Part shown: positions 1-64,000 of the stretch, one piece after another | How the letters are laid out: each line of letters starts with the position of its first letter | Numbering within the stretch: the first letter of the stretch is position 1 | NCBI RefSeq assembly: GCF_017745215.1 | Contig: NZ_JAGHZV010000004.1 | Span: 36,931-100,930 of the forward strand | Origin: Sphingomonas sp. | GTDB lineage: Bacteria > Pseudomonadota > Alphaproteobacteria > Sphingomonadales > Sphingomonadaceae | Direction of reading: 5' to 3' | DNA: 64,000 nt | The notes under the pieces: model-generated | Seen by the model: only the letters and a program-made list of their open reading frames with translations | Databases searched by the model: none | What the model was told of the DNA's origin: nothing | Translations under genes and position numbers: made by a program

Positions 1-121
1 AATCCTCGCCCAGCGGCACTTCCTCCGGCATCCAGTGGATCTGCTGCTGGCGCTTCCAGAATTCATAGGCCCAGGGATATTCGAAGGGCTTATACTGTTT
101 GCGGGCCTCGAGAAGCGGCAT
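1..121 (-). CDS. nrdB: ribonucleotide-diphosphate reductase beta subunit (class Ia), N-terminal 40 codons only; gene continues off the left edge
   Basis: Reverse-complement of 1-121 reads MPLLEARKQYKPFEYPWAYEFWKRQQQIHWMPEEVPLGED, the typical NrdB N-terminus. AGGAG lies about 8 nt upstream of the ATG at 121. Confidence 0.75.
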   Translation of the reverse strand, partial: MPLLEARKQYKPFEYPWAYEFWKRQQQIHWMPEEVPLGED

Positions 122-141
122 GCGAGTTACTCCTGGACGAA

Positions 142-318
142 CTAGGGAATGACGAAGATCGGGATGCGGTGGAAGACGGCGATACTGCCGCCGAGGATCG
201 CGGCAAGCAGGCCCATCGAAGGGAGGTTGGCAGGATCGCGCGCCGGGATCGGCCCGCGGCCGGCATGGCCCCGAAGCGGCAGCATCATATGGATGCCTGT
301 GGGCGGCAGCGCCAGCAT
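142..318 (-). CDS. possible small membrane protein (hypothetical)
   Basis: Internal ATG of ORF 142..459(-), whose own first codon is TTG. High GC3 and a hydrophobic C-terminus (GLLAAILGGSIAVF). No recognisable family. Confidence 0.25.
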   Translation of the reverse strand: MLALPPTGIHMMLPLRGHAGRGPIPARDPANLPSMGLLAAILGGSIAVFHRIPIFVIP

Positions 319-991
319 CGCGAAGACGGCGACGAGGCTCGCGGCTGCACGCCGCGAATCCCGGTACGCCGGCGACCGGCGCCTCGAGGGTAACCCTCCG
401 CACGGTTCACGGTCGCGCCTCCGCACGCCCCACGGCAGGGGTGCGACGGTGCGAAACAAAGGCGGAACATGGCAACATGCTGGGGTAGGCTACGCCGATT
501 TACTACAAAGTCTAGAGTCGTGTCGGACTTGTCCACGACTTTCGGCAGGCTGTGCACGGGGCGCCCGGGCGGCTCGAGTTTCGCGACGGCCCGTGCCTGG
601 CGGGCGGCGGAATTGGGACGCCCGCGCGCGACGTGTTTCAGACGATACAAGGCAGAAACGAAGAGCGTCGCCGCAACGCCAAGAATTGCGATACAACAAA
701 CTCGTGTCACTCGGCGATGCCGTGAAGAAATATTGTGTCTGGAACTTCCGGATGCCATGCGATGGCAACAACCTATGTTAAGTGAAGATGAAACATGACG
801 CGAAGATTGAACTTGTATGACAAGGCTGCCGGACCGTGGGGGGCGCCTAGTTTCGGGACTCGATCGGTTTCGCGTTAACCTAAAGGGATGATTGACCCTT
901 CCTCAGGCGCCGTAGTAGTTTGCAGGAATCGTGCCGAGGGCATTGGGGGCCCGGGCGCGGGGGAGAAACTTCGGGGAGGCTTTTGGGGGCC

Positions 992-1945
992 ATGGGCGTG
1001 GGACTTCAGGATTTTGCCGAGCTTGTTCCGATCATCCCGATCGCGGATGCGCGGGCGCTCGGCGCGGGGCTCTGGGACGAGGAAGCGCTCGAGGCGCTGG
1101 CGACGCACGGCGCGGTGCTGCTGCGCGGGCCGGTGCTGCGCGAGGACGGCGTCGAGCTCGCGCTGTCGATCATCGACGAGGAACTGCTCGACGACGCCTT
1201 CTGGTCGACGCCGCGCAAGCGCGTGGGCGGCAAGACGCTGACCGCGACCGAATATCCCAGCCCGCGGACGATCCAGCTCCATTCGGAGATGGCCTATATG
1301 AACTCGTTCCCGCGCTTCCTGGCGTTCCACGCGCTCGAAGTGGCGGACGAGGGCGGGCAGACGACGATCTGCAACATCGAGAAGGTCACCGAGGCGCTCG
1401 GCGACCGGCTGCGCCCCTTCGCCGAGAAGGGCGTGACGTACCGCCGCACCTTCCAGAAGGGCATCGACATCGCCTGGCAGACCGCCTTCCAGACCGAGGA
1501 CAAGGCCGACGTCGAAAAGATCGCCGAGCGCAACGGCATGGAGCTCGAATGGCTCTCGGGCGATGCGCTGGTGACGCGGCACAAGGCGCAGGGCGTGATC
1601 ACCTCCGAGGACGGCCGGCCGATCATCTTCAACCAGGCGCATATCTTCCATGCCTCGAACCTCGATCCGCAAGCGCGCGAGGGGATCGAGAAGCTCTACG
1701 GCGCCGAGCGGCTGCCGCGCCACGCGCTCTACGGCGACGGCTCGGAAATCCCGCTCGAGGACATCCAGGCGGTCCAGCAGGCGTTCGAAAATCACCAGAC
1801 GGGCATGCATTGGCGCCCGGGCGACATTTTGATCATCGACAATATGCGCTATGCCCATGGCCGCATGCCGTTCAAGGGGACACGGCGGCTAACGGTTTCA
1901 ATGGCGAGAGAGGAAAAGCTCCCCGTCCGCACGGCGCTCTCCTGA
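992..1945 (+). CDS. Fe(II)/2-oxoglutarate dioxygenase, TauD/TfdA-clavaminate synthase-like (SyrP-like)
   Basis: ORF 920..1945, start taken at internal ATG (M25). Has the HSE facial-triad motif (LHSEMAY) and a distal IDNMRYAHGR His/Arg motif typical of this fold. Confidence 0.85.
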   Translation: MGVGLQDFAELVPIIPIADARALGAGLWDEEALEALATHGAVLLRGPVLREDGVELALSIIDEELLDDAFWSTPRKRVGGKTLTATEYPSPRTIQLHSEMAYMNSFPRFLAFHALEVADEGGQTTICNIEKVTEALGDRLRPFAEKGVTYRRTFQKGIDIAWQTAFQTEDKADVEKIAERNGMELEWLSGDALVTRHKAQGVITSEDGRPIIFNQAHIFHASNLDPQAREGIEKLYGAERLPRHALYGDGSEIPLEDIQAVQQAFENHQTGMHWRPGDILIIDNMRYAHGRMPFKGTRRLTVSMAREEKLPVRTALS

Positions 1946-2006
1946 GCGCTGCCTCTTGGGCCGCGGCGTCCGCCGCGGCTGGCCCGTTGGAAGGGAAGTG
2001 TCGCGC

Positions 2007-4640
2007 ATGCCCGTTGCCGCCGTTGGTCTTGTCGGGATCGAGAAAGTCTCCTCGATCGCGTACCTCGATGCGATCTTCGACTGTTACGAGCAGCGCCGGG
2101 TGGCCGTCCCGGTCGAGCCCGGCGGCAGCGCGCCCGAGGAGCATGAGTTCGCCGAGCGGCTGACGCCGGCGGCGGGCGGCGGCTGGTTCAAGCGCGCGCT
2201 CGCGCCGATCGTCGAGGACGGGCCGGCGCAGGTCAGCTTCAGCTCGGGCACCACGGGCACGCCCAAGGCAGTGCAGATCTCGCACCGCGCGCTCGCCGAC
2301 GTCACCCAGCGGCTGATCGAAGCGATGGCGATCGACGCGACGATCCGCGAATATGTCGGGGTGCCGGTCACCTACTCCTTCGGGCTGGCGCGCGCGCGCG
2401 TGACCGCGGCGGTGGGCGGCGAGGCCTATCTGCCGCCGCGCGGCTTCGATCCGATGGAATTCGCGGCGATGCTCGACGCGGGCGAAGTCAACGCGCTCTC
2501 CGCGGTGCCGACGCTGCTGCGCGTGCTGATCCAGAACCCCGACCTCATCGGCCGCAAGACCGGCCGCAAGCTGCAATGGCTCGAGATCGGCAGCCAGCCG
2601 ATGAGCGCCGAGGACAAGAAGGCGATCCGCCGGATGTTCCCCGCGGCGCGGATCGTGATGCACTATGGCCTGACCGAGGCCTCGCGCACCACCTTCCTCG
2701 ACGTGCAGGAAGCGACCGACGCGCAGCTCGAGACGGTGGGCAGGCCGACCGGCTCGGCCGAGGTGCGGATCGACGGCGCCGGGCGGATCTGCATCCGCGG
2801 GCCGCACGTCGCCGACGGGCTGCTCAAGCCCGAAGGGCTCGAGCCGATCGTCGACGGCGAGGGCTGGCTCGTCACCAACGACCTCGGCGAAGTCGACGCC
2901 GAGGGCTTCTTGCACTTCCTCGGCCGAGACGACCATCTGCTCAACGTCGGCGGGATCAAGGTGCCCGCCGAGCTGTTCGAGGCGCGGCTGGCGGCGCTGG
3001 TCGGCGCCGATGCCGCGCATGTCGCGGTGGCGGGGATCGAGGACGCACTCCGCGGCCAGGTGGTGATGGTGGCGCACCTCTCGAGCGTCGCGGTCGGGCC
3101 GTTGAGCGAGCACGCCCGCGCGACCGGCACGGGCTTCGGGCTCGCCGCGGCCGACGTGGTGCTGATCGAGGTCGACGCGATCCCGCGCACCGATACCGGC
3201 AAGGTCCAGCGCAAGCAGCTCGCCGAAGGGCGGACGGCGCCCGTGCGCGCGGCGGCACCTGCGCCTGTCGCCGAGGCCGCCGCGGCCGCTTCGCCGGCCG
3301 CCGCCATCCCCGCGGGGATGACCGCCAAGGAAGCCGAGATCGCGCGCATCTGGGGCGAAGCGCTCGGCGTTTCGTCGATCTCGCGCGACGACAGCTTCTT
3401 CGACATCGGCGGCGATTCGCTCTCGGCGATCACCGTGGCGCTGCGCGCCGAGCAGCACGGCATGCCCAAGGACGTGATGCAGCTCATGTTCGAGGGCCGC
3501 ACCGTCGCGCAGATCGCCGCGCTGATCGGCGGCGAGGCGCCCGCGGAAGGGCTCGAGCGCAGCCGCCGCGCGGTGCTCGCCGATGCGATCAACGCGACGC
3601 GCGGCGTGCTCGTGCTGATGGTGATCATGAACCATTGGTGGCACTTCTTCGTCGAGAAGATGGGCTCGGTCGGCCGGCACATCTATCCGGTCGGCCAGAT
3701 GCTGCTGCAGATGGGCACGCCGGGCTTCGCGATGGTGTTCGGTATCGGCGTGAGTTACTTCTACATGCCCGCGTTCGAGCGCTCGCCCGAACGGATCGGC
3801 AAGCGCGTGCGCGGCAACCTGATGGTGCTGGGCGTGGGGCTGCTGCTGCTCGCCGCGCTGCGCGCGGGGCGGCTCCAGGCCGACGGGCTCGGCTTCGGCG
3901 ACATCTGGCCCGAGCAGCTCTTCTTCTCGGTGGTGCTCAGCTATTTCCTGCTGATCCCGCTCATTCCGCTGATCCTGCGGCTGGTGCGGCTCACCCCGCG
4001 GACGATCCTCAACTGCCTGACGATGGGCGCGCTCGGCATCGCGCTGCTGCTCGGCTGCCAGGACTGGTTCGAGATCCACTACACCGGCTTCCTCAACCTC
4101 GCGCGGCTGATGGTGGTCTCGCCCTATTCGGTGCCGGCGATGCTCGGCGCGGTGGGGATCGGCATGGCGATCGGTCATTGGCTGCGCAGCAACCCCGACA
4201 ACCGCGACCTCAAGGGCCAGGCGGTGCAGACGGGCATCCTGCTCGCGATCGCGGGCGCGGTGTTCCTCGAGTTCACCGGCGGCTTCTGGGCGCATCCGCG
4301 CGGGCCGCACCTGTTCCTCTTCTACGCCGGGCTGCTGCTGATCGGCTTCACCTTCCTGTTGACGCTGATCGAGCGGGCGTGGCTGCCGCGGCTGCTGCGC
4401 GTGCTGATGCTGCTGGGGCTGCTCTCCTTCCCCGCCTTCATCGCGCACGAGCTGGTGATCCCCGCGAAGGACATCCTCCACTGGCTCGGCCTGCCGTACC
4501 CCGTCGCGCTCGGCGGCCCGCTGGCGCTGTTCATCGCGGGCACGGGCTACGCGATGCTACGGCTCAACCGGATCTACTTCGGCGGCGGCACCAAGACGCC
4601 GGATCGCGAAGTGCCGGCGGAGACGGTCGAGGCGTTCTAG
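2007..4640 (+). CDS. tri-domain protein: short adenylation (AMP-binding) domain, peptidyl/acyl carrier domain and membrane acyltransferase-3 domain
   Basis: ORF 1956..4640, start at M18. Adenylation motifs SSGTTGTPKAV, HYGLTE, GWLVTNDLG, GRDDHLLNVGGIKV and PRTDTGKVQRK. Carrier motif FFDIGGDSLSAI. The C-terminal ~370 aa are polytopic with an AT3-like RGVLVLMVIMNHWWH motif. Confidence 0.85.
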   Translation: MPVAAVGLVGIEKVSSIAYLDAIFDCYEQRRVAVPVEPGGSAPEEHEFAERLTPAAGGGWFKRALAPIVEDGPAQVSFSSGTTGTPKAVQISHRALADVTQRLIEAMAIDATIREYVGVPVTYSFGLARARVTAAVGGEAYLPPRGFDPMEFAAMLDAGEVNALSAVPTLLRVLIQNPDLIGRKTGRKLQWLEIGSQPMSAEDKKAIRRMFPAARIVMHYGLTEASRTTFLDVQEATDAQLETVGRPTGSAEVRIDGAGRICIRGPHVADGLLKPEGLEPIVDGEGWLVTNDLGEVDAEGFLHFLGRDDHLLNVGGIKVPAELFEARLAALVGADAAHVAVAGIEDALRGQVVMVAHLSSVAVGPLSEHARATGTGFGLAAADVVLIEVDAIPRTDTGKVQRKQLAEGRTAPVRAAAPAPVAEAAAAASPAAAIPAGMTAKEAEIARIWGEALGVSSISRDDSFFDIGGDSLSAITVALRAEQHGMPKDVMQLMFEGRTVAQIAALIGGEAPAEGLERSRRAVLADAINATRGVLVLMVIMNHWWHFFVEKMGSVGRHIYPVGQMLLQMGTPGFAMVFGIGVSYFYMPAFERSPERIGKRVRGNLMVLGVGLLLLAALRAGRLQADGLGFGDIWPEQLFFSVVLSYFLLIPLIPLILRLVRLTPRTILNCLTMGALGIALLLGCQDWFEIHYTGFLNLARLMVVSPYSVPAMLGAVGIGMAIGHWLRSNPDNRDLKGQAVQTGILLAIAGAVFLEFTGGFWAHPRGPHLFLFYAGLLLIGFTFLLTLIERAWLPRLLRVLMLLGLLSFPAFIAHELVIPAKDILHWLGLPYPVALGGPLALFIAGTGYAMLRLNRIYFGGGTKTPDREVPAETVEAF

Positions 4641-4837
4641 GCGGCGAGCGCGTACGCCACTGCAAAGCCGGTGCCCATGAAGCCGGCGGCGAACAGCATC
4701 ATGCCGATGATCCGGAGCGCATGGCCGCGCGGGTCGTGCTCGCCGGCGCGGAGCACGCCCGGGCGCGTGAGGATCGCCACGCCCGAGATCGCGACGACCG
4801 CGCCGATCGTCGCCTGGATCGCGAGCGCGCGCGTCAC
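4637..4837 (-). CDS. small two-TM membrane protein (hypothetical)
   Basis: GTG start overlaps the stop of the upstream lipoprotein gene (GGGGTGA). 66 aa with two hydrophobic segments. Part of ORF 4637..5050(-). Confidence 0.5.
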   Translation of the reverse strand: MTRALAIQATIGAVVAISGVAILTRPGVLRAGEHDPRGHALRIIGMMLFAAGFMGTGFAVAYALAA

Positions 4838-5172
4838 CCCTCGTTCTCGATGACGGTGCCGCGGGTGCGGTCGATCGTGCGCGTGCGGTAGACGACCTTC
4901 GGGCTCCGGTTGGCGCCGACGCCGAACACGACGATGCCGAGGAAGAAGCCGAAGTCGTACCAGCCGCCGTTGTTGGGCACGGCGTAGATGGCGACATCGG
5001 GCATCACCAGGCGCAGGAACCAGGCGACCGGGAAGATGAAGCCATGCCACAGCCCGAGCAGGAAGCCGGGCGCGTCGGGCTGGATCGGTAGGACCGGGGT
5101 GGTCGCTCGGTGCGCGCAGGCGGCGAGCAGCGTCAGCGCAGCGAAGGCGGCGAGAGTGCGGAGCGGCTTCAT
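4834..5172 (-). CDS. putative lipoprotein/membrane protein (hypothetical)
   Basis: Internal ATG (M40) of ORF 4834..5289(-) gives MKPLRTLAAFAALTLLAAC, a signal peptide with lipobox, followed by hydrophobic segments. Confidence 0.65.
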   Translation of the reverse strand: MKPLRTLAAFAALTLLAACAHRATTPVLPIQPDAPGFLLGLWHGFIFPVAWFLRLVMPDVAIYAVPNNGGWYDFGFFLGIVVFGVGANRSPKVVYRTRTIDRTRGTVIENEG

Positions 5173-5270
5173 GCGGGTATCCTCACGTATGAATGGGGTT
5201 TGGGCAATCGGCGATGCATCGTTCGGGCAGGTAAAACGTTCCATGTCCGAATCCAGCAGAGGAGCTTGCC

Positions 5271-5522
5271 ATGACCGACAGCAGCGCAATCCGTGAGCAT
5301 ATGGGCGTGATCGGCGCAGACGGCGTGCATCTCGGCACCGTCGACCGCGTCGAGGGCGACAAGATCATCCTCACCAAGTCCGACAGCCCCCAGGCCGAGG
5401 ACGGCCAAGGCGCGCGCCACCATTCGCTGCCGCTCGGGCTGGTGGCGGAAGTGGAAGGCGACGAGGTGCGGCTGAGCGCCACGGCCGCGACCGCGGCCGA
5501 AGTATTCGAGGAAGCGGAGTAA
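5271..5522 (+). CDS. DUF2171 domain protein
   Basis: 83-aa ORF with AGAGGAG RBS. The pattern IREHMGVIGADGVHLGTVDRVEGDKIILTK matches my recollection of DUF2171 proteins. Confidence 0.75.
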   Translation: MTDSSAIREHMGVIGADGVHLGTVDRVEGDKIILTKSDSPQAEDGQGARHHSLPLGLVAEVEGDEVRLSATAATAAEVFEEAE

Positions 5523-5543
5523 GGTTTCGCGCCTGTCCTCAGC

Positions 5544-5571
5544 CGTCATCCCGGTGGAAGCCGGGATGACG
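5544..5571. repeat. family-1 palindromic element, 28-nt core hairpin
   Basis: CGTCATCCCGG-TGGAAG-CCGGGATGACG. Confidence 0.8.
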
Positions 5572-5601
5572 ATCAAGAGCATCGGACTTCAACCCGGCCC
5601 C

Positions 5602-5635
5602 ATAAAAATCCCCCGGAGCCCTCGGCCCCGGGGGA
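5602..5635 (-). terminator. rho-independent terminator downstream of the UrcA-family gene
   Basis: GC-rich hairpin (CCCCGG...CCGGGG), followed on the minus strand by TTTTTAT. Confidence 0.6.
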
Positions 5636-5689
5636 AGGTTGAGCCTGTTCGGGCGGCCATGCGCCGGCGCCCGTCGGGGCCGGAACGGG

Positions 5690-5995
5690 TCAGCGGTTGG
5701 CGAGCTGGGTCCTTGCCCGCAGCGCGGCGACCTGGGGGGCGATCTGGCTCGCCACCTGCGCGCGGCACGCCTTGATCTGCAAATCCTCGCCGTCGCGCGC
5801 GGAGGCATAGGAACCGCAGACGCTCTCGGTCGCGGTGGCGATGCGGCGCTCGAGGCGGGCGGCGTCGCCGGGGCGGGCGAGGTCGAGGTCGGCGGTCTGG
5901 ATCGTCACCGAGGCCGCGGTCGGGTTGGTAGCAAGCGCCGGCGCGGCGGTGAGGAGCGCAGTGACGGCGGCGAGCGATGCGATCATCTTGGTCAT
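5690..5995 (-). CDS. UrcA family protein (secreted, unknown function)
   Basis: Internal ATG of ORF 5690..6493(-) with AAGGAG RBS. Signal peptide MTKMIASLAAVTALLTAAPALA. ADLDLARPGDAARLERRIATATESVCG pattern typical of UrcA proteins. Confidence 0.8.
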   Translation of the reverse strand: MTKMIASLAAVTALLTAAPALATNPTAASVTIQTADLDLARPGDAARLERRIATATESVCGSYASARDGEDLQIKACRAQVASQIAPQVAALRARTQLANR

Positions 5996-6182
5996 GGTAG
6001 GTTCTCCTTGCTCGTTTGCGTGTCCGTTTCCGGCGAGGTGGACGGCGTGTGCCGGACAGCCATTGGATCGCTCGAACGCCGCCTGATGGAGAGGATGAGG
6101 AAGTGATGATCGCCTGATGAAATGCCGATGATTCGCCGATAAAGGAGGGTCCCGGAGGGATTTGAGCGGGAATGGGCCCAGC

Positions 6183-7766
6183 ATGAGCACCGCGGCGCGG
6201 ATCGATCTCGCGCATGCCGAAGGCTTCCGCCTCGGCCGCATCGACGTGCGCCCGGCGCTGCGCACGCTGGCGCGCGACGACGGCGCGATCGACATCGTCG
6301 AGCCGCGCGTGATGCAGGTGCTCGTCGCGCTCGCCCGCGCGAACGGCACGATCGTCAGCCGCGACGATCTCTCGGAGTGCTGCTGGGAAGGCCGCGTGGT
6401 CGGCGACGATGCGATCAACCGGGTGATCTCGCGGCTGCGGCGCGCGGCCGAGGGGATCGGCGAGGGCAGCTTCCGGATCGAGACGGTGACCAAGGTCGGC
6501 TATCGGCTGGTGGTCGATGGCGGAGCGCCCGCCGCTTCACCGGAGACGGCAGCGTCGCCCGAGACCGCGGCGTTCGACCAGATCCGGCAGTTCCGGCGCG
6601 ATCGCCGCGCGATGCTGATCGGCAGCGGCGCCGCGATCACGCTCGCGGGCGGCTGGTGGGGCTGGCGGCGGCTCACCCGGCCGCAGCCCCCCACCACGCC
6701 CCCCGCCGACGTCGCTGCGCTGATGATGCAGGCGAGCGTCGCCGCGCAGCAGGGCACCGCGGAGGGCGCCAGCCAGTCGCTCGGGCTGCTCCGCCGCATC
6801 GTCGAGATCGAGCCGGGCTATGCCGACGGCTGGGGCTTCCTCGCGCTGGCCTATGCCGGCGCCTCGACCTCGGGACCGGCGCAGACGATCGCCGATTCGC
6901 GCACCCGGGCGAACGAGGCCATCGCCCGCGCCGAAGCGATCGATCCGGGCAACGCCTATGCGCGGCTTGCCCGGATCGCGATGATGCCGTCGCTCGGCCG
7001 CTGGGCCGAGCATGAGCGCGCGCTACGCGACGCGCTGGCGGTGCATCCGCGCAATCCGATCCTGATGGGCTCGCTCGCCGGGCTGCTGATCAGCACCGGC
7101 CGCTGCCGCGAATCGGCGGACCTCATCACCAGCGCGACCGCATCGGCGCCGCCGACGCCGGGGCTGGTCTACACGCGCGTGCAGGCATTGTGGGCGGCCC
7201 AGCGGCTCGACGAGGCCGACCGCGCGATGGAGAATGCCTTCTCGCTCTACCCCAGCCATTTCGCGGTGTGGTTCACGCGCTTCTATCTGCTGCTCTATTC
7301 GGGCCATCCCGAGCAGGCGCTGGCGATGAGCCGCAACGTCGAAGGCCGCCCCACCGGCATCCCCGAGCGCAACTTCACCAGCATCGAAGCGGTCGCCGAG
7401 GCGATGATCAGCCGCAGGCCGGCCGACGTCGACAAGGCGATCGCCACCAACCTCGCGCTGGCGAAGCAAGGCGCGGGCTTCGCCGAGAATTCGATGCAGT
7501 TCGCCAGCGCGCTCGGCCGGCTCGACACGGCGTTCGAGATCGCCGACGCTTATTATTTCGACCGCGGCTTCGCGATCGGCGACCTGCGCTACACGCTCGA
7601 GCAGCGCAGCTACACGCGCCGCGGCAACCGGCGCACCCAGTTCCTCTTCTACCCCTCGACCACCGCGATGCGCGGCGATCCGCGCTTCGAGACGCTCGTC
7701 GGCGAGCTCGGGCTCAAGGCCTATTGGGCGAAGGCCGGCGTGCTGCCGGACTATAAGAAGGGCTAG
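6183..7766 (+). CDS. membrane-anchored winged-helix (OmpR/CadC/ToxR-type) transcriptional regulator with periplasmic TPR-like domain
   Basis: N-terminal trans_reg_C-like domain (EPRVMQVLVALARANGTIVSRDDL...VTKVGYRLV), one TM segment (AMLIGSGAAITLAGGWWGW) and a helical-repeat C-terminus. Start could be TTG 6162 or ATG 6183. Confidence 0.8.
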   Translation: MSTAARIDLAHAEGFRLGRIDVRPALRTLARDDGAIDIVEPRVMQVLVALARANGTIVSRDDLSECCWEGRVVGDDAINRVISRLRRAAEGIGEGSFRIETVTKVGYRLVVDGGAPAASPETAASPETAAFDQIRQFRRDRRAMLIGSGAAITLAGGWWGWRRLTRPQPPTTPPADVAALMMQASVAAQQGTAEGASQSLGLLRRIVEIEPGYADGWGFLALAYAGASTSGPAQTIADSRTRANEAIARAEAIDPGNAYARLARIAMMPSLGRWAEHERALRDALAVHPRNPILMGSLAGLLISTGRCRESADLITSATASAPPTPGLVYTRVQALWAAQRLDEADRAMENAFSLYPSHFAVWFTRFYLLLYSGHPEQALAMSRNVEGRPTGIPERNFTSIEAVAEAMISRRPADVDKAIATNLALAKQGAGFAENSMQFASALGRLDTAFEIADAYYFDRGFAIGDLRYTLEQRSYTRRGNRRTQFLFYPSTTAMRGDPRFETLVGELGLKAYWAKAGVLPDYKKG

Positions 7767-7961
7767 GCCGTATTGGGTGTGCTGTCTAGATAACACAGTT
7801 TACACGGTTGACACCGACAATACGGAAAAACACCGTTCGACATGAACAGACGCGCGGCCGGCTCGGCAGGGTGATCGGCGGGATCGACGATGCGAAAGAG
7901 CAGTGCCAACTGCTCGCGCCGCAAATCCTATTTTGCAAGCGGGCCGAGGCCGGACTCAGCC

Positions 7962-8399
7962 TCAGGCCGCGATCCGCGCCACGCCGAGCCGCGGAATCTC
8001 GATCGCCGGGCAGCGGTCCATCACCACGTCGAGCCCCGCCGCCTCGGCGCGCGCGGCGGCGTCGGGGTTGATCACGCCGATCTGCAGCCACACTGCCTTG
8101 GCGCCGACCGCGATCGCGGCGTCGACGGCCTCGCCCGCGGCGAGCGGGCGGCGGAAGATGTCGACCATGTCGATCGGCCCGGCGATATCGCTGAGCTCGG
8201 CCACCACCGTCTCGCCGAGCAACGGCTGGCCGGCGAGCTGGGGGTTCACGGGGATGACGCGATAGCCGTGGCGCTGGAGCATGCGCATCACGCCATGGCT
8301 CGGCCGGTCGGGCCGGTCGGACGCGCCGACCAGCGCGATGGTGCGCACGCGCTCTAGCAGCGCCTTGATCTCGGGACCGGTTTCCAGCGTCATCGCCAT
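7962..8399 (-). CDS. CoA-binding domain protein (YccU/YneT-like)
   Basis: 145 aa from the internal ATG of ORF 7962..8648(-). Motif [19 protein letters not shown]...GYRVIPVNP is typical of the CoA_binding_2 family. Confidence 0.85.
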
Positions 8400-8425
8400 C
8401 TCCTCTTCGCCCTGGAGATAGGAAC

Positions 8426-9388
8426 TCAGGCCGCCGTTTTCAGCCACCCCATGACCTGCGCCGCCAGCCGCAGGAAAACCTCGGCACCAGGCCCGTCGCC
8501 GGCCGCGGGCGGCTCGCCGGCGTCCGAGGCCTGGCGGATCGCCATCTCGAGCGGCACGCGGCCGAGGAAGGGCAGCTCCATCGCCGCCGCCGCGCTCTCG
8601 GCGCCGCCGCGGCCGAAGGGATCGGAGACTTCGCCGCAATGCGGGCAAGCATAGCCAGCCATGTTCTCGACGACGCCGATCACCGGGACCTCGGTCCGCT
8701 CGAACAGGTCGACCGCGCGCCGCGCGTCGATCAGCGCAAGATCCTGCGGCGTCGAGACGATCACCGCGCCCGCCGGCTTGTACTTCTGGACCATCGTCAG
8801 CTGGACGTCGCCAGTGCCCGGCGGCAGGTCGAGCACGAGAACCTCGGCATCGCCCCAGTCGGCATCCACCAGCTGGCCGAGCGCGCTCCCGGCCATCGGT
8901 CCGCGCCAGGCGATCGCCTGGCCTTCCTTCACCAGCGCGCCCATCGACAGCATCGGCACGCCGAACTTCGTCTCGATCGGGATCATCTTCTCGCCCGCCG
9001 CCTTGGGCTTCACGCCTTCGACGCCGAGCAGCTTGGTCTGCGAGGGGCCGTAGATGTCGGCATCGACGAGGCCGACCTTGAGCCCGCCGCGCGCCAGCGC
9101 GATCGCAAGGTTGGCGGCGACGGTCGACTTGCCCACCCCGCCCTTGCCGCTCGCCACCGCGATGAGCCGGCGCCGGGTGCGCTCGCTGGTCTGGAGCACG
9201 CGGACATCATCCACGCCCGGCAGCGCGAGCGCCGCGGCGCGGACGTCGGCCTCGAGCGCGTCGCGCACCGCGGCGGGCATGCCGGTCACGTCGAGGACGA
9301 TGCTCGCGCGCCCTTCCGAAAAGCGGACACTCGCGCGTCCGGCGGCGACGGGGGCGATCGCCGCCTGGATGGTTTCACGGTCGGTCAT
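8426..9388 (-). CDS. mrp: Mrp/ApbC/NBP35-family Fe-S cluster carrier ATPase
   Basis: 320 aa. Deviant Walker [11 protein letters not shown] and a CPHC motif. Internal ATG of ORF 8426..10243(-). Confidence 0.9.
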
Positions 9389-9511
9389 GGCGCCGCACAT
9401 AGGCAGCGGGCCCGGCGCTGGCCACCCCGCCGCGCCCGAACGGGACATGCTTTCGGCACAATCGCGCGCACTGCCTCTGTAAATCCGCGCAACCGCACTT
9501 ATAAAGGCCGC

Positions 9512-10618
9512 ATGGCAAAACAGACGGGCGGGCTCGACGGAGCCGGCATCCTGCACAATGAGCCGCCGAAGAGCCCCTGGGGCAATGGCGGCAAGAACGA
9601 CGGCAACGGCGGCTCGGGAGGCGGATCCGGCGGCGGCGGCGGCCCGCGCAATCCCTGGAACTTCCCCCCCAACGGCAAGAAGTCGCGCCCCGGTGCCGCG
9701 TCGCTCGACGAGTTCATCAAGCGCGCGCGCGGCGGCGGCGGCCCGGGCCTTCCCGGCCTGCCCAGCGGCTGGCGGCTGTGGGCCGCGGTGGTCGGCGGCC
9801 TCGTCCTGATCTGGGTGATCTTCTCGTCGGTCCATGTCATCGGCCCGCAGGAGCGTGGCGTGGCGAGCCTGTTCGGCCGCTATTCGACGACGCTGACGCC
9901 CGGCTTCAAGTTCACGCTGCCCGCGCCGTTCATGACGGTCGACGTCGTCGATGTGCAGAACATCCACACCGAGACCTTCCCGAAGAACAGCGGCGACAAT
10001 CTGATGCTCACGAGCGACCAGAACATCGTCGACCTCACTTATTCGGTGCGCTGGGACATCTCGAACGCGCCCGACTTCGTCTTCCAGATCGCCGATCCGC
10101 AGGAGACGGTGCGCGCGACCGCGGAGAGCGCGATGCGCGCGGTGGTCGCCACCTCGACGCTCAACGAAGCGATCGGCGACGGCCGCAGCCGCATCGAAGC
10201 GCGCGTGCAGATCATGATGCAGCAGATCCTCGACGACTATCATTCGGGCATCCGCATCCAGGGCGTGGCGATCCAGAAGGCCGGTCCGCCCTCGCAGGTC
10301 GACGATGCCTTCAAGGCCGTGACCGCCGCGCAGCAGGCCGCGCAGGCGAACAAGAACAACGCCAATGCCTATGCCCAGCAGGTGATCGCGGCCGCGCAGG
10401 GCCAGGCCGCCGAGTTCGACAAGCTCTACGAACAGTACAAGCTCGCCCCCGAAGTCACGCGGCGGCGGATGTATTACGAGACGATGGAAGCCGTGCTCCA
10501 GAAGTCCGACAAGGTGATCGTCGAGGCGCCGGGGGTCACGCCCTATCTGCCGATCCCGGGGCTCAAGCGTCCCGATCCGCAGCCCGACCAGCCCGCCAGC
10601 CAGGGAGACGCCAAGTGA
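9512..10618 (+). CDS. hflK: FtsH protease modulator HflK
   Basis: 368 aa with a Gly-rich N-terminus, one TM segment and an SPFH/band-7 domain. Followed by hflC with an overlapping GTGA junction. Confidence 0.9.
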   Translation: MAKQTGGLDGAGILHNEPPKSPWGNGGKNDGNGGSGGGSGGGGGPRNPWNFPPNGKKSRPGAASLDEFIKRARGGGGPGLPGLPSGWRLWAAVVGGLVLIWVIFSSVHVIGPQERGVASLFGRYSTTLTPGFKFTLPAPFMTVDVVDVQNIHTETFPKNSGDNLMLTSDQNIVDLTYSVRWDISNAPDFVFQIADPQETVRATAESAMRAVVATSTLNEAIGDGRSRIEARVQIMMQQILDDYHSGIRIQGVAIQKAGPPSQVDDAFKAVTAAQQAAQANKNNANAYAQQVIAAAQGQAAEFDKLYEQYKLAPEVTRRRMYYETMEAVLQKSDKVIVEAPGVTPYLPIPGLKRPDPQPDQPASQGDAK

Positions 10619-11478
10619 CCAGCTGGCTCCGCAATCCGATCGCGCTCGTCAGCGCCGCGCTGCTGCTGGTGGTCCTGGCGATCAGCAGCTTCTCGATCGT
10701 CGACGAGCAGCACCAGGCCGTGATCCTCCGGCTCGAGCAGCCGCTCGGCAAGCCGATCAACGCCTACAAGCCCGGCGAGGTCTATGGCCGCACCGGCGCG
10801 GGCGTGATCTTCCACATCCCGTTCGTCGATCGCGTCGTCTGGGTCGACAAGCGGGTGCTCGACGTCGACCTGACCAACCAGCCGGTGCTCTCCACCGACC
10901 GGTTGCGGCTCGAGGTCGACGCCTATGCGCGCTTCCGCGTGGTCGATCCGCTCCAGATGGTGGTGACCGTCGGCACGGTCGATCGCGTGCGCGACCAGCT
11001 CGAGCCGCTGTTCGGCTCGGCGCTGCGCAACGAGCTCGCCAAGGTCCCCGCGTCGATGCTGCTGAGCCCCGAGCGCGGCGAAGTGATGGACGACATTCAG
11101 GCCTCGCTCCAGCGACTCGCCAGCCAGTACGGCGTCGAGATCGTCGACGTCCGGATCAAGCATGCCGACCTGCCGAGCGGATCGCCGCTCACCAGCGCGC
11201 TCGACCGGATGCGCACCGCGCGCCAGCAGGAAGCTGCGACGATCGAGGCGCAGGGGCTGAAGGATGCGCAGATCATCCGCGCCAACGCCTCGGCGCAGGC
11301 CGCGCAAATCTATGCCGCGAGCTTCGGCAAGGACCCGGAATTCTACAATTTCTACCGCGCGATGCAGTCGTACCGCACGACCTTCCTCGCGCAGACGCCG
11401 CAAAAGGGATCGACGCAGATCATCCTGTCGCCGCAGAACGGCTATCTCAGGGAGTTCATGAACGGGGGGCAACGGTGA
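10615..11478 (+). CDS. hflC: FtsH protease modulator HflC
   Basis: GTG start overlaps the hflK stop. 287 aa with an SPFH domain and an N-terminal TM segment. Confidence 0.9.
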   Translation: MTSWLRNPIALVSAALLLVVLAISSFSIVDEQHQAVILRLEQPLGKPINAYKPGEVYGRTGAGVIFHIPFVDRVVWVDKRVLDVDLTNQPVLSTDRLRLEVDAYARFRVVDPLQMVVTVGTVDRVRDQLEPLFGSALRNELAKVPASMLLSPERGEVMDDIQASLQRLASQYGVEIVDVRIKHADLPSGSPLTSALDRMRTARQQEAATIEAQGLKDAQIIRANASAQAAQIYAASFGKDPEFYNFYRAMQSYRTTFLAQTPQKGSTQIILSPQNGYLREFMNGGQR

Positions 11479-11572
11479 AGCTGTCCAGACGTTCATATTC
11501 AATTGGCGTTCAGCATTCCGGGGCGAAACTCGCCTCCGGACGCGAAACCCGTTTCTAAGAGGATTTCATCCC

Positions 11573-13084
11573 GTGCGTTACGCCTATGCCCTAGCCACCT
11601 CGCTTCTCCTCGGCGGCGCTGCCGCCACGCTCGCCCTCCACCAGCCCGCCGGCGCGCAGACCGCGCAGAACGAGCCCGGCGCGATCCAGGCCGCCGCGCC
11701 GCGCGGCGGCGCGCCGATGAGCTTCGCCGACATGGTCGCCAAGCTCCAGCCGGCAGTGGTCAACATCTCGACCACCCAGCGCGTGCAGGTGCAGACCAAC
11801 CCCTTCGCGGGCACGCCGTTCGGCGACCTGTTCGGCCAGCAGGCGCCGAGCAAGCCGGTGACGCGCCAGGCCGAATCGCTCGGCTCGGGCTTCGTGATCT
11901 CGGCGGACGGCTATGTCGTCACCAACAACCACGTCATCTCGGCGGGCGACCGCGGCGCGGTGGTCGAATCGATCTCGGTCAAGCTCGCGGACGGCCGCGA
12001 GTTCAAGGCCAAGCTGATCGGCCGCGACGCCCAGTCGGACCTCGCGCTGCTCAAGATCGACGGCGTGACCAACCTGCCGTTCGTCAAGTTCGGCGATTCG
12101 GGCAATGCGCGCGTCGGCGACTGGGTGGTCGCGATCGGCAATCCCTTCGGCCTGGGCGGCACCGTCACCGCGGGCATCATCTCGGCCGTGCACCGCGTCA
12201 CCGGATCGGGCGCCTATGACCGGTTCATCCAGACCGACGCCTCGATCAACCGCGGCAATTCGGGCGGCCCGATGTTCGATCTCAACGGCAATGTGATCGG
12301 CATCAACTCGCAGATCCTGTCGCCGACCGGCGGCAACGTCGGCATCGGCTTCGCGATCCCCGCCGAAGAGGCCAAGCCGGTGATCGACCAGCTGATGAAG
12401 GGCACCGCGATCAAGCGCGGCTACCTCGGCGTCGGCATGCAGGACGTGACCGACGACATCGCCGACGCGCTGGGCGTGCCCAAGGGCCGCGGCACGCTGG
12501 TGAGCCGCGTCGAGCCGGGCGAGGCCGCCGACAAGGCGGGCGTGAAGCAGGGCGACGTGATCGTTGCGGTGAACGGCAAGGACGTGACGCCCGACCAGAC
12601 GCTCTCCTATCTCGTCGCCAACGTGACGCCGGGCACCAAGGTGCCGATCCAGGTGATCCGCGACGGCAAGCCGATCACGCTCAACGTGACCGTCGGCACG
12701 CGGCCGAGCGAGGAGCAGCTCGCCGCGAACAACTTCGACCCGAACGACGACGGCTCGGGCGACGGCAATGGCGCGCCCGACGCGCAGGCGGCGTCGCTTG
12801 GCGTCGCGGTCCAGCCGCTCACCCCGCAGATCGCACAGAGCGTCGGCGTCGACCCCAAGACCAGCGGCCTGGTGGTGCTCGGCGTCGATCCTTCGAGCGA
12901 CGCGGCCGGCAAGGGCCTGCGCCGCGGCGACGTGATCGTCTCGGCCAACAAGGCGCCGGTCGGCAATGCCGGCGATCTCGCCAAGGCCGTGCAGGCGAGC
13001 AAGACCGCCGGCAAGGGAACGGTGCTGCTCTACATCCAGCGCCGCAACTTCGGCGCCTATGTGCCGGTCGAGATCGGCGGCTGA
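11573..13084 (+). CDS. degP: periplasmic serine endoprotease, DegP/DegQ (HtrA) family with two PDZ domains
   Basis: GTG start with AAGAGGA RBS and a signal peptide. Catalytic motifs TNNHVI and GNSGGPMF. Conserved hflKC-degP gene order. Confidence 0.9.
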   Translation: MRYAYALATSLLLGGAAATLALHQPAGAQTAQNEPGAIQAAAPRGGAPMSFADMVAKLQPAVVNISTTQRVQVQTNPFAGTPFGDLFGQQAPSKPVTRQAESLGSGFVISADGYVVTNNHVISAGDRGAVVESISVKLADGREFKAKLIGRDAQSDLALLKIDGVTNLPFVKFGDSGNARVGDWVVAIGNPFGLGGTVTAGIISAVHRVTGSGAYDRFIQTDASINRGNSGGPMFDLNGNVIGINSQILSPTGGNVGIGFAIPAEEAKPVIDQLMKGTAIKRGYLGVGMQDVTDDIADALGVPKGRGTLVSRVEPGEAADKAGVKQGDVIVAVNGKDVTPDQTLSYLVANVTPGTKVPIQVIRDGKPITLNVTVGTRPSEEQLAANNFDPNDDGSGDGNGAPDAQAASLGVAVQPLTPQIAQSVGVDPKTSGLVVLGVDPSSDAAGKGLRRGDVIVSANKAPVGNAGDLAKAVQASKTAGKGTVLLYIQRRNFGAYVPVEIGG

Positions 13085-13111
13085 TCCGGCCCAAATCGCG
13101 AAGCAACGAAG

Positions 13112-13144
13112 GGGCGGGAGCGGAAGCTTCCGCCCTTTTCGTTT
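13112..13144 (+). terminator. rho-independent terminator after degP
   Basis: GGGCGGGAGC-GGAA-GCTTCCGCCC hairpin followed by TTTTCGTTT. Confidence 0.75.
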
Positions 13145-13197
13145 CCGTGGGCTCCAATCCCCGCTATCGCCACCTCATCGGACGATGCCCCCTGAAT

Positions 13198-13225
13198 CGT
13201 CATCCCGGCTTTCGCCGGGATGACG
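13198..13225. repeat. family-1 palindromic element, 28-nt core hairpin
   Basis: CGTCATCCCGGCTTTCGCCGGGATGACG, identical to the copy at 17701. Confidence 0.85.
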
Positions 13226-13257
13226 GCTGAATTGATTGGGCGCTGGAAGGACTGGGA

Positions 13258-14901
13258 ATGGGCGAGACGATCTTCGTGGGCGCGGGAAGCGGCAAGCCCG
13301 TCGAGCTGGTGCTCAGGCGCGCCAACCGCCACGGGCTGATCGCCGGCGCCACCGGCACGGGCAAGACCGTGACCGTCCAGGGGATCATCGACAGCCTCTC
13401 GGCCGCCGGCGTGCCCTGCTTCGTCGCCGACGTGAAGGGCGACCTTTCCGGCCTCGCCATGGCCGGATCGCCCGCCGCCAAGCTCCACGAGACCTTCGCC
13501 GCGCGCGCCGCCGAGATCGGCTATGCCGGCTGGGCCTATGCCGACAATCCGGTGCAGTTCTGGGATTTGTTCGGGGCACAGGGCCATCCGATCCGCACCA
13601 CCGTCAGCGAGATGGGCCCGCTGCTGCTCGCGCGGCTGATGGACCTCAACGACGTGCAGGAGGGCGTGCTCACCATCGCCTTCACCGTCGCCGACAAGGA
13701 CCGGCTGCTGCTCCTCGACCTCGACGATCTCCAGGCGATGCTCGCGCATTGCGCCGAGCGCGCCGACGAGCTCACCACCACCTATGGCAACGTCTCGAAG
13801 CAATCGGTGGGCGCGATCCAGCGCTCGCTGCTCCAGCTGCGCAGCCAGGGCGGCGACGCCTTCTTCGGCGAGCCGGCGCTGTCTATGAAGGACTTCATCG
13901 CGAGCGACGACAGGGGCCGCGGCGTGGTCAACATCCTCGCCGCCGACAGGCTGATGGCGAGCCCCAGGCTCTACGCGACCTTCCTGCTCTGGCTGCTCTC
14001 CGACCTGTTCGAGAGCCTTCCCGAGGTCGGCGACCCCGACAAGCCGGTGCTCGCCTTCTTCTTCGACGAGGCGCATCTGCTGTTCGCCGACGCACCCAAG
14101 GCGCTGCTCGAGAAGATCGAGCAGGTCGTGCGGCTGATCCGGTCGAAGGGGGTGGGCGTCTATTTCATCACCCAGAACCCGATCGACGTGCCCGACAGCG
14201 TCGCGGGGCAGCTCGGCAACCGCGTCCAGCACGCGCTGCGCGCCTTCACGCCGCGCGACCAGGCCGCGGTCAAGGCCGCCGCCCGGACCTTCCGCGCCAA
14301 TCCGGGCGTCGACGTCGAGGTGGCGATCACCGAGCTGAAGGTCGGCGAGGCGCTGGTCTCGCTGCTCCAGGACGACGGCGCGCCCGCCCCGGTCGAGCGC
14401 GTGCTGGTCAAGCCGCCGGCGTCGCGCGTCGGCCCGGTGACGGCGGACGAGCGCAAGCTGCTGATCGAGACCGACGCGGTCGGCGCGAAATACGACGCGC
14501 GGATCGATCGCGAATCGGCCGAGGAGCTGCTCCACGCCAAGGCGGCCGAGGCGAGCGCGGCGGCGGCCGAGGCGCAGGCGAAGGACGATGCCGACAAGGC
14601 CGCGTCGGCGCAGGCCAAGGAGGACGCCCGGGCTGCCAAGGATGCCGAGCGCGCGCGCATCGCGGCGGAGCGCGACGCCGACCGCCAGGCGCGGCTCGAG
14701 GCCCAGGCGCAGCGCCAAGCCGAGCGCGAGGCGGCGAACAATCCGTGGAACCGCGCAGTGACCCAGGCGACACGCTCGGCGAGCAACGCGGCGGCGCGCG
14801 AAGTGGCGAACCAGGTGTCGAAGGCTGTGTTCGGCAGCTCGCGCGGCATCGGCGCGAGCCTCGTGCGCGGGCTGCTCGGAGGGCTGTTCAAGGGGCGGTG
14901 A
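13258..14901 (+). CDS. HerA-like ATPase, DUF853 (YjgR) family
   Basis: 547 aa. Walker A GATGTGKT near the N-terminus, DEAH-like FFFDEAHLLF, and a charged low-complexity Ala/Glu/Lys tail. Confidence 0.85.
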   Translation: MGETIFVGAGSGKPVELVLRRANRHGLIAGATGTGKTVTVQGIIDSLSAAGVPCFVADVKGDLSGLAMAGSPAAKLHETFAARAAEIGYAGWAYADNPVQFWDLFGAQGHPIRTTVSEMGPLLLARLMDLNDVQEGVLTIAFTVADKDRLLLLDLDDLQAMLAHCAERADELTTTYGNVSKQSVGAIQRSLLQLRSQGGDAFFGEPALSMKDFIASDDRGRGVVNILAADRLMASPRLYATFLLWLLSDLFESLPEVGDPDKPVLAFFFDEAHLLFADAPKALLEKIEQVVRLIRSKGVGVYFITQNPIDVPDSVAGQLGNRVQHALRAFTPRDQAAVKAAARTFRANPGVDVEVAITELKVGEALVSLLQDDGAPAPVERVLVKPPASRVGPVTADERKLLIETDAVGAKYDARIDRESAEELLHAKAAEASAAAAEAQAKDDADKAASAQAKEDARAAKDAERARIAAERDADRQARLEAQAQRQAEREAANNPWNRAVTQATRSASNAAAREVANQVSKAVFGSSRGIGASLVRGLLGGLFKGR

Positions 14902-14920
14902 GGCCCGACCTCTCCACGAT

Positions 14921-15026
14921 TTCTCCTCCCTGGAAGGGAGGGGTTAGGGGTGGGTTGCGCTCAGCGAGCCGGAGGGTTTGTGGAGACCCACCCACCCCCA
15001 GCCTCTCCCTTGCACGGACGGGAGAA
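14921..15026. repeat. family-2 (CCTCCCCTGGAAGGGGAGG-type) composite palindromic element
   Basis: TCTCCTCCCTGGAAGGGAGGGG, then GGGGTGGGT...ACCCACCCACCCC, then CCTCTCCCTTGCACGGACGGGAGA. Confidence 0.7.
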
Positions 15027-16106
15027 TCAGGACTCGTCGATCGCGATAGGGACCTCCCCCTCCCCCACGAACTCGCGCCACAACATCACCAGCACTGCCG
15101 CCACCGCCGGCCCGATGAACAGCCCGAGCAGTCCCAGCGTCTCGACTCCGCCCAGGATCCCGATCAGCACCCACAGGAACGGCAGCCGCGTCGCGCCGCC
15201 GATCATCGCGGGGCGGATGAAGTGGTCGGCGACGAAGATGATCGCGGTGCCCGCCGCCGCCACGATGATCGCGCCCATCACCGATCCCTGCACCACCAGC
15301 AGCAGCGCCGCGACGGCGAACACCAAGGGCGCGCCGAACGGGATCATCGCCGCCACCGCGGTCAGCGCGCCGAGCAGCAGCGGGTGCGGCACGCCGGCCA
15401 GCAGGTAGACGATCGCCATCAGCGCGCCGACCCCGAGCCCGACGAGAACCAGCCCGTCGATCGTGCCGCGCACCGATCGGATCGCCTGCACCCCGACGCG
15501 CTCGCCCGTCGGCCCGAACAGCCGCTCGCCGGCGACGCGCGCCTGCGCGATCAGACGATCGCGGTCGCGCAGCACGAAGAACAGCGTGAGCAGCGTGAAG
15601 CCGAAGGTCACCACGCGGTGGAGCACGCTCACCCCGATCGTCCGCGAGCGCGTGAGCCATTCGCTGCTGCTGAGCGCGCGGAGCTGCTCCGACGCGCCTT
15701 CGGGCGTGGCGAGATGCGCCTGCCACCAGCCGCGCACGGCATCGGCGCCGGTCGGCAGGTGGTTCACCCAGTCGGGCACCGGGATGCCCTGCGCCTGCGC
15801 GGTGGTGATCCACACCGCAATGTCGTGCGCCTCGCGCAGCGCCTGGCTGATCCCGAAGCCGAGCGGCGCGAGCACGACGAGCAGCGCGAGCAGGGTGATC
15901 GCACCCGGGATCACCACGCGGTGGGTGCCGTGCAGCCACTCGCGCAGCTTCAGGTGCAGCGGATCGACCGCGATCGCGATCACCGCCGCCCAGAGCAGCG
16001 CCGGCAGGAAGCCGCGGACGACCCACAGGCCAAGCAGCAACAGCGCGCCGACGAGCACCAGCCGCGCGATGCGCTGGGCAGCGGGGGAAGGTTGGGGCAG
16101 GTTCAT
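15027..16106 (-). CDS. AI-2E family transporter (PerM/UPF0118)
   Basis: 359-aa polytopic membrane protein with the typical family architecture. Confidence 0.85.
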   Translation of the reverse strand: MNLPQPSPAAQRIARLVLVGALLLLGLWVVRGFLPALLWAAVIAIAVDPLHLKLREWLHGTHRVVIPGAITLLALLVVLAPLGFGISQALREAHDIAVWITTAQAQGIPVPDWVNHLPTGADAVRGWWQAHLATPEGASEQLRALSSSEWLTRSRTIGVSVLHRVVTFGFTLLTLFFVLRDRDRLIAQARVAGERLFGPTGERVGVQAIRSVRGTIDGLVLVGLGVGALMAIVYLLAGVPHPLLLGALTAVAAMIPFGAPLVFAVAALLLVVQGSVMGAIIVAAAGTAIIFVADHFIRPAMIGGATRLPFLWVLIGILGGVETLGLLGLFIGPAVAAVLVMLWREFVGEGEVPIAIDES

Positions 16107-16194
16107 GGGCCGAACCTAGCGTCGAAACCGCGGGATTTATATCTCTCAACCGCGAGGAGTTGTCTGTGGGGCGATCATCCGCCACTTGACCCTC

Positions 16195-17676
16195 ATGACC
16201 CAACTTCCCCCCGCCGGCACCGAAGCCGCGCAGATCCTCGTCGACCTCGGTTGCCCGCTGCCCGCCACCGGTCGCCCCTCGCCGATCGACGGCAGCGCGA
16301 TGCCCGCAGTCCCTGACACGACCGACGTCGACGCCGCCATCGCGCGCTCGGTCACGGCCTTCGAGGCCTGGCGCCGGGTCCCCGCTCCCGTCCGCGGCCA
16401 GCTCGTCCGCCGCTTCGGCGAAGCGCTGCGCACGCACCGCGAGCCGCTCGGCCGGCTCGTCACGATCGAGACCGGCAAGCCGCTCAGCGAAGGCATCGGC
16501 GAAGTGCAAGAGATGATCGACATCTGCGAGTTCGCGGTCGGCCTCTCGCGCCAGCTCTACGGCCTCACCATCGCGAGCGAGCGCCCCGAGCACCACATGC
16601 GTGAGCTCTGGCATCCGCTCGGCCCCGTCGCGGTGATCAGCGCGTTCAACTTCCCGGTCGCGGTCTGGGCGTGGAACGCGTGCGTCGCGCTGGTCTGCGG
16701 CGATTCGGTGCTGTGGAAGCCGAGCGAGAAGACCCCCGTCACCGCGCATGCGGTCCAGGCGGTGTTCGACCGCGTCGCCGCCGAGTTCGACGCACCCGCG
16801 GCGCTCGCCCAGCTCGTCACCGGCGGGCGCGAGACCGGCGCGGCGCTCGCGGCCGACCCGCGCATCCCGCTCGTCTCGGCGACGGGCAGCGTGGCGATGG
16901 GCCGCGCGGTCGCCCAGACCGTCGCGGCGCGGCTCGGGCGCAGCCTGCTCGAGCTCGGCGGCAACGCCGCGACGATCGTCTGCCCTTCGGCCGACCTCGA
17001 CCTTGCGGTCCGCGCGATCGCCTTCGGCGCGGCAGGCACCACCGGCCAGCGCTGCACCACGACGCGCCGGCTGATCGTCCATGACTCGGTCTATGAGGCA
17101 CTGCTCCCGCGGCTGAGGAAGGCGTTCGCGTCGCTGCGCATCGGCGACCCGCGCGACCCCGCGACGCTGATCGGACCGCTGATCGACGAGGATGCGATGT
17201 TCGCGATGCGCCACGCGCTCGATCGCGCCCGTACCGAACGCGCCACCGTCACCGGCGGGGCCTGGCTCGAGGGAGGCTATGTCGAGCCCGCGCTCGTCGA
17301 GATGCCCGCCCAGTCCGACCTCGTCCGCGAGGAGACCTTCGCGCCGATCCTCTACGTGCTGCGCTACACCGATTTCGCCGAGGCGATCCGCCTCCAGCGC
17401 GACGTGCCGCAGGGGCTGTCCTCGTCGATCCTCACCAACGACCTGCGCGAGGCCGAAGCCTTCCTCTCCGCCACCGGCTCGGACTGCGGCATCGCCAACG
17501 TCAACATGGGCACCAGCGGCGCCGAGATCGGCGGCGCGTTCGGCGGCGAGAAGGAGACCGGCGGCGGCCGCGAGTCGGGATCGGATGCGTGGAAGGCGTA
17601 CATGCGCCGCCAGACCCAGAACGTGAACTACGGGCGGAGCCTGCCGCTCGCCCAGGGGGTGGAATTCGATCTTTAG
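16195..17676 (+). CDS. aldehyde dehydrogenase, ALDH7/piperideine-6-carboxylate dehydrogenase-like
   Basis: The ORF opens at TTG 16186; the first ATG is at 16195. Motifs EMIDICEFAVGLSRQLYG, FNFPVAVWAWN and ELGGNAA are typical of the ALDH7 branch. Confidence 0.9.
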   Translation: MTQLPPAGTEAAQILVDLGCPLPATGRPSPIDGSAMPAVPDTTDVDAAIARSVTAFEAWRRVPAPVRGQLVRRFGEALRTHREPLGRLVTIETGKPLSEGIGEVQEMIDICEFAVGLSRQLYGLTIASERPEHHMRELWHPLGPVAVISAFNFPVAVWAWNACVALVCGDSVLWKPSEKTPVTAHAVQAVFDRVAAEFDAPAALAQLVTGGRETGAALAADPRIPLVSATGSVAMGRAVAQTVAARLGRSLLELGGNAATIVCPSADLDLAVRAIAFGAAGTTGQRCTTTRRLIVHDSVYEALLPRLRKAFASLRIGDPRDPATLIGPLIDEDAMFAMRHALDRARTERATVTGGAWLEGGYVEPALVEMPAQSDLVREETFAPILYVLRYTDFAEAIRLQRDVPQGLSSSILTNDLREAEAFLSATGSDCGIANVNMGTSGAEIGGAFGGEKETGGGRESGSDAWKAYMRRQTQNVNYGRSLPLAQGVEFDL

Positions 17677-17700
17677 GGTGGGAACCCAGCCCACTTGAAT

Positions 17701-17728
17701 CGTCATCCCGGCTTTCGCCGGGATGACG
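17701..17728. repeat. family-1 palindromic element, 28-nt core hairpin
   Basis: CGTCATCCCGGCTTTCGCCGGGATGACG. Confidence 0.85.
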
Positions 17729-17801
17729 AAGAAGTAAGTCGCGGCATCCCTCCCCAACGCTCCTTCGCGCTCCCATATGGGCGGGCGAAGGAGACTTCCC
17801 C

Positions 17802-18188
17802 GTGTCCACTCGCCCCGTCCTCACGCCCGGCCCCGACCATCCCATCACGGTCGATCGCAACGCCAACCGGATCATCGTCCGCCTCGGCGAGCGCGTCATC
17901 GCCGACACGACCCGTTCGCTGACGCTGCGCGAGGCCAGCTATCCGCCGGTCCACTATATCCCGCGCGAGGACGTCGACATGGTGCAGCTCGGCGCCAGCG
18001 ACCACGCCACCTACTGCCCCTACAAGGGCTGGGCCGGCTATTTCAGCCTCCCCGCGCTCGGCGAGGCGGGCGACAATGCGGTGTGGACCTATGAGCAGCC
18101 CTATGACGCAGTCGCCGACATCGCCGGCCACCTCGCCTTCTACCCCAACCGCGTCGAGCTGACCGAAGCCGCGGCCCAGCAGGCCTGA
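17802..18188 (+). CDS. DUF427 domain protein
   Basis: GTG start with AAGGAG RBS. 128 aa with the CPYKGWAGYFSL motif typical of DUF427. Confidence 0.8.
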   Translation: MSTRPVLTPGPDHPITVDRNANRIIVRLGERVIADTTRSLTLREASYPPVHYIPREDVDMVQLGASDHATYCPYKGWAGYFSLPALGEAGDNAVWTYEQPYDAVADIAGHLAFYPNRVELTEAAAQQA

Positions 18189-18326
18189 CCACCGCCCTCC
18201 GGAGCGATGGCGCCGTAATGGCCTAAAAGTCGCTCCCGGCGCCGCGGCTTTCCGGCAATAAGCAAGGCCGACGGCCCGCCGGGGCGGAAGGGGGCCGCAA
18301 GCGCTCTTGCTGGGGGGAGGTTAGCC

Positions 18327-21300
18327 ATGGCGGCCGGCTCGTTCGATCGCACGTCCTATCCGGTCACCCGCTGGGTCTCGCCCGACGGCGACGACCATGA
18401 CGCGGGCACGCGCTACGCGCCGTTCCGCAGCCTCGACCGCGCGCAGGCCGAGGTCCGCCGATTCGCCGAAAGCGCGCCGCCGGGGAGCGAGATCCAGGTC
18501 CTGCTGATGGAAGGCGAGTATCCCCTCGCCGAGCCGCTCCGCTTCGACCCCGCGCTGTTCGGCCCCGACGGCCCGCGCGTCCGCTTCGCCAGCGCGGGGG
18601 ATGCCGTACCCGTGATCTCGGGCGGCGTGCGCATCACCGGCTGGACGCTCCACGATCCCGATCGCAACATCTGGCAGGCGAGCGCGCGCGGCCTCAACAG
18701 CCGCCAGCTGATCGTGGGCGGCCGGCGCGCCCAGCGCGCGCGCACGACGATGCCCGACGGCGGCCTCCCCGCGGGCTTCCGCCCCACCCCCGTCGTTCCC
18801 CAGCCCGCCAAGGGCGGCGAAGCCTATACGATCGGCGGCGGGATCGACTACGTCCCCACCGACCTCAACCCGGCGCCGTGGCGCGACCCGATGCTCTGGA
18901 AGAATGCCGACCAGGTCGAGGCCGTGATCCAGACGCAGTGGAAGATGATCCGCGTGCCGCTGCGCAAGGTCCACCCGCCGCTCGGCCCCGCGCCCGGCCG
19001 GATCGAGATGGCCCAGCCCGCCTGGACCAACGCCAACCTCGTCTTCACCAAACAGCCCGACGGCAGCCTCGCCCCCGGCATCTGGTCGTTCTGGCAGGTC
19101 TCCTGGTTCGAGAACCACGTCGCCTTCCTCGACACGCCCGGGGAATGGGTGCTCGACGCCGCCGCGGACACGATCTTCTACATGCCCCGCGCGGGCGAGG
19201 ACCTGGCGACAGTTGAAGCCATCCTCCCCGTGGTCGAGACGCTGGTCGAGGCGCACGGCAGCGAGGAAGCGCCGGTGTGCAACCTCGCCTTCGAAGGCCT
19301 CGCCTTCCGCCACGCGACCTGGCTCGGGCCGAGCGGCGACGACGGCTATGTCGTCGACCAGAGCGGCTTCCACCTGGTGGGCAGCGGTCATCGCTCGAAC
19401 GTCACCGGCCATTTCGAGCATGTTATCCGCACGCCCGGCAACCTCAGCTTCCGCCACGCTCGCAATATCCGCTTCGAGCGCTGCGACTTCGCGCACCTGG
19501 GCGCCGTCGCGGTCGATTTCGGCACCGGCAGCCAGGGCAACCGCATCCACGGCTGCAACTTCGACGACATTGCCTCGGCCGCGATCCAGATCGGCGGGAT
19601 CGACCGGATCGACTATTTCGAGCCCAGCACCGCCAACCACACGCGCGACAACCAGGTCACCGCCAACCGCATCCGCCGCACGGGCCGCGACTATAGCGAC
19701 TCCGCGGCGATCTACCTCGGCTTCACCACCAACAGCCTCGTCGCCAGCAACAGCATCGCCGAGACGCCCTGGTCGGGCATCGCGCTCGGCTGGGGCTGGG
19801 GGCTGCTCGATCCGGGGAGCTTCCCGGGCGTCCCCGGCGCGACATCGGGCCAATGGGGCGTGCCGCCGTCGCGCACGGTCAATTGCGGCAACCGCATCCT
19901 CCACAACCATATCGAGCGCTTCCTCGAGCAATTGTGGGACGGCGGCGCGATCTATTGCTGCGGCTGGCAGGGCAACGGCTTCGACGACGCGCTGCGGATC
20001 GAAGGCAATGTGCTCTGCCGCAAGCGCCCCGCGGCGGGCGGCAACATCCTCTACAATGACGGCGGCAGCCGCTACCTCATCGTGACCGGGAACGCCTCCT
20101 TCGACAATCCGATCGGCGCGATCGACCTCGGCCCCAAGCCGCGCCCCGGCGATCCATTGCCGTACGACGCCGCCCCCAGCGTCGTGAACGGCGTCCCCTA
20201 TGGCGGCGACGTCGGCGGCTGCGTCACCTATGGCGACATCCGCTATGAAGGCAATTACTGGGCGGCCGGGCTGATCCCGGTCAAAGAGGCGCTCACCGAC
20301 GCAGTCGAGGAACTGCTCACCCTCCTCTTCACCGGCCACGCCTTCGGCACCTATGGCCCCGGCGGCTTCTTCGACATCTGCCCCTATTCGCAGGGGCACG
20401 TCTCCTATCCGACCAACCTCGTCTTCGAAGACAACCACCAGATCCCGTTGGGCAAGGCCGACGTGCCGCCGTCGCTCCTCGCCGCCGCCGGCGTGCCCGA
20501 CGCGACGCGCGGCATCGTCGCGAGCGGCCCGGCGCCCGCGGGCGGCGGCGCGTCCTTCCCGCCGCGCAATCCGGGGCCGAGCTGGAACGTGCCGCGCGTC
20601 TCGCTGCCCGGGCTGTTCGGCGTGCAGAAGCAGTACGCCAAGGAATGGTGGTATTATGTCGGCATCGCCGACGCCGCCGACGGCAAGCGCTTCGGCCTCC
20701 AGCTCGAGATCAGCCGCTTCTCGCTCGGCAGCCTCCAGCTCGGGCTGGGCATCACCGGCATCGGCTGGCGCGACGCCACGGGCCGCGACTTCTACCTGAG
20801 CGCCGAGGGCGTCGGCTTCGGCGGGGCGCTGCGCGTGCCGCCGGTGAGCGACACGGCGTTCAGCGCGCACCTCCGCCCGCTGATCGAGATCACCGGCCGG
20901 TCGAGCGATTTGAAGCGTGACCTCCACTGGAACCTCCCGATCTTCGGCGGCAGCGACGGCTGGAAGTTCGACTATCTCCCCGCCCCCTCGCAGGGCGCCC
21001 CGCTCGGCACGCCGGGCTCGCGCTATGCGCTGGCGGTCAAGGGCCGCGGCTTCGTCACCGACGCGACCAGCGCCGACACGCGCGCGGCCAGCTACGCGCT
21101 CGACCTCGAGCTCACCGATCGCCGCGGCATGGTGATGGAAGGGCTCTCGGGCTATGTCGGCCCGGCGATGTTCACCGACGACGACATCGGTCTCGCATCC
21201 TACGAATGCGCCCAGCCGGTGCTGCGCATCGGCCGGGGCAGCCTGACGATCGACGGCACCGCGCACGCCATCGCCGGCGGCACGCTGTGGCTCGACCGCC

Positions 21301-21893
21301 AGCTGATCGCCGGCGCGCCGAGCGACACCCCACCCTCGCTCTTTGCCGCGCTCAAGGGCCAGGCGCCCGCGGCGAAGCAGCTCTACCTCGGCGACTGGCT
21401 GGGCATCACGCTCGACGACGGGCTGTCGCTCGCGCTCGCGCTGTTCTGGCGCCCGTCGACGCCGCAATGGATCACCGGCACCAAGGTCGGCCGGCCGCCG
21501 AAACAGGGCTTCGGCAACCTCTACTTGCCCGTCCAGGGCCACCAGCCGCAGGGCAACGGCGGGCTCGCGCTCAAGCCGCGGCTGGGCCCGGGCGACGATT
21601 GGGACTTCGATCTCAACATCCTCGATCCCGGGACCCCCGACGCCTCTCCCCACTGGACCTCGCCCGCCTCGGGCCACAGCTATGCGACGGCCTGGCAGAT
21701 CGACTTCGCCCCGCGCGTCCAGCGCCTCGGCCTGCCGCCGACGCTCTACCTCCGCGCGCTCAGCGAGAATTGCGAGATCATCCCCGGCGACGCGAGCGGT
21801 GCCTTCTTCGAAGGCGCCGCGCTCGCCTTCGCCGACCGCGAGGGCAAGCGGCGGATCGGCCAGGCCTTCGTCGAGCAGATGGGGTTCAACTAG
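18327..21893 (+). CDS. large fusion protein: right-handed parallel beta-helix region plus C-terminal AttH/CrtC-like lipocalin domain
   Basis: 1188 aa with GGGGGGAGG RBS. N-terminus is WVSPDGDDHDAGTRYAPFRSL (DUF1565-like) with PbH1-type repeats. The C-terminus carries KEWWYYVG..., GTLWLDRQ and FFEGAA...GQAFVEQMGF, characteristic of AttH/hydroxyneurosporene-synthase-like domains. No obvious signal peptide. Confidence 0.8.
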   Translation: MAAGSFDRTSYPVTRWVSPDGDDHDAGTRYAPFRSLDRAQAEVRRFAESAPPGSEIQVLLMEGEYPLAEPLRFDPALFGPDGPRVRFASAGDAVPVISGGVRITGWTLHDPDRNIWQASARGLNSRQLIVGGRRAQRARTTMPDGGLPAGFRPTPVVPQPAKGGEAYTIGGGIDYVPTDLNPAPWRDPMLWKNADQVEAVIQTQWKMIRVPLRKVHPPLGPAPGRIEMAQPAWTNANLVFTKQPDGSLAPGIWSFWQVSWFENHVAFLDTPGEWVLDAAADTIFYMPRAGEDLATVEAILPVVETLVEAHGSEEAPVCNLAFEGLAFRHATWLGPSGDDGYVVDQSGFHLVGSGHRSNVTGHFEHVIRTPGNLSFRHARNIRFERCDFAHLGAVAVDFGTGSQGNRIHGCNFDDIASAAIQIGGIDRIDYFEPSTANHTRDNQVTANRIRRTGRDYSDSAAIYLGFTTNSLVASNSIAETPWSGIALGWGWGLLDPGSFPGVPGATSGQWGVPPSRTVNCGNRILHNHIERFLEQLWDGGAIYCCGWQGNGFDDALRIEGNVLCRKRPAAGGNILYNDGGSRYLIVTGNASFDNPIGAIDLGPKPRPGDPLPYDAAPSVVNGVPYGGDVGGCVTYGDIRYEGNYWAAGLIPVKEALTDAVEELLTLLFTGHAFGTYGPGGFFDICPYSQGHVSYPTNLVFEDNHQIPLGKADVPPSLLAAAGVPDATRGIVASGPAPAGGGASFPPRNPGPSWNVPRVSLPGLFGVQKQYAKEWWYYVGIADAADGKRFGLQLEISRFSLGSLQLGLGITGIGWRDATGRDFYLSAEGVGFGGALRVPPVSDTAFSAHLRPLIEITGRSSDLKRDLHWNLPIFGGSDGWKFDYLPAPSQGAPLGTPGSRYALAVKGRGFVTDATSADTRAASYALDLELTDRRGMVMEGLSGYVGPAMFTDDDIGLASYECAQPVLRIGRGSLTIDGTAHAIAGGTLWLDRQLIAGAPSDTPPSLFAALKGQAPAAKQLYLGDWLGITLDDGLSLALALFWRPSTPQWITGTKVGRPPKQGFGNLYLPVQGHQPQGNGGLALKPRLGPGDDWDFDLNILDPGTPDASPHWTSPASGHSYATAWQIDFAPRVQRLGLPPTLYLRALSENCEIIPGDASGAFFEGAALAFADREGKRRIGQAFVEQMGFN

Positions 21894-21909
21894 AGGAAGA
21901 GCCCTGGAG

Positions 21910-21944
21910 CCTTCAATCCTCCCCTGGAAGGGGAGGATTGAAGG
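21910..21944. repeat. family-2 palindromic element, single hairpin
   Basis: CCTTCAATCCTCCCC-TGGAA-GGGGAGGATTGAAGG, perfect 15-bp arms. Confidence 0.85.
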
Positions 21945-22024
21945 TTCGACCAAGCCACCCGCTTTACATCCGCCCGCCCCCACGGCAGCGTCGCGCCTTC
22001 GCCACGCCGCAACGAAAGCCCGCC

Positions 22025-23608
22025 ATGAAGACCTTCCTCGCCGCGCTCCTCGCGATGCTCGCCGCGGCCGTGCCCGCCCAGGCGCAGAAGGACGACGCGA
22101 CCGACGCCTTCTTCAAGCCGAGCGAGACCCGGTCGAACGGCAGCGTCACCATCGGCGGCGCGCGCATCGCTTACCAGGCGATCGCCGGCACGCTCGTCGT
22201 CCATGCCAAGGACTGGCAGGACACCGACGCGATCGAAGCGGAGAAGGGCAAGGCCGACAAGGACGACGCCAAGCCCAAGCCAGAAGCGTCGATGTTCTAC
22301 ACCGCCTACTTCAGGACCGGCGCCCCCGCCGCCAACCGCCCGATCACCTTCGTCTTCAACGGCGGCCCCGGCTCCTCGTCGATCTGGCTCCACATGGGCG
22401 CCTTCGGCCCCGTCCGCGTCGAGACCCCCGACCTCGCCCACGCCCCCGCCGCGCCCTATGCCCTGGTCAACAACGACCAGAGCCTGCTCGACGTCTCGGA
22501 CCTCGTCTTCATCGATGCGCCCGGCACCGGCTTCAGCCGCGTCGCCGGCGACAAGAAGGAAGAGGCCTTCTACGGCGTCGACCAGGACATCCATGCCTTC
22601 GCCGAGTTCATCGGCGCCTTCCTCGACAGATACCAGCGCTGGAACTCGCCCAAATATGTCCTGGGCGAGAGCTACGGCACGATGCGCGGCGCCGGGCTGG
22701 CGCTCGCGCTCCAGCAGGCGAGCATCGATCTGAACGGCGTGATCCTGCTCTCGGACATCCTCAACTGGGACCTCGTGCCCGACGATCCGCAAGTGAATCC
22801 CGCGATCGACGCGCCCTATGTCGTGGCGCTGCCCACCTATGCCGCCACTGCCTGGTACCACCATCGGCTCGCCAGCCAGCCGCCCGCGCTCCGGCCCTTC
22901 CTCGACGAAGTCGAGGCGTTTGCCACGGGCGATTATGCGCTCGCGCTGATGCAGGGCAATTCGCTGCCCCTCGAGCGCCGCCAGGCGATCGCCGCGAAGC
23001 TCGCGGGCTATACCGGCCTCTCCGAAGCCTATCTGCTCAGGACCAACCTCCGCATCGAATATGGCGCCTTCCAGAAGGAGCTGATGGCGGGCGACGACCG
23101 CACCACCGGTACGCTCGACACGCGCTTCACCGGCTGGACGATCGACGCGCTGAGCAAGGTCGCGAGCTACGATCCGCAGGGCTCGGCGCTCGAGAGCGCC
23201 TATGTCGCGGCGTTCAACGCCTATGCGCGCGGCACGCTCGGCTATGGCGAAGGCATGCGCTTCAAGCCCGGCATCGATATCTACGGCAGCTGGGACTATA
23301 AGCACCAGCCGCCGGGCGCGGGCAAGCCGCTGATCGCGCTGCCCAACGTCCTGCCCGATCTCGCCGTGGCGATGAAGCAGAATCCCAATCTCAAGGTGAT
23401 GGTCAACGGCGGCTATTTCGACGTCTCGACGCCCTATTTCGCCGGCCGCTACGAGATGCGCCACTTGCCGGTGCCGCCCGCGATCGCGGCGAACGTCGAA
23501 TATCATTACTACGAGTCGGGCCACATGGTCTATGTGAACCCCGCCGTCCTCAAGGCCTTCCGCGCCGACGTCGCCGACTTCATCCGGCGGACCGACAATC
23601 TGCCCTGA
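22025..23608 (+). CDS. secreted serine carboxypeptidase, peptidase S10 family
   Basis: Internal ATG (residue 274 of ORF 21206..23608). Signal peptide MKTFLAALLAMLAAAVPAQA. NGGPGSSS and GESYG catalytic-Ser motifs. Confidence 0.85.
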   Translation: MKTFLAALLAMLAAAVPAQAQKDDATDAFFKPSETRSNGSVTIGGARIAYQAIAGTLVVHAKDWQDTDAIEAEKGKADKDDAKPKPEASMFYTAYFRTGAPAANRPITFVFNGGPGSSSIWLHMGAFGPVRVETPDLAHAPAAPYALVNNDQSLLDVSDLVFIDAPGTGFSRVAGDKKEEAFYGVDQDIHAFAEFIGAFLDRYQRWNSPKYVLGESYGTMRGAGLALALQQASIDLNGVILLSDILNWDLVPDDPQVNPAIDAPYVVALPTYAATAWYHHRLASQPPALRPFLDEVEAFATGDYALALMQGNSLPLERRQAIAAKLAGYTGLSEAYLLRTNLRIEYGAFQKELMAGDDRTTGTLDTRFTGWTIDALSKVASYDPQGSALESAYVAAFNAYARGTLGYGEGMRFKPGIDIYGSWDYKHQPPGAGKPLIALPNVLPDLAVAMKQNPNLKVMVNGGYFDVSTPYFAGRYEMRHLPVPPAIAANVEYHYYESGHMVYVNPAVLKAFRADVADFIRRTDNLP

Positions 23609-23627
23609 GGCGATCCTTTACTTACAC

Positions 23628-23709
23628 CGTCATCCCGGCGAAAGCCGGGACCCAGGGCCATGAGCGACGTCCTTTGTAACCCTGAGTCCCGGCTTTCGCC
23701 GGGATGACG
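23628..23709. repeat. family-1 MITE-like element, ~82-nt long form
   Basis: Arms CGTCATCCCGGCGAAAGCCGGGACCCAGGG and CCCTGAGTCCCGGCTTTCGCCGGGATGACG flank a ~22-nt spacer. Confidence 0.85.
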
Positions 23710-23731
23710 GCGGATTCAATCAACGATCATT

Positions 23732-24895
23732 CTACAGAGATCGCGCGATCAGCAGCTTCATGATCTCGTTCGACCCGCCGTAGATCCGCTGCACCCGCGC
23801 GTTGCGCCACATCCGCGCGATCGGATAGTCATTGATATAGCCATAGCCGCCATGGAGCTGCAGGCATTCGTCGAGCACCTGCCACTCGGTGTCGGTCACC
23901 CAATATTTGGCGATCGCCGCAGTGGTGAGGTCGAGGCTTCCCGCCACCTGGCGCTCGATGCAGTCGCCCACGAACACCTTTGCCACCGTCGCCTTGGCCT
24001 TGCACTCGGCGAGCTTGAACTGGGTGTTCTGGAAGTCGATCACGCGCTGGCCGAATGCCTTGCGCTCCTTGACGTACTCCGAGGTGACGTCGATCGCCTT
24101 CTCCATCGTCACCACGCTGGAAACCGCGATGACGAGGCGCTCGCGCGGCAGCTCGGCCATCAGCTGGCGGAAGCCCTGGCCTTCCTCGAGCCCGAGCAGG
24201 TTCTCCGCCGGCACCCAGACGTCGTCGAAGAACAGCTCGCTGGTGTCCTGCGCGTCGAGCCCGATCTTGTCGAGCGCCTTGCCGCGGCGGAAGCCCTCGG
24301 CCTCGGCGGTTTCGACGACGAGCAGCGAGACGCCCTTGGCGCCCTCGGCCGGGTTGGTCTTGGCGACCACGATGATGAAGTCGGCGATCTGGCCGTTCGA
24401 GATGAAGGTCTTGGCGCCGTTGATCCGATAGCCGTTGCCGTCGCGCAGCGCTGTGGTGCGCACCGACTGGAGGTCCGATCCCGCGCTCGGCTCGCTCATC
24501 GCGATCGCCGAGACGAGCTCGCCCGAGCAGAGCCGCGGCAGCCAGCGGCGCTTCTGCTCCTCGGTGCCGTGCGCGAGGACATAGGGGAGGATGATGACGT
24601 TGTGCAGCGACAGCGCAAAGCCGTCGACGCCGTGGCGCCCGACCTGCTCGACCAGCGCGACGTCGTGGCGGAAGTCGCCGCCGCCGCCGCCATACTCCGC
24701 CGGGATCGATGCGCCCAGCAGCCCCGCCGCGCCCGCCTGGCGCCAGAAGGCGCGCTCGACCTGCCCCGCCTCGCGCCACTTCGCGATCCGCTCGGGCGGC
24801 GCCTCGCGCTCGAAGAACTTGCCCGCAGCTTCGCTCAGCAGCTGGACCTCGGGATCGAGCATGCACTCGGGCGGCGGGACGTCGAGACCAGGCAT
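23732..24895 (-). CDS. acyl-CoA dehydrogenase
   Basis: The ORF opens at TTG 24913; ATG 24895 has a GGAGAGG RBS. ACAD fold motifs are present (AMSEPSAGSD, TFISNG, YGGSNEI). Confidence 0.9.
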   Translation of the reverse strand: MPGLDVPPPECMLDPEVQLLSEAAGKFFEREAPPERIAKWREAGQVERAFWRQAGAAGLLGASIPAEYGGGGGDFRHDVALVEQVGRHGVDGFALSLHNVIILPYVLAHGTEEQKRRWLPRLCSGELVSAIAMSEPSAGSDLQSVRTTALRDGNGYRINGAKTFISNGQIADFIIVVAKTNPAEGAKGVSLLVVETAEAEGFRRGKALDKIGLDAQDTSELFFDDVWVPAENLLGLEEGQGFRQLMAELPRERLVIAVSSVVTMEKAIDVTSEYVKERKAFGQRVIDFQNTQFKLAECKAKATVAKVFVGDCIERQVAGSLDLTTAAIAKYWVTDTEWQVLDECLQLHGGYGYINDYPIARMWRNARVQRIYGGSNEIMKLLIARSL

Positions 24896-24914
24896 GAACC
24901 TCTCCACTCTCAAT

Positions 24915-24996
24915 CGTCATCCCGGCGAAAGCCGGGACCCAGGGCAGCAAGCCGTGTCACCCGTGGCCCTGGGTCCCGGCTTTCGCCGGGATGACG
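24915..24996. repeat. family-1 MITE-like element, long form
   Basis: Same arms as 23628..23709 with a different spacer. Confidence 0.85.
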
Positions 24997-25009
24997 GCTC
25001 ATTGTCGGA

Positions 25010-25789
25010 TTATCGGGGGGCCATCCTGATGGCGCCATCCAACCGCACGTCCTCGCCGTTGAAATAGGGGTTGCGCAGCATCTCCATCGCGAGACTGGCG
25101 TAATCGACGGGGTTTCCGAGGCGTTTGGGGAAGGGAACCGTGGCAGCGAGCGCGCCGCGGACGTGATCGGGGAGCGCGCCGAGCAGCGGCGTGTCGAACA
25201 GGCCCGGCAGGATGGTGTTGATCCGGATCCCCTCGCCCGAGAGGTCGCGCGCGATCGGCAGGGTCATGCCGACGATCCCCGCCTTCGACGCCGAATAGGC
25301 CGCCTGGCCGATCTGCCCGTCCTCCGCCGCCGCGCTCGCAGTGTTGACGATCGCGCCGCGCTCGCCCCCCTCGTCCGGCTCGAGCGTGAGCATCCCCGCC
25401 GCCGCCTTGGCGATGCAGCGGAAGGTGCCGACGAGGTTCACCTGGATCACCCAGTCGAACGCCGCGGCCGGGAAAGCCTTGATCTCGCCCGTCGCCTTGT
25501 CGCGGCTCGCGGTCTTGAAGGCATTGCCAACGCCGGCGCAGTTCACCAGGATCCGCTCCTGCCCATGCGCGGCGCGCGCCTTCTCGAAGCCCGCATCCAC
25601 CTCCGCGTCCGAGCGCACGTCGACCTTGCAGAACACCCCGCCGAGCTCGGCCGCAAGCGCCTCGCCCTTGTCGGCGTTCAAGTCGAACAGCGCGACCTTC
25701 GCCCCTGCCGCCGCAAGCGCCCGCGCGGTCGCCGCGCCCAGCCCCGATGCGCCCCCGGTGACCACCGCGGCGGTGCCTTCGAACTTCAT
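25010..25789 (-). CDS. SDR-family 3-hydroxyacyl-CoA dehydrogenase (type II HADH-like)
   Basis: TGGASGLG cofactor motif and YSASK catalytic motif. 259 aa. Confidence 0.9.
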   Translation of the reverse strand: MKFEGTAAVVTGGASGLGAATARALAAAGAKVALFDLNADKGEALAAELGGVFCKVDVRSDAEVDAGFEKARAAHGQERILVNCAGVGNAFKTASRDKATGEIKAFPAAAFDWVIQVNLVGTFRCIAKAAAGMLTLEPDEGGERGAIVNTASAAAEDGQIGQAAYSASKAGIVGMTLPIARDLSGEGIRINTILPGLFDTPLLGALPDHVRGALAATVPFPKRLGNPVDYASLAMEMLRNPYFNGEDVRLDGAIRMAPR

Positions 25790-25800
25790 GTCCCTCTCTC

Positions 25801-26895
25801 CTATCCAATCACGCCGCGCGCACGCAGCGATTCCACCTCGTCGGCGCCGATTCCGAGCTCGGCGAGCACCGCGCCGGTCGCTTCGCCCGCCACTGCCGCC
25901 CTCGGCTCGTCCGCGGGCGTCGCCGAGAAGCGCGGCGCCGGCGCCGGCGCCTCGCCGACGAAGGCAGCCCTCGCCCGGTTGTGCGGATGCTCGAGCGCCT
26001 CGCCCGGGGTGAGCACCGGCGAGACGCAGGCATCGGGATCGAAATGCGCGACCCAGTCGTCGCGCGGCCGGCCGGCGAAGATCGCCGCGAATTGGGCGAT
26101 GCGATCGGGCCAGCGGCCGACGTCCATCTGCCCGGCGGGATCGACGCCCAGCCCCTCGGCGAGCGCGCGGTAGAAATGCGGCTCGATCGCGCCCACCGCG
26201 ACCGAGCGCCCATCAGCACAGGCATAGCAGCGGTAGAAGGGCGCCGCGCCGCTCAGCAGATTCGCGCCGGGTCCGTCGCGCCACAGCCCCGCCGAGCGGA
26301 ACCCCCAGCTCATCGCCGCGAGCAGCCCCGCGCCTTCGGTCATCGCCGCGTCGACCACCTGCCCCGGCGCGCCCATCCGCACCGCGAGCAGGGCGCTCAC
26401 CATCCCGAAGGCGAGCAGCATCCCGCCACCGCCGAAATCGCCGACATAATTGACCGGCGCGACCGGCGGCTCGCCCGGGCGCCCGATCCCGTCGAGCACG
26501 CCGGCGACCGCGATGTAATTGATGTCGTGACCCGGCGCCTGGGCGAGCGGCCCGTCCTGCCCCCAGCCGGTCATCCGGCCGTAGACGAGCTTCGGGTTAT
26601 CCTCGAGCAGTTCGCCAGGGCCCAGCCCCAGCCGCTCCATCACGCCGGGACGAAAGCCTTCGATCAGCCCGTCGGCAGTCGCGCACAGCCGCCGCGCGAG
26701 GTCGACGCCGTCGCTCGCCTTCAAGTTGAGCGCGATCGAGCGCCGGTTGCGGCTGAGCGAATGCGGCGGGAAGGTCTCGCGCGGCCGTTCGATGCGGATC
26801 ACCTCGGCGCCGTGGTCGGCGAGCATCATCCCGGCGAACGGGCCCGGCCCGATCCCCGCGAACTCGACGATGCGGATGTCGGTGAGGGCAGGCAT
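25801..26895 (-). CDS. CaiB/BaiF family III CoA-transferase (alpha-methylacyl-CoA racemase-like)
   Basis: 364 aa. N-terminal IRIVEFAGIGPGPFAGMMLADHGAEVIRIE is typical of the family. Confidence 0.9.
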   Translation of the reverse strand: MPALTDIRIVEFAGIGPGPFAGMMLADHGAEVIRIERPRETFPPHSLSRNRRSIALNLKASDGVDLARRLCATADGLIEGFRPGVMERLGLGPGELLEDNPKLVYGRMTGWGQDGPLAQAPGHDINYIAVAGVLDGIGRPGEPPVAPVNYVGDFGGGGMLLAFGMVSALLAVRMGAPGQVVDAAMTEGAGLLAAMSWGFRSAGLWRDGPGANLLSGAAPFYRCYACADGRSVAVGAIEPHFYRALAEGLGVDPAGQMDVGRWPDRIAQFAAIFAGRPRDDWVAHFDPDACVSPVLTPGEALEHPHNRARAAFVGEAPAPAPRFSATPADEPRAAVAGEATGAVLAELGIGADEVESLRARGVIG

Positions 26896-26907
26896 CAGCT
26901 TCCCATT

Positions 26908-27046
26908 TCAAATCCTCCCCTGGAAGGGGAGGTGGCGGCCCGAAGGGCTGACGGAGGGGTAGCTCTCCACGAGCTACACAGCCCGTGGAGAGCTACCCCT
27001 CCACCACGCTTCGCGTGGTCCCCCTCCCCTTCCAGGGGAGGATTGA
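26908..27046. repeat. family-2 composite element with nested palindromes
   Basis: Outer arms TCAAATCCTCCCCTGGAAGGGGAGG and CCTCCCCTTCCAGGGGAGGATTGA. Central arms GGAGGGGTAGCTCTCCACG and CGTGGAGAGCTACCCCTCC. Confidence 0.85.
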
Positions 27047-27065
27047 GAAGAAGGGAACGCATGAC

Positions 27066-28217
<1,152 letters not shown>

Positions 28218-28410
28218 CGCTTCCTCCCCATCGCGAGCGCTCGACCGGCGCTCAATTGACATGAGTGTAAGTGAGACCTCGGCGAGCGGCAACGGGACTC
28301 TTCGCCAAATTGCGGGCGGGATGCGATCCATCCCGTTTTGGATGGGCTAATGTTGCGCCTGCGTAGCGGCCATGTTACCCAGAGTTGAGTGAATGCAAGG
28401 GGGGAATACC

Positions 28411-28584
28411 ATGCGCGACGACCTCATCACCGGGAAGGGCGACGGCATTTCCGACGCGCCCCGCAAGCCGCGCTGGCGCACGCCGAAACTTGTGGCGGAC
28501 AATATCACTGCAGTGACGCACGCGGATTTTTCGCCGGGTACCGATGCTTATGACGGCACGTCGACTTCCTACGGCCCGAGCTGA
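28411..28584 (+). CDS. putative lasso-peptide precursor (57 aa; predicted leader 37 aa, core ADFSPGTDAYDGTSTSYGPS)
   Basis: AAGGGGGG RBS 7-8 nt upstream of ATG 28411 (M7 of ORF 28393..28584). The gene ends 27 nt before the AsnB-like cyclase gene. WxxPxL leader motif, Thr at -2, Ala1 and Asp8, C-terminal Ser. Confidence 0.6.
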   Translation: MRDDLITGKGDGISDAPRKPRWRTPKLVADNITAVTHADFSPGTDAYDGTSTSYGPS

Positions 28585-28611
28585 GCCTGGCCTTCCAGCG
28601 CACCGATTGTC

Positions 28612-30495
28612 ATGACCGAGTTCGCCGGACTGGTTCGTCTGGACGATCTGCGCGTCGATCCTGCCTCGATCGATCGCCTGACTCGCGCGGTTCATGGTGC
28701 CGGGCGGCCGGTCCGCTGGCAGCCGGACCCGTCTTGTTTCTTCGTCGAAGCGCGCGTCGAGGGAGAGCCGCTTCCAAGTCAGCCTGACGACGACACGGCT
28801 ATCCTGGCCGACGTATGGCTCGAAGCGCCGGGCGACGCCGCGCGCGCGCTGGGGCTGAACCGGGCGATCGCGGATCGTGCCCTCGTCACCGCCGCCTGCG
28901 CGTCATGGGGGGCGGAGGCCGCCGCAGACCGATTGCCCGGCGCGCTCGCGCTCGCGCATTGGGACGGCAGGGCACGCCGCCTCACGCTCGCACGCGACGC
29001 GTTTGGCGACCGGCCGCTCTATTATGTTGAGACGCCCGCGCTGATCCTGTTCGCCACCACGCTCCAGGCGATGCTCGCCATGCCCGAGACGCCGCGCGAG
29101 CTGGACGAGACGGTGATCGCCGACACGCTTGCCCGGGCGCTGCGCGATCCGGAGCGGACGATCTACCGCCACATCCGCCGCGTCCCGCCGGGCGGCAGCG
29201 TGACTTTCGAGCGCGGCCGCTGCAAGGTCGGGCGCTGGTACGGTCGCGAGCGCATCGCGCGGGTGCGATTCCGACGCGACGAGGACTATGTCGAGGCGGC
29301 GCGTGCGCTCCTCGACGCCGCGGTCGCGGCGCGGCTGCCGCGGGATGGCGGCTGCGCGACGACGCTCTCGGGCGGGTTCGATTCGGCCGGCGTCACCGCC
29401 ACTGCGGCGCAGCTGCTCAACGGCGAACGCTTGCCCGTCTTCACGCGACTCGCTGATGCCGAGCATTGCCGGATCGAAGGCGACGAGGCGCGGCTCGCAG
29501 CGCTGCTCGTCCAGCGCCACCCGAACATCGACTGGCACGTGATCGACCGCGACGACCCCGCTGCCTCGGGGTTCGACCCCGACCGCGATGCGCGCGCGCG
29601 GCTGGTGCCGCGGATGGCCGCGCTCAACGGGCCCTGGTTCGAATCGCTCTACCTCGCGGTCGGGCGGCACGGCGCCACGCGGCTGCTGAACGGCGGGACG
29701 GGCAACATGACGCTGTCCTACGAGGGGCGTGCCGATGCGATCGGCGCGCTGCGCCATGGCCGGATCGGCGACGCCTGTCGCGAGATCGGCGGCGCGGCGC
29801 GGCGCGGCGGCCGGTCGCTCCCGCGCGCAGCCGCCGCGGCGCTGTTCCAGGGGATCGCGCCGCGCTCGCTCCGGCGCTGGCGCACGCGGCTGCGCGACGG
29901 GCGCCTGGCCTGGCTCCGCCATTCGATGCTCGCGCCCGACTTCCTCGACGCGCTCGACTATGCCGATCATGCCCGCACGCTCGGTCACGACATTCCGTTC
30001 GAGCCGGAGGGCGACAGCATCGACTATCGCCTGCGTATGCTCCAGTCGCAGGGCACCGCCGACATGCAGGGGTTCGTCCGCCGCCGCTGGCGCTTCGACC
30101 TGCTCGATCCCTATCGCGACCGCCGGCTCGCCGAATTCTGCCTGGGCATTCCCGACGAGCAGCACCGGCAGGGCGGCGAGGGCCGCCGGCTCGCGCGCCG
30201 CGTGCTCGCCGACCGGGTGCCGGCCGAGACGCTCGCCCGCCAGGGGCGCGGCCGGCAGGCGAGCGACTGGTTCGCGCTGCCGTCCGGGCGCCGCGAGGAA
30301 ATGGCCGAGGCAGTCGATCGGATCGCACGCTCGCCGCTCGCCAGTCGCGTGCTCGACGTGCCGCGGATGCGCGTGCTGCTCGATACCTGGCCGCGAGACG
30401 GCGAGACGGCGAGCCAGGCGCGCCACGGCAGCGCGCTCCAGCGGGGGATCGCGATGGGCGCGTTCCTGCGCTGGCACGAGGGCCGCAATGACTGA
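28612..30495 (+). CDS. asparagine synthetase-like protein, lasso-peptide lactam synthetase (C protein)-like
   Basis: 627 aa. PP-loop motif SGGFDS. N-terminus MTEFAG lacks the Cys2 glutaminase nucleophile of true AsnB. The gene directly follows a small precursor-like gene. Confidence 0.85.
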   Translation: MTEFAGLVRLDDLRVDPASIDRLTRAVHGAGRPVRWQPDPSCFFVEARVEGEPLPSQPDDDTAILADVWLEAPGDAARALGLNRAIADRALVTAACASWGAEAAADRLPGALALAHWDGRARRLTLARDAFGDRPLYYVETPALILFATTLQAMLAMPETPRELDETVIADTLARALRDPERTIYRHIRRVPPGGSVTFERGRCKVGRWYGRERIARVRFRRDEDYVEAARALLDAAVAARLPRDGGCATTLSGGFDSAGVTATAAQLLNGERLPVFTRLADAEHCRIEGDEARLAALLVQRHPNIDWHVIDRDDPAASGFDPDRDARARLVPRMAALNGPWFESLYLAVGRHGATRLLNGGTGNMTLSYEGRADAIGALRHGRIGDACREIGGAARRGGRSLPRAAAAALFQGIAPRSLRRWRTRLRDGRLAWLRHSMLAPDFLDALDYADHARTLGHDIPFEPEGDSIDYRLRMLQSQGTADMQGFVRRRWRFDLLDPYRDRRLAEFCLGIPDEQHRQGGEGRRLARRVLADRVPAETLARQGRGRQASDWFALPSGRREEMAEAVDRIARSPLASRVLDVPRMRVLLDTWPRDGETASQARHGSALQRGIAMGAFLRWHEGRND

Positions 30496-31420
30496 TCCGG
30501 CGGCTCATCGCGGCTACACGCTCGCCGGCTGGCGCGTGGTCAGCGCGATCGCGCTCCCCGAACTGGCGTCGTGGACCGGCGACGACCGGGCGCCGGACCT
30601 CGAGATCGTGCTGGGCCCGGTGCCCGACGCGCTCGACGCGCCACGGCTGCGCACGCCGGTCGCGCAGATCGAAGCGAGCGGGCGCGCGCGCTTCGGCATC
30701 GCCTCGGTCGGGACCTATCTGGTGGAGCCGGGGCGGATCACCATCGATCCGCACATGGCGCCGGATGCGCCCGACGTGCGGCTCTTCCTGTTCGGCACGC
30801 CGTTCGGGATCGCCTGCCATCAGCGGGGGCTGGTGCCGCTCCATGCCTCCACCGTCGAAGTCGATGGCGAGGCGGTCGCCTTCACGGGCGCCTCGGGCGT
30901 CGGCAAGTCGACGCTGGCCGCCGCCTTCCAGCGCCGCGGGCATCGCCTGCTCGGCGACGATGTCGCGCCGGTGCAGGTGAACGGCGAGCAGGCCCTGATC
31001 CTTCCCGGCATCCGGCGCGTGCGGCTGTGGGAGGATTCGGCGCAGGCCGCAGGCTGGGACGTCGCCGCGCTCGAGCCGTGCCGGGTCGGCATGAGCAAGT
31101 TCAGCCACGCGCCCGAGAACAGCTTCGCCGAAGCACCGCTCAGGGCGCGCGCGATCGTCCATCTCGAACGCCAGCCGAGGAGCGTGGGCGAAGCGAGCTT
31201 CCGCCGGCTGCGCGGCCGCCAGGCGGTGCGGCGCGCGAGCGACGAGATCTTCCGCCTGCGCTCGCTCCGCGCGCTCGCCGGCGACGCCGAAGCGCTGGTG
31301 CGCAGCGCGCGGCTGGCGGGCGCGATCCCGCAACATTTCGTGCTCACGCGGCCGCATCGCTTCGAGGATCTCGACACGCATGTCGACATGATCCTCGAGA
31401 CGATCCGCCGCGACGGCTAG
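30488..31420 (+). CDS. HPr kinase C-terminal-domain-like kinase (RiPP precursor Ser kinase-like)
   Basis: ATG overlaps the cyclase stop by 8 nt. 310 aa. LHASTVEVDGEAVAFTGASGVGKSTLA P-loop context is typical of HprK-related kinases. Confidence 0.8.
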   Translation: MTDPAAHRGYTLAGWRVVSAIALPELASWTGDDRAPDLEIVLGPVPDALDAPRLRTPVAQIEASGRARFGIASVGTYLVEPGRITIDPHMAPDAPDVRLFLFGTPFGIACHQRGLVPLHASTVEVDGEAVAFTGASGVGKSTLAAAFQRRGHRLLGDDVAPVQVNGEQALILPGIRRVRLWEDSAQAAGWDVAALEPCRVGMSKFSHAPENSFAEAPLRARAIVHLERQPRSVGEASFRRLRGRQAVRRASDEIFRLRSLRALAGDAEALVRSARLAGAIPQHFVLTRPHRFEDLDTHVDMILETIRRDG

Positions 31421-31431
31421 CGGCGGCGGGC

Positions 31432-32265
31432 ATGGGCGGCGCGATCTGGCTTGCCTCCTATCCCAAGTCCGGGAACACTTGGGCGCGGCTCGCGCTCCTA
31501 TCGCTGTCGAACGGCGGCGCGCCCGCGAGCCTCGGCGAACTGGGCGGCTTCGCGCCGATGCTCGCGACCAATCCCAACCTCGACCGGCTGCTCCAGGTCG
31601 AGAGCGGCCATCTGACCGAGGACGAGATCGAGGCGCTCCGCCCCGACCTCAACCGCGAGCTCTTCGCCGGGCCCGAGCCGCGCCCGTGCAAGGTCCACGA
31701 CGCCTGGACGCGCGCGCCCGATGGCCGGCCGCTGTTCGACGCCGACGTGACGCACGCGGCGATCTACCTGGTGCGCGACCCGCGCGACATCGCCGTCTCC
31801 TGGTCCCGCTTCGCCGGCGTGGGGATCGACCGCGCGGTCGCGATGCTTGCCGATCCCGGTGCCGAGCTCTCGTCCAACGCCCGTGCCGCCCGCCTCCAGC
31901 TGCGCCAGCGGCTGAAGAGCTGGAGCCGCCACGTGACGAGCTGGCTCGACGAATCGGGCTTCGACCCGCTGCTGATCCGCTACGAGGACATGCTCGAGGA
32001 TCCGGCGCGCGAGATCGCACGGATGGCGGCGCACATGGGCTGGGCGGCCGAGCCCCAAGCAGTGGCCGGCGCGGTCGAGGCGACGCGCTTCGAGGAGCTC
32101 GCCGAGCAGGAGCGCCGCCACGGCTTCCGCGAGCGGATGGACCGGACCGAGCGCTTCTTCCACACCGGCCGCAGCGGCGGCTGGCGCGAGCTGCTCAGCG
32201 CCGACCAGGCCGCGCGGATCGAGCGCGACCATGGCGAGGTGATGGCGCGGCTGGGGTATCGCTAG
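31432..32265 (+). CDS. PAPS-dependent sulfotransferase (Sulfotransfer_1-like)
   Basis: 277 aa. 5'-PSB loop YPKSGNTW and 3'-PB motif YLVRDPRDIAVS. Confidence 0.85.
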   Translation: MGGAIWLASYPKSGNTWARLALLSLSNGGAPASLGELGGFAPMLATNPNLDRLLQVESGHLTEDEIEALRPDLNRELFAGPEPRPCKVHDAWTRAPDGRPLFDADVTHAAIYLVRDPRDIAVSWSRFAGVGIDRAVAMLADPGAELSSNARAARLQLRQRLKSWSRHVTSWLDESGFDPLLIRYEDMLEDPAREIARMAAHMGWAAEPQAVAGAVEATRFEELAEQERRHGFRERMDRTERFFHTGRSGGWRELLSADQAARIERDHGEVMARLGYR

Positions 32266-33650
32266 CCGGGACGCAGGCGCTTCCAGGCGTCGAGCACGGC
32301 ATCGACGGCCTCGTCCGCAGCCTCGAAGGTCGTCGCCGCCGAGGTGACCGAGACGCGCATCACCCAAGCCCCGCGCCACTGCGCCGCGCCGACGAAGGCG
32401 ATCGCATCGTCCTGGACCTGGCGCACCGTGTCGAGCGTGGCATCGTCGCTCGCGCCGAAGCGGACCATGAACTGGTTGAGATCGACCTGGCAGACCAGCG
32501 CGATCCCCGGCGCCTCGGCGAGCCGCTCGGCCATGTGGCGCGCGATCTGGCAGTGGCGTTCCACGAGTTCGGCGACCCCTTCGCGGCCCAGCCGGCGGAT
32601 CATCGCCCAGGTCGCGAAGCCCCGCGCGCGGCGCGAGAGCTCTGGGACATAGGCCGAAGGGTCGCGCTCGGCGCCTTCGGCAGGCGGCAGATAGCTCGCC
32701 GAGATCGCCATCGCGCGGCGGTGCGCCTCGGCGTCGCGGACGATCGCGAAGCCGCAGTCATAGGGCGTCTGGAGCCATTTGTGCCCGTCGGTCGCCCAGC
32801 TGTCGCAGCCTTCGATTCCCACGGTGAGGTGCGCACGCGCCGGCGCGGCCTGAGCCCAGAGCCCGAAGGCGCCGTCGACGTGCAGCCACGCGCCTTTCTC
32901 GCGCGCGATCGGGACCAGCTCGGCAAAGGGGTCGCAGGCGCCGGTGTTGATCTGGCCGGCCTGCGCGATCGCGATCACCGGGCCGGTGCAGTCGCCGAGC
33001 ACGCGCTCGAACTCGCCCGCGAGCATCCGCCCGCAATCGTCGGTCGCGACCTGGCGGACGCGCTTGGCGCCGAGCCCGAGATATTTGAGCGCCGAATAGA
33101 CGGTGGCGTGCGCATCGGCGCCGATCACCACCTCGACCGGCGGCGCGCCGAACATGCCGTCGCTCTCGACGTCCCAGCCGGCGCGGCGCAGCACCTCGCT
33201 CCGTGCGGCGGCGAGGCAGACGAAGTTCGCCACGGTCGCGCCCGTCACAAAGCCGATCGAGCTCTCGCGCGGCAGGCGCAGCAGCTCGAGCAGCCAGTCA
33301 GCCGCGACTTGTTCGACCGCGGCGGCGGCGGGCGCGGCGATGAGGTTGCCGGCGTTCTGCCCCCAGGCCGAGGCAAGCCAGTCCGCCGCGACGCCCGCGG
33401 GGTGCGAATTGCCGATCACCCAGCCGAAGAAGCGCGGGCCGGTCGAGGCGCGGATGCCGGGGGTGGCGCGCTCGACGAGCTCGTCGATGATCGCGCTCGC
33501 GTCGCCGCCCGTCTCGGGCAGCGGCCCGGCAAAGGCGGCGAGCATCGCGGCATAGTCGGCGATCGGCGTCTGCTCGGCTTCGGCGATGCGCTCGCGATAG
33601 GCGCGGGCATGAGCGGCGGCGCGGCTCAGGGCTTCGAAATCGTCGTTCAT
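32262..33650 (-). CDS. PLP-dependent group II decarboxylase family protein
   Basis: 462 aa. DGHKW PLP-lysine motif and fold-type I architecture. Its stop overlaps the sulfotransferase stop (CTAG). Confidence 0.85.
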   Translation of the reverse strand: MNDDFEALSRAAAHARAYRERIAEAEQTPIADYAAMLAAFAGPLPETGGDASAIIDELVERATPGIRASTGPRFFGWVIGNSHPAGVAADWLASAWGQNAGNLIAAPAAAAVEQVAADWLLELLRLPRESSIGFVTGATVANFVCLAAARSEVLRRAGWDVESDGMFGAPPVEVVIGADAHATVYSALKYLGLGAKRVRQVATDDCGRMLAGEFERVLGDCTGPVIAIAQAGQINTGACDPFAELVPIAREKGAWLHVDGAFGLWAQAAPARAHLTVGIEGCDSWATDGHKWLQTPYDCGFAIVRDAEAHRRAMAISASYLPPAEGAERDPSAYVPELSRRARGFATWAMIRRLGREGVAELVERHCQIARHMAERLAEAPGIALVCQVDLNQFMVRFGASDDATLDTVRQVQDDAIAFVGAAQWRGAWVMRVSVTSAATTFEAADEAVDAVLDAWKRLRPG

Positions 33651-33942
33651 GCCCGTCCTCTAGACCATCGCGCTGCGGGCAGCCTCCCGCGGCTTGCTTT
33701 CCAACCCCGGCCGCCAGGAGGCACCGACATTCGGGGCGCGGTTCCGAGTCGATGGGGCGGCGGGAGGCGAAAAGTCACAAGAGTCACACCCCGTCGCCGG
33801 AATTCGGGGGCCTGACCGTCGCGAAACGCAAAGCGCCAACCGCCAAGCCCAGCCGCACCAGCCAAGCAGGCCAGATCCTACATTGCAAGCTGCGTGGCCT
33901 GACGCACCGACGCCGATGCGAAGCCTGGGTCGGATCGACAGT

Positions 33943-34075
33943 CAGCAAAATACATCGTCGCCCCGGCCTAGTGCCGGGGTCCACCGGGACGCGAGGGCCG
34001 GAATGGAGCCTCTTGTCCAGCGCGTTTGGCGAACTCGGCCCCGGCACAAGGCCGCGGTGACGGCGTATTTTGCTG
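33943..34075. repeat. family-1 variant (GTCGCCCCGGCC...GGCCGCGGTGAC) long palindromic element
   Basis: Outer inverted repeat CAGCAAAATA/TATTTTGCTG. Inner arms CGTCGCCCCGGCCTAGTGCCGGGGTCCACC and GGCCCCGGCACAAGGCCGCGGTGACG. Confidence 0.75.
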
Positions 34076-34088
34076 AAGTCGGGATGCC

Positions 34089-34832
34089 CTATCCCTCGCG
34101 ATGCACCGCGAAGCCCTGCCATGCCTGGTTGACCGGCATCAGCTCGAGCGCGTTGATGTTGAGGTGCGGCGGCAGCGTCGCGACCCAGAGCATCGTCGCG
34201 GCGATGTCCTCGGCGGTCATCGGGTTCACGCCGCCGTAGAGCTTGTCCGAGACCTCCTGGCTGCCGGTGCGCACGAGCGTGAACTCGGTCTCGACCATCC
34301 CCGGCTCGATCGACGTGACGCGCACGCCGGTGCCGATCAGGTCGCAGCGCAAGTCGAGGCTGAACTGGCGGACGAACGCCTTGGTGCCGGCGTAGACGTT
34401 GCCGCCGGGATAGGGATAGCTGGCCGCGACCGACGAGAGATTGATGATCGCACCCTTGCGTTCGACGATCCCGGGCAGCAGCGCTCTTGTGATCGAGACC
34501 AGCGCAGTCACGTTGGTGTCGATCATCGTCTTCCACTTGTCGATCGACGCGGCCTGGGCGGGCTCGAGCCCGAGCGCGAGGCCGGCATTGTTGATCAGCA
34601 GGTCGATGTCGCGAAAGCCCTCGGGCAGCGCCGCGATCGCCGCGTCGCGCGCGGCTTCGTCGCGGACGTCGAAGGTGCAGGGGTGGAGGGCGTCGCCCAG
34701 CTCGGCCTTGAGCGCGTCGAGCCGCTCGACACGCCGCCCGGTGCCGACCACGTGCCAGCCCGACCCCACGAACTCGCGCGCCGCCGCCTCGCCGATGCCC
34801 GCGGTGACGCCGGTGATGAATGCTGTGGGCAT
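34089..34832 (-). CDS. SDR-family NADP-dependent oxidoreductase (YdfG-like)
   Basis: 247 aa. TGVTAGIG cofactor motif and YAGTK catalytic motif. GGAGGA RBS. Confidence 0.9.
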   Translation of the reverse strand: MPTAFITGVTAGIGEAAAREFVGSGWHVVGTGRRVERLDALKAELGDALHPCTFDVRDEAARDAAIAALPEGFRDIDLLINNAGLALGLEPAQAASIDKWKTMIDTNVTALVSITRALLPGIVERKGAIINLSSVAASYPYPGGNVYAGTKAFVRQFSLDLRCDLIGTGVRVTSIEPGMVETEFTLVRTGSQEVSDKLYGGVNPMTAEDIAATMLWVATLPPHLNINALELMPVNQAWQGFAVHREG

Positions 34833-34849
34833 CTCGATCCTCCAAAAAA

Positions 34850-34957
34850 CGTCACCCCGGCCTTGTGCCGGGGTCCACTTTGCCGCGAGCGACGCCGCTC
34901 GAATTCCAGCGGCAGCCCTTGCCGTCCGGTGGGCCCCGGCACAAGGCCGGGGTGACG
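34850..34957. repeat. family-1 variant long palindromic element
   Basis: CGTCACCCCGGCCTTGTGCCGGGGTCCAC ... GTGGGCCCCGGCACAAGGCCGGGGTGACG. Confidence 0.8.
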
Positions 34958-34972
34958 ATCAGGCAGGCGAGG

Positions 34973-37354
34973 TCAGCCCCGCAGCACCGCGCCGAGCTTC
35001 CCCGCCGCGGCGACGACCTTGTCGGCCAGCGCCTTGATCTCCTCGTCGGTGAAGCTCTTCTCGCCCGGCTGGAGCGTGACTTCGACCGCGAGGCTCTTCT
35101 GGCCCTCGGGTACGCCGGCGCCGGTGAACAGGTCGAACAGCCGCGCGTCGACGATCGCCGCCTTGTCGGCGCCCTTCACCGCGCGGACCAGATCGCCCGC
35201 GGGCAGCGCCGCGGGGACGAGGAAGGCGAAGTCGCGCGTCACCGGCTGGAGCGCGGGCGGCGCATAGGCCGGGCGCATGAAGCCCGTGCTTCGCTTCGCC
35301 GGGATCGCATCGGGGTAGAGTTCCACCGCCGCGACGTCGCCGTCGAGGTCGAACGCCTTGAGCACGCTCGGGTGGAGCATGCCGAAGGCGGCGAGCACGG
35401 TCTTGGGCCCGAGCCGGAGCGTCGCCGACTGGCCCGGATGCCAGACTTCGCCCGCCTCACCCATCACCTGCAGGTTGGCGACCGGCGCGCCCGCGGCTTC
35501 GAGCAGCGCGAGCGCCTCGGCCTTGGCGTCGAACGCCGTGAAGCCCTGCGCCTTGCCGCCCTGCCAGCTGCGCGGGCTGCGATCGCCCGCGAGCAAAAGC
35601 GCCAGCGTCGGGCGCTCCGCGTCGGCGAGGTAGCGCCGGCCGATCTCGAACAGCCGGATGCTCGTGGCGCCGCGCTTCGCGTTGCGCTCGGCCGCGGCGA
35701 GCAGGCCGGGAAGCAGCGAGGGGCGCATCACCCTCATGTCCTCGCTGATCGGATTGGCGAGCGCCCAGGCGCCGCCGCCGAACACCCCGGCTTCGGCTTC
35801 GGAGATGAAGCTCCAGGTCACCGCTTCGTTGAGCCCGCGCGCGGCCGCGGCGCGGCGCAGGCGCCGTTCGAGCTTCTGCTCGGGCGTGGCGGTAGGCCGC
35901 GCGACACCGGGGAGGCGATCGAGCGGCGTCGAGGGGACCTTGTCGATCCCTTCGATGCGGATCACCTCTTCCACCAGGTCGGCCGAGCCGTCGATGTCGC
36001 GGCGCCAGCTCGGCACCGTCACCGTCCAGTCGGGGGCGATGTCGAAGCCGAGGCTCTCGAGGATTTCCCGCTGGCGACGGTCGTCGACCGCGAGCCCGCC
36101 GAGCGTCTCGGCGCGCGCCGGATCATAGGCATAGCTGCGGGGCGTGACCGGCGGCGTGCCCGCGCGCGTGACGCCGGTCGCCTTGCCGCCGCACAGCGCG
36201 AGCACCATCCGCGTCGCAATCTCCAGCCCCTCGTCGAGGAACGCCGGATCGACGCCGCGCTCGAAGCGCGACCGCGCGTCGCTGGTGAGCCCAAGCTTCT
36301 GGCCGGTGCGGGCGATATGGTCGGGATCGAAATAGGCGCATTCGATCAGCACGTCGGTGGTGGTCTCCGACACGCCCGAATGCTCGCCGCCCATGATCCC
36401 GCCGATGTCGTGCACCGCGGCCTCGTCGGCGATCACGGTCATCGCTTCGTCGAGCGCGTAGCTCTTGCCGTTGAGCGCGAGCACTTCCTCGCCCGCCTTC
36501 GCCCGCCGCGCGACCAGCCCGCCCTGGAGCTTCGCCATGTCGTAGACGTGCAGCGGCCGGCCGAGCCCGAACATCACGAAGTTGGTGATGTCGACCAGCG
36601 CCGAGATCGGCTTCTGCCCCACCGCCTTCAGCCGCGCCTGCAGCCAGGCGGGCGACGGGCCGTTGGTCACGCCGTGGACCGCCTGGGCGTAGAAGGCCGG
36701 GCAGCCCTCGGCATCGTCGGTGCGCACGTCGGGGCCCGGGCCCTCGCCATCGGCGGGCGGGAGGTAGGAGAGGATGTCCTCGATCGAGCGGAGCGTCCCC
36801 AGCCCCGCCGCCGCGAGGTCGCGCGCGATGCCGCGCACGCCCATGCAGTCCTGGCGATTGGGGGTGATCGAGACGTCGATCACCGGGTCGTTCAGCCCGG
36901 CATAGTCGGGGAAGGCGGTGCCGACCGGCGCGTCCGCAGGGAGCTCGATGATGCCGTCATGCTCGTCGCCCAGCTCGAGCTCGCGCGACGAGCACATCAT
37001 GCCGTTCGATTCGACGCCGCGGATCGCGGCGACGCGCAGCACCATGCCGTTGGCGGGCACCGTCGCGCCCGCCGGTCCGAACACGCCGACCAGCCCGGCG
37101 CGCGCATTGGGCGCTCCGCAGACGACCTGGAGCGGCACGCCGTCGCCCTGGTCGACGGTGAGCACCTGGAGCTTGTCCGCCTGCGGGTGCGGCGCCGCGG
37201 TGAGCACCTTCGCCACGCGGAAGGCGGCGAGCTTTTCGCCCGGGTTCTCGACGCCCTCGACTTCGAGGCCGACGCGCGTCAGCGCCTCGACGATCCCGTC
37301 GAGCGACGCCTCGGTCTCGAGATGGACCTTGAGCCAGCCGAGGGTGAACTTCAT
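34973..37354 (-). CDS. pheT: phenylalanine--tRNA ligase beta subunit
   Basis: 793 aa. [15 protein letters not shown]-terminus with B3/4, B5 and FDX-ACB architecture. Overlaps the pheS stop (ATGA). Confidence 0.95.
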
Positions 37355-38433
37355 GCGCCCACTCCCCCGCTCAGCGTGGGCACGTCGAGCGCCGAGAAGC
37401 CATAGTGCCTGAGCCAGCGCAGGTCGCCGTCGAAGAAGGCGCGCAAATCATCCATCCCATATTTGAGCATCGCGAGGCGATCGATTCCGGTGCCGAAAGC
37501 GAATCCCTGCCATTCATCGGGGTCGAGCCCACAGGCGGCGATCACCTTGGGGTGCACCATCCCGCTGCCGAGCACTTCCATCCAGCCTTCGCTGCCGCCC
37601 AGCACGCGCTTGCCGTCCTTCCAGGTGAAGCCGATGTCGACTTCGGCCGAAGGTTCGGTGAACGGGAAATAGCTCGGGCGCAGACGCAGCACGATGTCGT
37701 CGCGCTCGAAGAACGCCCTGAGGAAGGTCTCGAGCGTCCATTTGAGATGGCCGAGCGTGATGCCCTTGTCGATCACGAGCCCCTCGATCTGGTGGAACAT
37801 CGGCGTGTGCGTGGCGTCGCTGTCCGACCGATAGACACGGCCCGGCGCGATGATCCGGATCGGCGGCTTGTCCTTCACCATCGTGCGGATCTGTACCGGC
37901 GAGGTGTGGGTGCGCAGCAGATGCTTCTGCGTGCCGTCGGCCTCCGGCGGGAAATAGAAGGTATCGTGCATCGCCCGCGCCGGATGGCTCTCGGGGATGT
38001 TGAGCGCGGTGAAATTATGCCAATCGTCCTCGATCTCCGGGCCGCTCGCGACTGCGAAGCCGAGGTCGGCGAAGATCTCGGCGAGCTCGTCCATCACCTG
38101 ACTCACCGGGTGGACGCTGCCCGGCGCAACGCCATCGGCGGGGAGCGACATGTCGAGCGTCTCGCTCGCCAGCCGCGCGTCGAGCGCCGCACGCTCGAGC
38201 CCCGCCTTGCGGATGGCCAACGCCTCGGTCACGGCTTCGCGCAAGCCATGGATGCGCGGGCCCGCGGTCTGGCGCTCCTCCGGGCTCATCCCACCGAGCG
38301 TCTTGAGCAGCCCGGTGACGCTGCCCGCCTTGCCGAGCGCAGATACGCGGATCGCTTCGACCGCATCGAGCCCGGCGGCAGCGTCGATCGACGCGAGGAG
38401 ATCGGAGCGGAGTTGATCGAGATCGCTGGTCAT
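37351..38433 (-). CDS. pheS: phenylalanine--tRNA ligase alpha subunit
   Basis: Start at M13 of ORF 37351..38469(-). Class II aaRS motifs are present ([19 protein letters not shown]). Confidence 0.95.
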
Positions 38434-38485
38434 GCGCGCTCCCCAAGCAGAAGCCCGCGCCGACCGCAACCGAGTCGATCGCGCG

Positions 38486-40330
38486 TCACGGCTCGGGCAG
38501 CGCGGCGACGAGCTCGCGGGCGCCCTCCATCGTCGGGTGCGCGGTGTCGAAATGGAACGGCGCGCCGGTGCGCGTGAGCAGGCGGCAGCGGCCCGCGGGG
38601 CATTCCTGCGCGAGCAGCGAGTAATAGGTGCCGCCCGCGGCCAGCACGAGCGGGCGGAGTTCGGCCTCGATCGCTTCGGGAAGCGGCGACTCCAGGCGCC
38701 GGGCGGCCTCGGCCGAGCCGCGCAGCATCGAATGCGCGATCAGCCGCGGCGCGTCGGCGCGATATTCCCGCAACCGGCCCAGCACCAGCACGCGGGTTCC
38801 GCGCGCCCTCAGCGCCGTGATCGTCGCCCGGAGGCGCGGGAAATCGTCCTCGATCCAGCGGCCCGCCAGGATCACCGCCCGGAACCCGCCGGGCCCGAGC
38901 AGCTGCTGCCGGACGCGTTTCGCCGTCTCGCCGCACAGGAACCCGCGCGTCTCGCCGAACAGCGGCCGACAGCCTGTCGCGGCGGCGAGGCGGACGTTGC
39001 TATCCGGAAATCGCTCGGCGATCGCGCGCCAGAGGTGCATCGCATGGCTGTCGCCGAGCACGAGGACGTTGCGCCGCGCCGGGTCGGTCCGCAGGCAATT
39101 CGCCGCGTCGAAACGATCCGCCCCGCCCCGGCATCCGGGCGGACCGACCTGGTATCGCCACGCGGCGCTGCCCTGATAGCCGGCATAGGCCGCGACTCGC
39201 GCCACTGCGGGCGGCAGCGGCCGCACCCGCGGCACCGCCCAGGCGAGCCCGAGGCAGGCGAGCGCAGCCGCAGCGGAAGCGGCAACGCCGACGAGCACGA
39301 TTCGGCCGGGATCGCCGCCGCTGCGATAGTGCCGGCGAATCGGCACCTCGACGAGCCGATACGACAGGAACGCGAGCCCCAGCGCCAGGGCGAGCAGCGC
39401 CGCGCTGGCGAGGAGACCCGGCTCGTCGTCGGTGCCCGCGCGATACAGGTCGCGGACCGGCAGATGCCAGAGATACAACGAATAGGAGAGCCGCCCGAGC
39501 CAGCGCATCGGCAGAGCGCCGAGCAGCCGCGCGGTGACGGCCGCTTCGCCGTACGCCAGCAGCATCGCCGTGCCGAGGCAGGCGGCGACCGCGCTGCCGA
39601 GCGCCACGCGCACCGAGCCGGAGACGAGCGCGCCGACCAGCAGCGCCAATCCGGCCAACGCCGCCACCTGCCGCCGGCCGGGTCGTTCGAGCGCGGGCAG
39701 TCCGCCCAGCGCCGCGACTCCGCCGAGCGCCAGTTCCCAGCCGCGCGTCGGCAGCAGGTAGAAGGCCGCGTTGGGGTGATTGTACCAGACCGCCACCGCC
39801 CAGTTGAGCACGAGCGATACCGCTACGCCGGCCCAGAGGATCGCGCCGATCCGCCGCGGCGCCCGGCGATGGATCAGCCAGAGCGCCAGCGGATAGAGGA
39901 GATAATATTGCTCCTCCACGCCGAGCGACCAGCTGTGGAGCAGCGGCCTGATCTTCGAGGTGTCGAAATAGCCGCTGCTCACCCAGAAATGGACATTGGC
40001 CGAGAAGGCCGCCGCCGCGGCGCCGCTCTTCGCCAGCGCGCCGGCTTCGCCGGGCAGCAGGAGGAAGGGCCCGATCGCGCAGACCAGGAGCAGCATCACC
40101 AGCAGCGCGGGCAGGATGCGCACCGTGCGGCGGCGATAGAATTCGACCAGCCGAAAATCGCCGCGCTCGATCGCGCCCTGCAGAATCGACGTGATCAGAT
40201 AGCCCGAGAGGACGAAGAAGACGTCGACGCCGAGATAGCCGTTCGGGAGCCATGGGCCGGCGAAGTGGAACCCCACCACCGCGGCGATCGCGGCTGCGCG
40301 CAGCCCTTCGATATCCGCGCGGTACCGCAT
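38486..40330 (-). CDS. acyltransferase-3 family membrane protein with C-terminal SGNH domain (OafA/YrhL-like O-acyltransferase)
   Basis: 614 aa. N-terminus [20 protein letters not shown]...[14 protein letters not shown], ~10 TM segments and a C-terminal [11 protein letters not shown] (GDS-H) block. GGAGGAG RBS. Confidence 0.85.
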
Positions 40331-40392
40331 CCGCTCCTCCCCCGGAAGGCCAGCCTATTGGCGCGGCCGCCAACCCGCAAGCGGACCCCGCA

Positions 40393-40432
40393 ACCGAAAA
40401 GGGCGGCCGCCGGTCGCCCCGGCAGCCGCCCC
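40393..40432 (-). terminator. rho-independent terminator after rplT
   Basis: On the minus strand, GGGCGGCUGCC-loop-GGCGGCCGCCC followed by UUUUCGGUU. Confidence 0.7.
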
Positions 40433-40456
40433 GTTACGCCGATCCGGCGGGCGCGG

Positions 40457-40822
40457 TTACGCTGCCTGGGGCAGCGCTGCCTTCGCCTGCGCGACGATGG
40501 CGGCGAACGCCTCGCCCTCGTGCATCGCGATATCGGCCAGCACCTTGCGGTCGAGCTCGATGCCGGCGAGCTTCAGCCCGTGCATGAACTGCGAATAGGT
40601 CAGGCCCTCGGCGCGGACGCCCGCGTTGATGCGCTGGATCCAGAGCGCGCGGAAGCTGCGCTTCTTAACCTTGCGGTCGCGATAGGCATATTGCCCGGCC
40701 TTCTCGACGGCCTGGCGGGCGATGCGGATCGTGTTCTTGCGACGGCCGTAATAGCCCTTCGCCTGGTCCAGAATCCGCTTGTGCTTGGCCTTGGTGGTCG
40801 TGCCACGCTTCACTCGTGCCAT
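40457..40822 (-). CDS. rplT: 50S ribosomal protein L20
   Basis: [30 protein letters not shown], canonical L20. Confidence 0.95.
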
Positions 40823-40835
40823 GGTCTAGGCCTCC

Positions 40836-41039
40836 TTACTTCAGGCCGTACGGCGCCCAGAGGCGCACGTGACCGGCATCCGAATCCGACAGCACGCTGG
40901 TGCCGCGGTTGGTGCGGATATATTTCGCATTGTGGCTGCTGAGGCGGTGGCGCTTGCCGGCCACGCCGTGCTTCACCTTGCCGGTCGCGGTGAACTTGAA
41001 GCGTTTCTTCACACCGCTCTTGGTCTTGAGCTTGGGCAT
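40836..41039 (-). CDS. rpmI: 50S ribosomal protein L35
   Basis: [24 protein letters not shown], canonical L35. M17 of ORF 40836..41087(-). Confidence 0.95.
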
Positions 41040-41204
41040 TTTCGTCTCCTTGGTACGCGACGCTGGCGGACGGCCCCGGCAGCCCATTTAGCCGGGCAGT
41101 CCCTCTGAATCGCGGAAAGCGGGGCGCATAGCCGAAGCCGCGGGGCATTGCAACGGCTGGTCCCGCTTCGGGGAACCCTTGGCCACGGCATGGTTTTTCC
41201 TCCC

Positions 41205-43400
41205 ATGGCAGACCGCGAAGCTCCGACCGATGCGGCCGAGGCCGTCCCAGCGCCGAGCGATTCGCCGGCGCCCGCGGCCGAATCACTCGCCCCCGAACCG
41301 CCTGCGCAGGCCCCGCCGTGGCGGAAGCGCATGCCGCGCCCGCTGGTCATCGCGCTGCGCATCCTCGGCGGCATCGTCGCGCTGATCCTCGTCGCCTGGC
41401 TGGTGCTGTTCGTCACCAAGGGCCGGTTCCTCAAGCACCCGTTCGAACGGATCGCCAGCGGCCAGACCGCGCGCGAGGTGAAGGTCGCGGGCGATTTCCA
41501 GCTCTATTTCAATCCGTTGAACGTGCATTTCGTCGCGGAGCAGATGACGATCACCAACCCGGCCTGGGTGAAGGGCAATCTCTTCGAGGCGAGGCGGATC
41601 GACACGACGATCTCGACCTGGTCGCTGATCTTCGGGCCCAGCAAGGTCCGCTGGCTGTCGCTCGACGACGCGCACCTCGATCTCCAATGGGACAAGCAGC
41701 ACAAGCGCAACACCTGGACGCTCGGCGACCCGAACAAGCCCGGCAAGCCACTCGACCTGCCGCTGATTCGCCGCGCGCGCGCCGCGGGGACCGAGATCGT
41801 CTACCGCGACCCGGCGATGCTGCTCCTTGCCCAGCTCGGCATCGACACCGTCGAGGCGCACGACACGCGTTTCGCAAACGCGATCCGCTTCGATGGCAAG
41901 GGCGAGGCGCGCGGCGTGCCCTTCACCGTCACCGGCGCGCTGCTCTCGCCCAACGATACGGTGACCGGCGGTCGCAACCGGATCGAGCTCCACGTCCGCG
42001 GCGCCGACACCAGCGCCGACGTGTCGGGCGAGCTCCCCGGCGCGACCGAGATCGAAGGCGCCGACCTGCACATCGACGTGCGCGGCACCAACCTCGCCGA
42101 CCTCTTCTCGGTCGCGGGCATCGCCGTGCCGGACACGCGCCGCTACCGCTTCACGTCGGTGCTCACCAAGCGTGGGCCCGAATGGCAGTTCACCGGGCTC
42201 AAGGGCCGGTTCGGCGACAGCGACCTCGCGGGCAAGCTCACCGTCACCAACAGGCAGCCGCGGCTGATGGTCGAGGCCGATCTTGGCACGCGCATCCTCG
42301 ACATCGTCGATGCGGGCCCCTTCATCGGCTACAACCCCAACAAGCTCGCCGCGCAGGGCAACGAGGGCACCGTCACGCGCGTCAATGGCGCGCCGCGCAT
42401 CCTCCCCGATGCGCCGCTCCGCGTGGAAGCGCTCAAGAACTTCGACGCGAGGGTGAACTGGCACGTCACCACGGTGCGCGCCGAGAACCTCCCCGTCTCG
42501 AACATCACGCTCGGCCTGACACTCGACGACCGGCTGCTCAAGCTCAGCCCGCTCAACTTCGCGATGGCGCGCGGCACCGTCTCCTCGGACATCGTGATCA
42601 ACGCGCGCGATCCGGCGGTGGTGACCGATTACGACATCCGCCTCTCGCCCACCCCGATGGGAACGCTGCTCGCGGGCTTCGGCGTCGCCGAATCGGGGAC
42701 GAGCGGGATGCTCAAGGCGCGCGCGCAGCTCCATGGGATCGGCAATACCGTCCATGATTCGCTGAGCACCGCCAACGGCCGCATCGCCGTGATCATCCCA
42801 AAGGGGACGATGTGGACGCGCAACGTCCAGCTCACCGAGCTCGACATCGGCGTGTTCCTCCAGAAGATGTTCGAGAAGAAGCTCAAGGAGCCGGTGCAGA
42901 TCAACTGCGGGCTGGTGGCGTTCACGGTACGGAACGGCATCGGCGCGGCGGATCCGATCCTGATCGACACCGCGGGCAACGTCGTGGCGGGCCGCGGCGG
43001 GTTCAGCTTCAAGAACGAAGCGGTCGACTTGGCGATCGAGGCCGACGCCAAGAAGTTCAGCCTGTTCTCGGGCCAGTCCCCCGTCGGCATCGGCGGCTAT
43101 TTCGCGGCGCCCACGCTCGACCCGATCAGCGGCGAGCTGGTCGCGCGCGCGGGCGCGGGGCTGGGCCTGGGCGTGCTGGCGAGCCCGCTCGCCTCGATCA
43201 TCGCCTTCGTCGACGTGGGCGACGCCAAGGCCGCCGATTGCGGCCCGGTGCTGGCGGGCGCGCACGCCGCCGCCCAGCGCGACACCAAGGGCCGCCCGCG
43301 CACCGACGTGGGCCGCGGGACCACGGCCAAGTCGGAGAGCGGCAAGCAGAGCCGCGACCAGGCGAAGAAGCAGCGGAAGAAGTTCCTGGGGATCTTCTGA
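41205..43400 (+). CDS. AsmA family outer-membrane assembly protein
   Basis: N-terminal TM anchor (LVIALRILGGIVALILVAWLVLFV), then a long beta-rich periplasmic region and a basic C-terminal tail. Start is ambiguous (ATG 41190, ATG 41205 or TTG 41148). Confidence 0.8.
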   Translation: MADREAPTDAAEAVPAPSDSPAPAAESLAPEPPAQAPPWRKRMPRPLVIALRILGGIVALILVAWLVLFVTKGRFLKHPFERIASGQTAREVKVAGDFQLYFNPLNVHFVAEQMTITNPAWVKGNLFEARRIDTTISTWSLIFGPSKVRWLSLDDAHLDLQWDKQHKRNTWTLGDPNKPGKPLDLPLIRRARAAGTEIVYRDPAMLLLAQLGIDTVEAHDTRFANAIRFDGKGEARGVPFTVTGALLSPNDTVTGGRNRIELHVRGADTSADVSGELPGATEIEGADLHIDVRGTNLADLFSVAGIAVPDTRRYRFTSVLTKRGPEWQFTGLKGRFGDSDLAGKLTVTNRQPRLMVEADLGTRILDIVDAGPFIGYNPNKLAAQGNEGTVTRVNGAPRILPDAPLRVEALKNFDARVNWHVTTVRAENLPVSNITLGLTLDDRLLKLSPLNFAMARGTVSSDIVINARDPAVVTDYDIRLSPTPMGTLLAGFGVAESGTSGMLKARAQLHGIGNTVHDSLSTANGRIAVIIPKGTMWTRNVQLTELDIGVFLQKMFEKKLKEPVQINCGLVAFTVRNGIGAADPILIDTAGNVVAGRGGFSFKNEAVDLAIEADAKKFSLFSGQSPVGIGGYFAAPTLDPISGELVARAGAGLGLGVLASPLASIIAFVDVGDAKAADCGPVLAGAHAAAQRDTKGRPRTDVGRGTTAKSESGKQSRDQAKKQRKKFLGIF

Positions 43401-43425
43401 GGGGTCCTCACCCTATCCTAATGAC

Positions 43426-43509
43426 CGTCATCCCCGCGAAAGCCGGGAGCCAGGGTAGAAGAGGACATCGCTCGCGGCCCTGGGGTGCCCGGCTTTCGCC
43501 GGGATGACG
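43426..43509. repeat. family-1 MITE-like element, long form (diverged left arm)
   Basis: CGTCATCCCCGCGAAAGCCGGGAGCCAGGG ... CCCTGGGGTGCCCGGCTTTCGCCGGGATGACG. Confidence 0.8.
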
Positions 43510-43540
43510 ACCTGTGGGGGGAATGCCCGGCCCGAACGAG

Positions 43541-43568
43541 AAGGGGCGGCCGTTGCGGGCCGCCCCTT
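43541..43568 (-). terminator. strong hairpin downstream of carD (terminator candidate)
   Basis: Perfect 11-bp stem AAGGGGCGGCC/GGCCGCCCCTT with a 6-nt loop, 23 nt after the carD stop. The U-tract is weak (CTCGTT). Confidence 0.55.
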
Positions 43569-43590
43569 CGATGTCCGAGGAACCGGCGTT

Positions 43591-44124
43591 TCAGGCCGGA
43601 ACCTTGTCCCTGTTGTAGATCGCCGCGGCCTTGCGCAGGATGTCGAGGATCTTCTCGAGCGCCTTGGGCTCCTCGACCTCCTCCATCGCGGCGAGCTCGC
43701 GCGCGAGGCGCGACGCAGCGGCTTCGAAGATCTGGCGCTCCGAATAGCTCTGCTCGGGCTGGTCGTCGGCACGGAACAGGTCGCGGACCACTTCGGCGAT
43801 CGACACGAGGTCGCCCGAATTGATCTTCGCTTCATATTCCTGCGCGCGGCGCGACCACATGGTGCGCTTGACCTTGGGCTTGCCCTTGAGCGTATCGAGC
43901 GCTTCCTTGAGCGTCTTGTCGCTCGAGAGCTTGCGCATACCGACGCTTTCCGCCTTGTTGGTCGGAACGCGCAGCGTCATCTTCTCTTTCTCGAAGCGGA
44001 GCACATACAGCTCGAGCTGCATGCCCGCGATTTCCTGCTTTTGAAGTTCGATCACACGGCCAACGCCGTGCTTGGGGTAAACGACATAATCGCCGACGTC
44101 GAAGGACAGCGCCTTGGCAGCCAT
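43591..44124 (-). CDS. carD: CarD family transcriptional regulator
   Basis: 177 aa. FDVGDYVVYPKHGVGRVIELQKQEIAGMQLELYVL is the canonical CarD/TRCF RID domain. Confidence 0.9.
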   Translation of the reverse strand: MAAKALSFDVGDYVVYPKHGVGRVIELQKQEIAGMQLELYVLRFEKEKMTLRVPTNKAESVGMRKLSSDKTLKEALDTLKGKPKVKRTMWSRRAQEYEAKINSGDLVSIAEVVRDLFRADDQPEQSYSERQIFEAAASRLARELAAMEEVEEPKALEKILDILRKAAAIYNRDKVPA

Positions 44125-44446
44125 TTGCGTAAAGCCTTTCCGTGAATCACGGCCCCGACAAGAGGATGGACTTCTATTCCCGCGGACCCTCGGGAATAGC
44201 CGGATCGGGGCATTTGTCTTAGCGTCTCCGGGCGGAGGGCGAATCTAACCTCCGTCAGGGGGGATTTAACACGCGTGCAACAAAATTACCAGCGCTGTAA
44301 CTCACCCCCGTGTGAATTCTGCGGATAAACGCAGTTTTTTCCGGACCAGCCGTTGCCGGGCCCGGAGGTCGAATCGCTTGCGAAACAGCGGGATGGCGAC
44401 TCGGGCGCAGGAAAGGCGGCGCGCCCGAGCCTCACGGATGCCGCGA

Positions 44447-44785
44447 TCAGCTGCCCGTGCCGGGCTCCGGCGAGAAGTATTTCTCGAACTTGCCGTCTTC
44501 GTTCTTGTGCTCGTCGGCATCGGCGGGGACGTCGCCCTTCTGGGTGACGTTGGGCCATTGCTCGGAATAGGTCTTGTTGAGCTCGAGCCACTTCTCGAGG
44601 CCGTTCTCGGTGTCGGGCAGGATCGCCTCGGCCGGGCATTCGGGCTCGCAGACGCCGCAGTCGATGCATTCATTGGGGTTGATGACGAGCATGTTCTCGC
44701 CCTCGTAGAAGCAATCGACCGGACAGACCTCGACACAGTCCATGTATTTGCACCGGATGCAGGCGTCGGTGACGACATAGGTCAT
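44447..44785 (-). CDS. fdxA: 7Fe ferredoxin (3Fe-4S/4Fe-4S), FdxA type
   Basis: [51 protein letters not shown], canonical FdxA. Confidence 0.9.
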
Positions 44786-44828
44786 GGCAGGTCGGTCCTC
44801 TGAGCAGGGTCTTCTGGTTCGCCTCCTG

Positions 44829-45119
44829 CTATGCCCCGTCCGGACTCGCGTCAACGGGCTTGGGCACAGCGATTTCGAGGGGCGTGTAAAGCTCGGCTGC
44901 TTCGGCGGGCGGTCCGCGGCGCTTCGGCAGCGCTTCGACGCGCAGCACGCGCACCTTGCCGTGCTGGGCGAAGGCAATGATGCAGCCGATGCGGACGGGC
45001 GCATGCGCGCGCTCGCAGCGGCGCCCGTCGATGCGCAGCGTGCCCGCCGTCGCGAGCGCCTGCGCGGCGCCGCGCGTCTTGGCGAGCCGCGCGAACCAGA
45101 GGAACAGGTCGACTCGCAT
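44829..45119 (-). CDS. RNA-binding S4 domain protein (Hsp15/HslR-like)
   Basis: [35 protein letters not shown]4 motif. An alternative GTG start at 45134 would overlap the helicase stop. Confidence 0.75.
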
Positions 45120-45126
45120 CACCGGC

Positions 45127-47607
45127 TCAGCCACCGCGCAGCGCTCCGAGCACGGCGAAGGCGTTGTCGCGCGGCGGCGGGGCGGGCTCGGCGACGGGCG
45201 TGAGCCCCTTCCAGATCCAGCGCGGCGGCTCGCCCTCGGGGGTGCGCGCGGTGCGGAAGCCCAGCTGCGCCATCAGCCGCGCGAGCGTCTCGGGCTGCAC
45301 GCCGATCGACGTCGCCAGCGCGGGATCGGGCGCGAAGGGCTTCCTGCCCTTTCGCGACTCATGCGCGGTGCGGGCGATCCGCTCCACGAGGTCGACGCGC
45401 ACCGCCTGCGCGCCCAGCGGGCGGTAGCCATGCGCGAGGTCGGCGCCGGGCGCGCCCCGCGGAAGCACGGTCGCGCCGTCGCGCGGGCCGTTGCCGAGCG
45501 CCATCAGCGTGCGCCGCCAGCGCGCGGCGTTGGGCTTGAGCAGACTGGGCGCGAACAGGTCGAGCGTGCCGATGGTGACGCCGATGCTGCGCAGCATTTT
45601 GCGGGCCGGCGGGTCGAGCGCGTCGACCATCTGACCGGCGGCGCGGCGCGGCATCAGCCCGCCTGCCTCGAGCAGCGCCCCGGCGATCGCGCGCAGCGGG
45701 GCGCCGGCGGCGGGCTCGCGCGTGGCGGCGTCGAGCCTGGCGAGGACCGGGAGATGTCGTGCGAGCCTCGCCGCGAACCAGGCTTCGAGGCGTGTGCGGA
45801 TCGCGCCGCGCTGCTGCGCGTCGAGCACGTCGAGCGCCTTGTCGAGCGCGATCCGCGGGCGAGCGAGACTGGGGCCGGGTTCGAGACGGGCGACTGCGAT
45901 CCCCTTCCAGGTCAGCCGGAGCGGATCGCTCTCCACGCCCAGCTCCTCATCCGCCGCCTCCGCCAGCGCCGACCCGCGCCGCCGGAACTCGCTCGCCAGC
46001 CGTTTCTCCGCCGCCGCGAGCAGCAGCCGCTTGTCCGCCGCCTGGGCATTGGGCGTCACGGTGAAGCGGAAGCCCTCCAGCCGGCCGAGCTCATGGTCCT
46101 CGACGCTGACTTCGCCCTCGGGCCCGATCGTCACCGGCAGGTGTCCCGCGCCCGAGCCGATCTGGCGCATCAGCACCGTCGTGCGCCGGTCGACGAAGCG
46201 TTGCGTCAGGCTCGCATGGAGCGCGTCGGACAGCCGCTCCTCGATCGCGCGGGTGCGCTCGGCCCAATGCGCGGGGCTTTCGAGCCAGTCGGCGCGGTGC
46301 GCGATATAGGCCCAGCTCCGCACGGCCGCGATCCGCCCGGCGAGCGTCTCGACGTCGCCTTCGGTGCGGTCGAGCCGCGCGATCTCGTCGGCGAACCATT
46401 GATGCGGGACATGGCCGTTGCCTTCAGACAGATGGCCGAACAGCCGCCCGACGAAGCGCGCATGCGGATCGGCGCCGAGCTTGCGGAAGTCGGGCAGCCC
46501 GCACGCCGCCCAGAGCCGCGCGACCATCGCCGGGCTGCGCACCCGCGCGCGTACCCAATCCTCGTCGGCGAGCCGCTTGAGCACCGCCAGGTCGACTGCC
46601 TCGGGTGCAGCGCGCAGCACCGGCTCGCGTGGCCGCGCCTCGAGGCTGGCGATCAGATCGTCGATCGAGCCGAGGTCGGGCTCGCCGTCGCGCCAGTAGA
46701 GATGCTCGAGCCGCGGCACCTGGTGCGCTTCGATCGCGAGCACTTCCTCGGGCCGAAAGGCGTTGGGTCCCTCCTCCTGAAGCGCGCCGAAGGTCCCGTC
46801 CTTGTGGTGGCGCCCGGCGCGGCCGGCGATCTGCGCCATCTCGGCGACGGTGAGCCGCCGCTGGCGCCGTCCGTCGAACTTGGCGAGCGAAGCGAAGGCG
46901 ACATGGGCGACGTCCATGTTGAGCCCCATGCCGATCGCATCGGTGGCGACGAGGTAATCGACTTCGCCCGCCTGGAACATCGCGACCTGGGCGTTGCGCG
47001 TGCTTGGGGAGAGCGCGCCCATCACCACCGCCGCGCCGCCGCGCAGCCGGCGTAGCGCCTCGGCGACGGCGTAGACTTCCTCGGCCGAGAAAGCGACGAC
47101 CGCCGAGCGCCGCGGCAGCCGCGAGAGCTTGCGCGCGCCGGCGTAGGACAGCGTCGAGAAGCGCGGGCGGCCGATCACTTCGGCCTCGGGGACCAGCGCC
47201 TTGAGCATGGGCCTGAGCGAATCCGAGCCGAGGATCATCGTCTCCTCGCGGCCGCGTGCGCGCAGCAGCCGGTCGGTGAAGACATGGCCGCGCTCGGGAT
47301 CGGCGCCGAGCTGCGCCTCGTCGAGCGCGACGAAGGCGACGTCCCTGTCGACGGGCATCGATTCGGCGGTGCAGAGCAGCCACCGCGCGCCGGGCGGCAG
47401 GATCTTCTCCTCGCCCGTCAGCAGCGCGACTTCGCCGGGCCCCTTGAGCCGGACCACCCGGTCATAGACCTCGCGCGCGAGCAGGCGCAGCGGAAAGCCC
47501 ATCATCCCGCTCGCATGGCCGCACAGCCGCTCGACCGCGAGATGCGTCTTTCCGGTGTTGGTAGGCCCCAGGACGGCCGTGACAGAGGAACGCGCGAACC
47601 GACTCAT
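45127..47607 (-). CDS. SUV3-like ATP-dependent helicase
   Basis: 826 aa. Walker A GPTNTGKT, DEAQ box (ALDEAQL) and a helicase C domain. Confidence 0.85.
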   Translation of the reverse strand: MSRFARSSVTAVLGPTNTGKTHLAVERLCGHASGMMGFPLRLLAREVYDRVVRLKGPGEVALLTGEEKILPPGARWLLCTAESMPVDRDVAFVALDEAQLGADPERGHVFTDRLLRARGREETMILGSDSLRPMLKALVPEAEVIGRPRFSTLSYAGARKLSRLPRRSAVVAFSAEEVYAVAEALRRLRGGAAVVMGALSPSTRNAQVAMFQAGEVDYLVATDAIGMGLNMDVAHVAFASLAKFDGRRQRRLTVAEMAQIAGRAGRHHKDGTFGALQEEGPNAFRPEEVLAIEAHQVPRLEHLYWRDGEPDLGSIDDLIASLEARPREPVLRAAPEAVDLAVLKRLADEDWVRARVRSPAMVARLWAACGLPDFRKLGADPHARFVGRLFGHLSEGNGHVPHQWFADEIARLDRTEGDVETLAGRIAAVRSWAYIAHRADWLESPAHWAERTRAIEERLSDALHASLTQRFVDRRTTVLMRQIGSGAGHLPVTIGPEGEVSVEDHELGRLEGFRFTVTPNAQAADKRLLLAAAEKRLASEFRRRGSALAEAADEELGVESDPLRLTWKGIAVARLEPGPSLARPRIALDKALDVLDAQQRGAIRTRLEAWFAARLARHLPVLARLDAATREPAAGAPLRAIAGALLEAGGLMPRRAAGQMVDALDPPARKMLRSIGVTIGTLDLFAPSLLKPNAARWRRTLMALGNGPRDGATVLPRGAPGADLAHGYRPLGAQAVRVDLVERIARTAHESRKGRKPFAPDPALATSIGVQPETLARLMAQLGFRTARTPEGEPPRWIWKGLTPVAEPAPPPRDNAFAVLGALRGG

Positions 47608-47832
47608 GCTGGCCCCAAGATCGTTCCGAGTCTTCCCTTAGGCAACACCCCCGGATCGCGCGAATCGGTTAACCATGTTGTTATGGTTAGCGAATATCGT
47701 TTCAGCATCCCTTCATCCCAGGTGGCGCACGAGTCGCCGCACGGTCGAGCAATCGCGGGAGAGGTTAGTTTGACTTTAAGCGAACCATTCCACAGTCAAC
47801 GGACATTGGCCGGGGGTTGCGGCGCAGACATT

Positions 47833-49320
47833 ATGGACATGGTGGTGGGGCAGCGCGCCTTATTCGAGCGCGACAGTTTCGGGATACCGTTCGCGGGGCG
47901 CGAAGCCCCGGAGCGGCCGAACGTCATCGAGCGCTATTTTCCGAACTTCGACATCGCGCCCGACCTCGGGTCGCGGATCGGCACGCTGACCTGGTATCGC
48001 GGCGCCGCGACCTGCATCGGGCTGTGCGGACTCGCGCTGCTGATGTCACCGGGCTTCGAGAATCCGATCTACGGCTATGTTCCCCCCGCGCTGTCGGGTG
48101 GCGAATGGGATGCGGCCAAGGCGCAGGCGATCGCGCCGCTCGCCAAGGGCGCGGGCACCGGCAAGCACATGGCCGAGACCGCCTTGGTCTCGCCGCTGTC
48201 GGAGACGCCGGAGCGCCCGATCGTCAACCTCGCGGTCAAGCTGCTCTCGGGCAATTCGATGCTCGGCGCGCTCCAGCGCTCGGGCGTGGGCGGCAGCGAC
48301 GCCGGCCAGGTCGTCGCGCTGATCGGCAAGGCGATGGAGCTGGGCCAGATCCAGCCGGGCACCTCGCTCGACCTGACGCTCGGCCGCCGTGCCGACAAGT
48401 CGCAACCGCGCCCGCTCGAGAACCTCGCCTTCCGCGCGCGCTTCGACTTGAAGCTCGAAGTCGCGCGCACCGGCAATGCGCTGGCGCTGCACAGCATCCC
48501 GATCGCGGTCGACCACACGCCGCTGCGCCTCCAGGGCGAGTTCGGCCCGAGCCTCTACCGCGCCGCGCGCGCGGCGGGCGCGCCGGCCAAGGCAGTCGAG
48601 GCCTATATCAAGTCGGTCGCGACGCGCGTGCCGATGTCGCGGATGGGCGCGGGCTGCAAGTTCGACCTGATCATGGAGCAGGCACGCGCCGAGACCGGCG
48701 AAGTCCAGCTCGGCAACCTCATGTTCGCGGGCGTCAACGGCTGCGCGAGCAAGGTCCAGCTGGTGCGCTGGAAGGCCGACGGGCGCGACTCCTGGTACGA
48801 CGCTTCGGGCAAGGGCGAGAGCCGCGGGATGATGACGATGCCCACGCACGGCCGCATCTCGTCCAGCTTCGGCATGCGCCGTCACCCGATCCTGGGCTTC
48901 ACCCGGATGCACAAGGGCATCGACATCGCGGTGGCCTATGGCTCGCCGGTCTATGCCGCGACGGATGGCGTGGTGCAGTTCGCCGGGCGCAGCAGCGGCT
49001 ATGGCAATTTCGTCAAGCTCTCGCACGGCGAGGGGCTGGGCACCGGCTATGGCCATCTCAGCCGCATCTTCGTCCGCCCGGGCCAGCGCGTACGCAAGGG
49101 GCAGATGATCGCGGCGTCGGGCAATTCGGGCCTCTCGACCGGCCCGCACCTCCATTACGAGCTCTACAAGAACGGCGTGGCGATCAATCCGGCGTCGATG
49201 TCGTTCACCGTCGTCCAGCAGCTCCGCGGCGACGACCTGAGCGACTTCCGCGCCAAGCTCGGCCAGCTGATGGCGGTGCCCGTCGCGGCCGCGCCGAAGC
49301 ATGAGGACGAGGGCGAGTAA
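47833..49320 (+). CDS. M23 family metallopeptidase (LytM-domain)
   Basis: C-terminal HKGIDIA...GNSGLSTGPHLHYE motifs. Start chosen at ATG 47833 (M184 of the ORF); ATG 47683 is also possible. Confidence 0.8.
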   Translation: MDMVVGQRALFERDSFGIPFAGREAPERPNVIERYFPNFDIAPDLGSRIGTLTWYRGAATCIGLCGLALLMSPGFENPIYGYVPPALSGGEWDAAKAQAIAPLAKGAGTGKHMAETALVSPLSETPERPIVNLAVKLLSGNSMLGALQRSGVGGSDAGQVVALIGKAMELGQIQPGTSLDLTLGRRADKSQPRPLENLAFRARFDLKLEVARTGNALALHSIPIAVDHTPLRLQGEFGPSLYRAARAAGAPAKAVEAYIKSVATRVPMSRMGAGCKFDLIMEQARAETGEVQLGNLMFAGVNGCASKVQLVRWKADGRDSWYDASGKGESRGMMTMPTHGRISSSFGMRRHPILGFTRMHKGIDIAVAYGSPVYAATDGVVQFAGRSSGYGNFVKLSHGEGLGTGYGHLSRIFVRPGQRVRKGQMIAASGNSGLSTGPHLHYELYKNGVAINPASMSFTVVQQLRGDDLSDFRAKLGQLMAVPVAAAPKHEDEGE

Positions 49321-49358
49321 GCTCGGATTTGAGCTTATTGCTCGGTTTCGACCAATCC

Positions 49359-49451
49359 CGTCGTCATGCTGAACTTGTTTCAGCATCCAACCTTCCTCTT
49401 GGCGACATCGCCTGTGGAGCATTGGACCCTGAAACAAGTTCATGGTGACGG
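49359..49451. repeat. family-3 palindromic element (TGAACTTGTTTCAG / CTGAAACAAGTTCA arms)
   Basis: Perfect 14-bp inverted arms plus CGTCGTCATG/CATGGTGACG ends. Lies directly next to a family-1 element. Confidence 0.75.
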
Positions 49452-49477
49452 CTATTGGAGTAAGCCACTCACCAAAC

Positions 49478-49555
49478 CGTCATCCCGGCGAAAGCCGGGA
49501 CCCAGGGCAGCAAGCGACGTCGCCTGTGGGTCTCCCGGCTTTCGCCGGGATGACG
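49478..49555. repeat. family-1 MITE-like element, long form
   Basis: CGTCATCCCGGCGAAAGCCGGGACCCAGGG ... TCTCCCGGCTTTCGCCGGGATGACG. Confidence 0.85.
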
Positions 49556-49575
49556 GTTGTTGGATGGTGCCGAGA

Positions 49576-51252
49576 CTAGCGCCCCTGCGAGCGCCAGCGC
49601 TTGATCGTGCGCTCGAGGATCTGCTCCTCGCCGCCGGTTTCCTTCCAGAGCTGCGAGAAAAGGGGATCGTCGGAGGCGGGGCGCTTGCCGTCCTCGAGGC
49701 TGTCGAAGAGCAGGCGCATCGGCGTCGCGACGCCTTCGCCGACCGCGATGCACTCGCGGTTGCGGAGCGCCGGGATCGAATCGAGGAAGCCGCGCGCGCC
49801 TTCGGGCATCGCCGCGCGGACGAAGGCCTGGTCGCGCTCGTTGTTGAGGCGCATCGACAGGATCGTGCCGCACTGCGAGAGCACACCCTCGGCGAGGTCC
49901 GACGGGCGCTGGGTGATCAGCCCCAGCGACACGCCGTACTTGCGGCCTTCCTTGGCGATGCGGCTGAGGATGCGGCCCACCGACGAGCCGTCGGCGTTGC
50001 GCTCGTTGGGCACGTAGCGGTGCGCCTCCTCGCAGACGAGCAGCACGGGGCGCTTGGCCTCGCTGCGCGACCAGATCGCGAAGTCGAAGACCATCCGCGA
50101 CAGAACCGCCACGACCACCGAGGTGATCTCCGAGGGCACGCCCGAGACGTCGATGATCGAGATCGGCTTGCCGTCGCCGGGCAGGCGGAAGATGCGCGCG
50201 AGGAACTGCTGCATCGTGTCGGCAACCAGCATGCCCGAGAACATGAAGGTGTAGCGCGGGTCGGCCTTGATCTCGTCGATCTTCGAGCGGATGCGCAGAT
50301 ACGGCGCCGTGTCGGTCGCCTTGTCCATCTTGCCCATTTCGAGCTGGATGATCTGGGTAAGGTCCGACAGCAGATAGGGGATCGGCGCGTCGACGGTGAG
50401 CTTGCCGATCTCCTGCGCCAGCCGGTTCTTCTGCTTGGCCATCAGGATGCACTTGGCGAGGATGTCCGCGTCCACCTGGCGGTCCGAGCCTTCGGTGGTC
50501 AGGAACACTTCACAATGTTCCTCGAAGTTCATCAGCCAGTAGGGCATCTGCAGGTTCGAGACGTCGTAGAGCGCGCCGTTGTTCTTGAACGCGGCGGCAT
50601 ATTCGCCGTGGGGGTCGATCATCACGATGTGACCCTGCGGGGCGAGCTCGCAGATGCGGTGGAGGATCAGCGCCGCGGCGGTCGACTTGCCGGTGCCGGT
50701 CGAGCCGAGCAGCGCGAAATGCTTGCCGAGCATCGCGTCGATGTAGAGCGCGGCGCGGATGTCCTTGGTCGGATAGACCATGCCGATCGGGATGTGCGCG
50801 CGATCGTCGGCGGCGTAGATCTGCTTCAGGTCGGGCGTCGACACCGGATAGACCGCGCAGCCCGGCGTGGGATAACGCGTCACGCCGCGGCGGAACTTGT
50901 AGAGCTTGCCGGTGAGCTTCTCCTCGTCGCCTTCGCCGAGGAAGTCGATGAGCGCGGCGATGCGCTCGCTGCCGTCGCCGAGCAACTTGAGCGAGCGGAC
51001 GTTGGCGATCAGCCAGGTCGAGCCGACGCGCATCTTCACCTGGCTGCCGACCTGGCCCGAATTGGCGAGCGTCGGGTCCGGGTTGCCGGAAAGCTGCGCG
51101 AGCGCCGTGCCGTCGAGGATCACCTGGCTCGACGAGCCGGCGATCTCGAGCACGGTGCCTATCGCGGCGATGCTGTGCGCGGGCGGCGAAACCATGCCGC
51201 CGCTGTGCGGCGCTGCGCTTTCGAACCCGCGCGCGCCAAACTGGCCGTCCAT
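49576..51252 (-). CDS. HerA-like (DUF87) P-loop ATPase
   Basis: 558 aa. Walker A GSTGTGKST, Walker B LLVCEEAHRY and a C-terminal LGLITQRPSDL block. Confidence 0.8.
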   Translation of the reverse strand: MDGQFGARGFESAAPHSGGMVSPPAHSIAAIGTVLEIAGSSSQVILDGTALAQLSGNPDPTLANSGQVGSQVKMRVGSTWLIANVRSLKLLGDGSERIAALIDFLGEGDEEKLTGKLYKFRRGVTRYPTPGCAVYPVSTPDLKQIYAADDRAHIPIGMVYPTKDIRAALYIDAMLGKHFALLGSTGTGKSTAAALILHRICELAPQGHIVMIDPHGEYAAAFKNNGALYDVSNLQMPYWLMNFEEHCEVFLTTEGSDRQVDADILAKCILMAKQKNRLAQEIGKLTVDAPIPYLLSDLTQIIQLEMGKMDKATDTAPYLRIRSKIDEIKADPRYTFMFSGMLVADTMQQFLARIFRLPGDGKPISIIDVSGVPSEITSVVVAVLSRMVFDFAIWSRSEAKRPVLLVCEEAHRYVPNERNADGSSVGRILSRIAKEGRKYGVSLGLITQRPSDLAEGVLSQCGTILSMRLNNERDQAFVRAAMPEGARGFLDSIPALRNRECIAVGEGVATPMRLLFDSLEDGKRPASDDPLFSQLWKETGGEEQILERTIKRWRSQGR

Positions 51253-51320
51253 TCGGCTGCTCCCCGTTGTGCCGCGAGTGAATCTGCCGATCGGAGGTAA
51301 AGAAGTGGTTGTGGCGGCCC

Positions 51321-52085
51321 TCAGAATCTCCGCCAGATTGCACCGGCCGCCCAGCCGAAGAACACCGAAAGCGCAACCGCGACAAGGCCGTAGAGGAAGG
51401 AATAGCGATCCGCCGAGCGCGCGATGAAGCGCTCGAAGCCCGATTTGCGGATCTCGATCGGGCGCACCGCGGCGGCGAGCACGCGGCCGTCGCGGATCAG
51501 GAAGGTCTCGGCGGTGAAGCGCCCCACCGGCACGCGCGCCGGGATGGTGAGCCGCGCGCGATAGAGCACGCCGCCGGTGATCTCGACGGCGCCGGGGGCC
51601 TCGTAGAACAGCCCGCTGCGCTTGCGGAGCTCGACCAGCCCCTCGTCGAAGCGCGTCTGGACGTCGGGCGAGGCGTTGGAGGCGGGGGAGAGTTGCAGGC
51701 TGTCGAGCCCGAGCTCGTAGATCGCGCGGGTGCGATCGTCGACGAGCTGGCTTACCGGCCGCGACGACGCGACGGCGTAGAAGCTCGGCGCCGAGCGGTA
51801 GCGCATCTTCTCGGCATTGACCCAGATGCCCGCGACCTTCTCCTTCTCGCGGACCAGCGCATTCTGGGTGGGGCCGCGCACGACGACGACGATGTCGGCG
51901 GGCTTCTCGCCCGCGCCGGGCTGGCGGCCGCCGGGATAGAGGATCGCGCCGAACAGCAGCAGGTCGGCGCCGGTGAAGCTGTAGGCGATCTCGATGTCGC
52001 GCTGCGAGACGTCGGGCACCAGCTCAGGCTTTGCCTGGCCCATCAGCAGCGGCGCGAGCAGCGCAAGCGCGAGGAGGCGCCTCAT
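51321..52085 (-). CDS. TIGR02186-family (Alph_Pro_TM) membrane protein
   Basis: 254 aa with a signal peptide and a C-terminal TM segment. ATGA overlap with the upstream TauE gene. This pairing is typical of alphaproteobacteria (from memory). Confidence 0.8.
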   Translation of the reverse strand: MRRLLALALLAPLLMGQAKPELVPDVSQRDIEIAYSFTGADLLLFGAILYPGGRQPGAGEKPADIVVVVRGPTQNALVREKEKVAGIWVNAEKMRYRSAPSFYAVASSRPVSQLVDDRTRAIYELGLDSLQLSPASNASPDVQTRFDEGLVELRKRSGLFYEAPGAVEITGGVLYRARLTIPARVPVGRFTAETFLIRDGRVLAAAVRPIEIRKSGFERFIARSADRYSFLYGLVAVALSVFFGWAAGAIWRRF

Positions 52086-52996
52086 GGCCCGATCTCGATC
52101 GAGAAGATCTCGTCGGGTCGCCAGGCGAGGCCGAGCAGCATGCGCACCGCGACGAGCAGCACGATCACCGCGAGCGCGAGGCGGAGGTGCTCGGGCTTGG
52201 CCTTGGTCGCGAAGCGCGCGCCGAGCTGGGCGCCGACCACCGAGCCGAGCAGCAGCAGCACCGCCAGCACGATGTCGACTGCCTTGGTGGTGGTGGCGTG
52301 CACCATCGTCGCCATTGCCGTCGTGAACAGCGTCTGGAACAGCGAGGTGCCGACCACGACCTGCGTGCCCATGCCGAGAATGTAGAGCATCGCCGGCACA
52401 AGGATGAACCCGCCGCCGACGCCGAGCAGGATGGTGAGGATGCCGGTGAAGAAGCCCAGCAGCAGCGGCGCGATCGGGGAAATGTAGAGACCCGAGCGGT
52501 AGAAGCGCCAGCGGAAGGGGAGCGCGGCGACCAGCGGATGGTGGCGCCGCTTCATCGGCCGCGCCGCCGCGCCGCGCACCGCGCGCATCGCATTGACCGA
52601 TTCGTAGAGCATCAGCCCGCCGATCGAGCCGAGCATCAGCACATAGAGGATCGCGATGACGGTATCGATCTGGCCGCGCGCCTGGAGCAGGCGGAAGATC
52701 GCGGCGCCGGCGAAGCTGCCGAGCATGCCGCCGGCGACGAGCACGCAGCCCATCTTGATGTCGACGCCGTCGCGGCGAAGATGCGCGAACACGCCCGAGA
52801 CGCTCGCGCCGGTCACCTGGCTCGCGGCCGAGGCGGCGGCGACGGTGGGCGGGATGCCGTAGACGATGAGCAGCGGCGTCGTCAGGAAGCCGCCGCCCAC
52901 GCCGAACATGCCCGAGAGCAGCCCCACGCCGAGCCCGAGCCCGACGATCACCAGCGCGTTCACCGAGAGGTTGGCGATCGGAAGGTAGAGATCCAT
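52082..52996 (-). CDS. sulfite exporter TauE/SafE family permease
   Basis: Polytopic protein with repeated GxGGG motifs (GMFGVGGGFL, LLGVGGGFIL). Start at M13. Confidence 0.85.
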   Translation of the reverse strand: MDLYLPIANLSVNALVIVGLGLGVGLLSGMFGVGGGFLTTPLLIVYGIPPTVAAASAASQVTGASVSGVFAHLRRDGVDIKMGCVLVAGGMLGSFAGAAIFRLLQARGQIDTVIAILYVLMLGSIGGLMLYESVNAMRAVRGAAARPMKRRHHPLVAALPFRWRFYRSGLYISPIAPLLLGFFTGILTILLGVGGGFILVPAMLYILGMGTQVVVGTSLFQTLFTTAMATMVHATTTKAVDIVLAVLLLLGSVVGAQLGARFATKAKPEHLRLALAVIVLLVAVRMLLGLAWRPDEIFSIEIGP

Positions 52997-53072
52997 GCCA
53001 CACCGGCGATACCGTGCATTGCGCTGCGGCAAAAGATGTTGCGGAGGGTCGGTCCGATCAAAAACTCAACGC

Positions 53073-53154
53073 CGTCATCCCGGCGAAAGCCGGGACCCAG
53101 GGTTGCGGAGGACATCGCTTGCGGCCCTGGGTCCCGGCTTTCGCCGGGATGACG
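53073..53154. repeat. family-1 MITE-like element, long form
   Basis: CGTCATCCCGGCGAAAGCCGGGACCCAGGG ... CCCTGGGTCCCGGCTTTCGCCGGGATGACG. Confidence 0.85.
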
Positions 53155-53173
53155 ATTTTGGTGGTGGGCGAGG

Positions 53174-54189
53174 CTAGAAATCGCGCCCCACCGTCAGTGC
53201 GAGCCCCGAGCCCGGGCGGACGTTGCCCGCCACCCGCTGGCGCCAGTCGAGCGCGACGCGGATCGGGCGGTCGCCGAGCGGCACCGCGAGCGTGGCGGAG
53301 GCCCCAGGTCGAGCCGCTGGGCGTCGCGCTGCGCCGCGCCCCAGGCGCCGACGCCGAGCGACAGGCGCAGCGACCCCGCCGAGGCGACACCGTGCGTCGC
53401 GCGCGCGGCGCCGTCGGCATAGGGGTCGAGACGGCCGCGCGCGACGGCGCCGGCCTGGCCGTAGGATTCGAGCGCGAAGCCGGCGGGGAGCGCGCGGTCG
53501 AGCCCGGCGACCACGCCCAGCGCCGGCCCGCCGCGCTGGCCGTCGAGCCCGATGCGCTGCTCGGCGACGAGGCGCGCCGGCGCGCGGGTCGGCTGCCATT
53601 CGATGCCCACCGCCGCTTCGCGCCCCTTGCCCGAGAGCGGCGCGGCATAGCGGGCATAGAGCGCGATGCGTTCGGCGGGGTCGAGCGACCAGGCGAGCCG
53701 CACGCCGACCTGGCTGCCGCCGAGCTGGCCCGCCCCCGGCGCCGCGCCGATGCCGCCGCCGGGGCGAACCACCAGCCAGGCGCTCGCCGACCAGCGGTTG
53801 TCGCTCGCCCAAAGGTTGCGCGGTCCAGCGGGGAAGCCCTGCGCGGCGCGGCCGCGCGCGGCGGTGGCGGTGGGCGAATCGGTGAACTCGGGGTCGCCGA
53901 ACTGGAGCAGGTCGAGCAGCGACACCTGGACGCGCACTGGATTGGCCGGGCGGCGGACGAAGGGGGCGGGGAGCGCGTGCGTCTCGCGCAGGAAGGTCGC
54001 CGGGCGGAGCGCCGGGAGGCGCGGGCTGGCGACGGCTGGCGGGGCGAGCGCGACGCCGGCGAAGGGCACGAGCATGCGGATCGCTTCGGGAAAGGAATGG
54101 ACCTGCGGCCAGAGCAGTGTGGCGCGGACGCCGATCCAGCCGGCGACGACCACACCCAGGAAGCGCAGCGGCCGCCCGCGCACGCTCAT
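53174..54189 (-). pseudogene. outer-membrane beta-barrel-like protein with an apparent frameshift near 53297-53304
   Basis: The N-terminal ~296 codons lie in ORF 53194..54585(-), from MSVRGRPLRFLGVVVAGW. The plausible C-terminus SATLAVPLGDRPIRVALDWRQRVAGNVRPGSGLALTVGRDF (terminal Phe) lies in ORF 53174..54208(-). Its ATGA start overlaps the stop of the upstream glycosyltransferase gene. Confidence 0.6.
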
Positions 54190-55580
54190 GCGGCGCGGGC
54201 CTCGGCAACGAGGTCCTCGGGGAAGTCGTGCGCGGTCTTCTCCCACACCGGCGGGCCGCCGGCGAGCAGCTTGAGATAGAGCCAGGCGGCGCGGCGCGCG
54301 GCGGCGAGCGCGATGATGTTGGCGAGGATCATCCGCGGCAGCGCCCAGCGCGCCTCGCGCCAGCCATAGGCGCGCGCGACGAAATAGCTGCGTACCAGCA
54401 CGCGCCAGCCGAGCAGCGCCAGATTGGCGAGCAGCAGCGCCCGGACGCCCGGGTGGAGCGCGGGCGCGGCGGTGCCGGCCAGCACATGCATGAGAACGGT
54501 GCAGGGCCAGAGCAGCAGCGCGAGATAGCCTACCGCGAGCACCAGCACCGAGAGGATCGCACGCCGGTCGCGCATCCGCATCCAATGGTCGCCGACCGCG
54601 CGCAGCCTGCCCCAGCCGGTCCGGTCCCAGCCGGCGAGCGCGATCCCGGTCATCCAGCGTGCCTTCTGGCGCACCGCCGCCTGGAAGCTCTCGGGGAAAT
54701 AGGCACGCACCGCGACGAGGCCCTTCGACGCCGTTGCCGCCTCGCTCGCGAAGCTGGTGCTGCCGCCGAGCGAGGCGATGGTGAGCCCGAGCTCATAATC
54801 CTCGGTCAGCGACAGCTGGTCGAACGGCTCACCGCCGCGCGCTTCGGCGATGCGCTCGATCATGTCGCGCCGGATCGCGCAGCCGACCCCGGCGAGCGGC
54901 AGCCCCGCGCCGATCGCCTGGCGCACGGGCAGCTGCTTGCCATGCGCCTCGGCGAATTCGTCGCAATAATGCGCCTGCACGCCCGGCCGGTCGGGCTTGC
55001 GCAGCGGGATCACCGGCAGCTGGACCGCGGCATGACGGCGCAGGTGCCGCTTCACCACGCGGATCTCCTCGGCGTGGACGAGATCCTCGGCGTCGTGGAG
55101 CATCACTGCGCAGGCCTTGCGCCCGCCCGCCGCCTCATGGCGCAACAGCGCGCGCCAGAGCCGGTTGAGGCAATCGGCCTTGGTCGTCGGGCCGGGCCGG
55201 GCGTTGATCACCAGCCGGATTCGCGCACGGCCGCCGGCGACCTGGGCGACCGCGTCGATCGTCGCGCGGTCGTTGGGATAGGCGCCGACGTAGAGGTAGT
55301 AGTCCTGCCGCCCGAGCTGCTTCACCGCATTGCGCAGCATCGCGCCGATCACCGCCGATTCGTCCCAGGCGGGCAGGAAGATCGCCACCGGGCCCTTGCG
55401 CTCGGCGCCTTCGTCGGAGGCGGGCGGCGCGGCCCAGCGCCGGCGAATCGCACCGGCGATCCAGATCAGGTCGACGAGCAGGTCGTCGACTCCCCCGAGC
55501 AGGAAACCCACCGCGGCGAACAGCGTGCATTCGCGCAGCGCGGCATCGGCCCAGACGATCAGGAACCCCCCGGCCTGCAT
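54186..55580 (-). CDS. processive family-2 glycosyltransferase, NfrB-like
   Basis: 464 aa. N-terminal TM segment, DAED (DxD-like) motif, RQKARW (QxxRW) motif and a C-terminal TM bundle. Confidence 0.8.
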   Translation of the reverse strand: MQAGGFLIVWADAALRECTLFAAVGFLLGGVDDLLVDLIWIAGAIRRRWAAPPASDEGAERKGPVAIFLPAWDESAVIGAMLRNAVKQLGRQDYYLYVGAYPNDRATIDAVAQVAGGRARIRLVINARPGPTTKADCLNRLWRALLRHEAAGGRKACAVMLHDAEDLVHAEEIRVVKRHLRRHAAVQLPVIPLRKPDRPGVQAHYCDEFAEAHGKQLPVRQAIGAGLPLAGVGCAIRRDMIERIAEARGGEPFDQLSLTEDYELGLTIASLGGSTSFASEAATASKGLVAVRAYFPESFQAAVRQKARWMTGIALAGWDRTGWGRLRAVGDHWMRMRDRRAILSVLVLAVGYLALLLWPCTVLMHVLAGTAAPALHPGVRALLLANLALLGWRVLVRSYFVARAYGWREARWALPRMILANIIALAAARRAAWLYLKLLAGGPPVWEKTAHDFPEDLVAEARAA

Positions 55581-55758
55581 CGCGTTCCCCTCCGAATCGG
55601 AGGCGGGACTATCCGGAATGGAGCTATGCTGCGCAATCGCCGCGCAGCCTGAATCACATCCGAACCGGATCGAGACGGCATGACGTCAACTGAGCACTGG
55701 ACTCGTAACGAAGCGCGCGTATCGTTGCCGCCATGCCTTTAGGGGAGAAGGTACTGCC

Positions 55759-58700
55759 ATGAAGCTGGTTCTGCGGGTTGCACTCCTGGCTCTCGTGGCG
55801 GCGCCGATCGGCGCGATCGCCGCGTTCGGCGACAATTCTCCCCAAGTCGAGATGGCCACGCCCGGCATCGGCAACGGCGCGATCGAGCGATTCACCGTCC
55901 GCTTCAGCACGCCGATGGTCGCGCTGGGCGATCCCCGCGCCGAATCGCCCTTCGACGTGACCTGCCCGGTCGCGGGCACCGGCCGCTGGGTCGACCAGCA
56001 GACCTTCGTCCATGAATTCGCATCGCCGCTCCCCGGCGGGATCAGCTGCGCGTTCAAGCTCAAGGACAAGCTCAAGAGCCTGTCGGGCTATGCGATCGCG
56101 GGGCAGCACGACTTCACCGTCGACAGCGGCGGGCCCACGGTGCGCGCGGTGCTGCCGACGCGCTACGGCGGCCAGATCGAGGAGGACCAGGTGTTCCTCG
56201 TCGCCGCCAACCAGGGCGTCGACACCGCCTCGGTGGCGGCGACCAGCTATTGCACCGTCGACGGCATCGGCGAGCGCATCCCGGTGGAGGTGCTGTCGCC
56301 TGCCATCCCTGCGCAGCTGCTCGCCGACATGGGCACCGATCGCTGGGAGGTGCGCGAGTTCCTCGAGAGCGCGGGCCTGCCGCAGGCGCTGCCGGCGAGC
56401 GCGGAGGACCGGCAGAAGGCACTCTCGACCGTGGTGGCGCTGCGCTGCCGCCGACCGCTCGCGCCGGGCCGCGACATGGCGCTGTTCTGGAGCAAGGACG
56501 TGCGCGGCGTCACCGGCAAGCTCGCCGGTGCCGACCAGCGTTTCGACTATACCGTGCGCAAGCCCTTCGAGGCGCGTTGGGAATGCTCGCGGGTCAACGC
56601 CCAGGCGGGCTGCAACCCGGTGCAGGACGGCTATGTCCGCTTCTCGGCGCCGATCCCGCGCGAGAAGGCCGAGGCGATCCGCATCCAGACGCCCGACGGC
56701 CAGCAGATCGCGCCGGCGCTTTCGGACAGCGACAAGCGCGCCAAGTTCGTCTCGGACATCAAGTTCAAGGCGCCGCTCCCCGCCGCGGTGACCGCCAAGC
56801 TGCTGCTCCCCGCCGACATCACCGACGAGAGCACGCGCAAGCTCGCCAACGCCCAGCGCTTCCCGCTCGACATCAAGATCGACGAGGCGCCGCCGCTGGT
56901 GAAGTTCGCGAGCGACTTCGGTATCCTTGAGCTCAACCAGGGCGGCGTGCTGCCGGTCACGGTGCGCAACGTCGAGGAGCAGCTCCAGGGGCAGAATCTC
57001 ACGGTCGCCGGCCAGGCGCTGCGGATCGATTCGTCGGACGGCGACGTCGCGCGCTGGATGCGCACCGTCGACGAGGCGGGCCAGACCAAATACGACCAGG
57101 TCAAGAAGGGCGACGACACCGTCTCGGTCAACCAGACCGGCGCCAAGTCGATCCTCCAGGGCAAGGGCGGCGCGACGCAGTTCAACGTCGGATTGCCGGG
57201 CAAGGGCAAGGACTTCGAGGTCGTCGGCATCCCGCTGACCAAGCCGGGCTTCTACGTCGTCGAGCTCGCTTCGCCCAGGCTCGGCGAGGCGCTGCTCGGG
57301 CGCCAGGCGCCGCGCTACGTCGCGACCGCAGCGCTCGTCACCAACATGTCGGTCCATTTCAAATGGGGCCGCGAAGGCTCGCTGGTGTGGGTGACCGCCC
57401 TCGATAGCGGGCTGGGCGTCGGGGGCGCCGACGTGCGCATCTCGGACAGCTGCACCGGGCTGGTGATCGCCAAGGGCAAGACCGACGAATCGGGCCGGCT
57501 CGCGGTCCCCGCCGAGCTGCCCGACCAGGAGAGCTGGGGCGGCTGCGGCGACACCAGCACCAACCATCCGCTGATGGTCTCCGCGACCAAGGGCGACGAC
57601 TATAGCTTCGACTGCACCTTGTGGGACGACGGCATCACGCCGAGCGACTTCGACCTGCCCTATGGCTACAGCGCCCCCGACGACGTGTTCCACAGCGTCT
57701 TCGACCGCGCGCTGGTCCGCCAGGGCGAGACGATCCACATGAAGCACATCCTGCGCCGCCCGGCCGCCAACGGCTTCGCGCTCGCGCCGGGCTTCACCGG
57801 CAAGCTGCGGCTGACGCATGGCGGATCGGACACGCAGTTCGACCTGCCGCTGACCGTCGATGCGAGCGGCAATGCCGATTCGACCTGGCAGGTGCCGCAG
57901 GGCGCGCCGATGGGCGACTATAACCTCACCGTGCTCTACAATGCCTCGGTCGACGGCAAGAGCGAGGAGCGCCAGCTCTGGACCGGCCAGTCGTTCAAGG
58001 TCGACGAATATCGCCTGCCGACGATGAAGGCGACCGTCTCGGGCCCGAAGGACCCCGCGATCCGGCCCAAGACGCTGCCGCTCGACCTGTTCGTCGGCTA
58101 TCTCTCGGGCGGCGGCGCGTCCAACCTGCCGGTCGACCTGCGCGTCGGCTATTTCGCCAGCTCCTCCTCGCCCGAGGGCTATGAGGCGTACACCTTCGGC
58201 GGCCACAGGATCGAGGAAGGCACCAAGGCGCTGAACGTCGATATCGACGATGTCGACGACGCCGACAGCCAGGACACGGCCAGCCTGCCGCCGACCCAGA
58301 CCATCCCCTCGACGCTCGGCGCCGACGGCAGCGCGCGCACCACGGTCGACGTGCCGCAGACGATCGACGGCGACACGACGATGCAGGTCGAGATGGATTA
58401 CCAGGACGCCAACGGCGAGGTGCTGACCGCGTCCTCCTATATCCCGCTCTATGCCTCGGGCGTGCGGCTCGGCGTCAAGACCGACGGCTGGCTGATGAAG
58501 CAGGACGACCTCCGCCTGCGCCTCGTCACGCTCGACACCTCGGGCAAGCCGGTGGCCAACCAGTCGGTGACGGTCGACCTCTACAGCCGCGAGGTGCTCA
58601 CCGCGCGGCGGCGGCTGATCGGCGGCTTCTACGCCTATGACAACCAGGTGAAGACCACCAAGCTCTCCGCTTCCTGCGCCGCGACCAGCGATGCGCAGGG

Positions 58701-61569
58701 GATGGCGACCTGCCAGCTCAACCCGGGCGTGTCGGGCGAAGTCTATGCGGTGGCGACCACCAAGGACGCCAACGGCAATGAGTCGCGTGCCGTCACCTCG
58801 GTGTGGCTGGTCGGCGACGACGCCTGGTGGTTCGGCGGCGACAATGGCGACCGCATGGACGTCATCCCCGAGAAGCAGGAGTATAAGTCGGGCGAGACCG
58901 CCCGCTTCCAGGTGCGCATGCCCTTCCAGGCCGCGACCGCGCTGGTCACGGTCGAGCGCGAGGGCGTGCTGTCGAGCTTCGTGACGACGCTGTCGGGCAA
59001 GGATCCGGTGATCGAAGTGCCGATGGACGGCGCCTACGCGCCCGATTGCTATGTCTCGGTGATGGCGGTGCGCGGGCGCGTCGCCGGCTGGTCGCAATGG
59101 ACCGCCGACCTCGCGCGCGACTGGGGAATCCCCTTCTTCAGCAAGGAAGGCGCGAGCGAGACCGCGACCGTCGACCTCGCCAAGCCGAGCTACCGCATCG
59201 GCGTCGCCAAGGTGAAGGTCGGCTGGGACGCGCACCGGCTCGGCGTGACGGTGAAGGCCGACAAGGAGAAATACGGCGCGCGCGACACCGCGACGGTCGA
59301 CCTCGACGTGAAGACGCCCGACGGCAAGCCCGCGGCGACCGCCAACGTCGCCTTCGCCGCGGTCGACGAGGCGCTGCTCCAGCTCGCGCCCAATCCGAGC
59401 TGGGACGTGCTCGACGCGATGATGGGTGATCGCCCGCTCTCGGTGCTCACCTCGACCGCGCAGACCCAGGTGGTCGGCAAGCGGCATTACGGCAAGAAGG
59501 CGGTGGAAGCCGGCGGCGGCGGCGGTGGCGATCTCTCGGGGCTCAACCGCGAGAATTTCCAGCCGGTGCTCTTGTGGCAGGGCAAGGTCGATCTCGACGC
59601 GAACGGCCATGCCCAGGTCAAGGTGCCGCTCTCCGACGCGCTGTCGCAGTTCCGCCTCGTCGCGATCGCGACCGACGGCGCGCAGCTGTTCGGCACCGGC
59701 GAGACCAAAATTCGGACCGCGCAGGACCTCAGCATCTTCTCGGGCGTGCCGCCGCTGGCGCGCACCGGCGACACCTTCGGGGCGATGTTCACGCTGCGCA
59801 ACGGCTCGGACAAGCCGATGCGGATCACCGCGACGGTGGACGTGAGCCCGCGCGTCGCGACCGGCAAGCCGCTCACCGTCGATATCCCGGCGGGCGGCGC
59901 GGTGCCGGTGACGTGGAACCTCACCATGCCGGGAATCGAAGGCAACCTCACCTGGACGGTGAAGGCGAGCTCGCCCGACGGCAAGGCCAAGGACCAGGTG
60001 ACGGTGACGCAGGAAGTCGTTCCCGCGGTGCCGGTCGAGGTCTGGGCCTCGTCGCTGGTCCAGGCCGGGCCCGTGGGCAATCCGGCGTCGAGCTTCGCGA
60101 TCATGCTGCCGGCAGGGGCGCTCCCCGGCCGCGGCAGCGTCGACGTGCTGCTCGCCGACACGGTCGCGCCGCCGCTCTCGGGCGTGCGCGAATACATGAG
60201 CTGGTATCCGTACGGCTGCCTCGAGCAGCGCACCTCGAAGGCGATCGCGCTGGGTGACACCGGCGCCTGGACGCGGATCGCGAGCGAGCTGCCCGCCTAT
60301 CTCGATAACGACGGGCTCGCGCGCTACTTCACCACCGACAGCCTGCCGGGCTCGGAAGCGCTGACGGCGTACGTGCTGTCGATCACTGCCGAGGCCGGGC
60401 TGCCGCTGCCCGACGGTCCGCGCGCCAGGATGATCGACGCGCTCAAGACCGTGCTCGCAGGCAAGCTGCGCCACGAGGATTATGGCGACGCGCGCTTCCG
60501 CAACGTCGCGATCTTCGCGGCGCTGGCGCGACAGGGCGCGGCCGATGCCTCGATGCTCGGCCAGCTCGGCATCACGCCGGCCGAGATGCCCACCGCGACG
60601 CTCGCCGACTATCTCGACGCGCTCGGCCATGTGCAGGGGCTCGCCAATGCCAATGCGCTGCGGCTCGACGGCGAGAAGGTGCTGCGCACGCGCCTCGTCT
60701 ACGAAGGCACGCGGATCGACATCGGCGACAAGGGCAAGATGCCGTGGTGGCTGATGTCGTCGGACGACGAGGCGGTGGCCAAGCTCGCGATCGCCACGCT
60801 TGGCCGACCGGCCTGGGCCAATGATTCGAGCAAGATCTTCGTCGGGCTCGGCAAGCGCCAGATGAAGGGCCATTGGGACACGACCACCGCCAATGCCTGG
60901 GGCACGATCGCCGCGCGCAAGTTCATGGCGATGTATCCCGCGCAGGCTGTGACCGGCAGCACCACGGCGCTGTTCGGCAGCCAGACGGTGGCGCGGAGCT
61001 GGCCGCTCGCCGAGCCGCAGCGCGCGTTCAGCTTCGCGCTGCCCGCGGCGCAGACGCCGATCGCGTTCACGCAGTCCGCGGGCGCGGGCCCCTGGGCGTT
61101 CGTGACGGTCAAGGCCGCGGTGCCGCTCACCCAGCCGTTGTTCGCCGGCTACAAGATGACCAAGAAGATCGAGGTCATCCAGGCGTACAAGCCGGGCGTG
61201 CTCAGCCGCGGCGACGTGATCAAGGTGACGATCACGGTCGATGCCTCGGCCGAGCGCAACTGGGTGGTGATCAACGATCCGGTGCCCGCGGGCGCGACGA
61301 TCGTCGGCGATCTCGGCGGCCAGTCGCAAATGCTGGGCGCCCAGGCGGGCAGCGGCACCGGCGCGCAGCCGAGCTATGTCGAGCGCGGCAAGGACGCGTG
61401 GCGCGCCTATTTCGCCTGGCTGCCCGCGGGGAGCGCGACGGTGTCCTACGTGATGCGGGTCAACTCCACCGGCAAGTTCAACCTGCCGGCGACGCGGGTG
61501 GAAGCGATGTACTCGCCCGAGATCCGCGCGCAGGCGCCCAATGCCGTGATGAGCGTCGCGCAGCGGTGA
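55759..61569 (+). CDS. bacterial alpha-2-macroglobulin family protein (YfhM-like) with thioester motif
   Basis: 1936 aa with a signal peptide. YPYGCLEQ thioester motif and MG-domain-like repeats. Followed by pbpC. Confidence 0.9.
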   Translation: MKLVLRVALLALVAAPIGAIAAFGDNSPQVEMATPGIGNGAIERFTVRFSTPMVALGDPRAESPFDVTCPVAGTGRWVDQQTFVHEFASPLPGGISCAFKLKDKLKSLSGYAIAGQHDFTVDSGGPTVRAVLPTRYGGQIEEDQVFLVAANQGVDTASVAATSYCTVDGIGERIPVEVLSPAIPAQLLADMGTDRWEVREFLESAGLPQALPASAEDRQKALSTVVALRCRRPLAPGRDMALFWSKDVRGVTGKLAGADQRFDYTVRKPFEARWECSRVNAQAGCNPVQDGYVRFSAPIPREKAEAIRIQTPDGQQIAPALSDSDKRAKFVSDIKFKAPLPAAVTAKLLLPADITDESTRKLANAQRFPLDIKIDEAPPLVKFASDFGILELNQGGVLPVTVRNVEEQLQGQNLTVAGQALRIDSSDGDVARWMRTVDEAGQTKYDQVKKGDDTVSVNQTGAKSILQGKGGATQFNVGLPGKGKDFEVVGIPLTKPGFYVVELASPRLGEALLGRQAPRYVATAALVTNMSVHFKWGREGSLVWVTALDSGLGVGGADVRISDSCTGLVIAKGKTDESGRLAVPAELPDQESWGGCGDTSTNHPLMVSATKGDDYSFDCTLWDDGITPSDFDLPYGYSAPDDVFHSVFDRALVRQGETIHMKHILRRPAANGFALAPGFTGKLRLTHGGSDTQFDLPLTVDASGNADSTWQVPQGAPMGDYNLTVLYNASVDGKSEERQLWTGQSFKVDEYRLPTMKATVSGPKDPAIRPKTLPLDLFVGYLSGGGASNLPVDLRVGYFASSSSPEGYEAYTFGGHRIEEGTKALNVDIDDVDDADSQDTASLPPTQTIPSTLGADGSARTTVDVPQTIDGDTTMQVEMDYQDANGEVLTASSYIPLYASGVRLGVKTDGWLMKQDDLRLRLVTLDTSGKPVANQSVTVDLYSREVLTARRRLIGGFYAYDNQVKTTKLSASCAATSDAQGMATCQLNPGVSGEVYAVATTKDANGNESRAVTSVWLVGDDAWWFGGDNGDRMDVIPEKQEYKSGETARFQVRMPFQAATALVTVEREGVLSSFVTTLSGKDPVIEVPMDGAYAPDCYVSVMAVRGRVAGWSQWTADLARDWGIPFFSKEGASETATVDLAKPSYRIGVAKVKVGWDAHRLGVTVKADKEKYGARDTATVDLDVKTPDGKPAATANVAFAAVDEALLQLAPNPSWDVLDAMMGDRPLSVLTSTAQTQVVGKRHYGKKAVEAGGGGGGDLSGLNRENFQPVLLWQGKVDLDANGHAQVKVPLSDALSQFRLVAIATDGAQLFGTGETKIRTAQDLSIFSGVPPLARTGDTFGAMFTLRNGSDKPMRITATVDVSPRVATGKPLTVDIPAGGAVPVTWNLTMPGIEGNLTWTVKASSPDGKAKDQVTVTQEVVPAVPVEVWASSLVQAGPVGNPASSFAIMLPAGALPGRGSVDVLLADTVAPPLSGVREYMSWYPYGCLEQRTSKAIALGDTGAWTRIASELPAYLDNDGLARYFTTDSLPGSEALTAYVLSITAEAGLPLPDGPRARMIDALKTVLAGKLRHEDYGDARFRNVAIFAALARQGAADASMLGQLGITPAEMPTATLADYLDALGHVQGLANANALRLDGEKVLRTRLVYEGTRIDIGDKGKMPWWLMSSDDEAVAKLAIATLGRPAWANDSSKIFVGLGKRQMKGHWDTTTANAWGTIAARKFMAMYPAQAVTGSTTALFGSQTVARSWPLAEPQRAFSFALPAAQTPIAFTQSAGAGPWAFVTVKAAVPLTQPLFAGYKMTKKIEVIQAYKPGVLSRGDVIKVTITVDASAERNWVVINDPVPAGATIVGDLGGQSQMLGAQAGSGTGAQPSYVERGKDAWRAYFAWLPAGSATVSYVMRVNSTGKFNLPATRVEAMYSPEIRAQAPNAVMSVAQR

Positions 61570-61607
61570 GTCGATGTGAGTGATGAGCGTGACGGCGTAG
61601 ATTCAAA

Positions 61608-61716
61608 CGTGTCGCCCCCGCGAAAGCGGGAGCCCCGCTTTGGTGCTCTCCGCGAATACGCTGCCTGGATTGCGAAGAAGGCAAGAAGCGGAGTCCCCGC
61701 TTTCGCGGGGGTGGCG
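61608..61716. repeat. family-1 variant long palindromic element at the a2m-pbpC junction
   Basis: CGTGTCGCCCCCGCGAAAGCGGGAGCCCCGC ... GCGGAGTCCCCGCTTTCGCGGGGGTGGCG. Confidence 0.75.
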
Positions 61717-63894
61717 GCTTGGGGCCGGCGGGTTGTCACCCGGCTCCTCGACGAATGGGACGAGCGCGGCGTCCGCGGCATTCTCACCCCGGCGCGGCTC
61801 GGCATCGCCAGCGTCGTCCTCGTCGCCGGCGGGTTCGCGGCCGCGGACTGGGCGACGCTGCCGCCGCTGCTCCCCGACTATGCCAAGACCCGCGCCGCCT
61901 GGGCGCCGTCCGAAAGCTGGCTCTACGATCGGAGCGGTGTGCTGATCGACAGCGCGCGCGTCGACTATCAGGCGCGACGGCTCGCCTGGACGCCGCTCGA
62001 CAAGGTCTCGCCTGTCGCGCGCGAGGTGCTCGTCGCTGCCGAGGACCGGCGCTTCCGCGCGCACGGCGGGATCGACTGGCTCGCGGTCGGCGGGGCACTC
62101 AGGGATCGTCTCGAGGGCAAGCGCTCGCGTGGGGCGAGCACGCTCTCGATGCAGGTCGCGGCATTCCTCTCGCCCGAGCTCGCAGCGCCGGGCTCGCGCG
62201 GCTGGCGCGAGAAGCTGCGCCAGATGCGCGCCGGCGCCGCGCTCGAGCAGCGCTGGAGCAAGGACCAGATCCTCGAAGCCTATCTCAACCTCGCCGGCTT
62301 CCGCGGCGAGGCGCAGGGGATCGGCGCCGCCGCGCTCGGGCTGTTCGGCAAGACCCCCGCCGCGCTCACCCGCGACGATGCGCTGCTGCTCGCGGCACTG
62401 CTCCCCGATCCGCGCGCCGATGCGGCGCAGGTCGCGGCGCGGGCCTGCGCGCTGAGCCACGACCAGGATTGCCGACGCTTCGCCGGGCTCGCCGCGTCGA
62501 TGCTCGGCCCGGCGCGCAGCCTCGCGCTCGATCCCGGCCTCGCGCCGCACCTTTCGGACATGCTGCTCACCAAGCCCGGGCTGCGCATCACCACTACGCT
62601 CGACGCACGCATCCAGCGCGTCGCGATCCAGGCGCTGCGCCACCAGCTCCAGGAGCTCGGCGGCACCCGCGCGCGCGACGGCGCGGTGGTGGTGGTCGAC
62701 AATGCGAGCGGCGACGTACTCGCGATGGTCGGCGGGATCGGCGGCGCCTCGACCGCGCCGCAGGTCAACGGCGCGACCGCCTATCGCCAGGCGGGTTCGA
62801 CGCTCAAGCCCTTCCTCTACGCCCAGGCGATCGAGAAGGGCTATCTCACCGCCGCGTCGATCCTCGACGATTCGCCGGTGCAGCTCGACACCGCTTCGGG
62901 CCTCTATGTGCCGCAGAACTACGACAAGGGGTTCAAGGGGCCGGTCTCGGCGCGGAATGCGCTGGCGGGGTCGCTCAACGTGCCGGCGGTGCGCACGTTG
63001 CTGCTCGTCGGGGTGAACAGCTTCCACGACCGGCTGTGGGATACCGGCTATCACGGGCTCACCGAGGACGGCGACTATTACGGCTATTCGCTCGCGCTCG
63101 GCTCGGCCGAAGTGACGCTGATGGAGCAGGCCGCGGCCTATCGCAGCCTCGCGCTGGGCGGGCGCTGGGGGCCGCTCAGGCTGACGAAGGATGATGCGCA
63201 TGTCGCGCCCCGGCCGGTGACGACGCCGCAGGCGGCGTGGATCGTCGCCGACATCCTCGCCGATCCCAATGCGCGTGCGGGCACCTTCGGGCTCGATTCG
63301 TCGCTGCGGCTGCCCTTCTGGGCGGCGGCGAAGACGGGCACGTCGAAGGCGATGCGCGACAATTGGTGCGTCGGCTTCTCTGACCGGTTCACCGTCGCGG
63401 TGTGGGTCGGCAACCTCGAGGGCGATCCGATGCGGGCGGTCTCGGGAACGAGCGGCGCCGCGCCGGTGTGGCGCGACGTGATGCTGGCGCTCCACCGCGA
63501 GGTGCCCGGCCGCCAGCCCGAACGGCCTGCGGGGATCGACGAGCGCCGCATCACCTTCGCAGATCATGTCGAACAGCCGCGCGCGGAATATTTCCTCAAG
63601 GGCACCGCGATGGACCAGGTCGCGCAGGCACCGATGGCGGCGCGGCGGCCGCGGATCGTGAACCCGGTGTCGGGCAGCGTCTATGCGCTCGACCCCGATA
63701 TCCCGCGCGATCGCCAGGGGCTGTCGGTGACGGTCTCGGGCGAAGTGATCGGCCACCGGCTGCTGCTCGACAAGCGCGACCTCGGCGCCGCCGATTCGCG
63801 GCCGCTGGTGCTCGCGCCGCGCGGCCGGCACACGCTGGCGCTGGTCGACCTTGGCGGGCGCGTCGTCGACCAAGTGCTCTTCACGGTGCGCTGA
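61711..63894 (+). CDS. pbpC: penicillin-binding protein 1C
   Basis: Glycosyltransferase motifs EDRRFRAHGGID and RGASTLSMQ. Transpeptidase motifs STLKP, SLN and KTGTS. The ORF opens at GTG 61576, but codons 11-47 are a palindromic repeat, so GTG 61711 is preferred. Start is uncertain. Confidence 0.85.
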   Translation: MAAWGRRVVTRLLDEWDERGVRGILTPARLGIASVVLVAGGFAAADWATLPPLLPDYAKTRAAWAPSESWLYDRSGVLIDSARVDYQARRLAWTPLDKVSPVAREVLVAAEDRRFRAHGGIDWLAVGGALRDRLEGKRSRGASTLSMQVAAFLSPELAAPGSRGWREKLRQMRAGAALEQRWSKDQILEAYLNLAGFRGEAQGIGAAALGLFGKTPAALTRDDALLLAALLPDPRADAAQVAARACALSHDQDCRRFAGLAASMLGPARSLALDPGLAPHLSDMLLTKPGLRITTTLDARIQRVAIQALRHQLQELGGTRARDGAVVVVDNASGDVLAMVGGIGGASTAPQVNGATAYRQAGSTLKPFLYAQAIEKGYLTAASILDDSPVQLDTASGLYVPQNYDKGFKGPVSARNALAGSLNVPAVRTLLLVGVNSFHDRLWDTGYHGLTEDGDYYGYSLALGSAEVTLMEQAAAYRSLALGGRWGPLRLTKDDAHVAPRPVTTPQAAWIVADILADPNARAGTFGLDSSLRLPFWAAAKTGTSKAMRDNWCVGFSDRFTVAVWVGNLEGDPMRAVSGTSGAAPVWRDVMLALHREVPGRQPERPAGIDERRITFADHVEQPRAEYFLKGTAMDQVAQAPMAARRPRIVNPVSGSVYALDPDIPRDRQGLSVTVSGEVIGHRLLLDKRDLGAADSRPLVLAPRGRHTLALVDLGGRVVDQVLFTVR

Positions 63895-64000
63895 GGCGCC
63901 ATTCGTCACAAAAATGATGTCGGCATCGAACCAAATCGCCTGACCCGCGTTTGCCAGCCTGGGTCCCTCCCCCCTTTCGGGGCCTAAACCGCCCGGCTTC

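Follow-up and report, generated by a model that had tools for sequence, protein, structure and literature searches.

A putative self-loading, carrier-dependent transmembrane O-acyltransferase with an optional dioxygenase partner in Sphingomonas sp.

What is made by a dioxygenase gene followed by a gene that joins an adenylation (A) domain, a carrier (PCP) domain and a membrane acyltransferase-like domain in one polypeptide? The question is raised by two genes in a 64,000-nucleotide stretch of a Sphingomonas sp. genome (the window). An earlier note, made from the sequence alone, had read them as a module that activates an acid, possibly hydroxylates it on the carrier and esterifies an envelope acceptor. 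In the reading preferred here, to which we assign a probability of roughly 0.6, the gene 2 product would act as a self-loading, carrier-dependent transmembrane O-acyltransferase, with the TauD-type dioxygenase encoded by gene 1 as an optional partner and a polysaccharide as acceptor. This reading is drawn from sequence, structural models and analogy.

Both open reading frames were recovered where the earlier note had placed them, on the same strand and 61 nt apart (Table 1), and both have coding-type GC3 values. All motifs it quoted are present: SSGTTGTPK (residues 79-87), GGDSLSAI (468-475) and RGVLVLMVIMNHWWH (532-546) in the gene 2 product, and H97-S-E99 and H289 in the gene 1 product. The two products are identical, at equal length, to public proteins P0122 ("TauD/TfdA family dioxygenase [Sphingomonas sp.]", gene 1) and P0001 ("AMP-binding protein [Sphingomonas sp.]", gene 2). 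The genes are co-directional, equivalent gaps at loci L142, L006, L077, L012/L140 and L101 measure 3 to 66 nt, and no terminator-like site was found between gene 1 and gene 2. The pair probably forms one operon.

Table 1 Positions of the genes, domains and key residues in the window.
Feature	Position	Strand	Basis
Gene 1, TauD/TfdA-family Fe(II)/2-oxoglutarate dioxygenase, 317 aa	992..1945	+	Pfam PF02668, identity to P0122, GC3 0.88
Codons for His97-Ser98-Glu99, predicted first two iron ligands (HxE)	1280..1288	+	Invariant in four-sequence alignment A3
Codon for His289, predicted distal iron ligand (RYAHGR)	1856..1858	+	Invariant in A3; aligns with SqoD distal His region
Intergenic spacer gene 1 / gene 2, 61 nt	1946..2006	+	ORF coordinates
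Gene 2, one 877-aa polypeptide (short A + carrier + AT3-like membrane domain)	2007..4640	+	Uninterrupted ORF, GC3 0.94
Adenylation (ANL) domain, residues 1-410	2007..3236	+	Pfam AMP-binding, core motifs, Foldseek
Flexible Ala/Pro-rich linker, residues 411-435	3237..3311	+	pLDDT <50 for residues 413-431, full-length model
Carrier (PCP/ACP-type) domain, residues 436-510	3312..3536	+	Pfam PP-binding
Ser471, predicted phosphopantetheine site	3417-3419	+	
Predicted 10-helix membrane domain, residues 520-858, divergent AT3/TmAT type	3564..4580	+	Hydrophobicity, motif, fold
Membrane-domain residue Arg532	3600-3602	+	
Membrane-domain residue His543	3633-3635	+	
Membrane-domain residue His814	4446-4448	+	

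The adenylation domain is short at its N-terminus. The AMP-binding match covers residues 62-272 of the gene 2 product and profile positions 153-383 of 384, so that the N-terminal third of the domain (about 150 positions) is missing, and a domain truncated in this way could in principle be impaired. Its core motifs (S80-G-T-T-G-x-P-K87, Y220-G-L-T-E224, T290-x-D292, G306-R307...K318 and K399) are invariant in 75 homologues, and Foldseek matches it to MenE, 4CL, MatB and CahJ. The A4 motif PVTYSFG is acyl-CoA-ligase-like, aligning with PMFHIYA of 4CL and PIYHTHG of MatB, and the position of the alpha-amino-binding Asp235 of NRPS enzymes is taken by Tyr123. The best NCBIfam similarities are to fatty-acid and aryl-acid CoA ligases, every one far below cutoff. 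The A4 motif and Tyr123 suggest that the substrate is probably not an alpha-amino acid, and the amino acid offered as a candidate in the earlier note is unlikely. Behind the linker, Pfam recognizes the carrier domain (PP-binding, E 6e-11, residues 444-507), in which G468-G-D-S471-L472 is invariant in the 75 homologues. As stated before, a Pfam scan of the gene 2 product finds no condensation, thioesterase or reductase domain.

The three-part fusion is real and old, in agreement with the earlier description of a single polypeptide. Full-length homologues of the gene 2 product form more than 100 clusters (38-63% identity, covering 97-98% of the protein), and a relative is encoded in 570 species genomes from many phyla, with full-length matches in Sphingomonadales, Rhodobacterales, Methylophaga, Cellvibrionaceae, Competibacteraceae, Chlorobium, Planctomycetota, Cyanobacteria, Spirochaetia and Deltaproteobacteria. 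An exhaustive profile search yielded just 346 representatives of the membrane-domain family among 1.84 billion, and the domain is always C-terminal. In the multidomain architectures scanned it always follows A-PCP, A-PCPx2, x3 or x4, or a full C-A-PCP. In a sister architecture, A-PCP-LbH (L012, P0072), the tail behind A domains 65-67% identical to that of gene 2 is a hexapeptide (LbH) acyltransferase. Replacement of the membrane domain by a soluble acyltransferase in such close relatives makes the fused carrier the most likely acyl donor, and these arrangements strongly support the activate-tether-transfer logic suggested earlier. AT3 proteins are described as using acyl-CoA, not carrier proteins, as donor (PMC9558356), so a carrier donor would be without precedent in the AT3 family. 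A literature search found no characterised member of the A-PCP-AT3 architecture, and the earlier note likewise knew of none.

The gene 1 product matches Pfam TauD (PF02668) with E 6e-33 and 115 bits against a cutoff of 27, and its HxE site falls on the fHhEMA motif of SqoD and At3g21360 in an alignment. This match and the intact H-x-E...H triad bear out the Fe(II)/2-oxoglutarate enzyme of the earlier note but not its label "SyrP-like", since the closest solved structures are those of the sulfoquinovose dioxygenase SqoD (E 8e-21), whose substrate is a free sugar sulfonate, and of At3g21360. Gene linkage was assessed at 24 metagenome loci whose TauD shares 50% identity or more with the gene 1 product. 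An A-PCP gene is adjacent in 18 of them, three are truncated and three are without it (18/21 informative loci); more distant TauDs have an A-PCP gene beside them in none of 30 loci. The linked TauD gene lies nearly always immediately upstream of the A-PCP gene on the same strand, and the link is maintained across AT3, LbH, double-carrier and quadruple-carrier variants. Co-occurrence with TauD-like genes, a check proposed earlier, therefore holds for this TauD orthogroup. No TauD was found beside the closest homologue of the gene 2 product (63% identity) or in most family loci, which makes hydroxylation an apparently optional add-on. A domains with and without a linked TauD cannot be told apart at any single alignment column and hardly differ in their A4 and A5 pocket motifs, which argues against selection of a different, pre-hydroxylated acid. 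Taken as a whole, these comparisons suggest that hydroxylation of the acyl group by the TauD enzyme most likely follows activation.

A less favored possibility, though one that keeps appreciable weight, is that the TauD enzyme acts off the carrier, either on the still free acid, ahead of activation, or on a sugar, a sulfonate or the finished glycan, so that the pairing reflects a shared pathway. The nearest solved relatives would fit such a role, as would the lack of an equivalog-level NCBIfam match for the gene 1 product and the recurrence of sulfotransferases in these clusters. In addition, a TauD orthologue without an A-PCP neighbour (locus L109) lies in a polysaccharide cluster beside Wzx flippase, sulfotransferase and FGE-sulfatase genes, which suggests that the enzyme could act on a glycan rather than on a tethered acyl group. 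However, tight adjacency to A-PCP genes whatever the acyltransferase tail, and pocket motifs that are the same with and without TauD, weigh against action off the carrier. A TauD-type gene adjoining syrD in a Pseudomonas lipopeptide NRPS cluster also speaks against it: automatic annotation names this gene after At3g21360, and from the known P. syringae syr gene order we take it to be the SyrP counterpart. If it is, carrier-acting hydroxylases probably share the TauD clade of gene 1.

The acyl group probably goes onto a cell-surface sugar polymer. Of 60 loci that span 15 kb or more, 47 have one or more polysaccharide genes within 7 kb. The most frequent neighbours encode a GT2+GT4 protein (41 of 83 loci) and a WecG/TagA/CpsF glycosyltransferase (38); GDP-mannose-dehydratase-like enzymes, GT2s, exosortase EpsH/EpsI, sulfotransferases and Bac_transf are also conserved, and Wzy, Wzx and pyruvyl transferase genes occur at individual loci. 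At the window locus, no polysaccharide genes were found in about 60 kb downstream, and the closest Sphingomonas relatives (L002 and L007) likewise lie outside polysaccharide clusters, so the acceptor is the weakest link of the proposal here. Among the envelope acceptors named in the earlier note, a polysaccharide is supported by the family neighbourhoods but not by the window locus itself. These same loci would fit an alternative in which the chemistry is unchanged but the acyl group goes to a lipid of the membrane or to a secreted small molecule (for example a glycolipid, sphingolipid, hopanoid or natural product); the protein would then tailor or release its product as an NRPS-like or FAAL-like enzyme. 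Some AT3 proteins (TmaT, Asm19 and CmmA) do acylate non-polysaccharide acceptors (PMC9558356), the A domain is nearest to fatty-acid and aryl-acid CoA ligases, if far below their cutoffs, and the C-A-PCP versions resemble NRPS termination modules, one of them lying near a C-A-PCP-TE gene. Even so, we consider this alternative unlikely. The embedding of most large loci in polysaccharide clusters speaks against it; a C-A-PCP variant lies among Wzy, Wzx, GT4 and sulfotransferase genes, a GT2 gene follows the LbH-tailed relative, and the recurrent family neighbours include neither lipid-synthesis nor PKS genes.

Transfer to such an acceptor would fall to the membrane domain, with its about 10 hydrophobic helices. 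The C-terminal 366 residues of the gene 2 product have no Pfam or NCBIfam match even at E<=10, so the AT3 label was reached indirectly, through the family motif, bridging sequences and the predicted fold. The R-X10-H of AT3 helix 1 has been described as absolutely conserved (PMC9833829; PMC9558356). Its counterpart R532-X10-H543 is 100% conserved in 75 homologues, so that the alignment shows both the catalytic Arg and the catalytic His, whose lack the earlier note had named as a refutation. PF01757 is the sole Pfam family recurrently matched by family members (4/23): P0020, 49% identical to the gene 2 product, matches almost the whole profile (positions 3-324 of 326, E 2e-5), P0115, a double-carrier variant, exceeds the cutoff with 37 bits, and P0257 bridges the subfamily to PF01757 (family profile 1.4e-82; PF01757 36.6 bits, cutoff 31). 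A weaker result came from comparing profiles with six neighbouring canonical AT3 proteins, where the match was only local and of low probability. AF2 models are confident for the full-length product (mean pLDDT 90.4) and for the membrane domain by itself (pLDDT 91.9, pTM 0.89), and the only credible PDB matches of the latter in Foldseek are human HGSNAT structures 8vlv and 8vly (TMq 0.58 and 0.51; probability 1.0 with TMq 0.58). In HGSNAT, a transmembrane acetyl transferase, the pantothenate arm of acetyl-CoA threads through the membrane core to the catalytic His on its far side (PMC11357348). By motif, bridges and predicted fold, the membrane domain is a divergent AT3/TmAT acyltransferase, as had been proposed.

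It is very improbable that the domain is instead an anchor or channel without transferase activity, leaving release of the acyl group to another enzyme. The missing Pfam match and a degenerate RXXR motif (a basic cluster of R596, R/K598 and R602 in 63-76% of sequences) could be read in that way, but across phyla there is little or no variation at R532, H543, W544, the GTPxF motif, Y646 and H814, in a domain that otherwise falls to about 30% identity. In its place close relatives have a genuine soluble acyltransferase fold, and its own predicted fold matches that of a catalytic transmembrane acetyltransferase. A fusion created by misassembly, frameshift or gene calling, the refutation that the earlier note had envisaged, is rejected as effectively refuted: we found no evidence for it, the frame is continuous and uniformly coding-like, several public sources and a second assembled contig (Logan) carry the exact 877-aa product, hundreds of independent genomes across many phyla keep the architecture, and the few short representatives (250-600 aa) mostly start mid-profile and resemble contig-end fragments.

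In the preferred scheme, the short ANL domain would adenylate a small carboxylic acid, probably not an alpha-amino acid to judge from its motifs, and the acyl group would pass to the phosphopantetheine arm on Ser471, consistent with the invariant GGDS. The loaded arm would then enter the cytoplasm-facing cavity of the AT3-like domain, for which AT3 proteins and HGSNAT offer precedent. The carrier's arm is chemically the same as that of acyl-CoA, the AT3-like domain begins about 10 residues after the carrier domain, and Arg532 would lie near the cytoplasmic end of helix 1 with His543 deeper in the membrane. Finally, an acceptor outside the cytoplasm would receive the acyl group on one of its hydroxyls; judging from the family neighbourhoods, this acceptor is most probably a polysaccharide, secreted or capsular, or its lipid-linked repeat unit. 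The upstream dioxygenase, for which linkage to the A-PCP cassette is observed, would be an optional tailoring partner.

The AT3 (PF01757) glycan O-acyltransferases (OafA/OafB, OatA, ExoH/ExoZ, OpgC/MdoC, IcaC, GumF/G) share with this domain about 10 helices, the helix-1 R-X10-H and a cytoplasmic N-terminus, their genes also lie in polysaccharide clusters, and they take acyl groups from a pantetheine thioester in the cytoplasm and pass them to a sugar outside it, the role proposed for gene 2. Known AT3 architectures are AT3-only, AT3-SGNH and AT3-alanine racemase (PMC9558356). Unlike these, the gene 2 membrane domain comes after its own adenylation and carrier domains in the polypeptide, and it belongs to a small separate clade, too divergent for the Pfam model and with RXXR loosely kept.

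The activate-tether-translocate logic is also that of Dlt, in which DltA (adenylase), DltC (carrier), DltB (membrane acyltransferase) and DltD esterify an envelope polymer with an acid unavailable as a CoA thioester. Dlt, however, consists of separate proteins with an MBOAT-fold DltB rather than one polypeptide with an AT3/TmAT fold, and DltA is an amino-acid adenylase, whereas in the gene 2 A domain Tyr stands in for Asp235. Similarly, in AlmEFG glycine modification of Vibrio cholerae lipid A, an adenylase and a carrier feed a membrane-associated acyltransferase that decorates an envelope glycolipid, but there are three proteins, AlmG is a member of the lysophospholipid acyltransferase superfamily rather than of AT3, and the system uses an amino acid. 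HGSNAT (TmAT superfamily, YeiB family), the only solved structure with a similar fold, differs in being eukaryotic and lysosomal, in N-acetylating from acetyl-CoA and in an extra luminal domain, at 10-11% identity. SyrP-type enzymes are beta-hydroxylases of carrier-tethered amino acids. Gene 1 resembles them in Pfam family, HxE...H triad and adjacency to a carrier-domain gene; it differs in that its nearest solved relatives act on free substrates and in that the tethered group is probably not an amino acid.

The gene 2 family is widespread and uncharacterised. Its A-PCP-LbH sisters, found outside this window, end where the AT3-like domain would sit in a tail like the acyl-ACP-using acyltransferases LpxA and LpxD, which use free housekeeping ACP, not a fused dedicated carrier. 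If the scheme is true, the acceptor for the same acyl group in these LbH-tailed relatives would instead be a sugar precursor in the cytoplasm.

The TauD-family gene (gene 1, 317 aa) and the gene for an 877-aa protein that joins a short adenylation (A) domain, a carrier domain (PCP) and a membrane domain (gene 2) are co-directional and separated by 61 nt. Their GC3 values of 0.88 (gene 1) and 0.94 (gene 2) show the third-position bias typical of real genes in a genome of 68% GC, and public databases hold identical Sphingomonas sp. proteins of the same lengths, named 'TauD/TfdA family dioxygenase' and 'AMP-binding protein'. The exact gene 2 product is also encoded on a 4.9 kb contig. In a protein search, more than 100 clusters, all of 850–890 aa, cover 97–98% of the 877 residues at 38–63% identity, and, with each species represented by one genome, 570 genomes encode a relative. 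Full-length matches occur in Sphingomonadales, Rhodobacterales, Methylophaga, Cellvibrionaceae, Competibacteraceae, Chlorobium, Planctomycetota, Cyanobacteria, Spirochaetia and Deltaproteobacteria. In an alignment of 75 homologues, each of the three parts keeps its catalytic motifs unchanged, and the AlphaFold model of the full-length protein built from this alignment has a mean pLDDT of 90.4, with values below 50 only at the linker (residues 413–431) and the extreme C-terminus (from ~863). With these conserved full-length clusters, invariant motifs and a confident model, an artefactual origin of the fusion is dismissed, and both ORFs and the three-part architecture described in the earlier note are confirmed. 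No characterised protein of this architecture was found in AT3 reviews or in further literature searches, whose coverage of subscription papers was incomplete. Databases call these proteins only 'AMP-binding protein', so that routine annotation misses the membrane acyltransferase part.

The pair is flanked by a ribonucleotide reductase (RNR) small-subunit gene and a DUF2171 gene, likewise on related Sphingomonas contigs. On two contigs of related Sphingomonas (L002 and L003), the order is RNR small subunit, A-PCP-AT3 gene and DUF2171, and the TauD gene is missing. This suggests gain or loss of TauD at one fixed chromosomal site. The region 5' of gene 1 matches no Rfam family and no sigma-70-type promoter, and a search around the gene pair for a regulatory RNA, promoter or terminator found none. 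Two small convergent ORFs follow gene 2, and in L002 equivalent small genes come after the homologue.

Features of the window and of related loci (window positions unless a locus is named; P-numbers are homologous proteins, L-numbers loci of relatives)
Feature	Location	Strand	Remarks
RNR small-subunit gene, class I	1-121	-	5' end; continues beyond the window
Lower-GC region	460-990		~530 nt 5' of gene 1; GC ~0.62; no coding-like ORF
Gene 1	992-1945	+	Pfam TauD PF02668, E 6e-33
Gene 2	2007-4640	+	AMP-binding (PF00501) residues 62-272; PP-binding (PF00550) residues 444-507
Convergent ORF	4637-4837	-	66-aa two-helix membrane protein; 4-nt overlap with gene 2 stop codon
Convergent ORF	4834-5289	-	151-aa lipoprotein-like protein, LLAAC signal
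ORF 1.5 kb downstream of the pair	6162-7766	+	534 aa; winged-helix DNA-binding-like N-terminus, then long TPR-like region (from translation)
Large ORF	18327-21893	+	1188 aa; weak CrtC lipocalin-domain match only; apparently unrelated to the gene pair
Bacterial alpha-2-macroglobulin	55759-61569	+	1936 aa; apparently unrelated to the gene pair
Standalone AT3 beside fusion	L003 10741-11865	-	PF01757 confirmed
Standalone AT3 beside fusion	L005 6753-7781	-	PF01757 confirmed
Standalone AT3 beside fusion	L009, L013, L017		by similarity to the L003/L005 genes
TauD orthologue	L109 6001-6822		50% identity
Short A + one carrier + membrane domain			~850-900 aa
Short A + two carriers + membrane domain	L077 2783-5632		also P0101, P0115, P0254
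Short A + three carriers + membrane domain			P0307
Short A + four carriers + membrane domain			P0097, P0088
Condensation + full-length A + carrier + membrane domain	L144 9001-13224 (P0346)		1356-1425 aa; also P0259, P0274, P0337
Short A + carrier + LbH acyltransferase	L012 10001-12160		~720 aa; also L086-L092, P0072
Short A + carrier + LbH acyltransferase	L140 8001-10166		~720 aa

For acid activation, gene 2 contains the ANL core motifs A3 (SGTTGxPK), A5 (YGxTE), A7, A8 and the catalytic Lys of A10; S80-G-T-T-G-x-P-K87, Y220-G-L-T-E224, T290-x-D292, G306-R307...K318 and K399 are invariant in 75 sequences. The AMP-binding match (E 1.6e-29) starts at profile position 153 of 384, and the full-length ANL N-terminal subdomain of ~400 residues before the hinge is lacking. 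Since the ORF can be extended upstream by at most 17 codons, the short N-terminus is real. The scanned homologues share this truncation, whereas the A domain is of full length in variants with a condensation domain (C-A-PCP). That of gene 2 is about as far from NRPS A domains as from acyl-CoA ligases, and its best solved relatives are 4-coumarate-CoA ligase (4CL), the malonyl-CoA synthetase MatB and MenE. Its A4 motif, P120-V-T-Y-S-F-G, aligns with PMFHIYA (4CL) and PIYHTHG (MatB) and lacks the Asp of the NRPS amino-acid motif FDxS. We take Tyr123 to stand at the place of the NRPS alpha-amino-binding Asp (PheA Asp235), by the established correspondence of the A4 motif and not by alignment with PheA. 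This residue makes an alpha-amino acid an unlikely substrate, and the amino acid suggested in the earlier note is not established. R129 and R131, directly after A4, are invariant in the 75 homologues and could, speculatively, bind an anionic substrate; a gellan-type L-glyceryl or other hydroxyacyl substituent would be a guess at the product. The carrier that follows (PP-binding, E 6e-11) has four helices in the model (440–453, 471–483, 488–495 and 500–507) and the invariant motif G468-G-D-S471-L with its modifiable Ser.

The last 366 residues of gene 2 give no Pfam or NCBIfam match even at E ≤ 10, and the window domain itself does not reach the PF01757 gathering score. Its AT3 membership therefore rests on transitive homology, through subfamily members that do match PF01757. 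On PF01757, with a cutoff of 31 bits, P0115 reaches 37 bits and the standalone protein P0257 (369 aa) 36.6 bits; the latter is recognized by the subfamily profile at 1.4e-82. P0020 shares 49% identity with the window protein along its entire length and covers PF01757 positions 3–324 of 326 (E 2e-5). PF01757 matches 4 of 23 family members (best E 6e-9) and is the sole Pfam family matched by more than two of the 23. In AT3 proteins, an R-X10-H motif in helix 1 is absolutely conserved and is essential in OafA/OafB (PMC9833829, PMC9558356). The corresponding R532-X10-H543, with a spacing of exactly 10, is present in 75 of 75 homologues, together with invariant W544, G570-T-P-x-F574, Y646, G719, G775 and G804, and with H814 in 95%. 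A basic cluster occurs at the start of helix 3 (R596 in 63%, R/K598 in 67% and R/K602 in 76% of sequences); the window protein reads K599-R-V-R602, and the exact spacing of RXXR, which marks the cytoplasmic face of helix 3 in AT3 proteins, is not kept across the family. Hydropathy and the AF2 model place ~10 long helices in residues 520–858, in agreement with the AT3 helix number. An ERSRR stretch lies before helix 1, and the membrane domain comes after the cytoplasmic carrier domain, in agreement with the cytoplasmic N-terminus of AT3 proteins.

Because Foldseek with the full-length model gave ANL enzymes only, the membrane domain was modelled separately (pLDDT 91.9, pTM 0.89). Against the PDB, the domain-only model matches the human transmembrane acetyltransferase HGSNAT (8vlv_A, probability 1.0, TMq 0.58; 8vly_A, TMq 0.51), and the remaining matches have a TM-score of ≤0.25. 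It thus resembles a solved member of the TmAT superfamily, which contains both HGSNAT and the AT3 family. In the HGSNAT structure, the pantothenate arm of acetyl-CoA traverses the helix core towards the catalytic His (PMC11357348). Word-indexed homology searching with the isolated membrane domain yielded a single, uninformative fragment, and hmmsearch with the membrane-domain profile against PDB sequences gave spurious claudin matches only. Hhalign against six neighbouring canonical AT3 proteins found a local match at the G..S[YF]..Y..H helix with 4% probability, which is not counted as support. An exhaustive profile search recovered just 346 representatives among 1.84 billion, which sets the clade well apart from mainstream AT3. 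We read the membrane domain as a divergent, distinct AT3/TmAT acyltransferase subfamily with its catalytic Arg/His intact. The AT3 label, originally a guess from a motif, is upheld by the R-X10-H present in all 75 homologues, the PF01757-matching relatives and the HGSNAT-like fold, although the window protein has no direct Pfam match. The proposal that the domain is a mere anchor was rejected, given its conserved catalytic residues, the soluble acyltransferase that takes its place in close relatives and its resemblance to a catalytic acetyltransferase. Several Sphingomonadales loci have, right beside the fusion gene, a further AT3 gene of the canonical standalone type.

Tailing domains are exchanged behind the A-PCP cassette, and the membrane domain is C-terminal in every protein of the exhaustive search. 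The tandem carriers of some variants recall the tandem ACPs of PUFA synthases and trans-AT PKSs. A sister architecture ends instead in an LbH (hexapeptide-repeat) acyltransferase, a soluble fold that likewise uses pantetheine thioesters. The same TauD orthologue lies in front of it and, in L140, a GT2 gene comes next. Its A domains, at 65–67% identity to that of the window, are as near as in Sphingomonas relatives with an AT3 tail. In a comparison of Sphingomonas-type relatives, conservation is 61–73% for the A domain and much lower, 31–53%, for the membrane domain, which fits a constant acyl group and varying acceptors. The membrane domain starts ~10 residues past the carrier, and helix 1 carries R532 at its cytoplasmic end. 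An arm on the carrier Ser instead of CoA would be a chemically conservative change. At the site corresponding to R532, Arg14 of OafB has been modelled as holding the phosphate of the CoA arm (PMC9833829). The tail swaps, with one or more carriers in front in the multidomain architectures scanned, are as expected if the tail takes its acyl group from the adjoining carrier, and we infer that the fused carrier is probably the acyl donor. In gene 2, the fused holo-carrier is predicted to replace acyl-CoA in this role. The field's working view is that the AT3 donor is always acyl-CoA (PMC9558356, PMC9833829); a 2022 review favours acyl-CoA over ACP and describes AT3-only, AT3-SGNH and AT3-alanine racemase architectures only (PMC9558356).

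The acceptor was approached through gene neighbourhoods, by clustering the ORFs that lie up to 7 kb from the fusion gene at 83 loci. Conserved neighbours are a GT2+GT4 glycosyltransferase (41 of the 83 loci), a WecG/TagA/CpsF glycosyltransferase (38), a GDP-mannose-dehydratase-like enzyme (21), GT2 enzymes (18 and 17), exosortase EpsH with EpsI (16), sulfotransferases (11) and the priming transferase Bac_transf (9). When loci of at least 15 kb are considered, 47 of 60 have at least one such polysaccharide-type neighbour and 41 of 60 at least two. Called genes at an Aeoliella locus include sulfotransferases, glycosyltransferases, Wzy and a pyruvyl transferase; the four-carrier variant is clustered with glycosyltransferases, sulfotransferases and GDP-mannose-pathway genes, and a standalone member belongs to a cluster with exosortase and WecG genes. 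Around the C-A-PCP variant of L144 are Wzy, Wzx, GT4 and sulfotransferase genes, with a C-A-PCP-thioesterase gene nearby, a hint that a polysaccharide may be decorated with aminoacyl or peptidyl groups. These surroundings make a polysaccharide acceptor the best-supported inference for the family. For gene 2 itself the case is weaker, because the pair sits between RNR small-subunit and DUF2171 genes, and ten large ORFs scanned for polysaccharide genes elsewhere in the 64 kb window are housekeeping or unrelated. The interpretation in the earlier note is supported in part: the proposed logic of activation, tethering and transfer to an envelope target fits the comparative data, while the acceptor in the window genome is not established.

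Gene 1 scores 115 bits on PF02668 (cutoff 27), as a member of the TauD/TfdA family, and its iron triad H97-x-E99...H289 is invariant in orthologues and aligns with sulfoquinovose dioxygenase (SqoD) and At3g21360. TauD is not a general partner of the fusion family: it is present in only 3 of 80 species-genome loci and is missing beside the closest homologue of gene 2 (P0002, 63% identity) and beside P0028 and P0042. Among 24 metagenome loci whose TauD has an identity of ≥50%, an A-PCP gene is adjacent in 18, the contig is truncated in 3 and the A-PCP gene is absent in 3, a linkage in 18 of 21 informative loci. In contrast, no A-PCP gene lies beside TauDs of ≤35% identity (0 of 30 loci). The pairing is common to AT3-tailed, LbH-tailed, double-carrier and four-carrier variants, with a gap of 3 to ~110 nt where the genes are co-directional. 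This spread across tail and carrier variants, together with the difference between close and distant TauDs, indicates an orthogroup dedicated to the cassette. One orthologue without an A-PCP neighbour, in L109, lies beside a Wzx-type flippase, a sulfotransferase and an FGE-sulfatase-like gene. No alignment column separates TauD-linked from TauD-less A domains, which mildly favours TauD acting after activation of the acid. The former 'SyrP-like' label is not established, since the nearest solved relatives are sulfoquinovose dioxygenase (9YUT), whose substrate is a free sugar (PMC12951627), and At3g21360. In a Pseudomonas lipopeptide NRPS cluster, the TauD-type gene next to syrD is named after At3g21360 by automatic annotation. 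Judged by the known order of the syr genes, it is presumably the SyrP counterpart and, if so, carrier-acting hydroxylases may share the gene 1 clade.

Known systems resemble gene 2 in part. AT3 O-acyltransferases belong to the same fold family as its membrane domain but have no fused loading module. The Dlt and AlmEFG systems share its logic, but with separate proteins (DltA and DltC in Dlt) and a different membrane fold (the MBOAT DltB in Dlt), and gene 2, with an AT3/TmAT fold and all functions on one polypeptide, falls outside the Dlt systems. The most far-reaching interpretation, tentative at a probability of about 0.4, is that the AT3-type domain is a dedicated transmembrane off-loading domain for carrier thioesters, the membrane counterpart of the NRPS thioesterase. 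It would be used across many phyla behind a short A-PCP, tandem carriers or C-A-PCP to decorate secreted polysaccharides with acids, hydroxy acids or even aminoacyl or peptidyl groups for which no CoA thioester exists.

How AT3 proteins receive the acyl group and pass it across the membrane is an open question in the field, and the natural fusion of an A domain and one to four carriers to an AT3-type domain speaks for the ability of a protein-bound pantetheine arm to feed this fold. Proteins of the gene 2 type are self-contained, single-polypeptide systems in which loading, threading and transfer are each traceable by mass spectrometry. If the off-loading reading is true, they would be the first AT3-family members naturally fed by a protein-bound pantetheine arm, and a class of assembly-line-tailored exopolysaccharides would have been hidden. 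The acyl substituents of exopolysaccharides govern gel, adhesion and phage-receptor properties, and the family points to new acyl decorations on the exopolysaccharides of marine and soil bacteria, including Sphingomonadales, Rhodobacterales, Planctomycetota, Chlorobium and Cyanobacteria.

Follow-up and report, generated by a model that had tools for sequence, protein, structure and literature searches.

A putative kinase- and sulfotransferase-associated lasso peptide cassette without nearby B1 or B2 genes in Sphingomonas sp.

Lasso peptides are valued as stable scaffolds, and both lasso biochemistry and genome mining rest on the central assumption that B proteins are required. In the kinase-associated lineage, the leader motif WxxPxL is bound by the B1 RREs of paeninodin-type clusters (PMC13381572), and SyanK has been shown in vitro to polyphosphorylate its precursor at the C-terminal Ser (PMC9266682, PMC8498205). 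The characterised proteobacterial and deltaproteobacterial systems depend on both B1 and B2, and B1 speeds up the kinase of a related system (PMC10368454). Pseudomycoidin, however, is formed in vivo when B1/B2 are absent, both in E. coli and in B. subtilis, and an A-C-K cluster that naturally lacks B genes was pointed out in Stanieria cyanosphaera PCC 7437 (Zyubko et al. 2019, PMC6993621). An earlier sequence-only reading of the DNA analysed here had assumed that the leader must be removed by B before the cyclase can act; this is contradicted by pseudomycoidin, which belongs to the same kinase-associated lineage (PMC6993621). A further described group, the linear polyphosphorylated peptides (LPP; Popov et al. 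2026), is RRE-dependent and often encoded in the same genome as paeninodin-type clusters (PMC13381572).

The A-C-K-S operon and its products

The window, that is, the whole 64-kb stretch of Sphingomonas sp. DNA that was analysed, carries co-directional genes for a precursor (A), a cyclase (C), a kinase (K) and a sulfotransferase (S) at 28411-32265. The coordinates proposed for this operon by the sequence-only reading all hold, and its interpretation as a lasso-type A-C-K-S operon is supported here. The precursor gene (28411-28584, + strand, 57 aa) is preceded by the Shine-Dalgarno sequence AAGGGGGG (28397-28404), 6 nt before the ATG; an alternative start at the upstream ATG at 28393 was deemed less likely. 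The divergent intergenic spacer that separates the precursor gene from the thiolase start (28218..28410) was assigned as a putative promoter region, and inspection of its sequence revealed no sigma-70 consensus. The cyclase gene (28612-30495, +, 627 aa) encodes Asn_synthase and GATase_7 domains (Pfam). The kinase gene (30488-31420, +, 310 aa; Hpr_kinase_C) overlaps it by 8 nt, its ATG lying across the cyclase stop codon (ATGA), and K is translationally coupled to C. The sulfotransferase gene (31432-32265, +, 277 aa; Sulfotransfer_1) begins 11 nt past K.

The divergent flanking gene (27066..28217, -) encodes a thiolase (acetyl-CoA C-acetyltransferase; Pfam/NCBIfam). Its ORF extends over 27066-28331, but the real start is probably 28217, as judged from the alignment with locus L093 and from a 383-aa gene call in L084. 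The thiolase lies outside the pathway, yet it is a syntenic anchor of the cassette and also adjoins A-C-K on the P0005 contig. On the other side, a convergent gene (32262..33650, -) encodes a PLP-dependent decarboxylase (Pfam/NCBIfam). A single CTAG is common to the stop codons of this gene and S, and this overlap leaves no space for a B1 gene between them. The GC3 values of C, K and S were 0.87, 0.90 and 0.93, respectively, against a window median of 0.92. Codon-position GC picks the annotated frames and marks the long ORFs on the opposite strand as artefacts of frame, as had been claimed from the sequence. Near-invariant columns of the families are kept at 41 of 44 positions in C, 22 of 23 in K and 45 of 46 in S, the catalytic motifs among them. 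Given these conserved positions, the coupled gene starts and the native codon usage, the operon is judged to be intact rather than decaying.

The precursor is predicted to comprise a 37-aa leader (28411..28521, +; MRDDLITGKGDGISDAPRKPRWRTPKLVADNITAVTH) and a core of 20 aa followed by the stop codon (28522..28584, +; translated as ADFSPGTDAYDGTSTSYGPS). The leader motif WxxPxL is present as W(-16)RTP(-13)KL(-11), together with Thr(-2), and W(-16), P(-13), L(-11), I(-6) and T(-2) were invariant in all 12 of the closest-clade precursors, including those from loci without B1 and without B2. The core has Asp at position 8, the conserved residues Phe3 and Tyr10-Asp11, and the C terminus ...YGPS, ending in Ser20. 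The features that define lasso precursors, namely a [Y/W]xxPx[L/V/I] plus Thr(-2) leader and an Asp/Glu at core positions 7-9, were thus all found. The sequence aligns without gaps with the precursors of L093, L094, L095, L002 and L105, and the precursors of all relatives carry WxxPxL, Thr(-2), Asp8 and a C-terminal Ser. The ring is accordingly predicted to be an Ala1-Asp8 macrolactam.

The best NCBIfam match of C was the lasso cyclase family NF033535 (166 bits; family cutoff 525), with asparagine synthase scoring lower. The PP-loop S253-G-G-x-D257-S258 is intact; the protein begins MTEFAG and has no N-terminal Cys nucleophile. The relatives of C all lie in lasso contexts, and a profile of C retrieved loci grading from Sphingomonadales C-K-S-B1 into canonical Paenibacillus/Bacillus C-K-B1-B2-N clusters. 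C therefore groups with lasso cyclases and not with true asparagine synthetases, and was assigned as a putative AsnB-like lasso macrolactam synthetase; grouping with the asparagine synthetases was the outcome that the sequence-only reading had named as fatal to its proposal.

The motifs of K (H119, S136-G-x-G-K140-S141 and D157-D158) fit the His-Lys-Asp-Asp motif described for lasso kinases (PMC9266682, PMC10368454). K is thus a putative HPrK-like peptide kinase and, together with the Ser-ending precursor, conforms to the paeninodin-type subfamily. Membership of the NCBIfam/TIGRFAM 'HPr-rel-A system' was rejected, as K scored 54 bits against TIGR04352 (cutoff 200) and the partner PqqD (TIGR04353) was absent. 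S has a 5'-PSB loop (P11-K-S-G-N-T-W17) and a 3'-PB motif (R115-D-P-R-D119), among solved structures it comes closest to phenol SULT1A, Teg12/14 and StaL, and it was assigned as a putative PAPS-type sulfotransferase. The operon would then specify a phosphorylated and probably sulfated lasso peptide, the pairing of kinase and sulfotransferase predicting a doubly anionic modification pattern. No description of a sulfated lasso peptide was found in the literature searched.

B genes in the window and in related loci

The entire 64 kb was cut into stop-to-stop fragments in six frames, and these were searched (--max) with HMMs specific to the B1, B2 and NTP-transferase families. The DNA covered reaches 28 kb upstream of the cyclase and 33 kb beyond it (the contig is 248 kb), and about 40 further window genes were covered by a Pfam scan. 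The 64-kb window contained no B1 RRE (95-position HMM, best E = 7; tblastn, best E = 0.03; no PF05402), no B2 peptidase (best E = 1.4; no PF13471), no NTP-transferase (NTP_transf_5, N; best E = 10) and no ABC exporter (no ABC_tran). The same B2 HMM does detect the alphaproteobacterial B2 in L098, L109 and L111. The absence of B1, B2 and exporter, initially claimed for 28.2-33.7 kb, is thereby extended to 64 kb. For the window's contig and the replicons of the B2-less loci, no B1 occurred among the best 120 of 1052 database homologs and no B2 among the best 120 of 765.

The orthologous locus L093 also lacks B1/B2. Its four genes are intact at 50-63% identity without any disruption, the lengths of K and S are exactly equal to those in the window, and the adjoining thiolase is 89% identical. 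In most close relatives S is followed immediately by B1, which is missing in the window and L093. About 15 loci of the closest Sphingomonadales clade have the architecture C-K-S-B1 without B2, three of them with the full ±10 kb visible; the NTP-transferase and ABC exporter are likewise missing in most closest-clade loci, and no replacement peptidase family is conserved in this clade. The full S-K-B2-B1 set occurs in more distant alphaproteobacterial relatives, which implies a reductive history. The sequence-only reading had named, as another ground for rejecting its proposal, that orthologous loci always carry adjacent B1/B2 genes which are simply deleted here. This holds by half: it applies to B1, which was apparently lost, but B2 is missing across nearly the whole clade.

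Elsewhere in the family, second C-K modules (L057, L065 and L081) adjoin a single B1-B2-N set, bare C-K pairs have no B gene within 10 kb (L043, L047, L054 and L060), the only B1 of L004 sits 8 kb off beside another cyclase, and B2 is 3 kb distant on the opposite strand in L020 and L040. Sharing and dispersal of B genes are therefore normal in the kinase-associated lasso family. Within its clade of stripped-down lasso clusters, the window locus marks the far extreme. A related A-C locus of Sphingomonas So64.6b (L001) has no B genes; two lasso BGCs and two RRE-only ones lie elsewhere in this genome, and its antiSMASH table omits L001 (PMC9716278). Neighbourhood-based mining does miss such loci, as had been anticipated, and rules demanding B beside C under-count this lineage.

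Possible routes to the mature peptide

Two routes had been put forward from the sequence, supply of the peptidase/RRE in trans and B-independent maturation; the evidence favours the former without settling the choice. Our leading, though tentative, proposal is a functional minimal paeninodin-type cassette served in trans by B1/B2 genes elsewhere in the genome. The 57-aa precursor would be phosphorylated by K at Ser20, possibly several times, and S would move sulfate from PAPS onto a core hydroxyl, most plausibly that of the clade-invariant Tyr10 (D-x-Y-D/E). The leader would then be cut off after Thr(-2)-His(-1), and C would adenylate Asp8 and close the isopeptide ring with Ala1 around the tail. 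The steps provided from elsewhere would be recognition of the leader by a B1 RRE and its cleavage by a B2 cysteine protease. Supply in trans is favoured because W(-16), P(-13), L(-11) and T(-2), which are read by B1 and B2, stay invariant, and the stimulation of the kinase by B1 in the related system was counted in its favour. So were the shared and scattered B genes of the family and the lasso and RRE-only BGCs that So64.6b carries apart from L001. The lack of B1/B2 in 64 kb and the activity of a cyclase of this lineage without them in the pseudomycoidin system weigh against it, as does, weakly, the lack of hits on the window's contig and the B2-less replicons among the best 120 homologs of each protein, and the leader conservation could instead serve the kinase or cyclase.

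A less probable reading is that the Sphingomonadales clade has dispensed with the dedicated peptidase, and the window lineage with the RRE too, maturation proceeding without a B protein. A housekeeping protease might trim the leader and C act on the freed core, or the cyclase might be leader-tolerant, with the bulky phosphate and sulfate groups helping to lock the tail. This would be consistent with pseudomycoidin and the Stanieria cluster, with the B2-less clade and its lack of a conserved substitute peptidase, and with the stability of the B-less layout across the window and L093. It does not predict, however, that the leader positions read by B1/B2 remain invariant even where B genes are missing, that most clade members still keep B1, or that both proteins are needed in the characterised proteobacterial systems. 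If it were true, no earlier lasso peptide would have borne both an O-sulfate and a phosphate, as this product would.

It is unlikely that the locus is a silent or defunct remnant in which B1, and earlier B2, were deleted while the remaining genes persist without yielding a mature peptide. The loss of the B1 that follows S in most close relatives, the reductive history and the missing promoter consensus would suit such a remnant, but the four intact ORFs, the retention of nearly all conserved positions, catalytic motifs and precursor motifs, and the undisrupted B-less ortholog L093 with unchanged K and S lengths argue against it. That the AsnB-like enzyme forms some other ATP-dependent amide, on a phosphorylated/sulfated peptide or a non-peptide substrate, is very improbable: the NF033535 score is far under the cutoff, the sole PDB sequence match of C is a hydroxyamidotransferase and a defining lasso-pathway component is missing, but lasso cyclase is still the top-scoring family, the homologs are continuous with bona fide paeninodin-type clusters, and a precursor with Thr(-2), Asp8 and C-terminal Ser always lies beside the enzyme. 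The window cassette, L093 and the approximately 15 B2-less relatives offer natural material for testing if B proteins are dispensable or shared in trans.

Comparison with known systems

From its gene content and motifs, the cassette was assigned to the paeninodin-type (kinase-associated) lasso cassettes. It shares with the clusters of Paenibacillus dendritiformis (padeA-C-K-B1-B2-D) and Thermobacillus (ThcoK) the cyclase lineage, an HPrK-like kinase with the His/P-loop/Asp-Asp motif, the WxxPxL leader, Thr(-2), an Asp for ring closure and a C-terminal Ser as kinase target (PMC8498205, PMC9266682, PMC13381572). It differs in lacking B1, B2, the NTP-transferase and the ABC exporter, in the added sulfotransferase, in the order A-C-K-S and in a cyclase identity of 23-30%. 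The syan cluster of Sphingobium yanoikuyae ATCC 51230 (SyanA, SyanK, SyanB2), compared by description, is also a Sphingomonadales kinase-associated lasso cluster with a putative lasso product; unlike the window, it encodes its own B2, SyanB2 (PMC10368454). The LPP clusters likewise use an HPrK-like kinase on a leader-bearing precursor, but have no cyclase, a SipW-like signal peptidase, a YxxP leader and phosphorylation at Ser3 (PMC13381572).

The B-less A-C-K (Stanieria-type) arrangement, a precursor, cyclase and kinase with no nearby B gene, was found in both the window and L093. The pseudomycoidin system belongs to the same kinase-associated lineage, although its native psm cluster encodes B1/B2/N, and the Stanieria cluster, which is putative, carries a glycosyltransferase where the window carries a sulfotransferase. 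Compared with both, the window leader retains every B-reading motif. Since the 2019 paper had already described synthesis independent of B proteins as well as an A-C-K cluster lacking them (PMC6993621), the present locus extends known biology rather than overturning it.

Cassette genes and predicted product

The four genes of the cassette lie on the forward strand, and reading of the sequence upheld the coordinates proposed for them in the sequence-only reading. The precursor gene (A) encodes 57 residues from an ATG at 28411, with the Shine-Dalgarno sequence AAGGGGGG located 6 nt before it. The cyclase gene (C; 28612-30495) overlaps the start of the kinase gene (K; 30488-31420) at its 3' end via ATGA, and the sulfotransferase gene (S; 31432-32265; Sulfotransfer_1) follows the kinase gene after 11 nt. 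Pfam and NCBIfam assigned the cyclase to Asn_synthase/GATase_7, the kinase to Hpr_kinase_C, and the flanks to thiolase and Pyridoxal_deC. No coding room is left between the sulfotransferase and the convergent PLP-decarboxylase genes because one CTAG is common to both stop codons. The GC3 of C, K, and S was 0.87-0.93 against a window median of 0.92, and codon-position GC singled out the annotated frames. The same measure marked the long antisense ORFs as frame shadows, as had been suspected; those over K and S that a crude gene caller preferred were an artefact of long out-of-frame upstream extensions. The promoter/terminator scan found no sigma-70 consensus promoter and a single terminator-like site, inside C, at chance level. 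The MAG contig is 248 kb long, and identical sequence was present in two Logan assemblies. Proteins of this MAG include MBO9712351-54 (locus tags J7495_055xx), and the raw runs are SRR14086905 and SRR14086907.

The locus is a predicted paeninodin-type lasso pathway. It had been considered that the AsnB-like protein might be a true asparagine synthetase, but its best NCBIfam match was the lasso isopeptide cyclase NF033535 (166 bits, far below the strict model cutoff), ahead of the asparagine synthase model at 114 bits, and its relatives occur in lasso contexts. The N-terminal Cys nucleophile is missing, while the SGGxDS PP-loop is kept. When a solved lasso cyclase was sought by PDB sequence search, the sole match was a hydroxyamidotransferase. 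The translated precursor consists of the predicted leader MRDDLITGKGDGISDAPRKPRWRTPKLVADNITAVTH followed by the predicted core ADFSPGTDAYDGTSTSYGPS. All genuine precursors in the retrieved loci have WxxP, a Thr two residues ahead of the core, Asp as core residue 8 or 9, and a C-terminal Ser. WxxPxL, with its nearly invariant Trp, is the motif bound by B1 RREs of the paeninodin type (PMC13381572), and the C-terminal Ser is the site of phosphorylation, often repeated, by lasso HPrK-like kinases, including the proteobacterial SyanK (PMC8498205, PMC9266682).

The sulfotransferase is similar to phenol sulfotransferases that depend on PAPS (SULT1A) and also to Teg12, Teg14, and StaL, which are glycopeptide sulfotransferases. 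O-sulfation of a core Tyr would be the natural guess, because Tyr10 in D-x-Y-[D/E] and another Tyr close to the C terminus are both invariant in the cores of the closest clade, and the likeness to phenol sulfotransferases may lend it slight support. The guess stays weak since Tyr is not universal among loci containing S. As a general marker of S, Tyr was rejected: six such loci (L015, L018, L020, L028, L033, and L059) have no core Tyr, and Tyr is also found in Firmicutes cores from loci lacking S. A full-text literature search found no description of a sulfated lasso peptide.

Absence of leader-processing genes

The earlier observation that no PqqD-like RRE, peptidase, or ABC exporter lies nearby was extended to the whole 64 kb by profile and Pfam searches. 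Profiles for B1 (the PqqD-like RRE; 95 positions), B2 (the transglutaminase-type leader peptidase), and N (the NTP_transf_5 nucleotidyltransferase) were built from related loci and run with heuristics off on every stop-to-stop fragment of the window in six frames, giving best E values of 7, 1.4, and 10, respectively. For PqqD, tblastn of the window with two neighbouring PqqD proteins gave a best E of 0.03, and among about 40 other window genes scanned with Pfam there was no PqqD, Transglut_core3, or ABC transporter. The cassette is surrounded by housekeeping genes (acyl-CoA dehydrogenase, SDR, CoA-transferase, thiolase, pheS/pheT, and rplT/rpmI). Among the best 120 matches listed per profile search of a 5.8-billion-protein set, none of the B1 or B2 homologues belonged to the contig or samples of the window. 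B1 and B2, two defining components of a canonical lasso cluster, are absent from this locus.

Several other features of the window were recorded. At 920-4637, a TauD/TfdA-family dioxygenase precedes a stand-alone protein of 894 aa with adenylation and carrier domains (AMP-binding + PP-binding); the two form a small NRPS-like pair that has no relation to the cassette. In about 1.8 kb at 21893-23732 no gene is convincing: a single long ORF there (21893-23524, on the minus strand) shows a GC3 of 0.65 and lacks a Pfam match, and neither a tRNA nor an Rfam match was found. Two HerA/DUF87-type ATPases are encoded at 13258-14898 and 49579-52023, the latter an ORF of 815 aa whose long N-terminal part matches no family. 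At 55759-63891, a bacterial alpha-2-macroglobulin (1936 aa) is directly followed by a PBP1C-type transglycosylase/transpeptidase, a known periplasmic defence pairing.

With a profile built from homologues of the cyclase, 80 loci were recovered from genomes and 22 from metagenomes; for the metagenomes a clade profile was needed, as a scan with the single window cyclase gave no match. The gene neighbourhoods form a continuum of architectures: C-K-B1-B2-N, the published paeninodin arrangement, in Paenibacillus/Bacillus; K and C together with an N::B2 fusion in Acidobacteriaceae; C-S-K-B2-B1 in more distant Alphaproteobacteria; and C-K-S-B1 in the clade nearest the window. Among loci with a cyclase identity of at least 42%, several of the B2-less ones with the full +-10 kb in view, B1 was present and B2 absent in about 15 (L002, L004-L006, L094-L097, L100-L105, and L116), one (L098) had B2, and neither gene was found in the window or in L093, the orthologous locus sharing the thiolase flank. 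The absences of B2 were deduced to be real because the profile readily detects B2 in other Alphaproteobacteria (L020, L040, L109, L111, L112, L114, and L115). B2-less loci are carried, among others, by the closed genomes CP048817.1 (L001), OW818683.1 (L003), NZ_CP173255.1 (L041), and OZ245874.1 (L028). Clustering of all remaining ORFs of the B2-less clade gave no conserved substitute peptidase; the recurrent extras were an ABC exporter, DUF6916, Collar proteins, GNAT, and an RND pump. Absence of B2 is a trait of the clade, and absence of B1 is a further step in the lineage of the window and L093.

Related loci showed further variation. In eight Acidobacteriaceae loci (L011, L013, L014, L019, L027, L029, L031, and L048), the NTP_transf_5 C terminus is fused to B2 (about 560 aa) and no B1/RRE was detectable within +-10 kb, the converse of the Sphingomonadales pattern, in which B1 is kept and B2 is lacking. 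In Alphaproteobacteria, a recurrent accessory module adjoins lasso-type cyclases (L001 5621-9353; also L004, L005, L007, L009, L020, L028, L030, L100, and L102). It consists of phage-tail-collar (PF07484) proteins, three in tandem, with a GNAT acetyltransferase and DUF6916; an ABC exporter and NTP_transf_5 frequently accompany it, and it is absent from the window. Also absent are putative extra tailoring genes of the closest relatives, namely a second sulfotransferase (PF09037/PF13469), 2OG-Fe(II) oxygenases, a methyltransferase, and, adjoining B1, a Trp-halogenase-like flavoenzyme, even though the cores have no Trp (extra genes at L095 2450-3298, L119 1528-2505; L093 4365-5147, L095 1-1988, L096 7999-9132; L002 14066-15727, L095, L096).

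Source of leader recognition and cleavage

Counted back from the predicted cleavage site, W(-16), P(-13), L(-11), I/V(-6), and T(-2) are unchanged in all 12 of the 12 closest-clade precursors, with or without B1/B2 nearby, and it was argued from this invariance that something still reads the leader. We hypothesized that the B1 and B2 functions would be supplied in trans from genes elsewhere in the genome, a reading tentatively favored over B-independence and given close to an even chance. Sharing and dispersal of B genes are common in the family. In Cohnella/Paenibacillus, second C-K modules adjoin a single B1-B2-N set (L057, L065, and L081) and bare C-K pairs occur that lack any B gene over 10 kb (L043, L047, L054, and L060), which suggests that in Firmicutes, too, modular precursor/cyclase units may be served in trans. 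A lone B1 lies 8 kb away in L004, and B2 is on the opposite strand 3 kb away in L020 and L040. The antiSMASH table of Sphingomonas So64.6b lists two lasso and two RRE-only clusters (PMC9716278), and the A-C locus of this strain at 0.30-0.32 Mb is missing from it.

Maturation of the product without B1 and B2 was judged less likely than supply in trans and has a precedent in pseudomycoidin. This peptide of the same kinase-associated lineage was made without B1/B2 in E. coli and B. subtilis, and the cyclase by itself suffices even when the core is provided without a leader. The authors drew attention to a cluster in Stanieria that comprises just A, C, and a kinase homolog, and they proposed that clusters of this sort go unnoticed (PMC6993621). 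The leader motifs, invariant in 12/12 precursors even where B1/B2 are not nearby, speak against B-independence.

Integrity, history, and comparison with known systems

At columns at least 90% conserved in alignments of 92 (C), 74 (K), and 22 (S) family members, the window proteins keep 41/44, 22/23, and 45/46, respectively, including kinase H119, G-x-G-K-S, and D157-D158 and both PAPS-binding loops of S. In L093, the nearest relative, A, C, K, and S are all intact, and the lengths of K and S are identical to those in the window. No B1 or B2 was found in the 5.6 kb downstream of the L093 cassette, and unannotated 124-aa and 215-aa ORFs of that locus, considered as cryptic B1/B2, gave hhalign probabilities of <1%. 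A third contig, P0005, has the thiolase-A-C-K order of the window. The conserved site, the intact genes in L093, and the synteny of P0005 therefore argue for an old resident of this site that is whole without adjacent B genes. The suspicion that B1 and B2 had simply been lost here from a decaying remnant held in part, as B1 is present in about 15 close loci and absent here, but B2 is absent from almost the whole clade and the genes are intact; as judged from these sequences, the cassette is unlikely to be a remnant.

Recent horizontal acquisition was ruled out by the native codon-position GC and the thiolase-A-C-K synteny with L093 and P0005. The L093 thiolase neighbour is 89% identical over 98 residues, against 50% (A), 57% (C), 63% (K), and 61% (S) for the cassette. 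This gap points to either very fast divergence or allelic replacement at a fixed chromosomal site, and the cassette would appear to be diverging several times faster than the adjoining thiolase.

A 16-nt inverted repeat (14/16 complementary) brackets A-C-K-S exactly, at 28355-28370 (GCGCCTGCGTAGCGGC) and 32265-32280 (GCCGGGACGCAGGCGC); its right arm runs from the final base of the S stop codon and is contained in the decarboxylase gene, at its 3' end. The probability of its arising by chance was put, roughly and post hoc, at about 0.005; the repeat may be a scar left by insertion or recombination, or a coincidence in DNA of 72% GC.

The value of the locus lies in the clade-level picture: clusters without B2 are numerous in nature, and in the two orthologues without any B gene the leaders still look B dependent. 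It shares its predicted pathway with paeninodin-type clusters and differs from them in the lack of B1 and B2. It matches the A-C-K type without B flagged in 2019 (Stanieria; uncharacterised), except that a sulfotransferase is added; an exporter is absent. The cassette is thus not a new kind of cluster, A-C-K clusters without B being already known.

Follow-up and report, generated by a model that had tools for sequence, protein, structure and literature searches.

The window analysed here, meaning the whole 64-kb stretch of Sphingomonas sp. DNA (64,000 nucleotides, G+C 69.8%), carries a compact + strand operon in which GC3 frames and Pfam delimit four genes within 3.9 kb, for a small precursor, a cyclase, a kinase and a sulfotransferase. 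The first ORF (28411-28584, + strand) encodes by direct translation the 57-aa peptide MRDDLITGKGDGISDAPRKPRWRTPKLVADNITAVTHADFSPGTDAYDGTSTSYGPS, followed by a stop codon. A Shine-Dalgarno-like AAGGGGGG is read directly from the sequence at 28397-28404 (+ strand), 6 nt 5' of the ATG. Both the peptide and this AAGGGGGG had been described in an earlier, sequence-only reading of the DNA, and both were read here exactly as noted. An alternative in-frame ATG at 28393 would add MQGGNT to the N-terminus; the 57-aa form was chosen by an independent gene call in the Logan assembly of SRR14086905, and an identical 57-aa protein is held by NCBI as "hypothetical protein [Sphingomonas sp.]". The GC3 of the small ORF is 0.76 versus about 0.9 in neighbouring genes, so codon statistics alone are a weak signal. 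No sigma-70-like promoter was found for the ORF, the promoter and terminator scan being uninformative, and the peptide had no matches in Pfam and NCBIfam, including the curated lasso precursor models.

The asparagine-synthetase-like cyclase (C; 627 aa; 28612-30495, + strand) begins 27 nt past the small ORF and was recognized by Pfam (Asn_synthase, 5e-19; GATase_7, 1e-12). Among NCBIfam models, "lasso peptide isopeptide bond-forming cyclase" scores highest (166 bits; curated cut-off, 525), ahead of AsnB with 114 bits, which is also under its curated cut-off. The N-terminus, MTEFAG, has no glutaminase Cys nucleophile (no Cys2), and the SGGxDS ATP-pyrophosphatase loop is present and is kept in 85-89 of 91 homologues. 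An identical protein (100% identity) is on record from Sphingomonas sp., and full-length relatives, mostly from Sphingomonadales, share 40-57% identity with the window protein. Judged by these features, the 627-aa protein is predicted to be a lasso macrolactam cyclase.

The gene of the HPr-kinase-like kinase (310 aa; 30488-31420, + strand; Logan gene call) shares its first 8 nt with the end of the cyclase gene. The kinase matches Pfam Hpr_kinase_C at 3.4e-9, above the cut-off, while its best NCBIfam model, HprK-related kinase A (TIGR04352), scores 54 bits versus a cut-off of 200; its PDB matches are limited to the HPrK/P catalytic core. Its sequence reads GASGVGKST...RGHRLLGDD; 62-66 of 67 sequences retain the GxSGxGKS P-loop and the DD motif. 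The catalytic residues of lasso HPrK-like kinases are His-Lys-Asp-Asp, according to Zhu et al. as cited in PMC9266682. Column by column, the P-loop Lys is found in 64/67 and the two Asp in 65/67 and 62/67, and the His is variable (20/67). By analogy with such kinases, the enzyme is predicted to act on the C-terminal Ser of the precursor.

The PAPS-type sulfotransferase (277 aa; 31432-32265, + strand; Pfam Sulfotransfer_1, 4e-22) follows 11 nt past the kinase. Its nearest solved structures are SULT1A1 and the glycopeptide sulfotransferases Teg12, Teg14 and StaL, and it keeps the PKSGNTW 5'-PSB (PAPS) loop and the catalytic His, which are conserved among homologues. It resembles phenol sulfotransferases. 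None of the four genes is truncated when set against its homologues (100% coverage).

Both flanks consist of housekeeping genes. Upstream, on the opposite strand, lie genes for a thiolase, a CoA-transferase, an SDR and an acyl-CoA dehydrogenase; the downstream, convergent flank comprises a PLP-decarboxylase, an SDR, pheT, pheS, rplT and rpmI. The stop codon of the PLP-decarboxylase overlaps the convergent sulfotransferase stop, at the position where relatives carry RRE and ABC genes. No mobile-element-like repeats were found bounding the module.

Conservation of the precursor, its leader and its core

The window ORF was found by a family HMM built without it (E=1e-14, 50 bits), and the runner-up in this leave-one-out search of 870 six-frame window segments of at least 30 aa reached E=0.33. 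More than 30 loci have an orthologue next to a homologous cyclase gene, and comparison of close orthologues gave a pN/pS of 0.06-0.24 at pS of 0.25-0.53, indicating purifying selection. Given the leave-one-out match and the pN/pS values, the ORF evolves as a translated gene; it is a genuine, conserved precursor gene with selection acting on it. In most close loci the small ORF lies just upstream of the cyclase, and in L001 and L002 it sits past a downstream halogenase gene. The sequence-only reading had looked to homologous loci for a conserved small ORF, and one is present there beside the cyclase gene. An exhaustive phmmer search with the lone 57-aa query returned itself and one 53-aa relative only, which shows that single-sequence searching lacks the sensitivity needed for short peptides. 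Databases give the peptide family no name; all its members are entered as "hypothetical protein".

The leader region comprises 37 codons, M1-H37 (28411-28521, + strand), with W22-x-x-P25-x-L27, I32 at -6 and T36 at -2. An alignment of 26 sequences shows no variation at W22 and P25 and conservation of at least 90% at L27 and T36, which bears out the conservation anticipated earlier for W-16, P-13, L-11 and T-2. The residue positions given at that time also agree: W22/P25/L27 correspond to -16/-13/-11, T36 to -2, A38 to +1, D45 to +8 and Y47/Y54 to +10/+17, with S57 at the C-terminus. The canonical YxxPxL motif at -17/-14/-12 serves B1 recognition, and the -2 residue serves B2 recognition (PMC10368454). 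The earlier observation that WxxPxL lies one residue nearer to the cleavage site than the canonical motif proved real and family-wide, as Thr stands 14 residues past Trp in 28 of the 31 family members, including those from loci with canonical B1/B2. Two of the exceptions, L007 and L081, are both kinase-less and have the canonical spacing (+15), and the third, L008, has Ser at +14. Cleavage with Ile or Val at -2, as described in PMC10368454, was rejected because the conserved Asp would then leave positions 7-9 in several members.

The predicted core is ADFSPGTDAYDGTSTSYGPS (20 codons and a stop; 28522-28584, + strand). The nearest subfamily of the window peptide consists of L083, L084, L085, L001 and L002, and its cores of 19-20 residues follow the template x-x-F-x-x-G-(I/T)-D8-x-Y10-(D/E)11-...-Y-G-x-S. 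ADFSPGTDAYDGTSTSYGPS matches this template at each residue, including Tyr10, Asp11 and Tyr17-Gly-Pro-Ser20; Tyr10 and Tyr17 are conserved within the subfamily. Paeninodin ends in Tyr-x-Ser, and the Tyr17-Gly-Pro-Ser20 of the window core parallels this end. Tyr as a universal site of sulfation was rejected, as seven sulfotransferase-containing loci have Tyr-free cores.

The macrolactam predicted for this core would join the Ala1 alpha-amine to the Asp8 side chain. Of the Ala1-Asp8 ring proposed in the sequence-only reading, the Asp8 end stood: an acidic residue occupies core +7 to +9 in 28/31 family members, and D8 is invariant in the six-member subfamily containing the window peptide. The Ala1 end did not, since nine different residues occur at +1 among the 31 members (N8, G6, S5, I3, A2, H2, T2, E2, F1). 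Characterised lasso peptides show a G/A/S/C bias at core +1; the variable +1 of this family is compatible with cyclisation through any alpha-amine, yet atypical. The terminal Ser, whose conservation had also been put forward, is present in all 31 members. Ser20 of the core is the predicted phosphorylation site, and the residue gains meaning from the HPr-kinase-like kinase and the sulfotransferase directly downstream, a setting to which the sequence-only reading gave too little weight.

Missing functions at the locus and in the Sphingomonas clade

Pfam scans of all confidently called ORFs of the 64 kb revealed neither Transglut_core3 (the transglutaminase-like leader peptidase, lasso B/B2; PF13471) nor PqqD (RRE). 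Family HMMs from related loci were then run against every six-frame window segment of at least 30 aa, and they matched the cyclase, the kinase and the sulfotransferase only. Neither an RRE nor a D-type ABC exporter gave a match at E<=0.01 in the 64 kb, and the best window score of the B2 peptidase HMM at --max was only E=2. RRE, B2, nucleotidyltransferase and D-type ABC exporter are all absent from the 64 kb, also by the family HMMs at --max and E<=10. The sequence-only reading had remarked that the locus is devoid of an RRE gene; this is true by Pfam and family HMMs, and for the whole window.

The relatives of the module were surveyed by a profile scan of GTDB species genomes, which yielded 80 homologous-cyclase loci, and four further contexts were added by exact-protein look-up; a genome scan with exact peptide words from the window cyclase gave no matches. 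By neighbour clustering, an HPrK-like kinase is encoded in 58/80 loci, an adjacent kinase-then-sulfotransferase pair in 40/80, an ABC exporter in 29/80 and an NTP_transf_5 nucleotidyltransferase, sometimes fused to B2, in about 20/80. The sulfotransferase is always adjacent to the kinase and always second in order (40 loci). A PqqD RRE (Pfam, 1.9e-17; best NCBIfam model, lasso PqqD chaperone) occurs in 61/80 loci and also in L084 and L085. The B2 HMM was rebuilt after the NTP_transf_5 nucleotidyltransferases, which fusion proteins had joined to B2, were separated from it, and a B2 peptidase adjoining the RRE was found in about 25 of the more distant loci (NF033537, 100 bits versus a cut-off of 33).

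Loci of the close Sphingomonas clade usually run A, C, K, ST, with a convergent RRE and an ABC exporter beyond. As the PqqD gene of these relatives is convergent and lies past the sulfotransferase, the missing RRE is explained: the window locus lost this gene or never had it. Three other loci share the lack of RRE and ABC exporter, namely L083 (the nearest relative of the window locus, seen on an 8.2-kb contig), L015 and L057. The last two are second loci, in genomes that also hold the RRE-bearing L006 and L005, respectively; in L015 the cyclase is split into two ORFs.

B2 is absent within 10 kb from all of the approximately 25 Sphingomonas clade loci. On a neighbour-joining tree of the cyclases this clade is contiguous and flanked by lineages with RRE and B2, and the absence of B2 at the locus is thus a derived state. 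The W-x-x-P-x-L of the window peptide, its Thr at W+14, its acidic residue within +7 to +9 and its terminal Ser recur in the precursors of sister loci that have canonical RRE and B2 beside the cyclase (L022, L024, L025, L029, L069 and L073), and these common features tie the window peptide to bona fide lasso machinery. Moreover, Thr(-2) is conserved in nearly all B2-less loci among the 31 members, no less strongly than where sister loci contain B2; this speaks for a B2-like enzyme that is still at work. A profile of the sister-locus B2 gave 446 database matches; those named among the best 120 were from Azospirillum, Novispirillum, Aquabacter and others, and none of the named ones was from Sphingomonas. 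About 90% of the matches are unnamed, so this absence is weak evidence. Taken together with the lack of B2 within 10 kb in the clade, it leads us to consider that the cognate B2 may not exist, that is, that it is perhaps missing from the Sphingomonas clade genomes. The neighbourhoods of B2-less loci were judged by eye for an alternative protease; only a penicillin-amidase-like gene and an amidohydrolase (5-7 loci) and regulators were seen, none of them universal, and all were rejected. The genome of Sphingomonas sp. So64.6b carries the family locus L081 at 0.30 Mb, and its antiSMASH regions include two lasso and two RRE regions, none at the L081 position (PMC9716278). Because these lasso and RRE regions lie elsewhere, trans-acting components are available at least in that genome.

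Proposed maturation and its alternatives

A precursor next to such enzymes is what a specialist would expect, and the peptide is, as far as its sequence goes, a kinase-type lasso precursor. The locus is not classed as a complete lasso BGC, for want of co-encoded B/B2 and RRE; it is classed here as a reduced or satellite form within the kinase-type lasso family. Since RRE, B2 and exporter do not lie in the 64-kb window, the module most likely depends, as a satellite, on B1/B2/D encoded elsewhere in the genome. The reading that we favour, and hold to be probable, is therefore that the ORF, as gene A, supplies the precursor of a kinase-type lasso-like RiPP of class II and heads an A-C-K-ST operon that works as a satellite module with an RRE, a B2 and an exporter encoded elsewhere. 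Its satellite part is favoured by the RRE-less A-C-K-ST loci L015 and L057, each a companion of an RRE-containing locus in its genome, and by the lasso and RRE regions that So64.6b has away from L081. Within it, the phosphorylation site, the cleavage site, the ring, its threading and the supply of the missing functions in trans are what we infer. Points against it are the missing RRE, B2 and exporter, the variable +1, the cyclase score of 166 versus 525 bits and the fact that no isolated threaded product of a proteobacterial kinase-type cluster is reported in the reviews.

On this reading, maturation would begin with translation of the 57-aa precursor, whose leader a PqqD-type RRE would bind via W22/P25/L27 (W(-16)xxP(-13)xL(-11)). 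The kinase would phosphorylate Ser57 on the linear peptide, and the adjacent PAPS-type sulfotransferase would add sulfate to a hydroxyl of the peptide. A B2 cysteine protease would then cleave after Thr36(-2)-His37(-1), and the cyclase would adenylate Asp45 (Asp8) and close an 8-residue macrolactam onto the amine of Ala38 (Ala1), around the tail. Tyr17, and possibly Tyr10, would be the candidate plug. The calculated monoisotopic mass is 1976.791 for the core as lactam ([M+2H]2+, 989.403), 2056.758 with HPO3, 2056.748 with SO3 and 2136.714 with both, so that phosphate and sulfate forms would differ by 9.5 mDa.

A bolder statement, which we regard as unlikely, concerns the clade: the Sphingomonas clade of kinase/sulfotransferase-tailored lasso-like clusters would mature without a dedicated B2, and the window module also without RRE and exporter, either by a B1/B2-independent route that ends in a lasso or lasso-like macrolactam, or by a "master and satellite" arrangement, with one set of leader-processing genes serving several precursor-cyclase modules in trans. 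On this statement, the paired kinase and sulfotransferase could yield the first sulfated (or phospho-sulfated) lasso peptide.

Two other explanations take the missing genes differently. The locus may be a non-productive orphan, with its RRE and exporter lost, without compatible B1/B2 elsewhere in the genome, with a product that goes no further than a phosphorylated or sulfated linear peptide, and with decay under way. The absence of RRE, B2 and ABC from the 64 kb would fit such decay, as would the overlap of the sulfotransferase and PLP-decarboxylase stops where relatives have RRE and ABC and the split cyclase of the related reduced locus L015. However, the four genes are full length with intact catalytic motifs, every conserved family residue is kept in the precursor, and L083, an independent RRE-less locus, retains the same intact module; we thus consider the orphan explanation unlikely.

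We judge it likewise improbable, and a shade more so, that the Sphingomonas clade uses B2-independent or non-lasso chemistry, with another protease at work or the leader kept, and with the asparagine synthetase homologue catalysing some other ATP-dependent amide formation or amidation. The clade-wide lack of B2 within 10 kb, while RRE, kinase, sulfotransferase and exporter are retained, speaks for this, together with the want of Sphingomonas-named proteins among the top B2-profile matches and the highly variable +1 residue. In addition, pseudomycoidin, from a kinase-type cluster, was made in vivo without leader or leader peptidase, according to Zyubko et al. (2019) as cited in PMC9266682. On the other side, Thr(-2) is conserved in nearly all B2-less loci and the acidic residue at +8/+9 is retained, canonical B1/B2 occur in sister lineages within the cyclase family, and the neighbourhoods yielded no alternative protease that recurs.

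Finally, a chance open frame in GC-rich intergenic DNA with a coincidental lasso likeness, for which the low GC3, the lack of a sigma-70-like promoter and the lack of Pfam and NCBIfam matches could be cited, is effectively refuted by the pN/pS values and the leave-one-out HMM match, as well as by the more than 30 loci and the agreement of two independent gene callers, and is left with practically no probability.

If peptidase and RRE act in trans, mining tools that rely on B, C and RRE genes lying together would count too few lasso peptides; the absence of the So64.6b family locus from the published antiSMASH regions of that genome is relevant to such undercounting. If no B2 exists, a new route of leader removal would be implied. 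With four genes in 3.9 kb, the system is small and readily tractable by heterologous expression.

Comparison with known kinase-type systems

Kinase-type lasso clusters are known, and no role for a sulfotransferase accompanying the kinase is reported in the reviews. In paeninodin and its relatives, the precursor receives its phosphate on the C-terminal Ser from the HPr-kinase homologue while it is still linear, ahead of leader removal and cyclisation (PMC8498205, PMC9266682). The paeninodin-type clusters (PadeK/ThcoK; Paenibacillus, Thermobacillus) and the pseudomycoidin cluster (PsmK/PsmN) resemble the window locus in combining an HPr-kinase-like kinase with an asparagine-synthetase-like cyclase, and their precursors, like that of the window, have a terminal Ser with a Tyr two to three residues ahead of it, an aromatic-x-x-P-x-L leader and Thr(-2); the Ala1/Asp ring predicted for the window core matches theirs. 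In the Firmicutes paeninodin-type clusters, B1, B2 and D lie next to A and C, whereas the window locus has none of these; it differs further in having W(-16) instead of Y(-17) and a sulfotransferase directly after the kinase. Putative sulfotransferase and nucleotidyltransferase genes have been noted in kinase-type clusters, and a function was assigned for PsmN of pseudomycoidin only (PMC8498205, PMC9266682, PMC4289311).

The Bradymonadales system BsfA/BsfK/BsfB1/BsfB2 (PMC10368454) has, like the one predicted for the window, a kinase-tailored lasso precursor with a YxxPxL-type motif and an 8-residue ring of the Gly1-Asp8 style, and the action of its kinase is enhanced by the B1 RRE (PMC10368454). 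It has Ile(-2), is phosphorylated at Ser3 and has both B1 and B2 in the cluster, whereas the window family is marked by Thr(-2) and keeps its Ser at the C-terminus. The "HPr-rel-A system" of Haft (TIGR04352, HprK-related kinase A; TIGR04353, PqqD_rel_X) provides the best or listed NCBIfam models for the kinase and for the RRE of related loci. Scores far below the curated cut-offs (54 versus 200 bits for the kinase) place the window locus outside this equivalog.

Among proteobacterial kinase-type clusters, that of Sphingobium yanoikuyae ATCC 51230 (SyanA/SyanK/SyanB2; Zhu et al. 2016) shares with the window an origin in Sphingomonadales, an HPrK-like kinase and a precursor with a C-terminal Ser. 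Such clusters (S. yanoikuyae SyanK/SyanA) have only the terminal Ser in common with Firmicutes precursors (PMC8498205, PMC9266682). Compared by description only, the cluster organisations of S. yanoikuyae and of the window are both unlike the Firmicutes type (PMC8498205, PMC9266682, PMC10368454). No proteobacterial kinase-type product is reported in the reviews as isolated in the form of a threaded lasso, and that of S. yanoikuyae is termed "putative" (PMC8498205). SyanB2 is reported for S. yanoikuyae (PMC10368454), whereas the clade of the window is without B2 at the locus. Set beside these systems, the features that mark the present family as a variant are the shifted leader register (W-16), the free +1 residue, the obligate pair of kinase and sulfotransferase, and the clade-wide lack of B2 at the locus.

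Kinase, sulfotransferase and neighbouring enzyme genes

Among 40 related cyclase loci (e.g., L001-L017), the HPrK-like kinase gene is invariably followed directly by the sulfotransferase gene, and the same order is found in the window (30488-32265). This constant adjacency suggests that the two enzymes are coupled in their action on the same peptide, and possibly they even share one target residue. No sulfated lasso peptide was found in literature searches.

A Trp_halogenase-family gene adjoins the gene of the PqqD-type leader-binding protein (RRE) in the window's nearest subfamily (L001, 14066-15975; L002; L017; L085, 7281-8051), being placed between RRE and precursor in L001 and L002, and is absent from the window. 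The predicted cores contain no Trp, and their only aromatic residues are Phe and Tyr. Genes for 2OG-Fe(II) oxygenase-like (PF13759/PF13640) and JmjC-domain proteins are recurrent neighbours of the sulfotransferase or RRE (L009; L010; L016; L083, 4365-5147; L084, 6082-6954; L085, 1-1988), and they may encode additional tailoring (hydroxylation) enzymes.

Flanking genes in the related loci and in the window

In 17-19 loci from several alphaproteobacterial orders, the region upstream of the precursor holds a conserved block of five divergently oriented genes, coding for DUF6916, a GNAT acetyltransferase and a tandem array of three phage-tail-Collar-domain proteins. This block occupies 6870-9300 in L003 and 6853-9353 in L081, with equivalent positions in L005-L007, L009-L014, L016, L022, L024, L033, L034, L037, L059 and L069; the window does not contain it. 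A Peptidase_S10 (serine carboxypeptidase)-like ORF of the window (22025-23608, + strand) precedes the precursor by about 5 kb. Only one homologue was found in the 80-locus set, at a similar distance in L023, which also lacks the leader peptidase B2, and this shared placement is probably a coincidence. Two further gene groups of the window, a TauD-family dioxygenase gene adjoining a stand-alone AMP-binding/PCP (NRPS-like) gene (920-4640, +) and an alpha-2-macroglobulin and PBP1C pair (55759-63894, +), have no relation to the lasso-type finding.

Variant loci and precursor number

Seven loci of Allosphingosinicella/Sphingomonadales (L038, L042, L046, L050, L061, L062 and L064), in which several gene identities were judged by eye, have another architecture without B2 and kinase: a very large protein comes first, then RRE and cyclase, next a regulator-like protein of 160 aa with two histidine-kinase-like genes, and last a set of export genes (HlyD-, ABC- and FtsX-like). 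No precursor was identified at these seven loci. L005, L009, L011 and L014 each have, some 8 kb upstream from the main precursor-cyclase-kinase-sulfotransferase locus, a second cyclase paralogue that is more distant and has a PqqD gene of its own after it (positions 1-2000). The stretch in between holds an amidohydrolase and a penicillin-amidase-like gene (identified by eye), and here, too, no B2 is in view. In L015, which is the second locus of Sphingomonas sp. MMS24-J45 and lacks an RRE, the cyclase homologue was called as two consecutive ORFs (~10001-11901), which could reflect a frameshift or a pseudogene. Finally, one 15.6-kb JGI metagenomic contig encodes three paralogous precursor-family peptides (P0062, P0064 and P0065), and thus the precursor family includes multi-precursor loci.

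Follow-up and report, generated by a model that had tools for sequence, protein, structure and literature searches.

A predicted PAPS-type sulfotransferase paired with an HPr-kinase-like peptide kinase in a compact lasso-type operon of Sphingomonas

The last gene (ST) of a compact four-gene operon in a Sphingomonas genome encodes what is, by its motifs and its fold model, a bona fide PAPS-type sulfotransferase of the cytosolic SULT fold with intact PAPS-binding and catalytic motifs, and comparison of gene neighbourhoods indicates that it is an obligate partner of an HPr-kinase-like kinase (K) inside lasso-type clusters. With moderate confidence we favour the reading that ST is a dedicated PAPS-dependent peptide-tailoring partner of K that would act on the C-terminal tail of the precursor. 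The operon lies in a 64-kb window (the whole stretch of DNA that was analysed) and is a member of a known, biochemically uncharacterised type of cluster, the gene association itself having already been published.

The four genes lie on one strand in the order precursor (A), cyclase (C), K and ST (Table 1). C and K overlap by 8 nt, from the ATG of K to the stop of C, ST begins 11 nt downstream of the K stop, and the ST stop codon overlaps the 3' end of a convergent PLP-decarboxylase gene. C matches Pfam Asn_synthase (E 5e-19) and GATase_7 (E 1e-12), and its best NCBIfam model is that of the lasso cyclase NF033535, at 166 bits, below the cut-off of 525. K matches PF07475 (E 3e-9) and TIGR04352 (E 1e-14, below the cut-off for that model); its Walker A sequence GASGVGKST and its LLGDD motif are conserved in an alignment of 82 K sequences, and its homologues are annotated as PF27840 ScmC and PF07475. 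The operon is flanked by housekeeping genes on the opposite strand, with thiolase, CoA-transferase, SDR and acyl-CoA dehydrogenase genes in one flank and PLP-decarboxylase, SDR, pheT, pheS and rplT in the other. A promoter and terminator scan returned no promoters and one terminator-like site inside C, which is the chance level. The source of the DNA is a Sphingomonas sp. MAG.

Table 1. Genes of the lasso-type operon, in window coordinates
Feature	Coordinates	Strand	Length	Evidence
Precursor peptide A	28411..28584	+	57 aa	ORF, GGGGGG ribosome-binding site upstream, leader motif
Asn-synthetase-like macrolactam (lasso-type) cyclase C	28612..30495	+	627 aa	Pfam, NCBIfam
HPr-kinase-like peptide kinase K	30488..31420	+	310 aa	Pfam, NCBIfam, motifs
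Sulfotransferase ST, SULT-fold, PAPS-type	31432..32265	+	277 aa	ORF, Pfam, alignment, fold model

The ST open reading frame starts with ATG, ends with TAG at 32263-32265 and translates with no internal stops; its GC3 of 0.93 is like that of the neighbouring host genes. The product matches PF00685 Sulfotransfer_1 over residues 5-274 (E 4e-22; 79.3 bits, cut-off 22), and no model for it was found in NCBIfam. Both PAPS-binding signatures that the initial annotation had named are present. YPKSGNTW (residues 10-17), the 5'-phosphosulfate-binding loop with the catalytic Lys, does not vary among 25 homologues, and its conservation across an alignment of 75 kinase-linked STs is at least 97%. The 3'-phosphate-binding motif is YLVRDPRDIAVS (residues 112-123), in which the stretch R115-D-P-R-D-I-A-V-S123 aligns to RNPKDVAVS of SULT1A3, with R115, D119 and S123 100% conserved in the homologue alignments. 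The catalytic His lies in K-V-H89-D (K87-V-H89 is 100% conserved), and an RKGxxGxW-type motif is formed by FFHTGRSGGWRELL (residues 242-255), where F242-F-H-T-G246-R-S-G-G-W251-R aligns to FMRKGMAGDWK of SULT1A3. All four SULT motifs are invariant or nearly so among the 25 homologues. A point against the tailoring reading is position 47, which is Asn in ST and Arg in 95% of the kinase-linked STs.

An AlphaFold2 model of ST has a mean pLDDT of 90.4. Its best Foldseek matches in the PDB are Teg12 (E 2.6e-11, TM 0.67), SULT1A1 and StaL, and the best 50 are all sulfotransferase-fold proteins, with retinol dehydratase and LGS1 among them. A profile of the ST family gave 49 matches to PDB sequences, including SULT1A3/1A1 (E ~3e-21) and Teg12, Teg14 and StaL (E 3e-20 to 1e-17). 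The agreement among ST motifs, fold and precursor features is far beyond chance. Teg12, Teg14, StaL and SULT1A1 share with ST the PKSG(N/T)TW loop, the catalytic His, RDP(R/K)D..VS and (R/K)xGxxGxW, although identity is 22-23%, the TM-score is ~0.65 and the acceptor-binding parts are not conserved; their substrates are phenols of non-ribosomal peptides or small molecules. Two of the nearest solved relatives, Teg12 and StaL, sulfate peptide scaffolds, which speaks for a tailoring role.

Reasoning from TPST and from RaxST/RaxX, the initial annotation had proposed a Tyr in an acidic context as the site of sulfation. Those systems resemble the proposed role of ST in the PAPS-dependent sulfation of a ribosomal peptide, but their sulfotransferases are of another family. 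ST scores 19.6 bits against PF13469, which we take to be the TPST-type family, under the cut-off of 27, and there is no TPST among the 49 PDB sequence matches or the best 50 fold matches; a TPST-like mechanism was rejected on these grounds. Because ST resembles SULT1A1, Teg12 and StaL and not TPST or RaxST, the acidic-context rule is not transferable to it.

Scanning a single genome for each species, we identified 80 loci encoding ST relatives, spread over about a dozen phyla. They are found in Alpha-, Beta- and Gammaproteobacteria, Desulfobacterota, Bacteroidota, Chlorobiota, Chloroflexota, Cyanobacteria, Acidobacteriota, Actinomycetota, Verrucomicrobiota, Gemmatimonadota, Bacillota and Spirochaetota. 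Synteny was counted over 82 distinct loci, the window included. A K homologue is present in 75 of these; in 70 it is the gene immediately before ST, read from the same strand, and the two often overlap by 4 nt; two further loci have the reverse order, ST then K. The seven loci that have no K also have no lasso genes, and they encode the most distant ST paralogues (L050, L063, L069, L072, L074, L075 and L077; 36-39% identity). All ST relatives of at least 40% identity, and most of those below, are K-linked. Clustering of the neighbouring ORFs in 81 mapped loci recovered ST in 79, K in 67 and C in 61, together with a PqqD-like B1 (54), a transglutaminase-like B2 (40), an NTP_transf_5-type nucleotidyltransferase NT (31), an ABC exporter D (25) and a GNAT protein (16). 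A neighbour-joining tree of K sequences gave no clean split between ST-adjacent kinases and second kinase copies.

Since 70 of the 82 loci keep the K-ST pairing, in organisms of many phyla, synteny is clearly conserved, and the assignment of ST to a RiPP operon, as first annotated, is borne out. The same annotation had named the contrary case, a sulfotransferase that is only fortuitously adjacent and sulfates an unrelated small molecule or glycan. The seven distant paralogues outside the lasso context would fit such a role, but the linkage to K of every closer relative and the gene overlaps, which point to translational coupling, leave it scarcely credible for ST itself. Fortuitous adjacency was rejected on the strength of the cross-phylum synteny and the overlaps.

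The leader of the window precursor contains the motif W-R-T-P-K-L and has Thr at position -2 (V-T-H). Predicted cleavage after V-T-H yields the core ADFSPGTDAYDGTSTSYGPS, in which Tyr10 lies within D-A-Y-D-G, as the initial annotation had described, Tyr17 within S-Y-G-P-S, and Ser20 is C-terminal. The penultimate leader Thr followed by A1...D8 agrees with what is seen in lasso precursors, where Asp or Glu is expected at positions 7-9, and Asp8 is likely to be the ring acceptor (isopeptide partner). The same register, T-x and then an 8-residue segment ending in Asp, is found in L001, L002, L010, L011, L015, L083 and L089, and the gene calls of L085 include the precursor ORF. A homologue search with the 57-aa window precursor returned only the precursor itself; further precursors were therefore gathered from the loci by their leader motif.

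Small ORFs in the K-ST clusters have in common the leader motif (K/R)xW..P.[LVI], and hand curation of ORFs with this motif gave 56 core peptides encoded beside K-ST pairs. The cores are rich in Gly, Ser, Thr and Asp, and many of the K-ST-associated precursors show the T-x cleavage site followed by the 8-residue segment ending in Asp. A C-terminal Ser is present in 47 cores (84%), nine precursor candidates having a different end, and every one of the 56 has a Ser or Thr among its final six residues. Tyr is absent from 29 of the 56 (52%), and only 12 have a Tyr no more than two positions from an Asp or Glu. Locus L019 encodes six tandem precursors, one of which, GVVPNAFVEGFCDCLVS (L019f), has the terminal Ser as its sole hydroxyl. 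Given the 29 Tyr-free cores and the Ser or Thr in every tail, the core sequences indicate that Tyr is not the family-wide acceptor, and that hydroxyls of the C-terminal tail, chiefly the terminal Ser or its phosphate, are the constant candidates.

Among sphingomonads, the A-C-K-ST cassette is intact in at least seven genomes or metagenome contigs, with ST identities of 53-64% and different flanking contexts, which indicates that it is under selection. The leader W..P.L and Thr(-2) are kept in these relatives, and their cores are given with that of the window in Table 2. The pattern D8-x-Y10-(D/E)11 is restricted to the window and its two closest relatives, L083 (HFFSAGIDNYEVD...) and L089 (HLFSSGIDRYER...), which keep both Y10 and Y17. 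The C-terminal Y-G-x-S is shared by the window, L083, L087 and L089, and a Tyr at position 10 is missing in L001, L002, L004 and L091.

Table 2. Predicted core peptides of the window and of sphingomonad relatives
Locus	Core
Window	ADFSPGTDAYDGTSTSYGPS
L083	HFFSAGIDNYEVDNPVNYGAS
L089	HLFSSGIDRYERTAPHYGQS
L087	TAYPAPGDDGIDQFVTIDPHYANYGLS
L091	GDYVPQGNDGGDSSHASGFSS
L001	QDLNAPGDDGQTVYPGIDLGNYS
L002	NTAARPGDDGLDRFGGYYVQTGPS
L004	GTYQAAGSDGVDPTHPTTGVS

These cores bear directly on the proposal, made by analogy with TPST and RaxST, that ST would make sulfotyrosine at Tyr10 in D-A-Y-D-G or, in a looser form, at Tyr10 or Tyr17. The retention of both Tyr contexts in the nearest relatives is consistent with it, as are the phenol substrates of SULT1A1, Teg12 and StaL, the nearest solved homologues, and the use of Tyr by the sulfotransferases of sulfonated lanthipeptides (PMC11143521). 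Set against this are the position of ST outside the TPST/RaxST family, which leaves the acidic-context rule with no basis in homology, the many Tyr-free cores, the scarcity of acidic-context Tyr, and the four sphingomonad cores that have no Tyr at position 10. Asp8 is the likely isopeptide partner, and once the peptide is mature it would no longer offer Tyr10 a free acidic neighbour. A lasso fold would also be expected to conserve aromatic side chains behind the ring and close to the tail, where they serve as steric plugs. Taken together, we regard sulfotyrosine formation as unlikely. What stands of the original claim for Tyr10 is its conserved acidic setting in L083 and L089; the setting has no wider recurrence, and Tyr10 is a possible acceptor for the subclade that we do not favour. 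To judge from these alignments, either Tyr17 or Tyr10 may serve as acceptor in the Sphingomonas subclade; should the sulfate go to a Tyr, the case for Tyr17 is no weaker than that for Tyr10.

The reading that we favour, tailoring of the C-terminal tail by ST as the partner of K, would proceed as follows. K would phosphorylate the C-terminal Ser of the linear precursor, as described for kinases of this kind: HPr-kinase-like lasso kinases phosphorylate this residue in the linear precursor and not in the folded lasso, and can do so several times (PMC8498205, PMC9266682). ST, using PAPS, would also act on the linear precursor and would sulfate a hydroxyl in the tail, which in the window comprises residues 13-20, T-S-T-S-Y-G-P-S. 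The mature peptide would then carry a phosphate and a sulfate, giving it a doubly anionic end. For the family as a whole, the one acceptor that every core offers would be a Ser or Thr among the final six positions, most often the terminal Ser, with Tyr being optional. A point against a Ser or Thr acceptor is that SULT1A1, Teg12 and StaL are phenol sulfotransferases, which favours Tyr where one is present.

The tight pairing of the two genes can also be read as chemistry on the product of K, in which ST either forms a phosphosulfate on the C-terminal phospho-Ser or sulfates the beta-hydroxyl of the terminal Ser, the sulfate then serving as a leaving group for elimination or decarboxylation. No ST occurs in a lasso context without K, which lies directly upstream in most loci, and the L019f precursor offers only its terminal Ser. 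The CurM sulfotransferase is a precedent for sulfate as a leaving group, and retinol dehydratase and LGS1, which use sulfate in this way, are among the fold matches of ST. Polyphosphorylation by kinases of the K type is reported to involve transfer onto a phosphate oxygen, and the pseudomycoidin nucleotidyltransferase decorates a kinase-made phosphate (PMC8498205, PMC9266682). The pairing could, however, have arisen just as well from recognition of a common leader or from common regulation, and clustering of the neighbouring ORFs found no conserved lyase or decarboxylase beside ST. The proposal is purely inferential, and formation of a phosphosulfate on a peptide is not known to us for any PAPS-dependent enzyme. 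We therefore hold such chemistry to be distinctly improbable; if it were true, it would create a peptide end-group with no RiPP precedent, and in Sphingomonas it would do so without a dedicated B2.

Clusters of this type have been in the literature since about 2014, when Letzel et al. reported sulfotransferase and HPr-kinase genes in lasso clusters (PMC4289311). Putative sulfotransferase genes are also mentioned for some kinase lasso clusters (PMC8498205, PMC9266682), and the passage on them in a 2021 review traces a comparable observation to Zhu et al. (2016) and describes the function as unknown (PMC8498205). The novelty claimed in the initial annotation was thus overstated with respect to the genes, although sulfation, if demonstrated, would be new to lasso peptides: no characterised example turned up in full-text searches of the literature, in agreement with that annotation. 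A 2026 review of interlocked peptides lists the lasso modifications without sulfation (PMC13352647), and sulfation was not among the lasso modifications in any review found, up to 2026. The other known sulfated RiPPs are RaxX, some methanobactins, conopeptides and sulfonated lanthipeptides (PMC11143521). The window contributes a compact four-gene version of the cluster, and its relatives supply experimental handles: ST is tied to the kinase, Tyr is dispensable across the family, and a C-terminal Ser/Thr tail is the common denominator.

Several known systems resemble the window in part. The clusters of paeninodin PadeK, ThcoK and SyanK (Sphingobium yanoikuyae) likewise combine an HPr-kinase-like K with a neighbouring Asn-synthetase-like cyclase, and their precursors have Ser as the last residue; the window differs from them in having ST directly after K and in the absence of B1, B2 and an exporter. 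No S. yanoikuyae protein is among the 120 kinase matches listed. The pseudomycoidin cluster combines a kinase with a nucleotidyltransferase to give a phosphoglycosylated C-terminal Ser, and is a precedent for a second enzyme acting on phospho-Ser. In the window the second enzyme is a sulfotransferase and there is no NT, whereas NT is found beside K-ST in 31 other loci. SslST and SscST of the sulfonated lanthipeptides are, like ST, sulfotransferases encoded in RiPP clusters, of a class that was also found by co-occurrence mining; unlike ST, they have a TPST-like structure, act on Tyr of cyclised peptides independently of the leader, belong to another RiPP class and have no kinase partner (PMC11143521). 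Should the product be confirmed, sulfation, possibly coupled to phosphorylation, would be added to lasso and RiPP chemistry, and a small peptide sulfotransferase would become available for engineering; plain sulfotyrosine would be an incremental addition beside RaxX and the sulfonated lanthipeptides.

Profile HMMs were built from the neighbours in related loci, including 54 B1 and 40 B2 sequences. Searches with these found no B1, B2, NT or D in the 64-kb window, the best E values being 2 for B1 and 0.5 for B2. B2 was also absent from nine sphingomonad locus records, L001-L004 and L083-L087 (HMM, E 0.01), and no B2 lies within 8-10 kb of any of the sphingomonad minimal cassettes examined. As there is no B2 nearby, we name the locus lasso-type and do not present it as a proven lasso cluster; with no B1, B2 or exporter in 64 kb, a mature lasso peptide from it is uncertain. 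The leader would have to be removed by a peptidase encoded at a distant site in the genome, or else by some other route.

The missing genes also raise the question of whether the cassette is a remnant or incomplete, with no mature product and with ST idle or acting on another substrate. The HMM results in the window and in the nine sphingomonad records could be so explained, and the housekeeping nature of the flanking genes is compatible with it. Nevertheless, all four ORFs are intact, with catalytic motifs kept and GC3 values like those of the host, the A-C-K-ST order persists across diverged sphingomonads in different contexts, the leader recognition features W..P.L and Thr(-2) are retained, and B genes could work from elsewhere in the genome; we consider a remnant very improbable. 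Relatives L001, L087, L090 and L091 have a B1, some of the sphingomonad minimal cassettes have an exporter, and the full gene set is present in other sphingomonads, namely an Erythrobacter (L053) and a Parasphingorhabdus (L064).

The Sphingomonas-type cassette is composed of four genes alone, encoding a precursor peptide (A), an asparagine synthetase-like cyclase (C), an HPr-kinase-like peptide kinase (K) and a SULT-fold PAPS-type sulfotransferase (ST), and is found in the window and in seven sphingomonad loci encoding ST relatives (L001, L002, L004, L083, L087, L089 and L091). No gene for B2, the transglutaminase-like leader peptidase of lasso clusters, was found within 28–32 kb of the cassette in the window (1-64000), nor within 8–10 kb of it in those seven relatives, some of which carry B1—a PqqD-like RRE protein—and an ABC exporter. 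Coordinates are listed in the table.

Locations of the cassette, its neighbors and features of related loci (L-numbers)
Feature	Locus	Coordinates	Strand	Remark
A-C-K-ST cassette	window	28411-32265	+	
Kinase gene (K)	window	30488-31420	+	
ST residue 47 codon	window	31570-31572		
ST residue 90 codon	window	31699-31701		
PLP-dependent decarboxylase gene	window	32262-33650	-	convergent with ST
Three tandem phage-tail-collar genes (PF07484), GNAT and DUF6916 genes	L002	2553-4705		
Same gene set	L087	5331-7624		
Same gene set	L091	2420-4624		
Second precursor-like ORF region	L087	1-1363		
Second precursor-like ORF region	L004	152-331		
Two kinase paralogues	L043	8204-10008		
Two kinase paralogues	L066	8166-9999		
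Two kinase paralogues	L079	3660-5446		
Two kinase paralogues	L060	9096-11761		
Tandem precursor genes	L019	8842-9072 and 13534-14804		Anaerolineales MAG

Arg47 and Asp90 are conserved in ~95% of the kinase-linked sulfotransferases and are missing from all seven paralogues that have no kinase partner. In the window ST, residue 47 is Asn, and its closest relative (P0002) likewise lacks Arg47, which may reflect a difference in acceptor binding within this subclade.

The public annotation gives the window kinase as a 221-residue product, whereas a start overlapping the cyclase stop codon yields 310 residues, in agreement with the lengths of its homologues. Some loci (L043, L066, L079 and L060) encode two kinase paralogues, either in tandem or on both sides of ST; a neighbor-joining tree gave no clean split between ST-adjacent and other kinases.

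A single kinase–sulfotransferase pair in L019 serves six to seven tandem precursor genes, all ending in Ser and several with Cys-rich cores. Nine precursor candidates next to such pairs (in L013, L024, L028, L033, L043, L054, L055, L070 and L080) have Asn, Pro, Thr, Leu, Phe or Ile as their last residue instead of Ser, which is at odds with the C-terminal Ser specificity reported for HPr-kinase-like kinases.

Directly upstream of the cassette, the PF07484 trio with its GNAT and DUF6916 genes is kept in several Sphingomonas relatives; it is not present in the window. Downstream, the decarboxylase gene shares 4 nt at its 3′ end with the ST stop region, the overlap including the stop codon; this neighbor is not conserved beside ST in other loci and is therefore probably unrelated to it.

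L087 and L004 contain a second precursor-like ORF, which has the W..P.[IL] leader of the cassette precursors and ends in Ser (one example is ...ARDAWVKPEILSFEPVSAAQGSGSAIGEGTNNVS). Beside the L087 copy are genes for PqqD, a penicillin amidase and a sulfotransferase of a different family (PF09037/PF13469), and the ORF layout in L004 matches; these genes may constitute a further RiPP system linked to sulfation, situated a few kb away from the kinase–sulfotransferase cassette.
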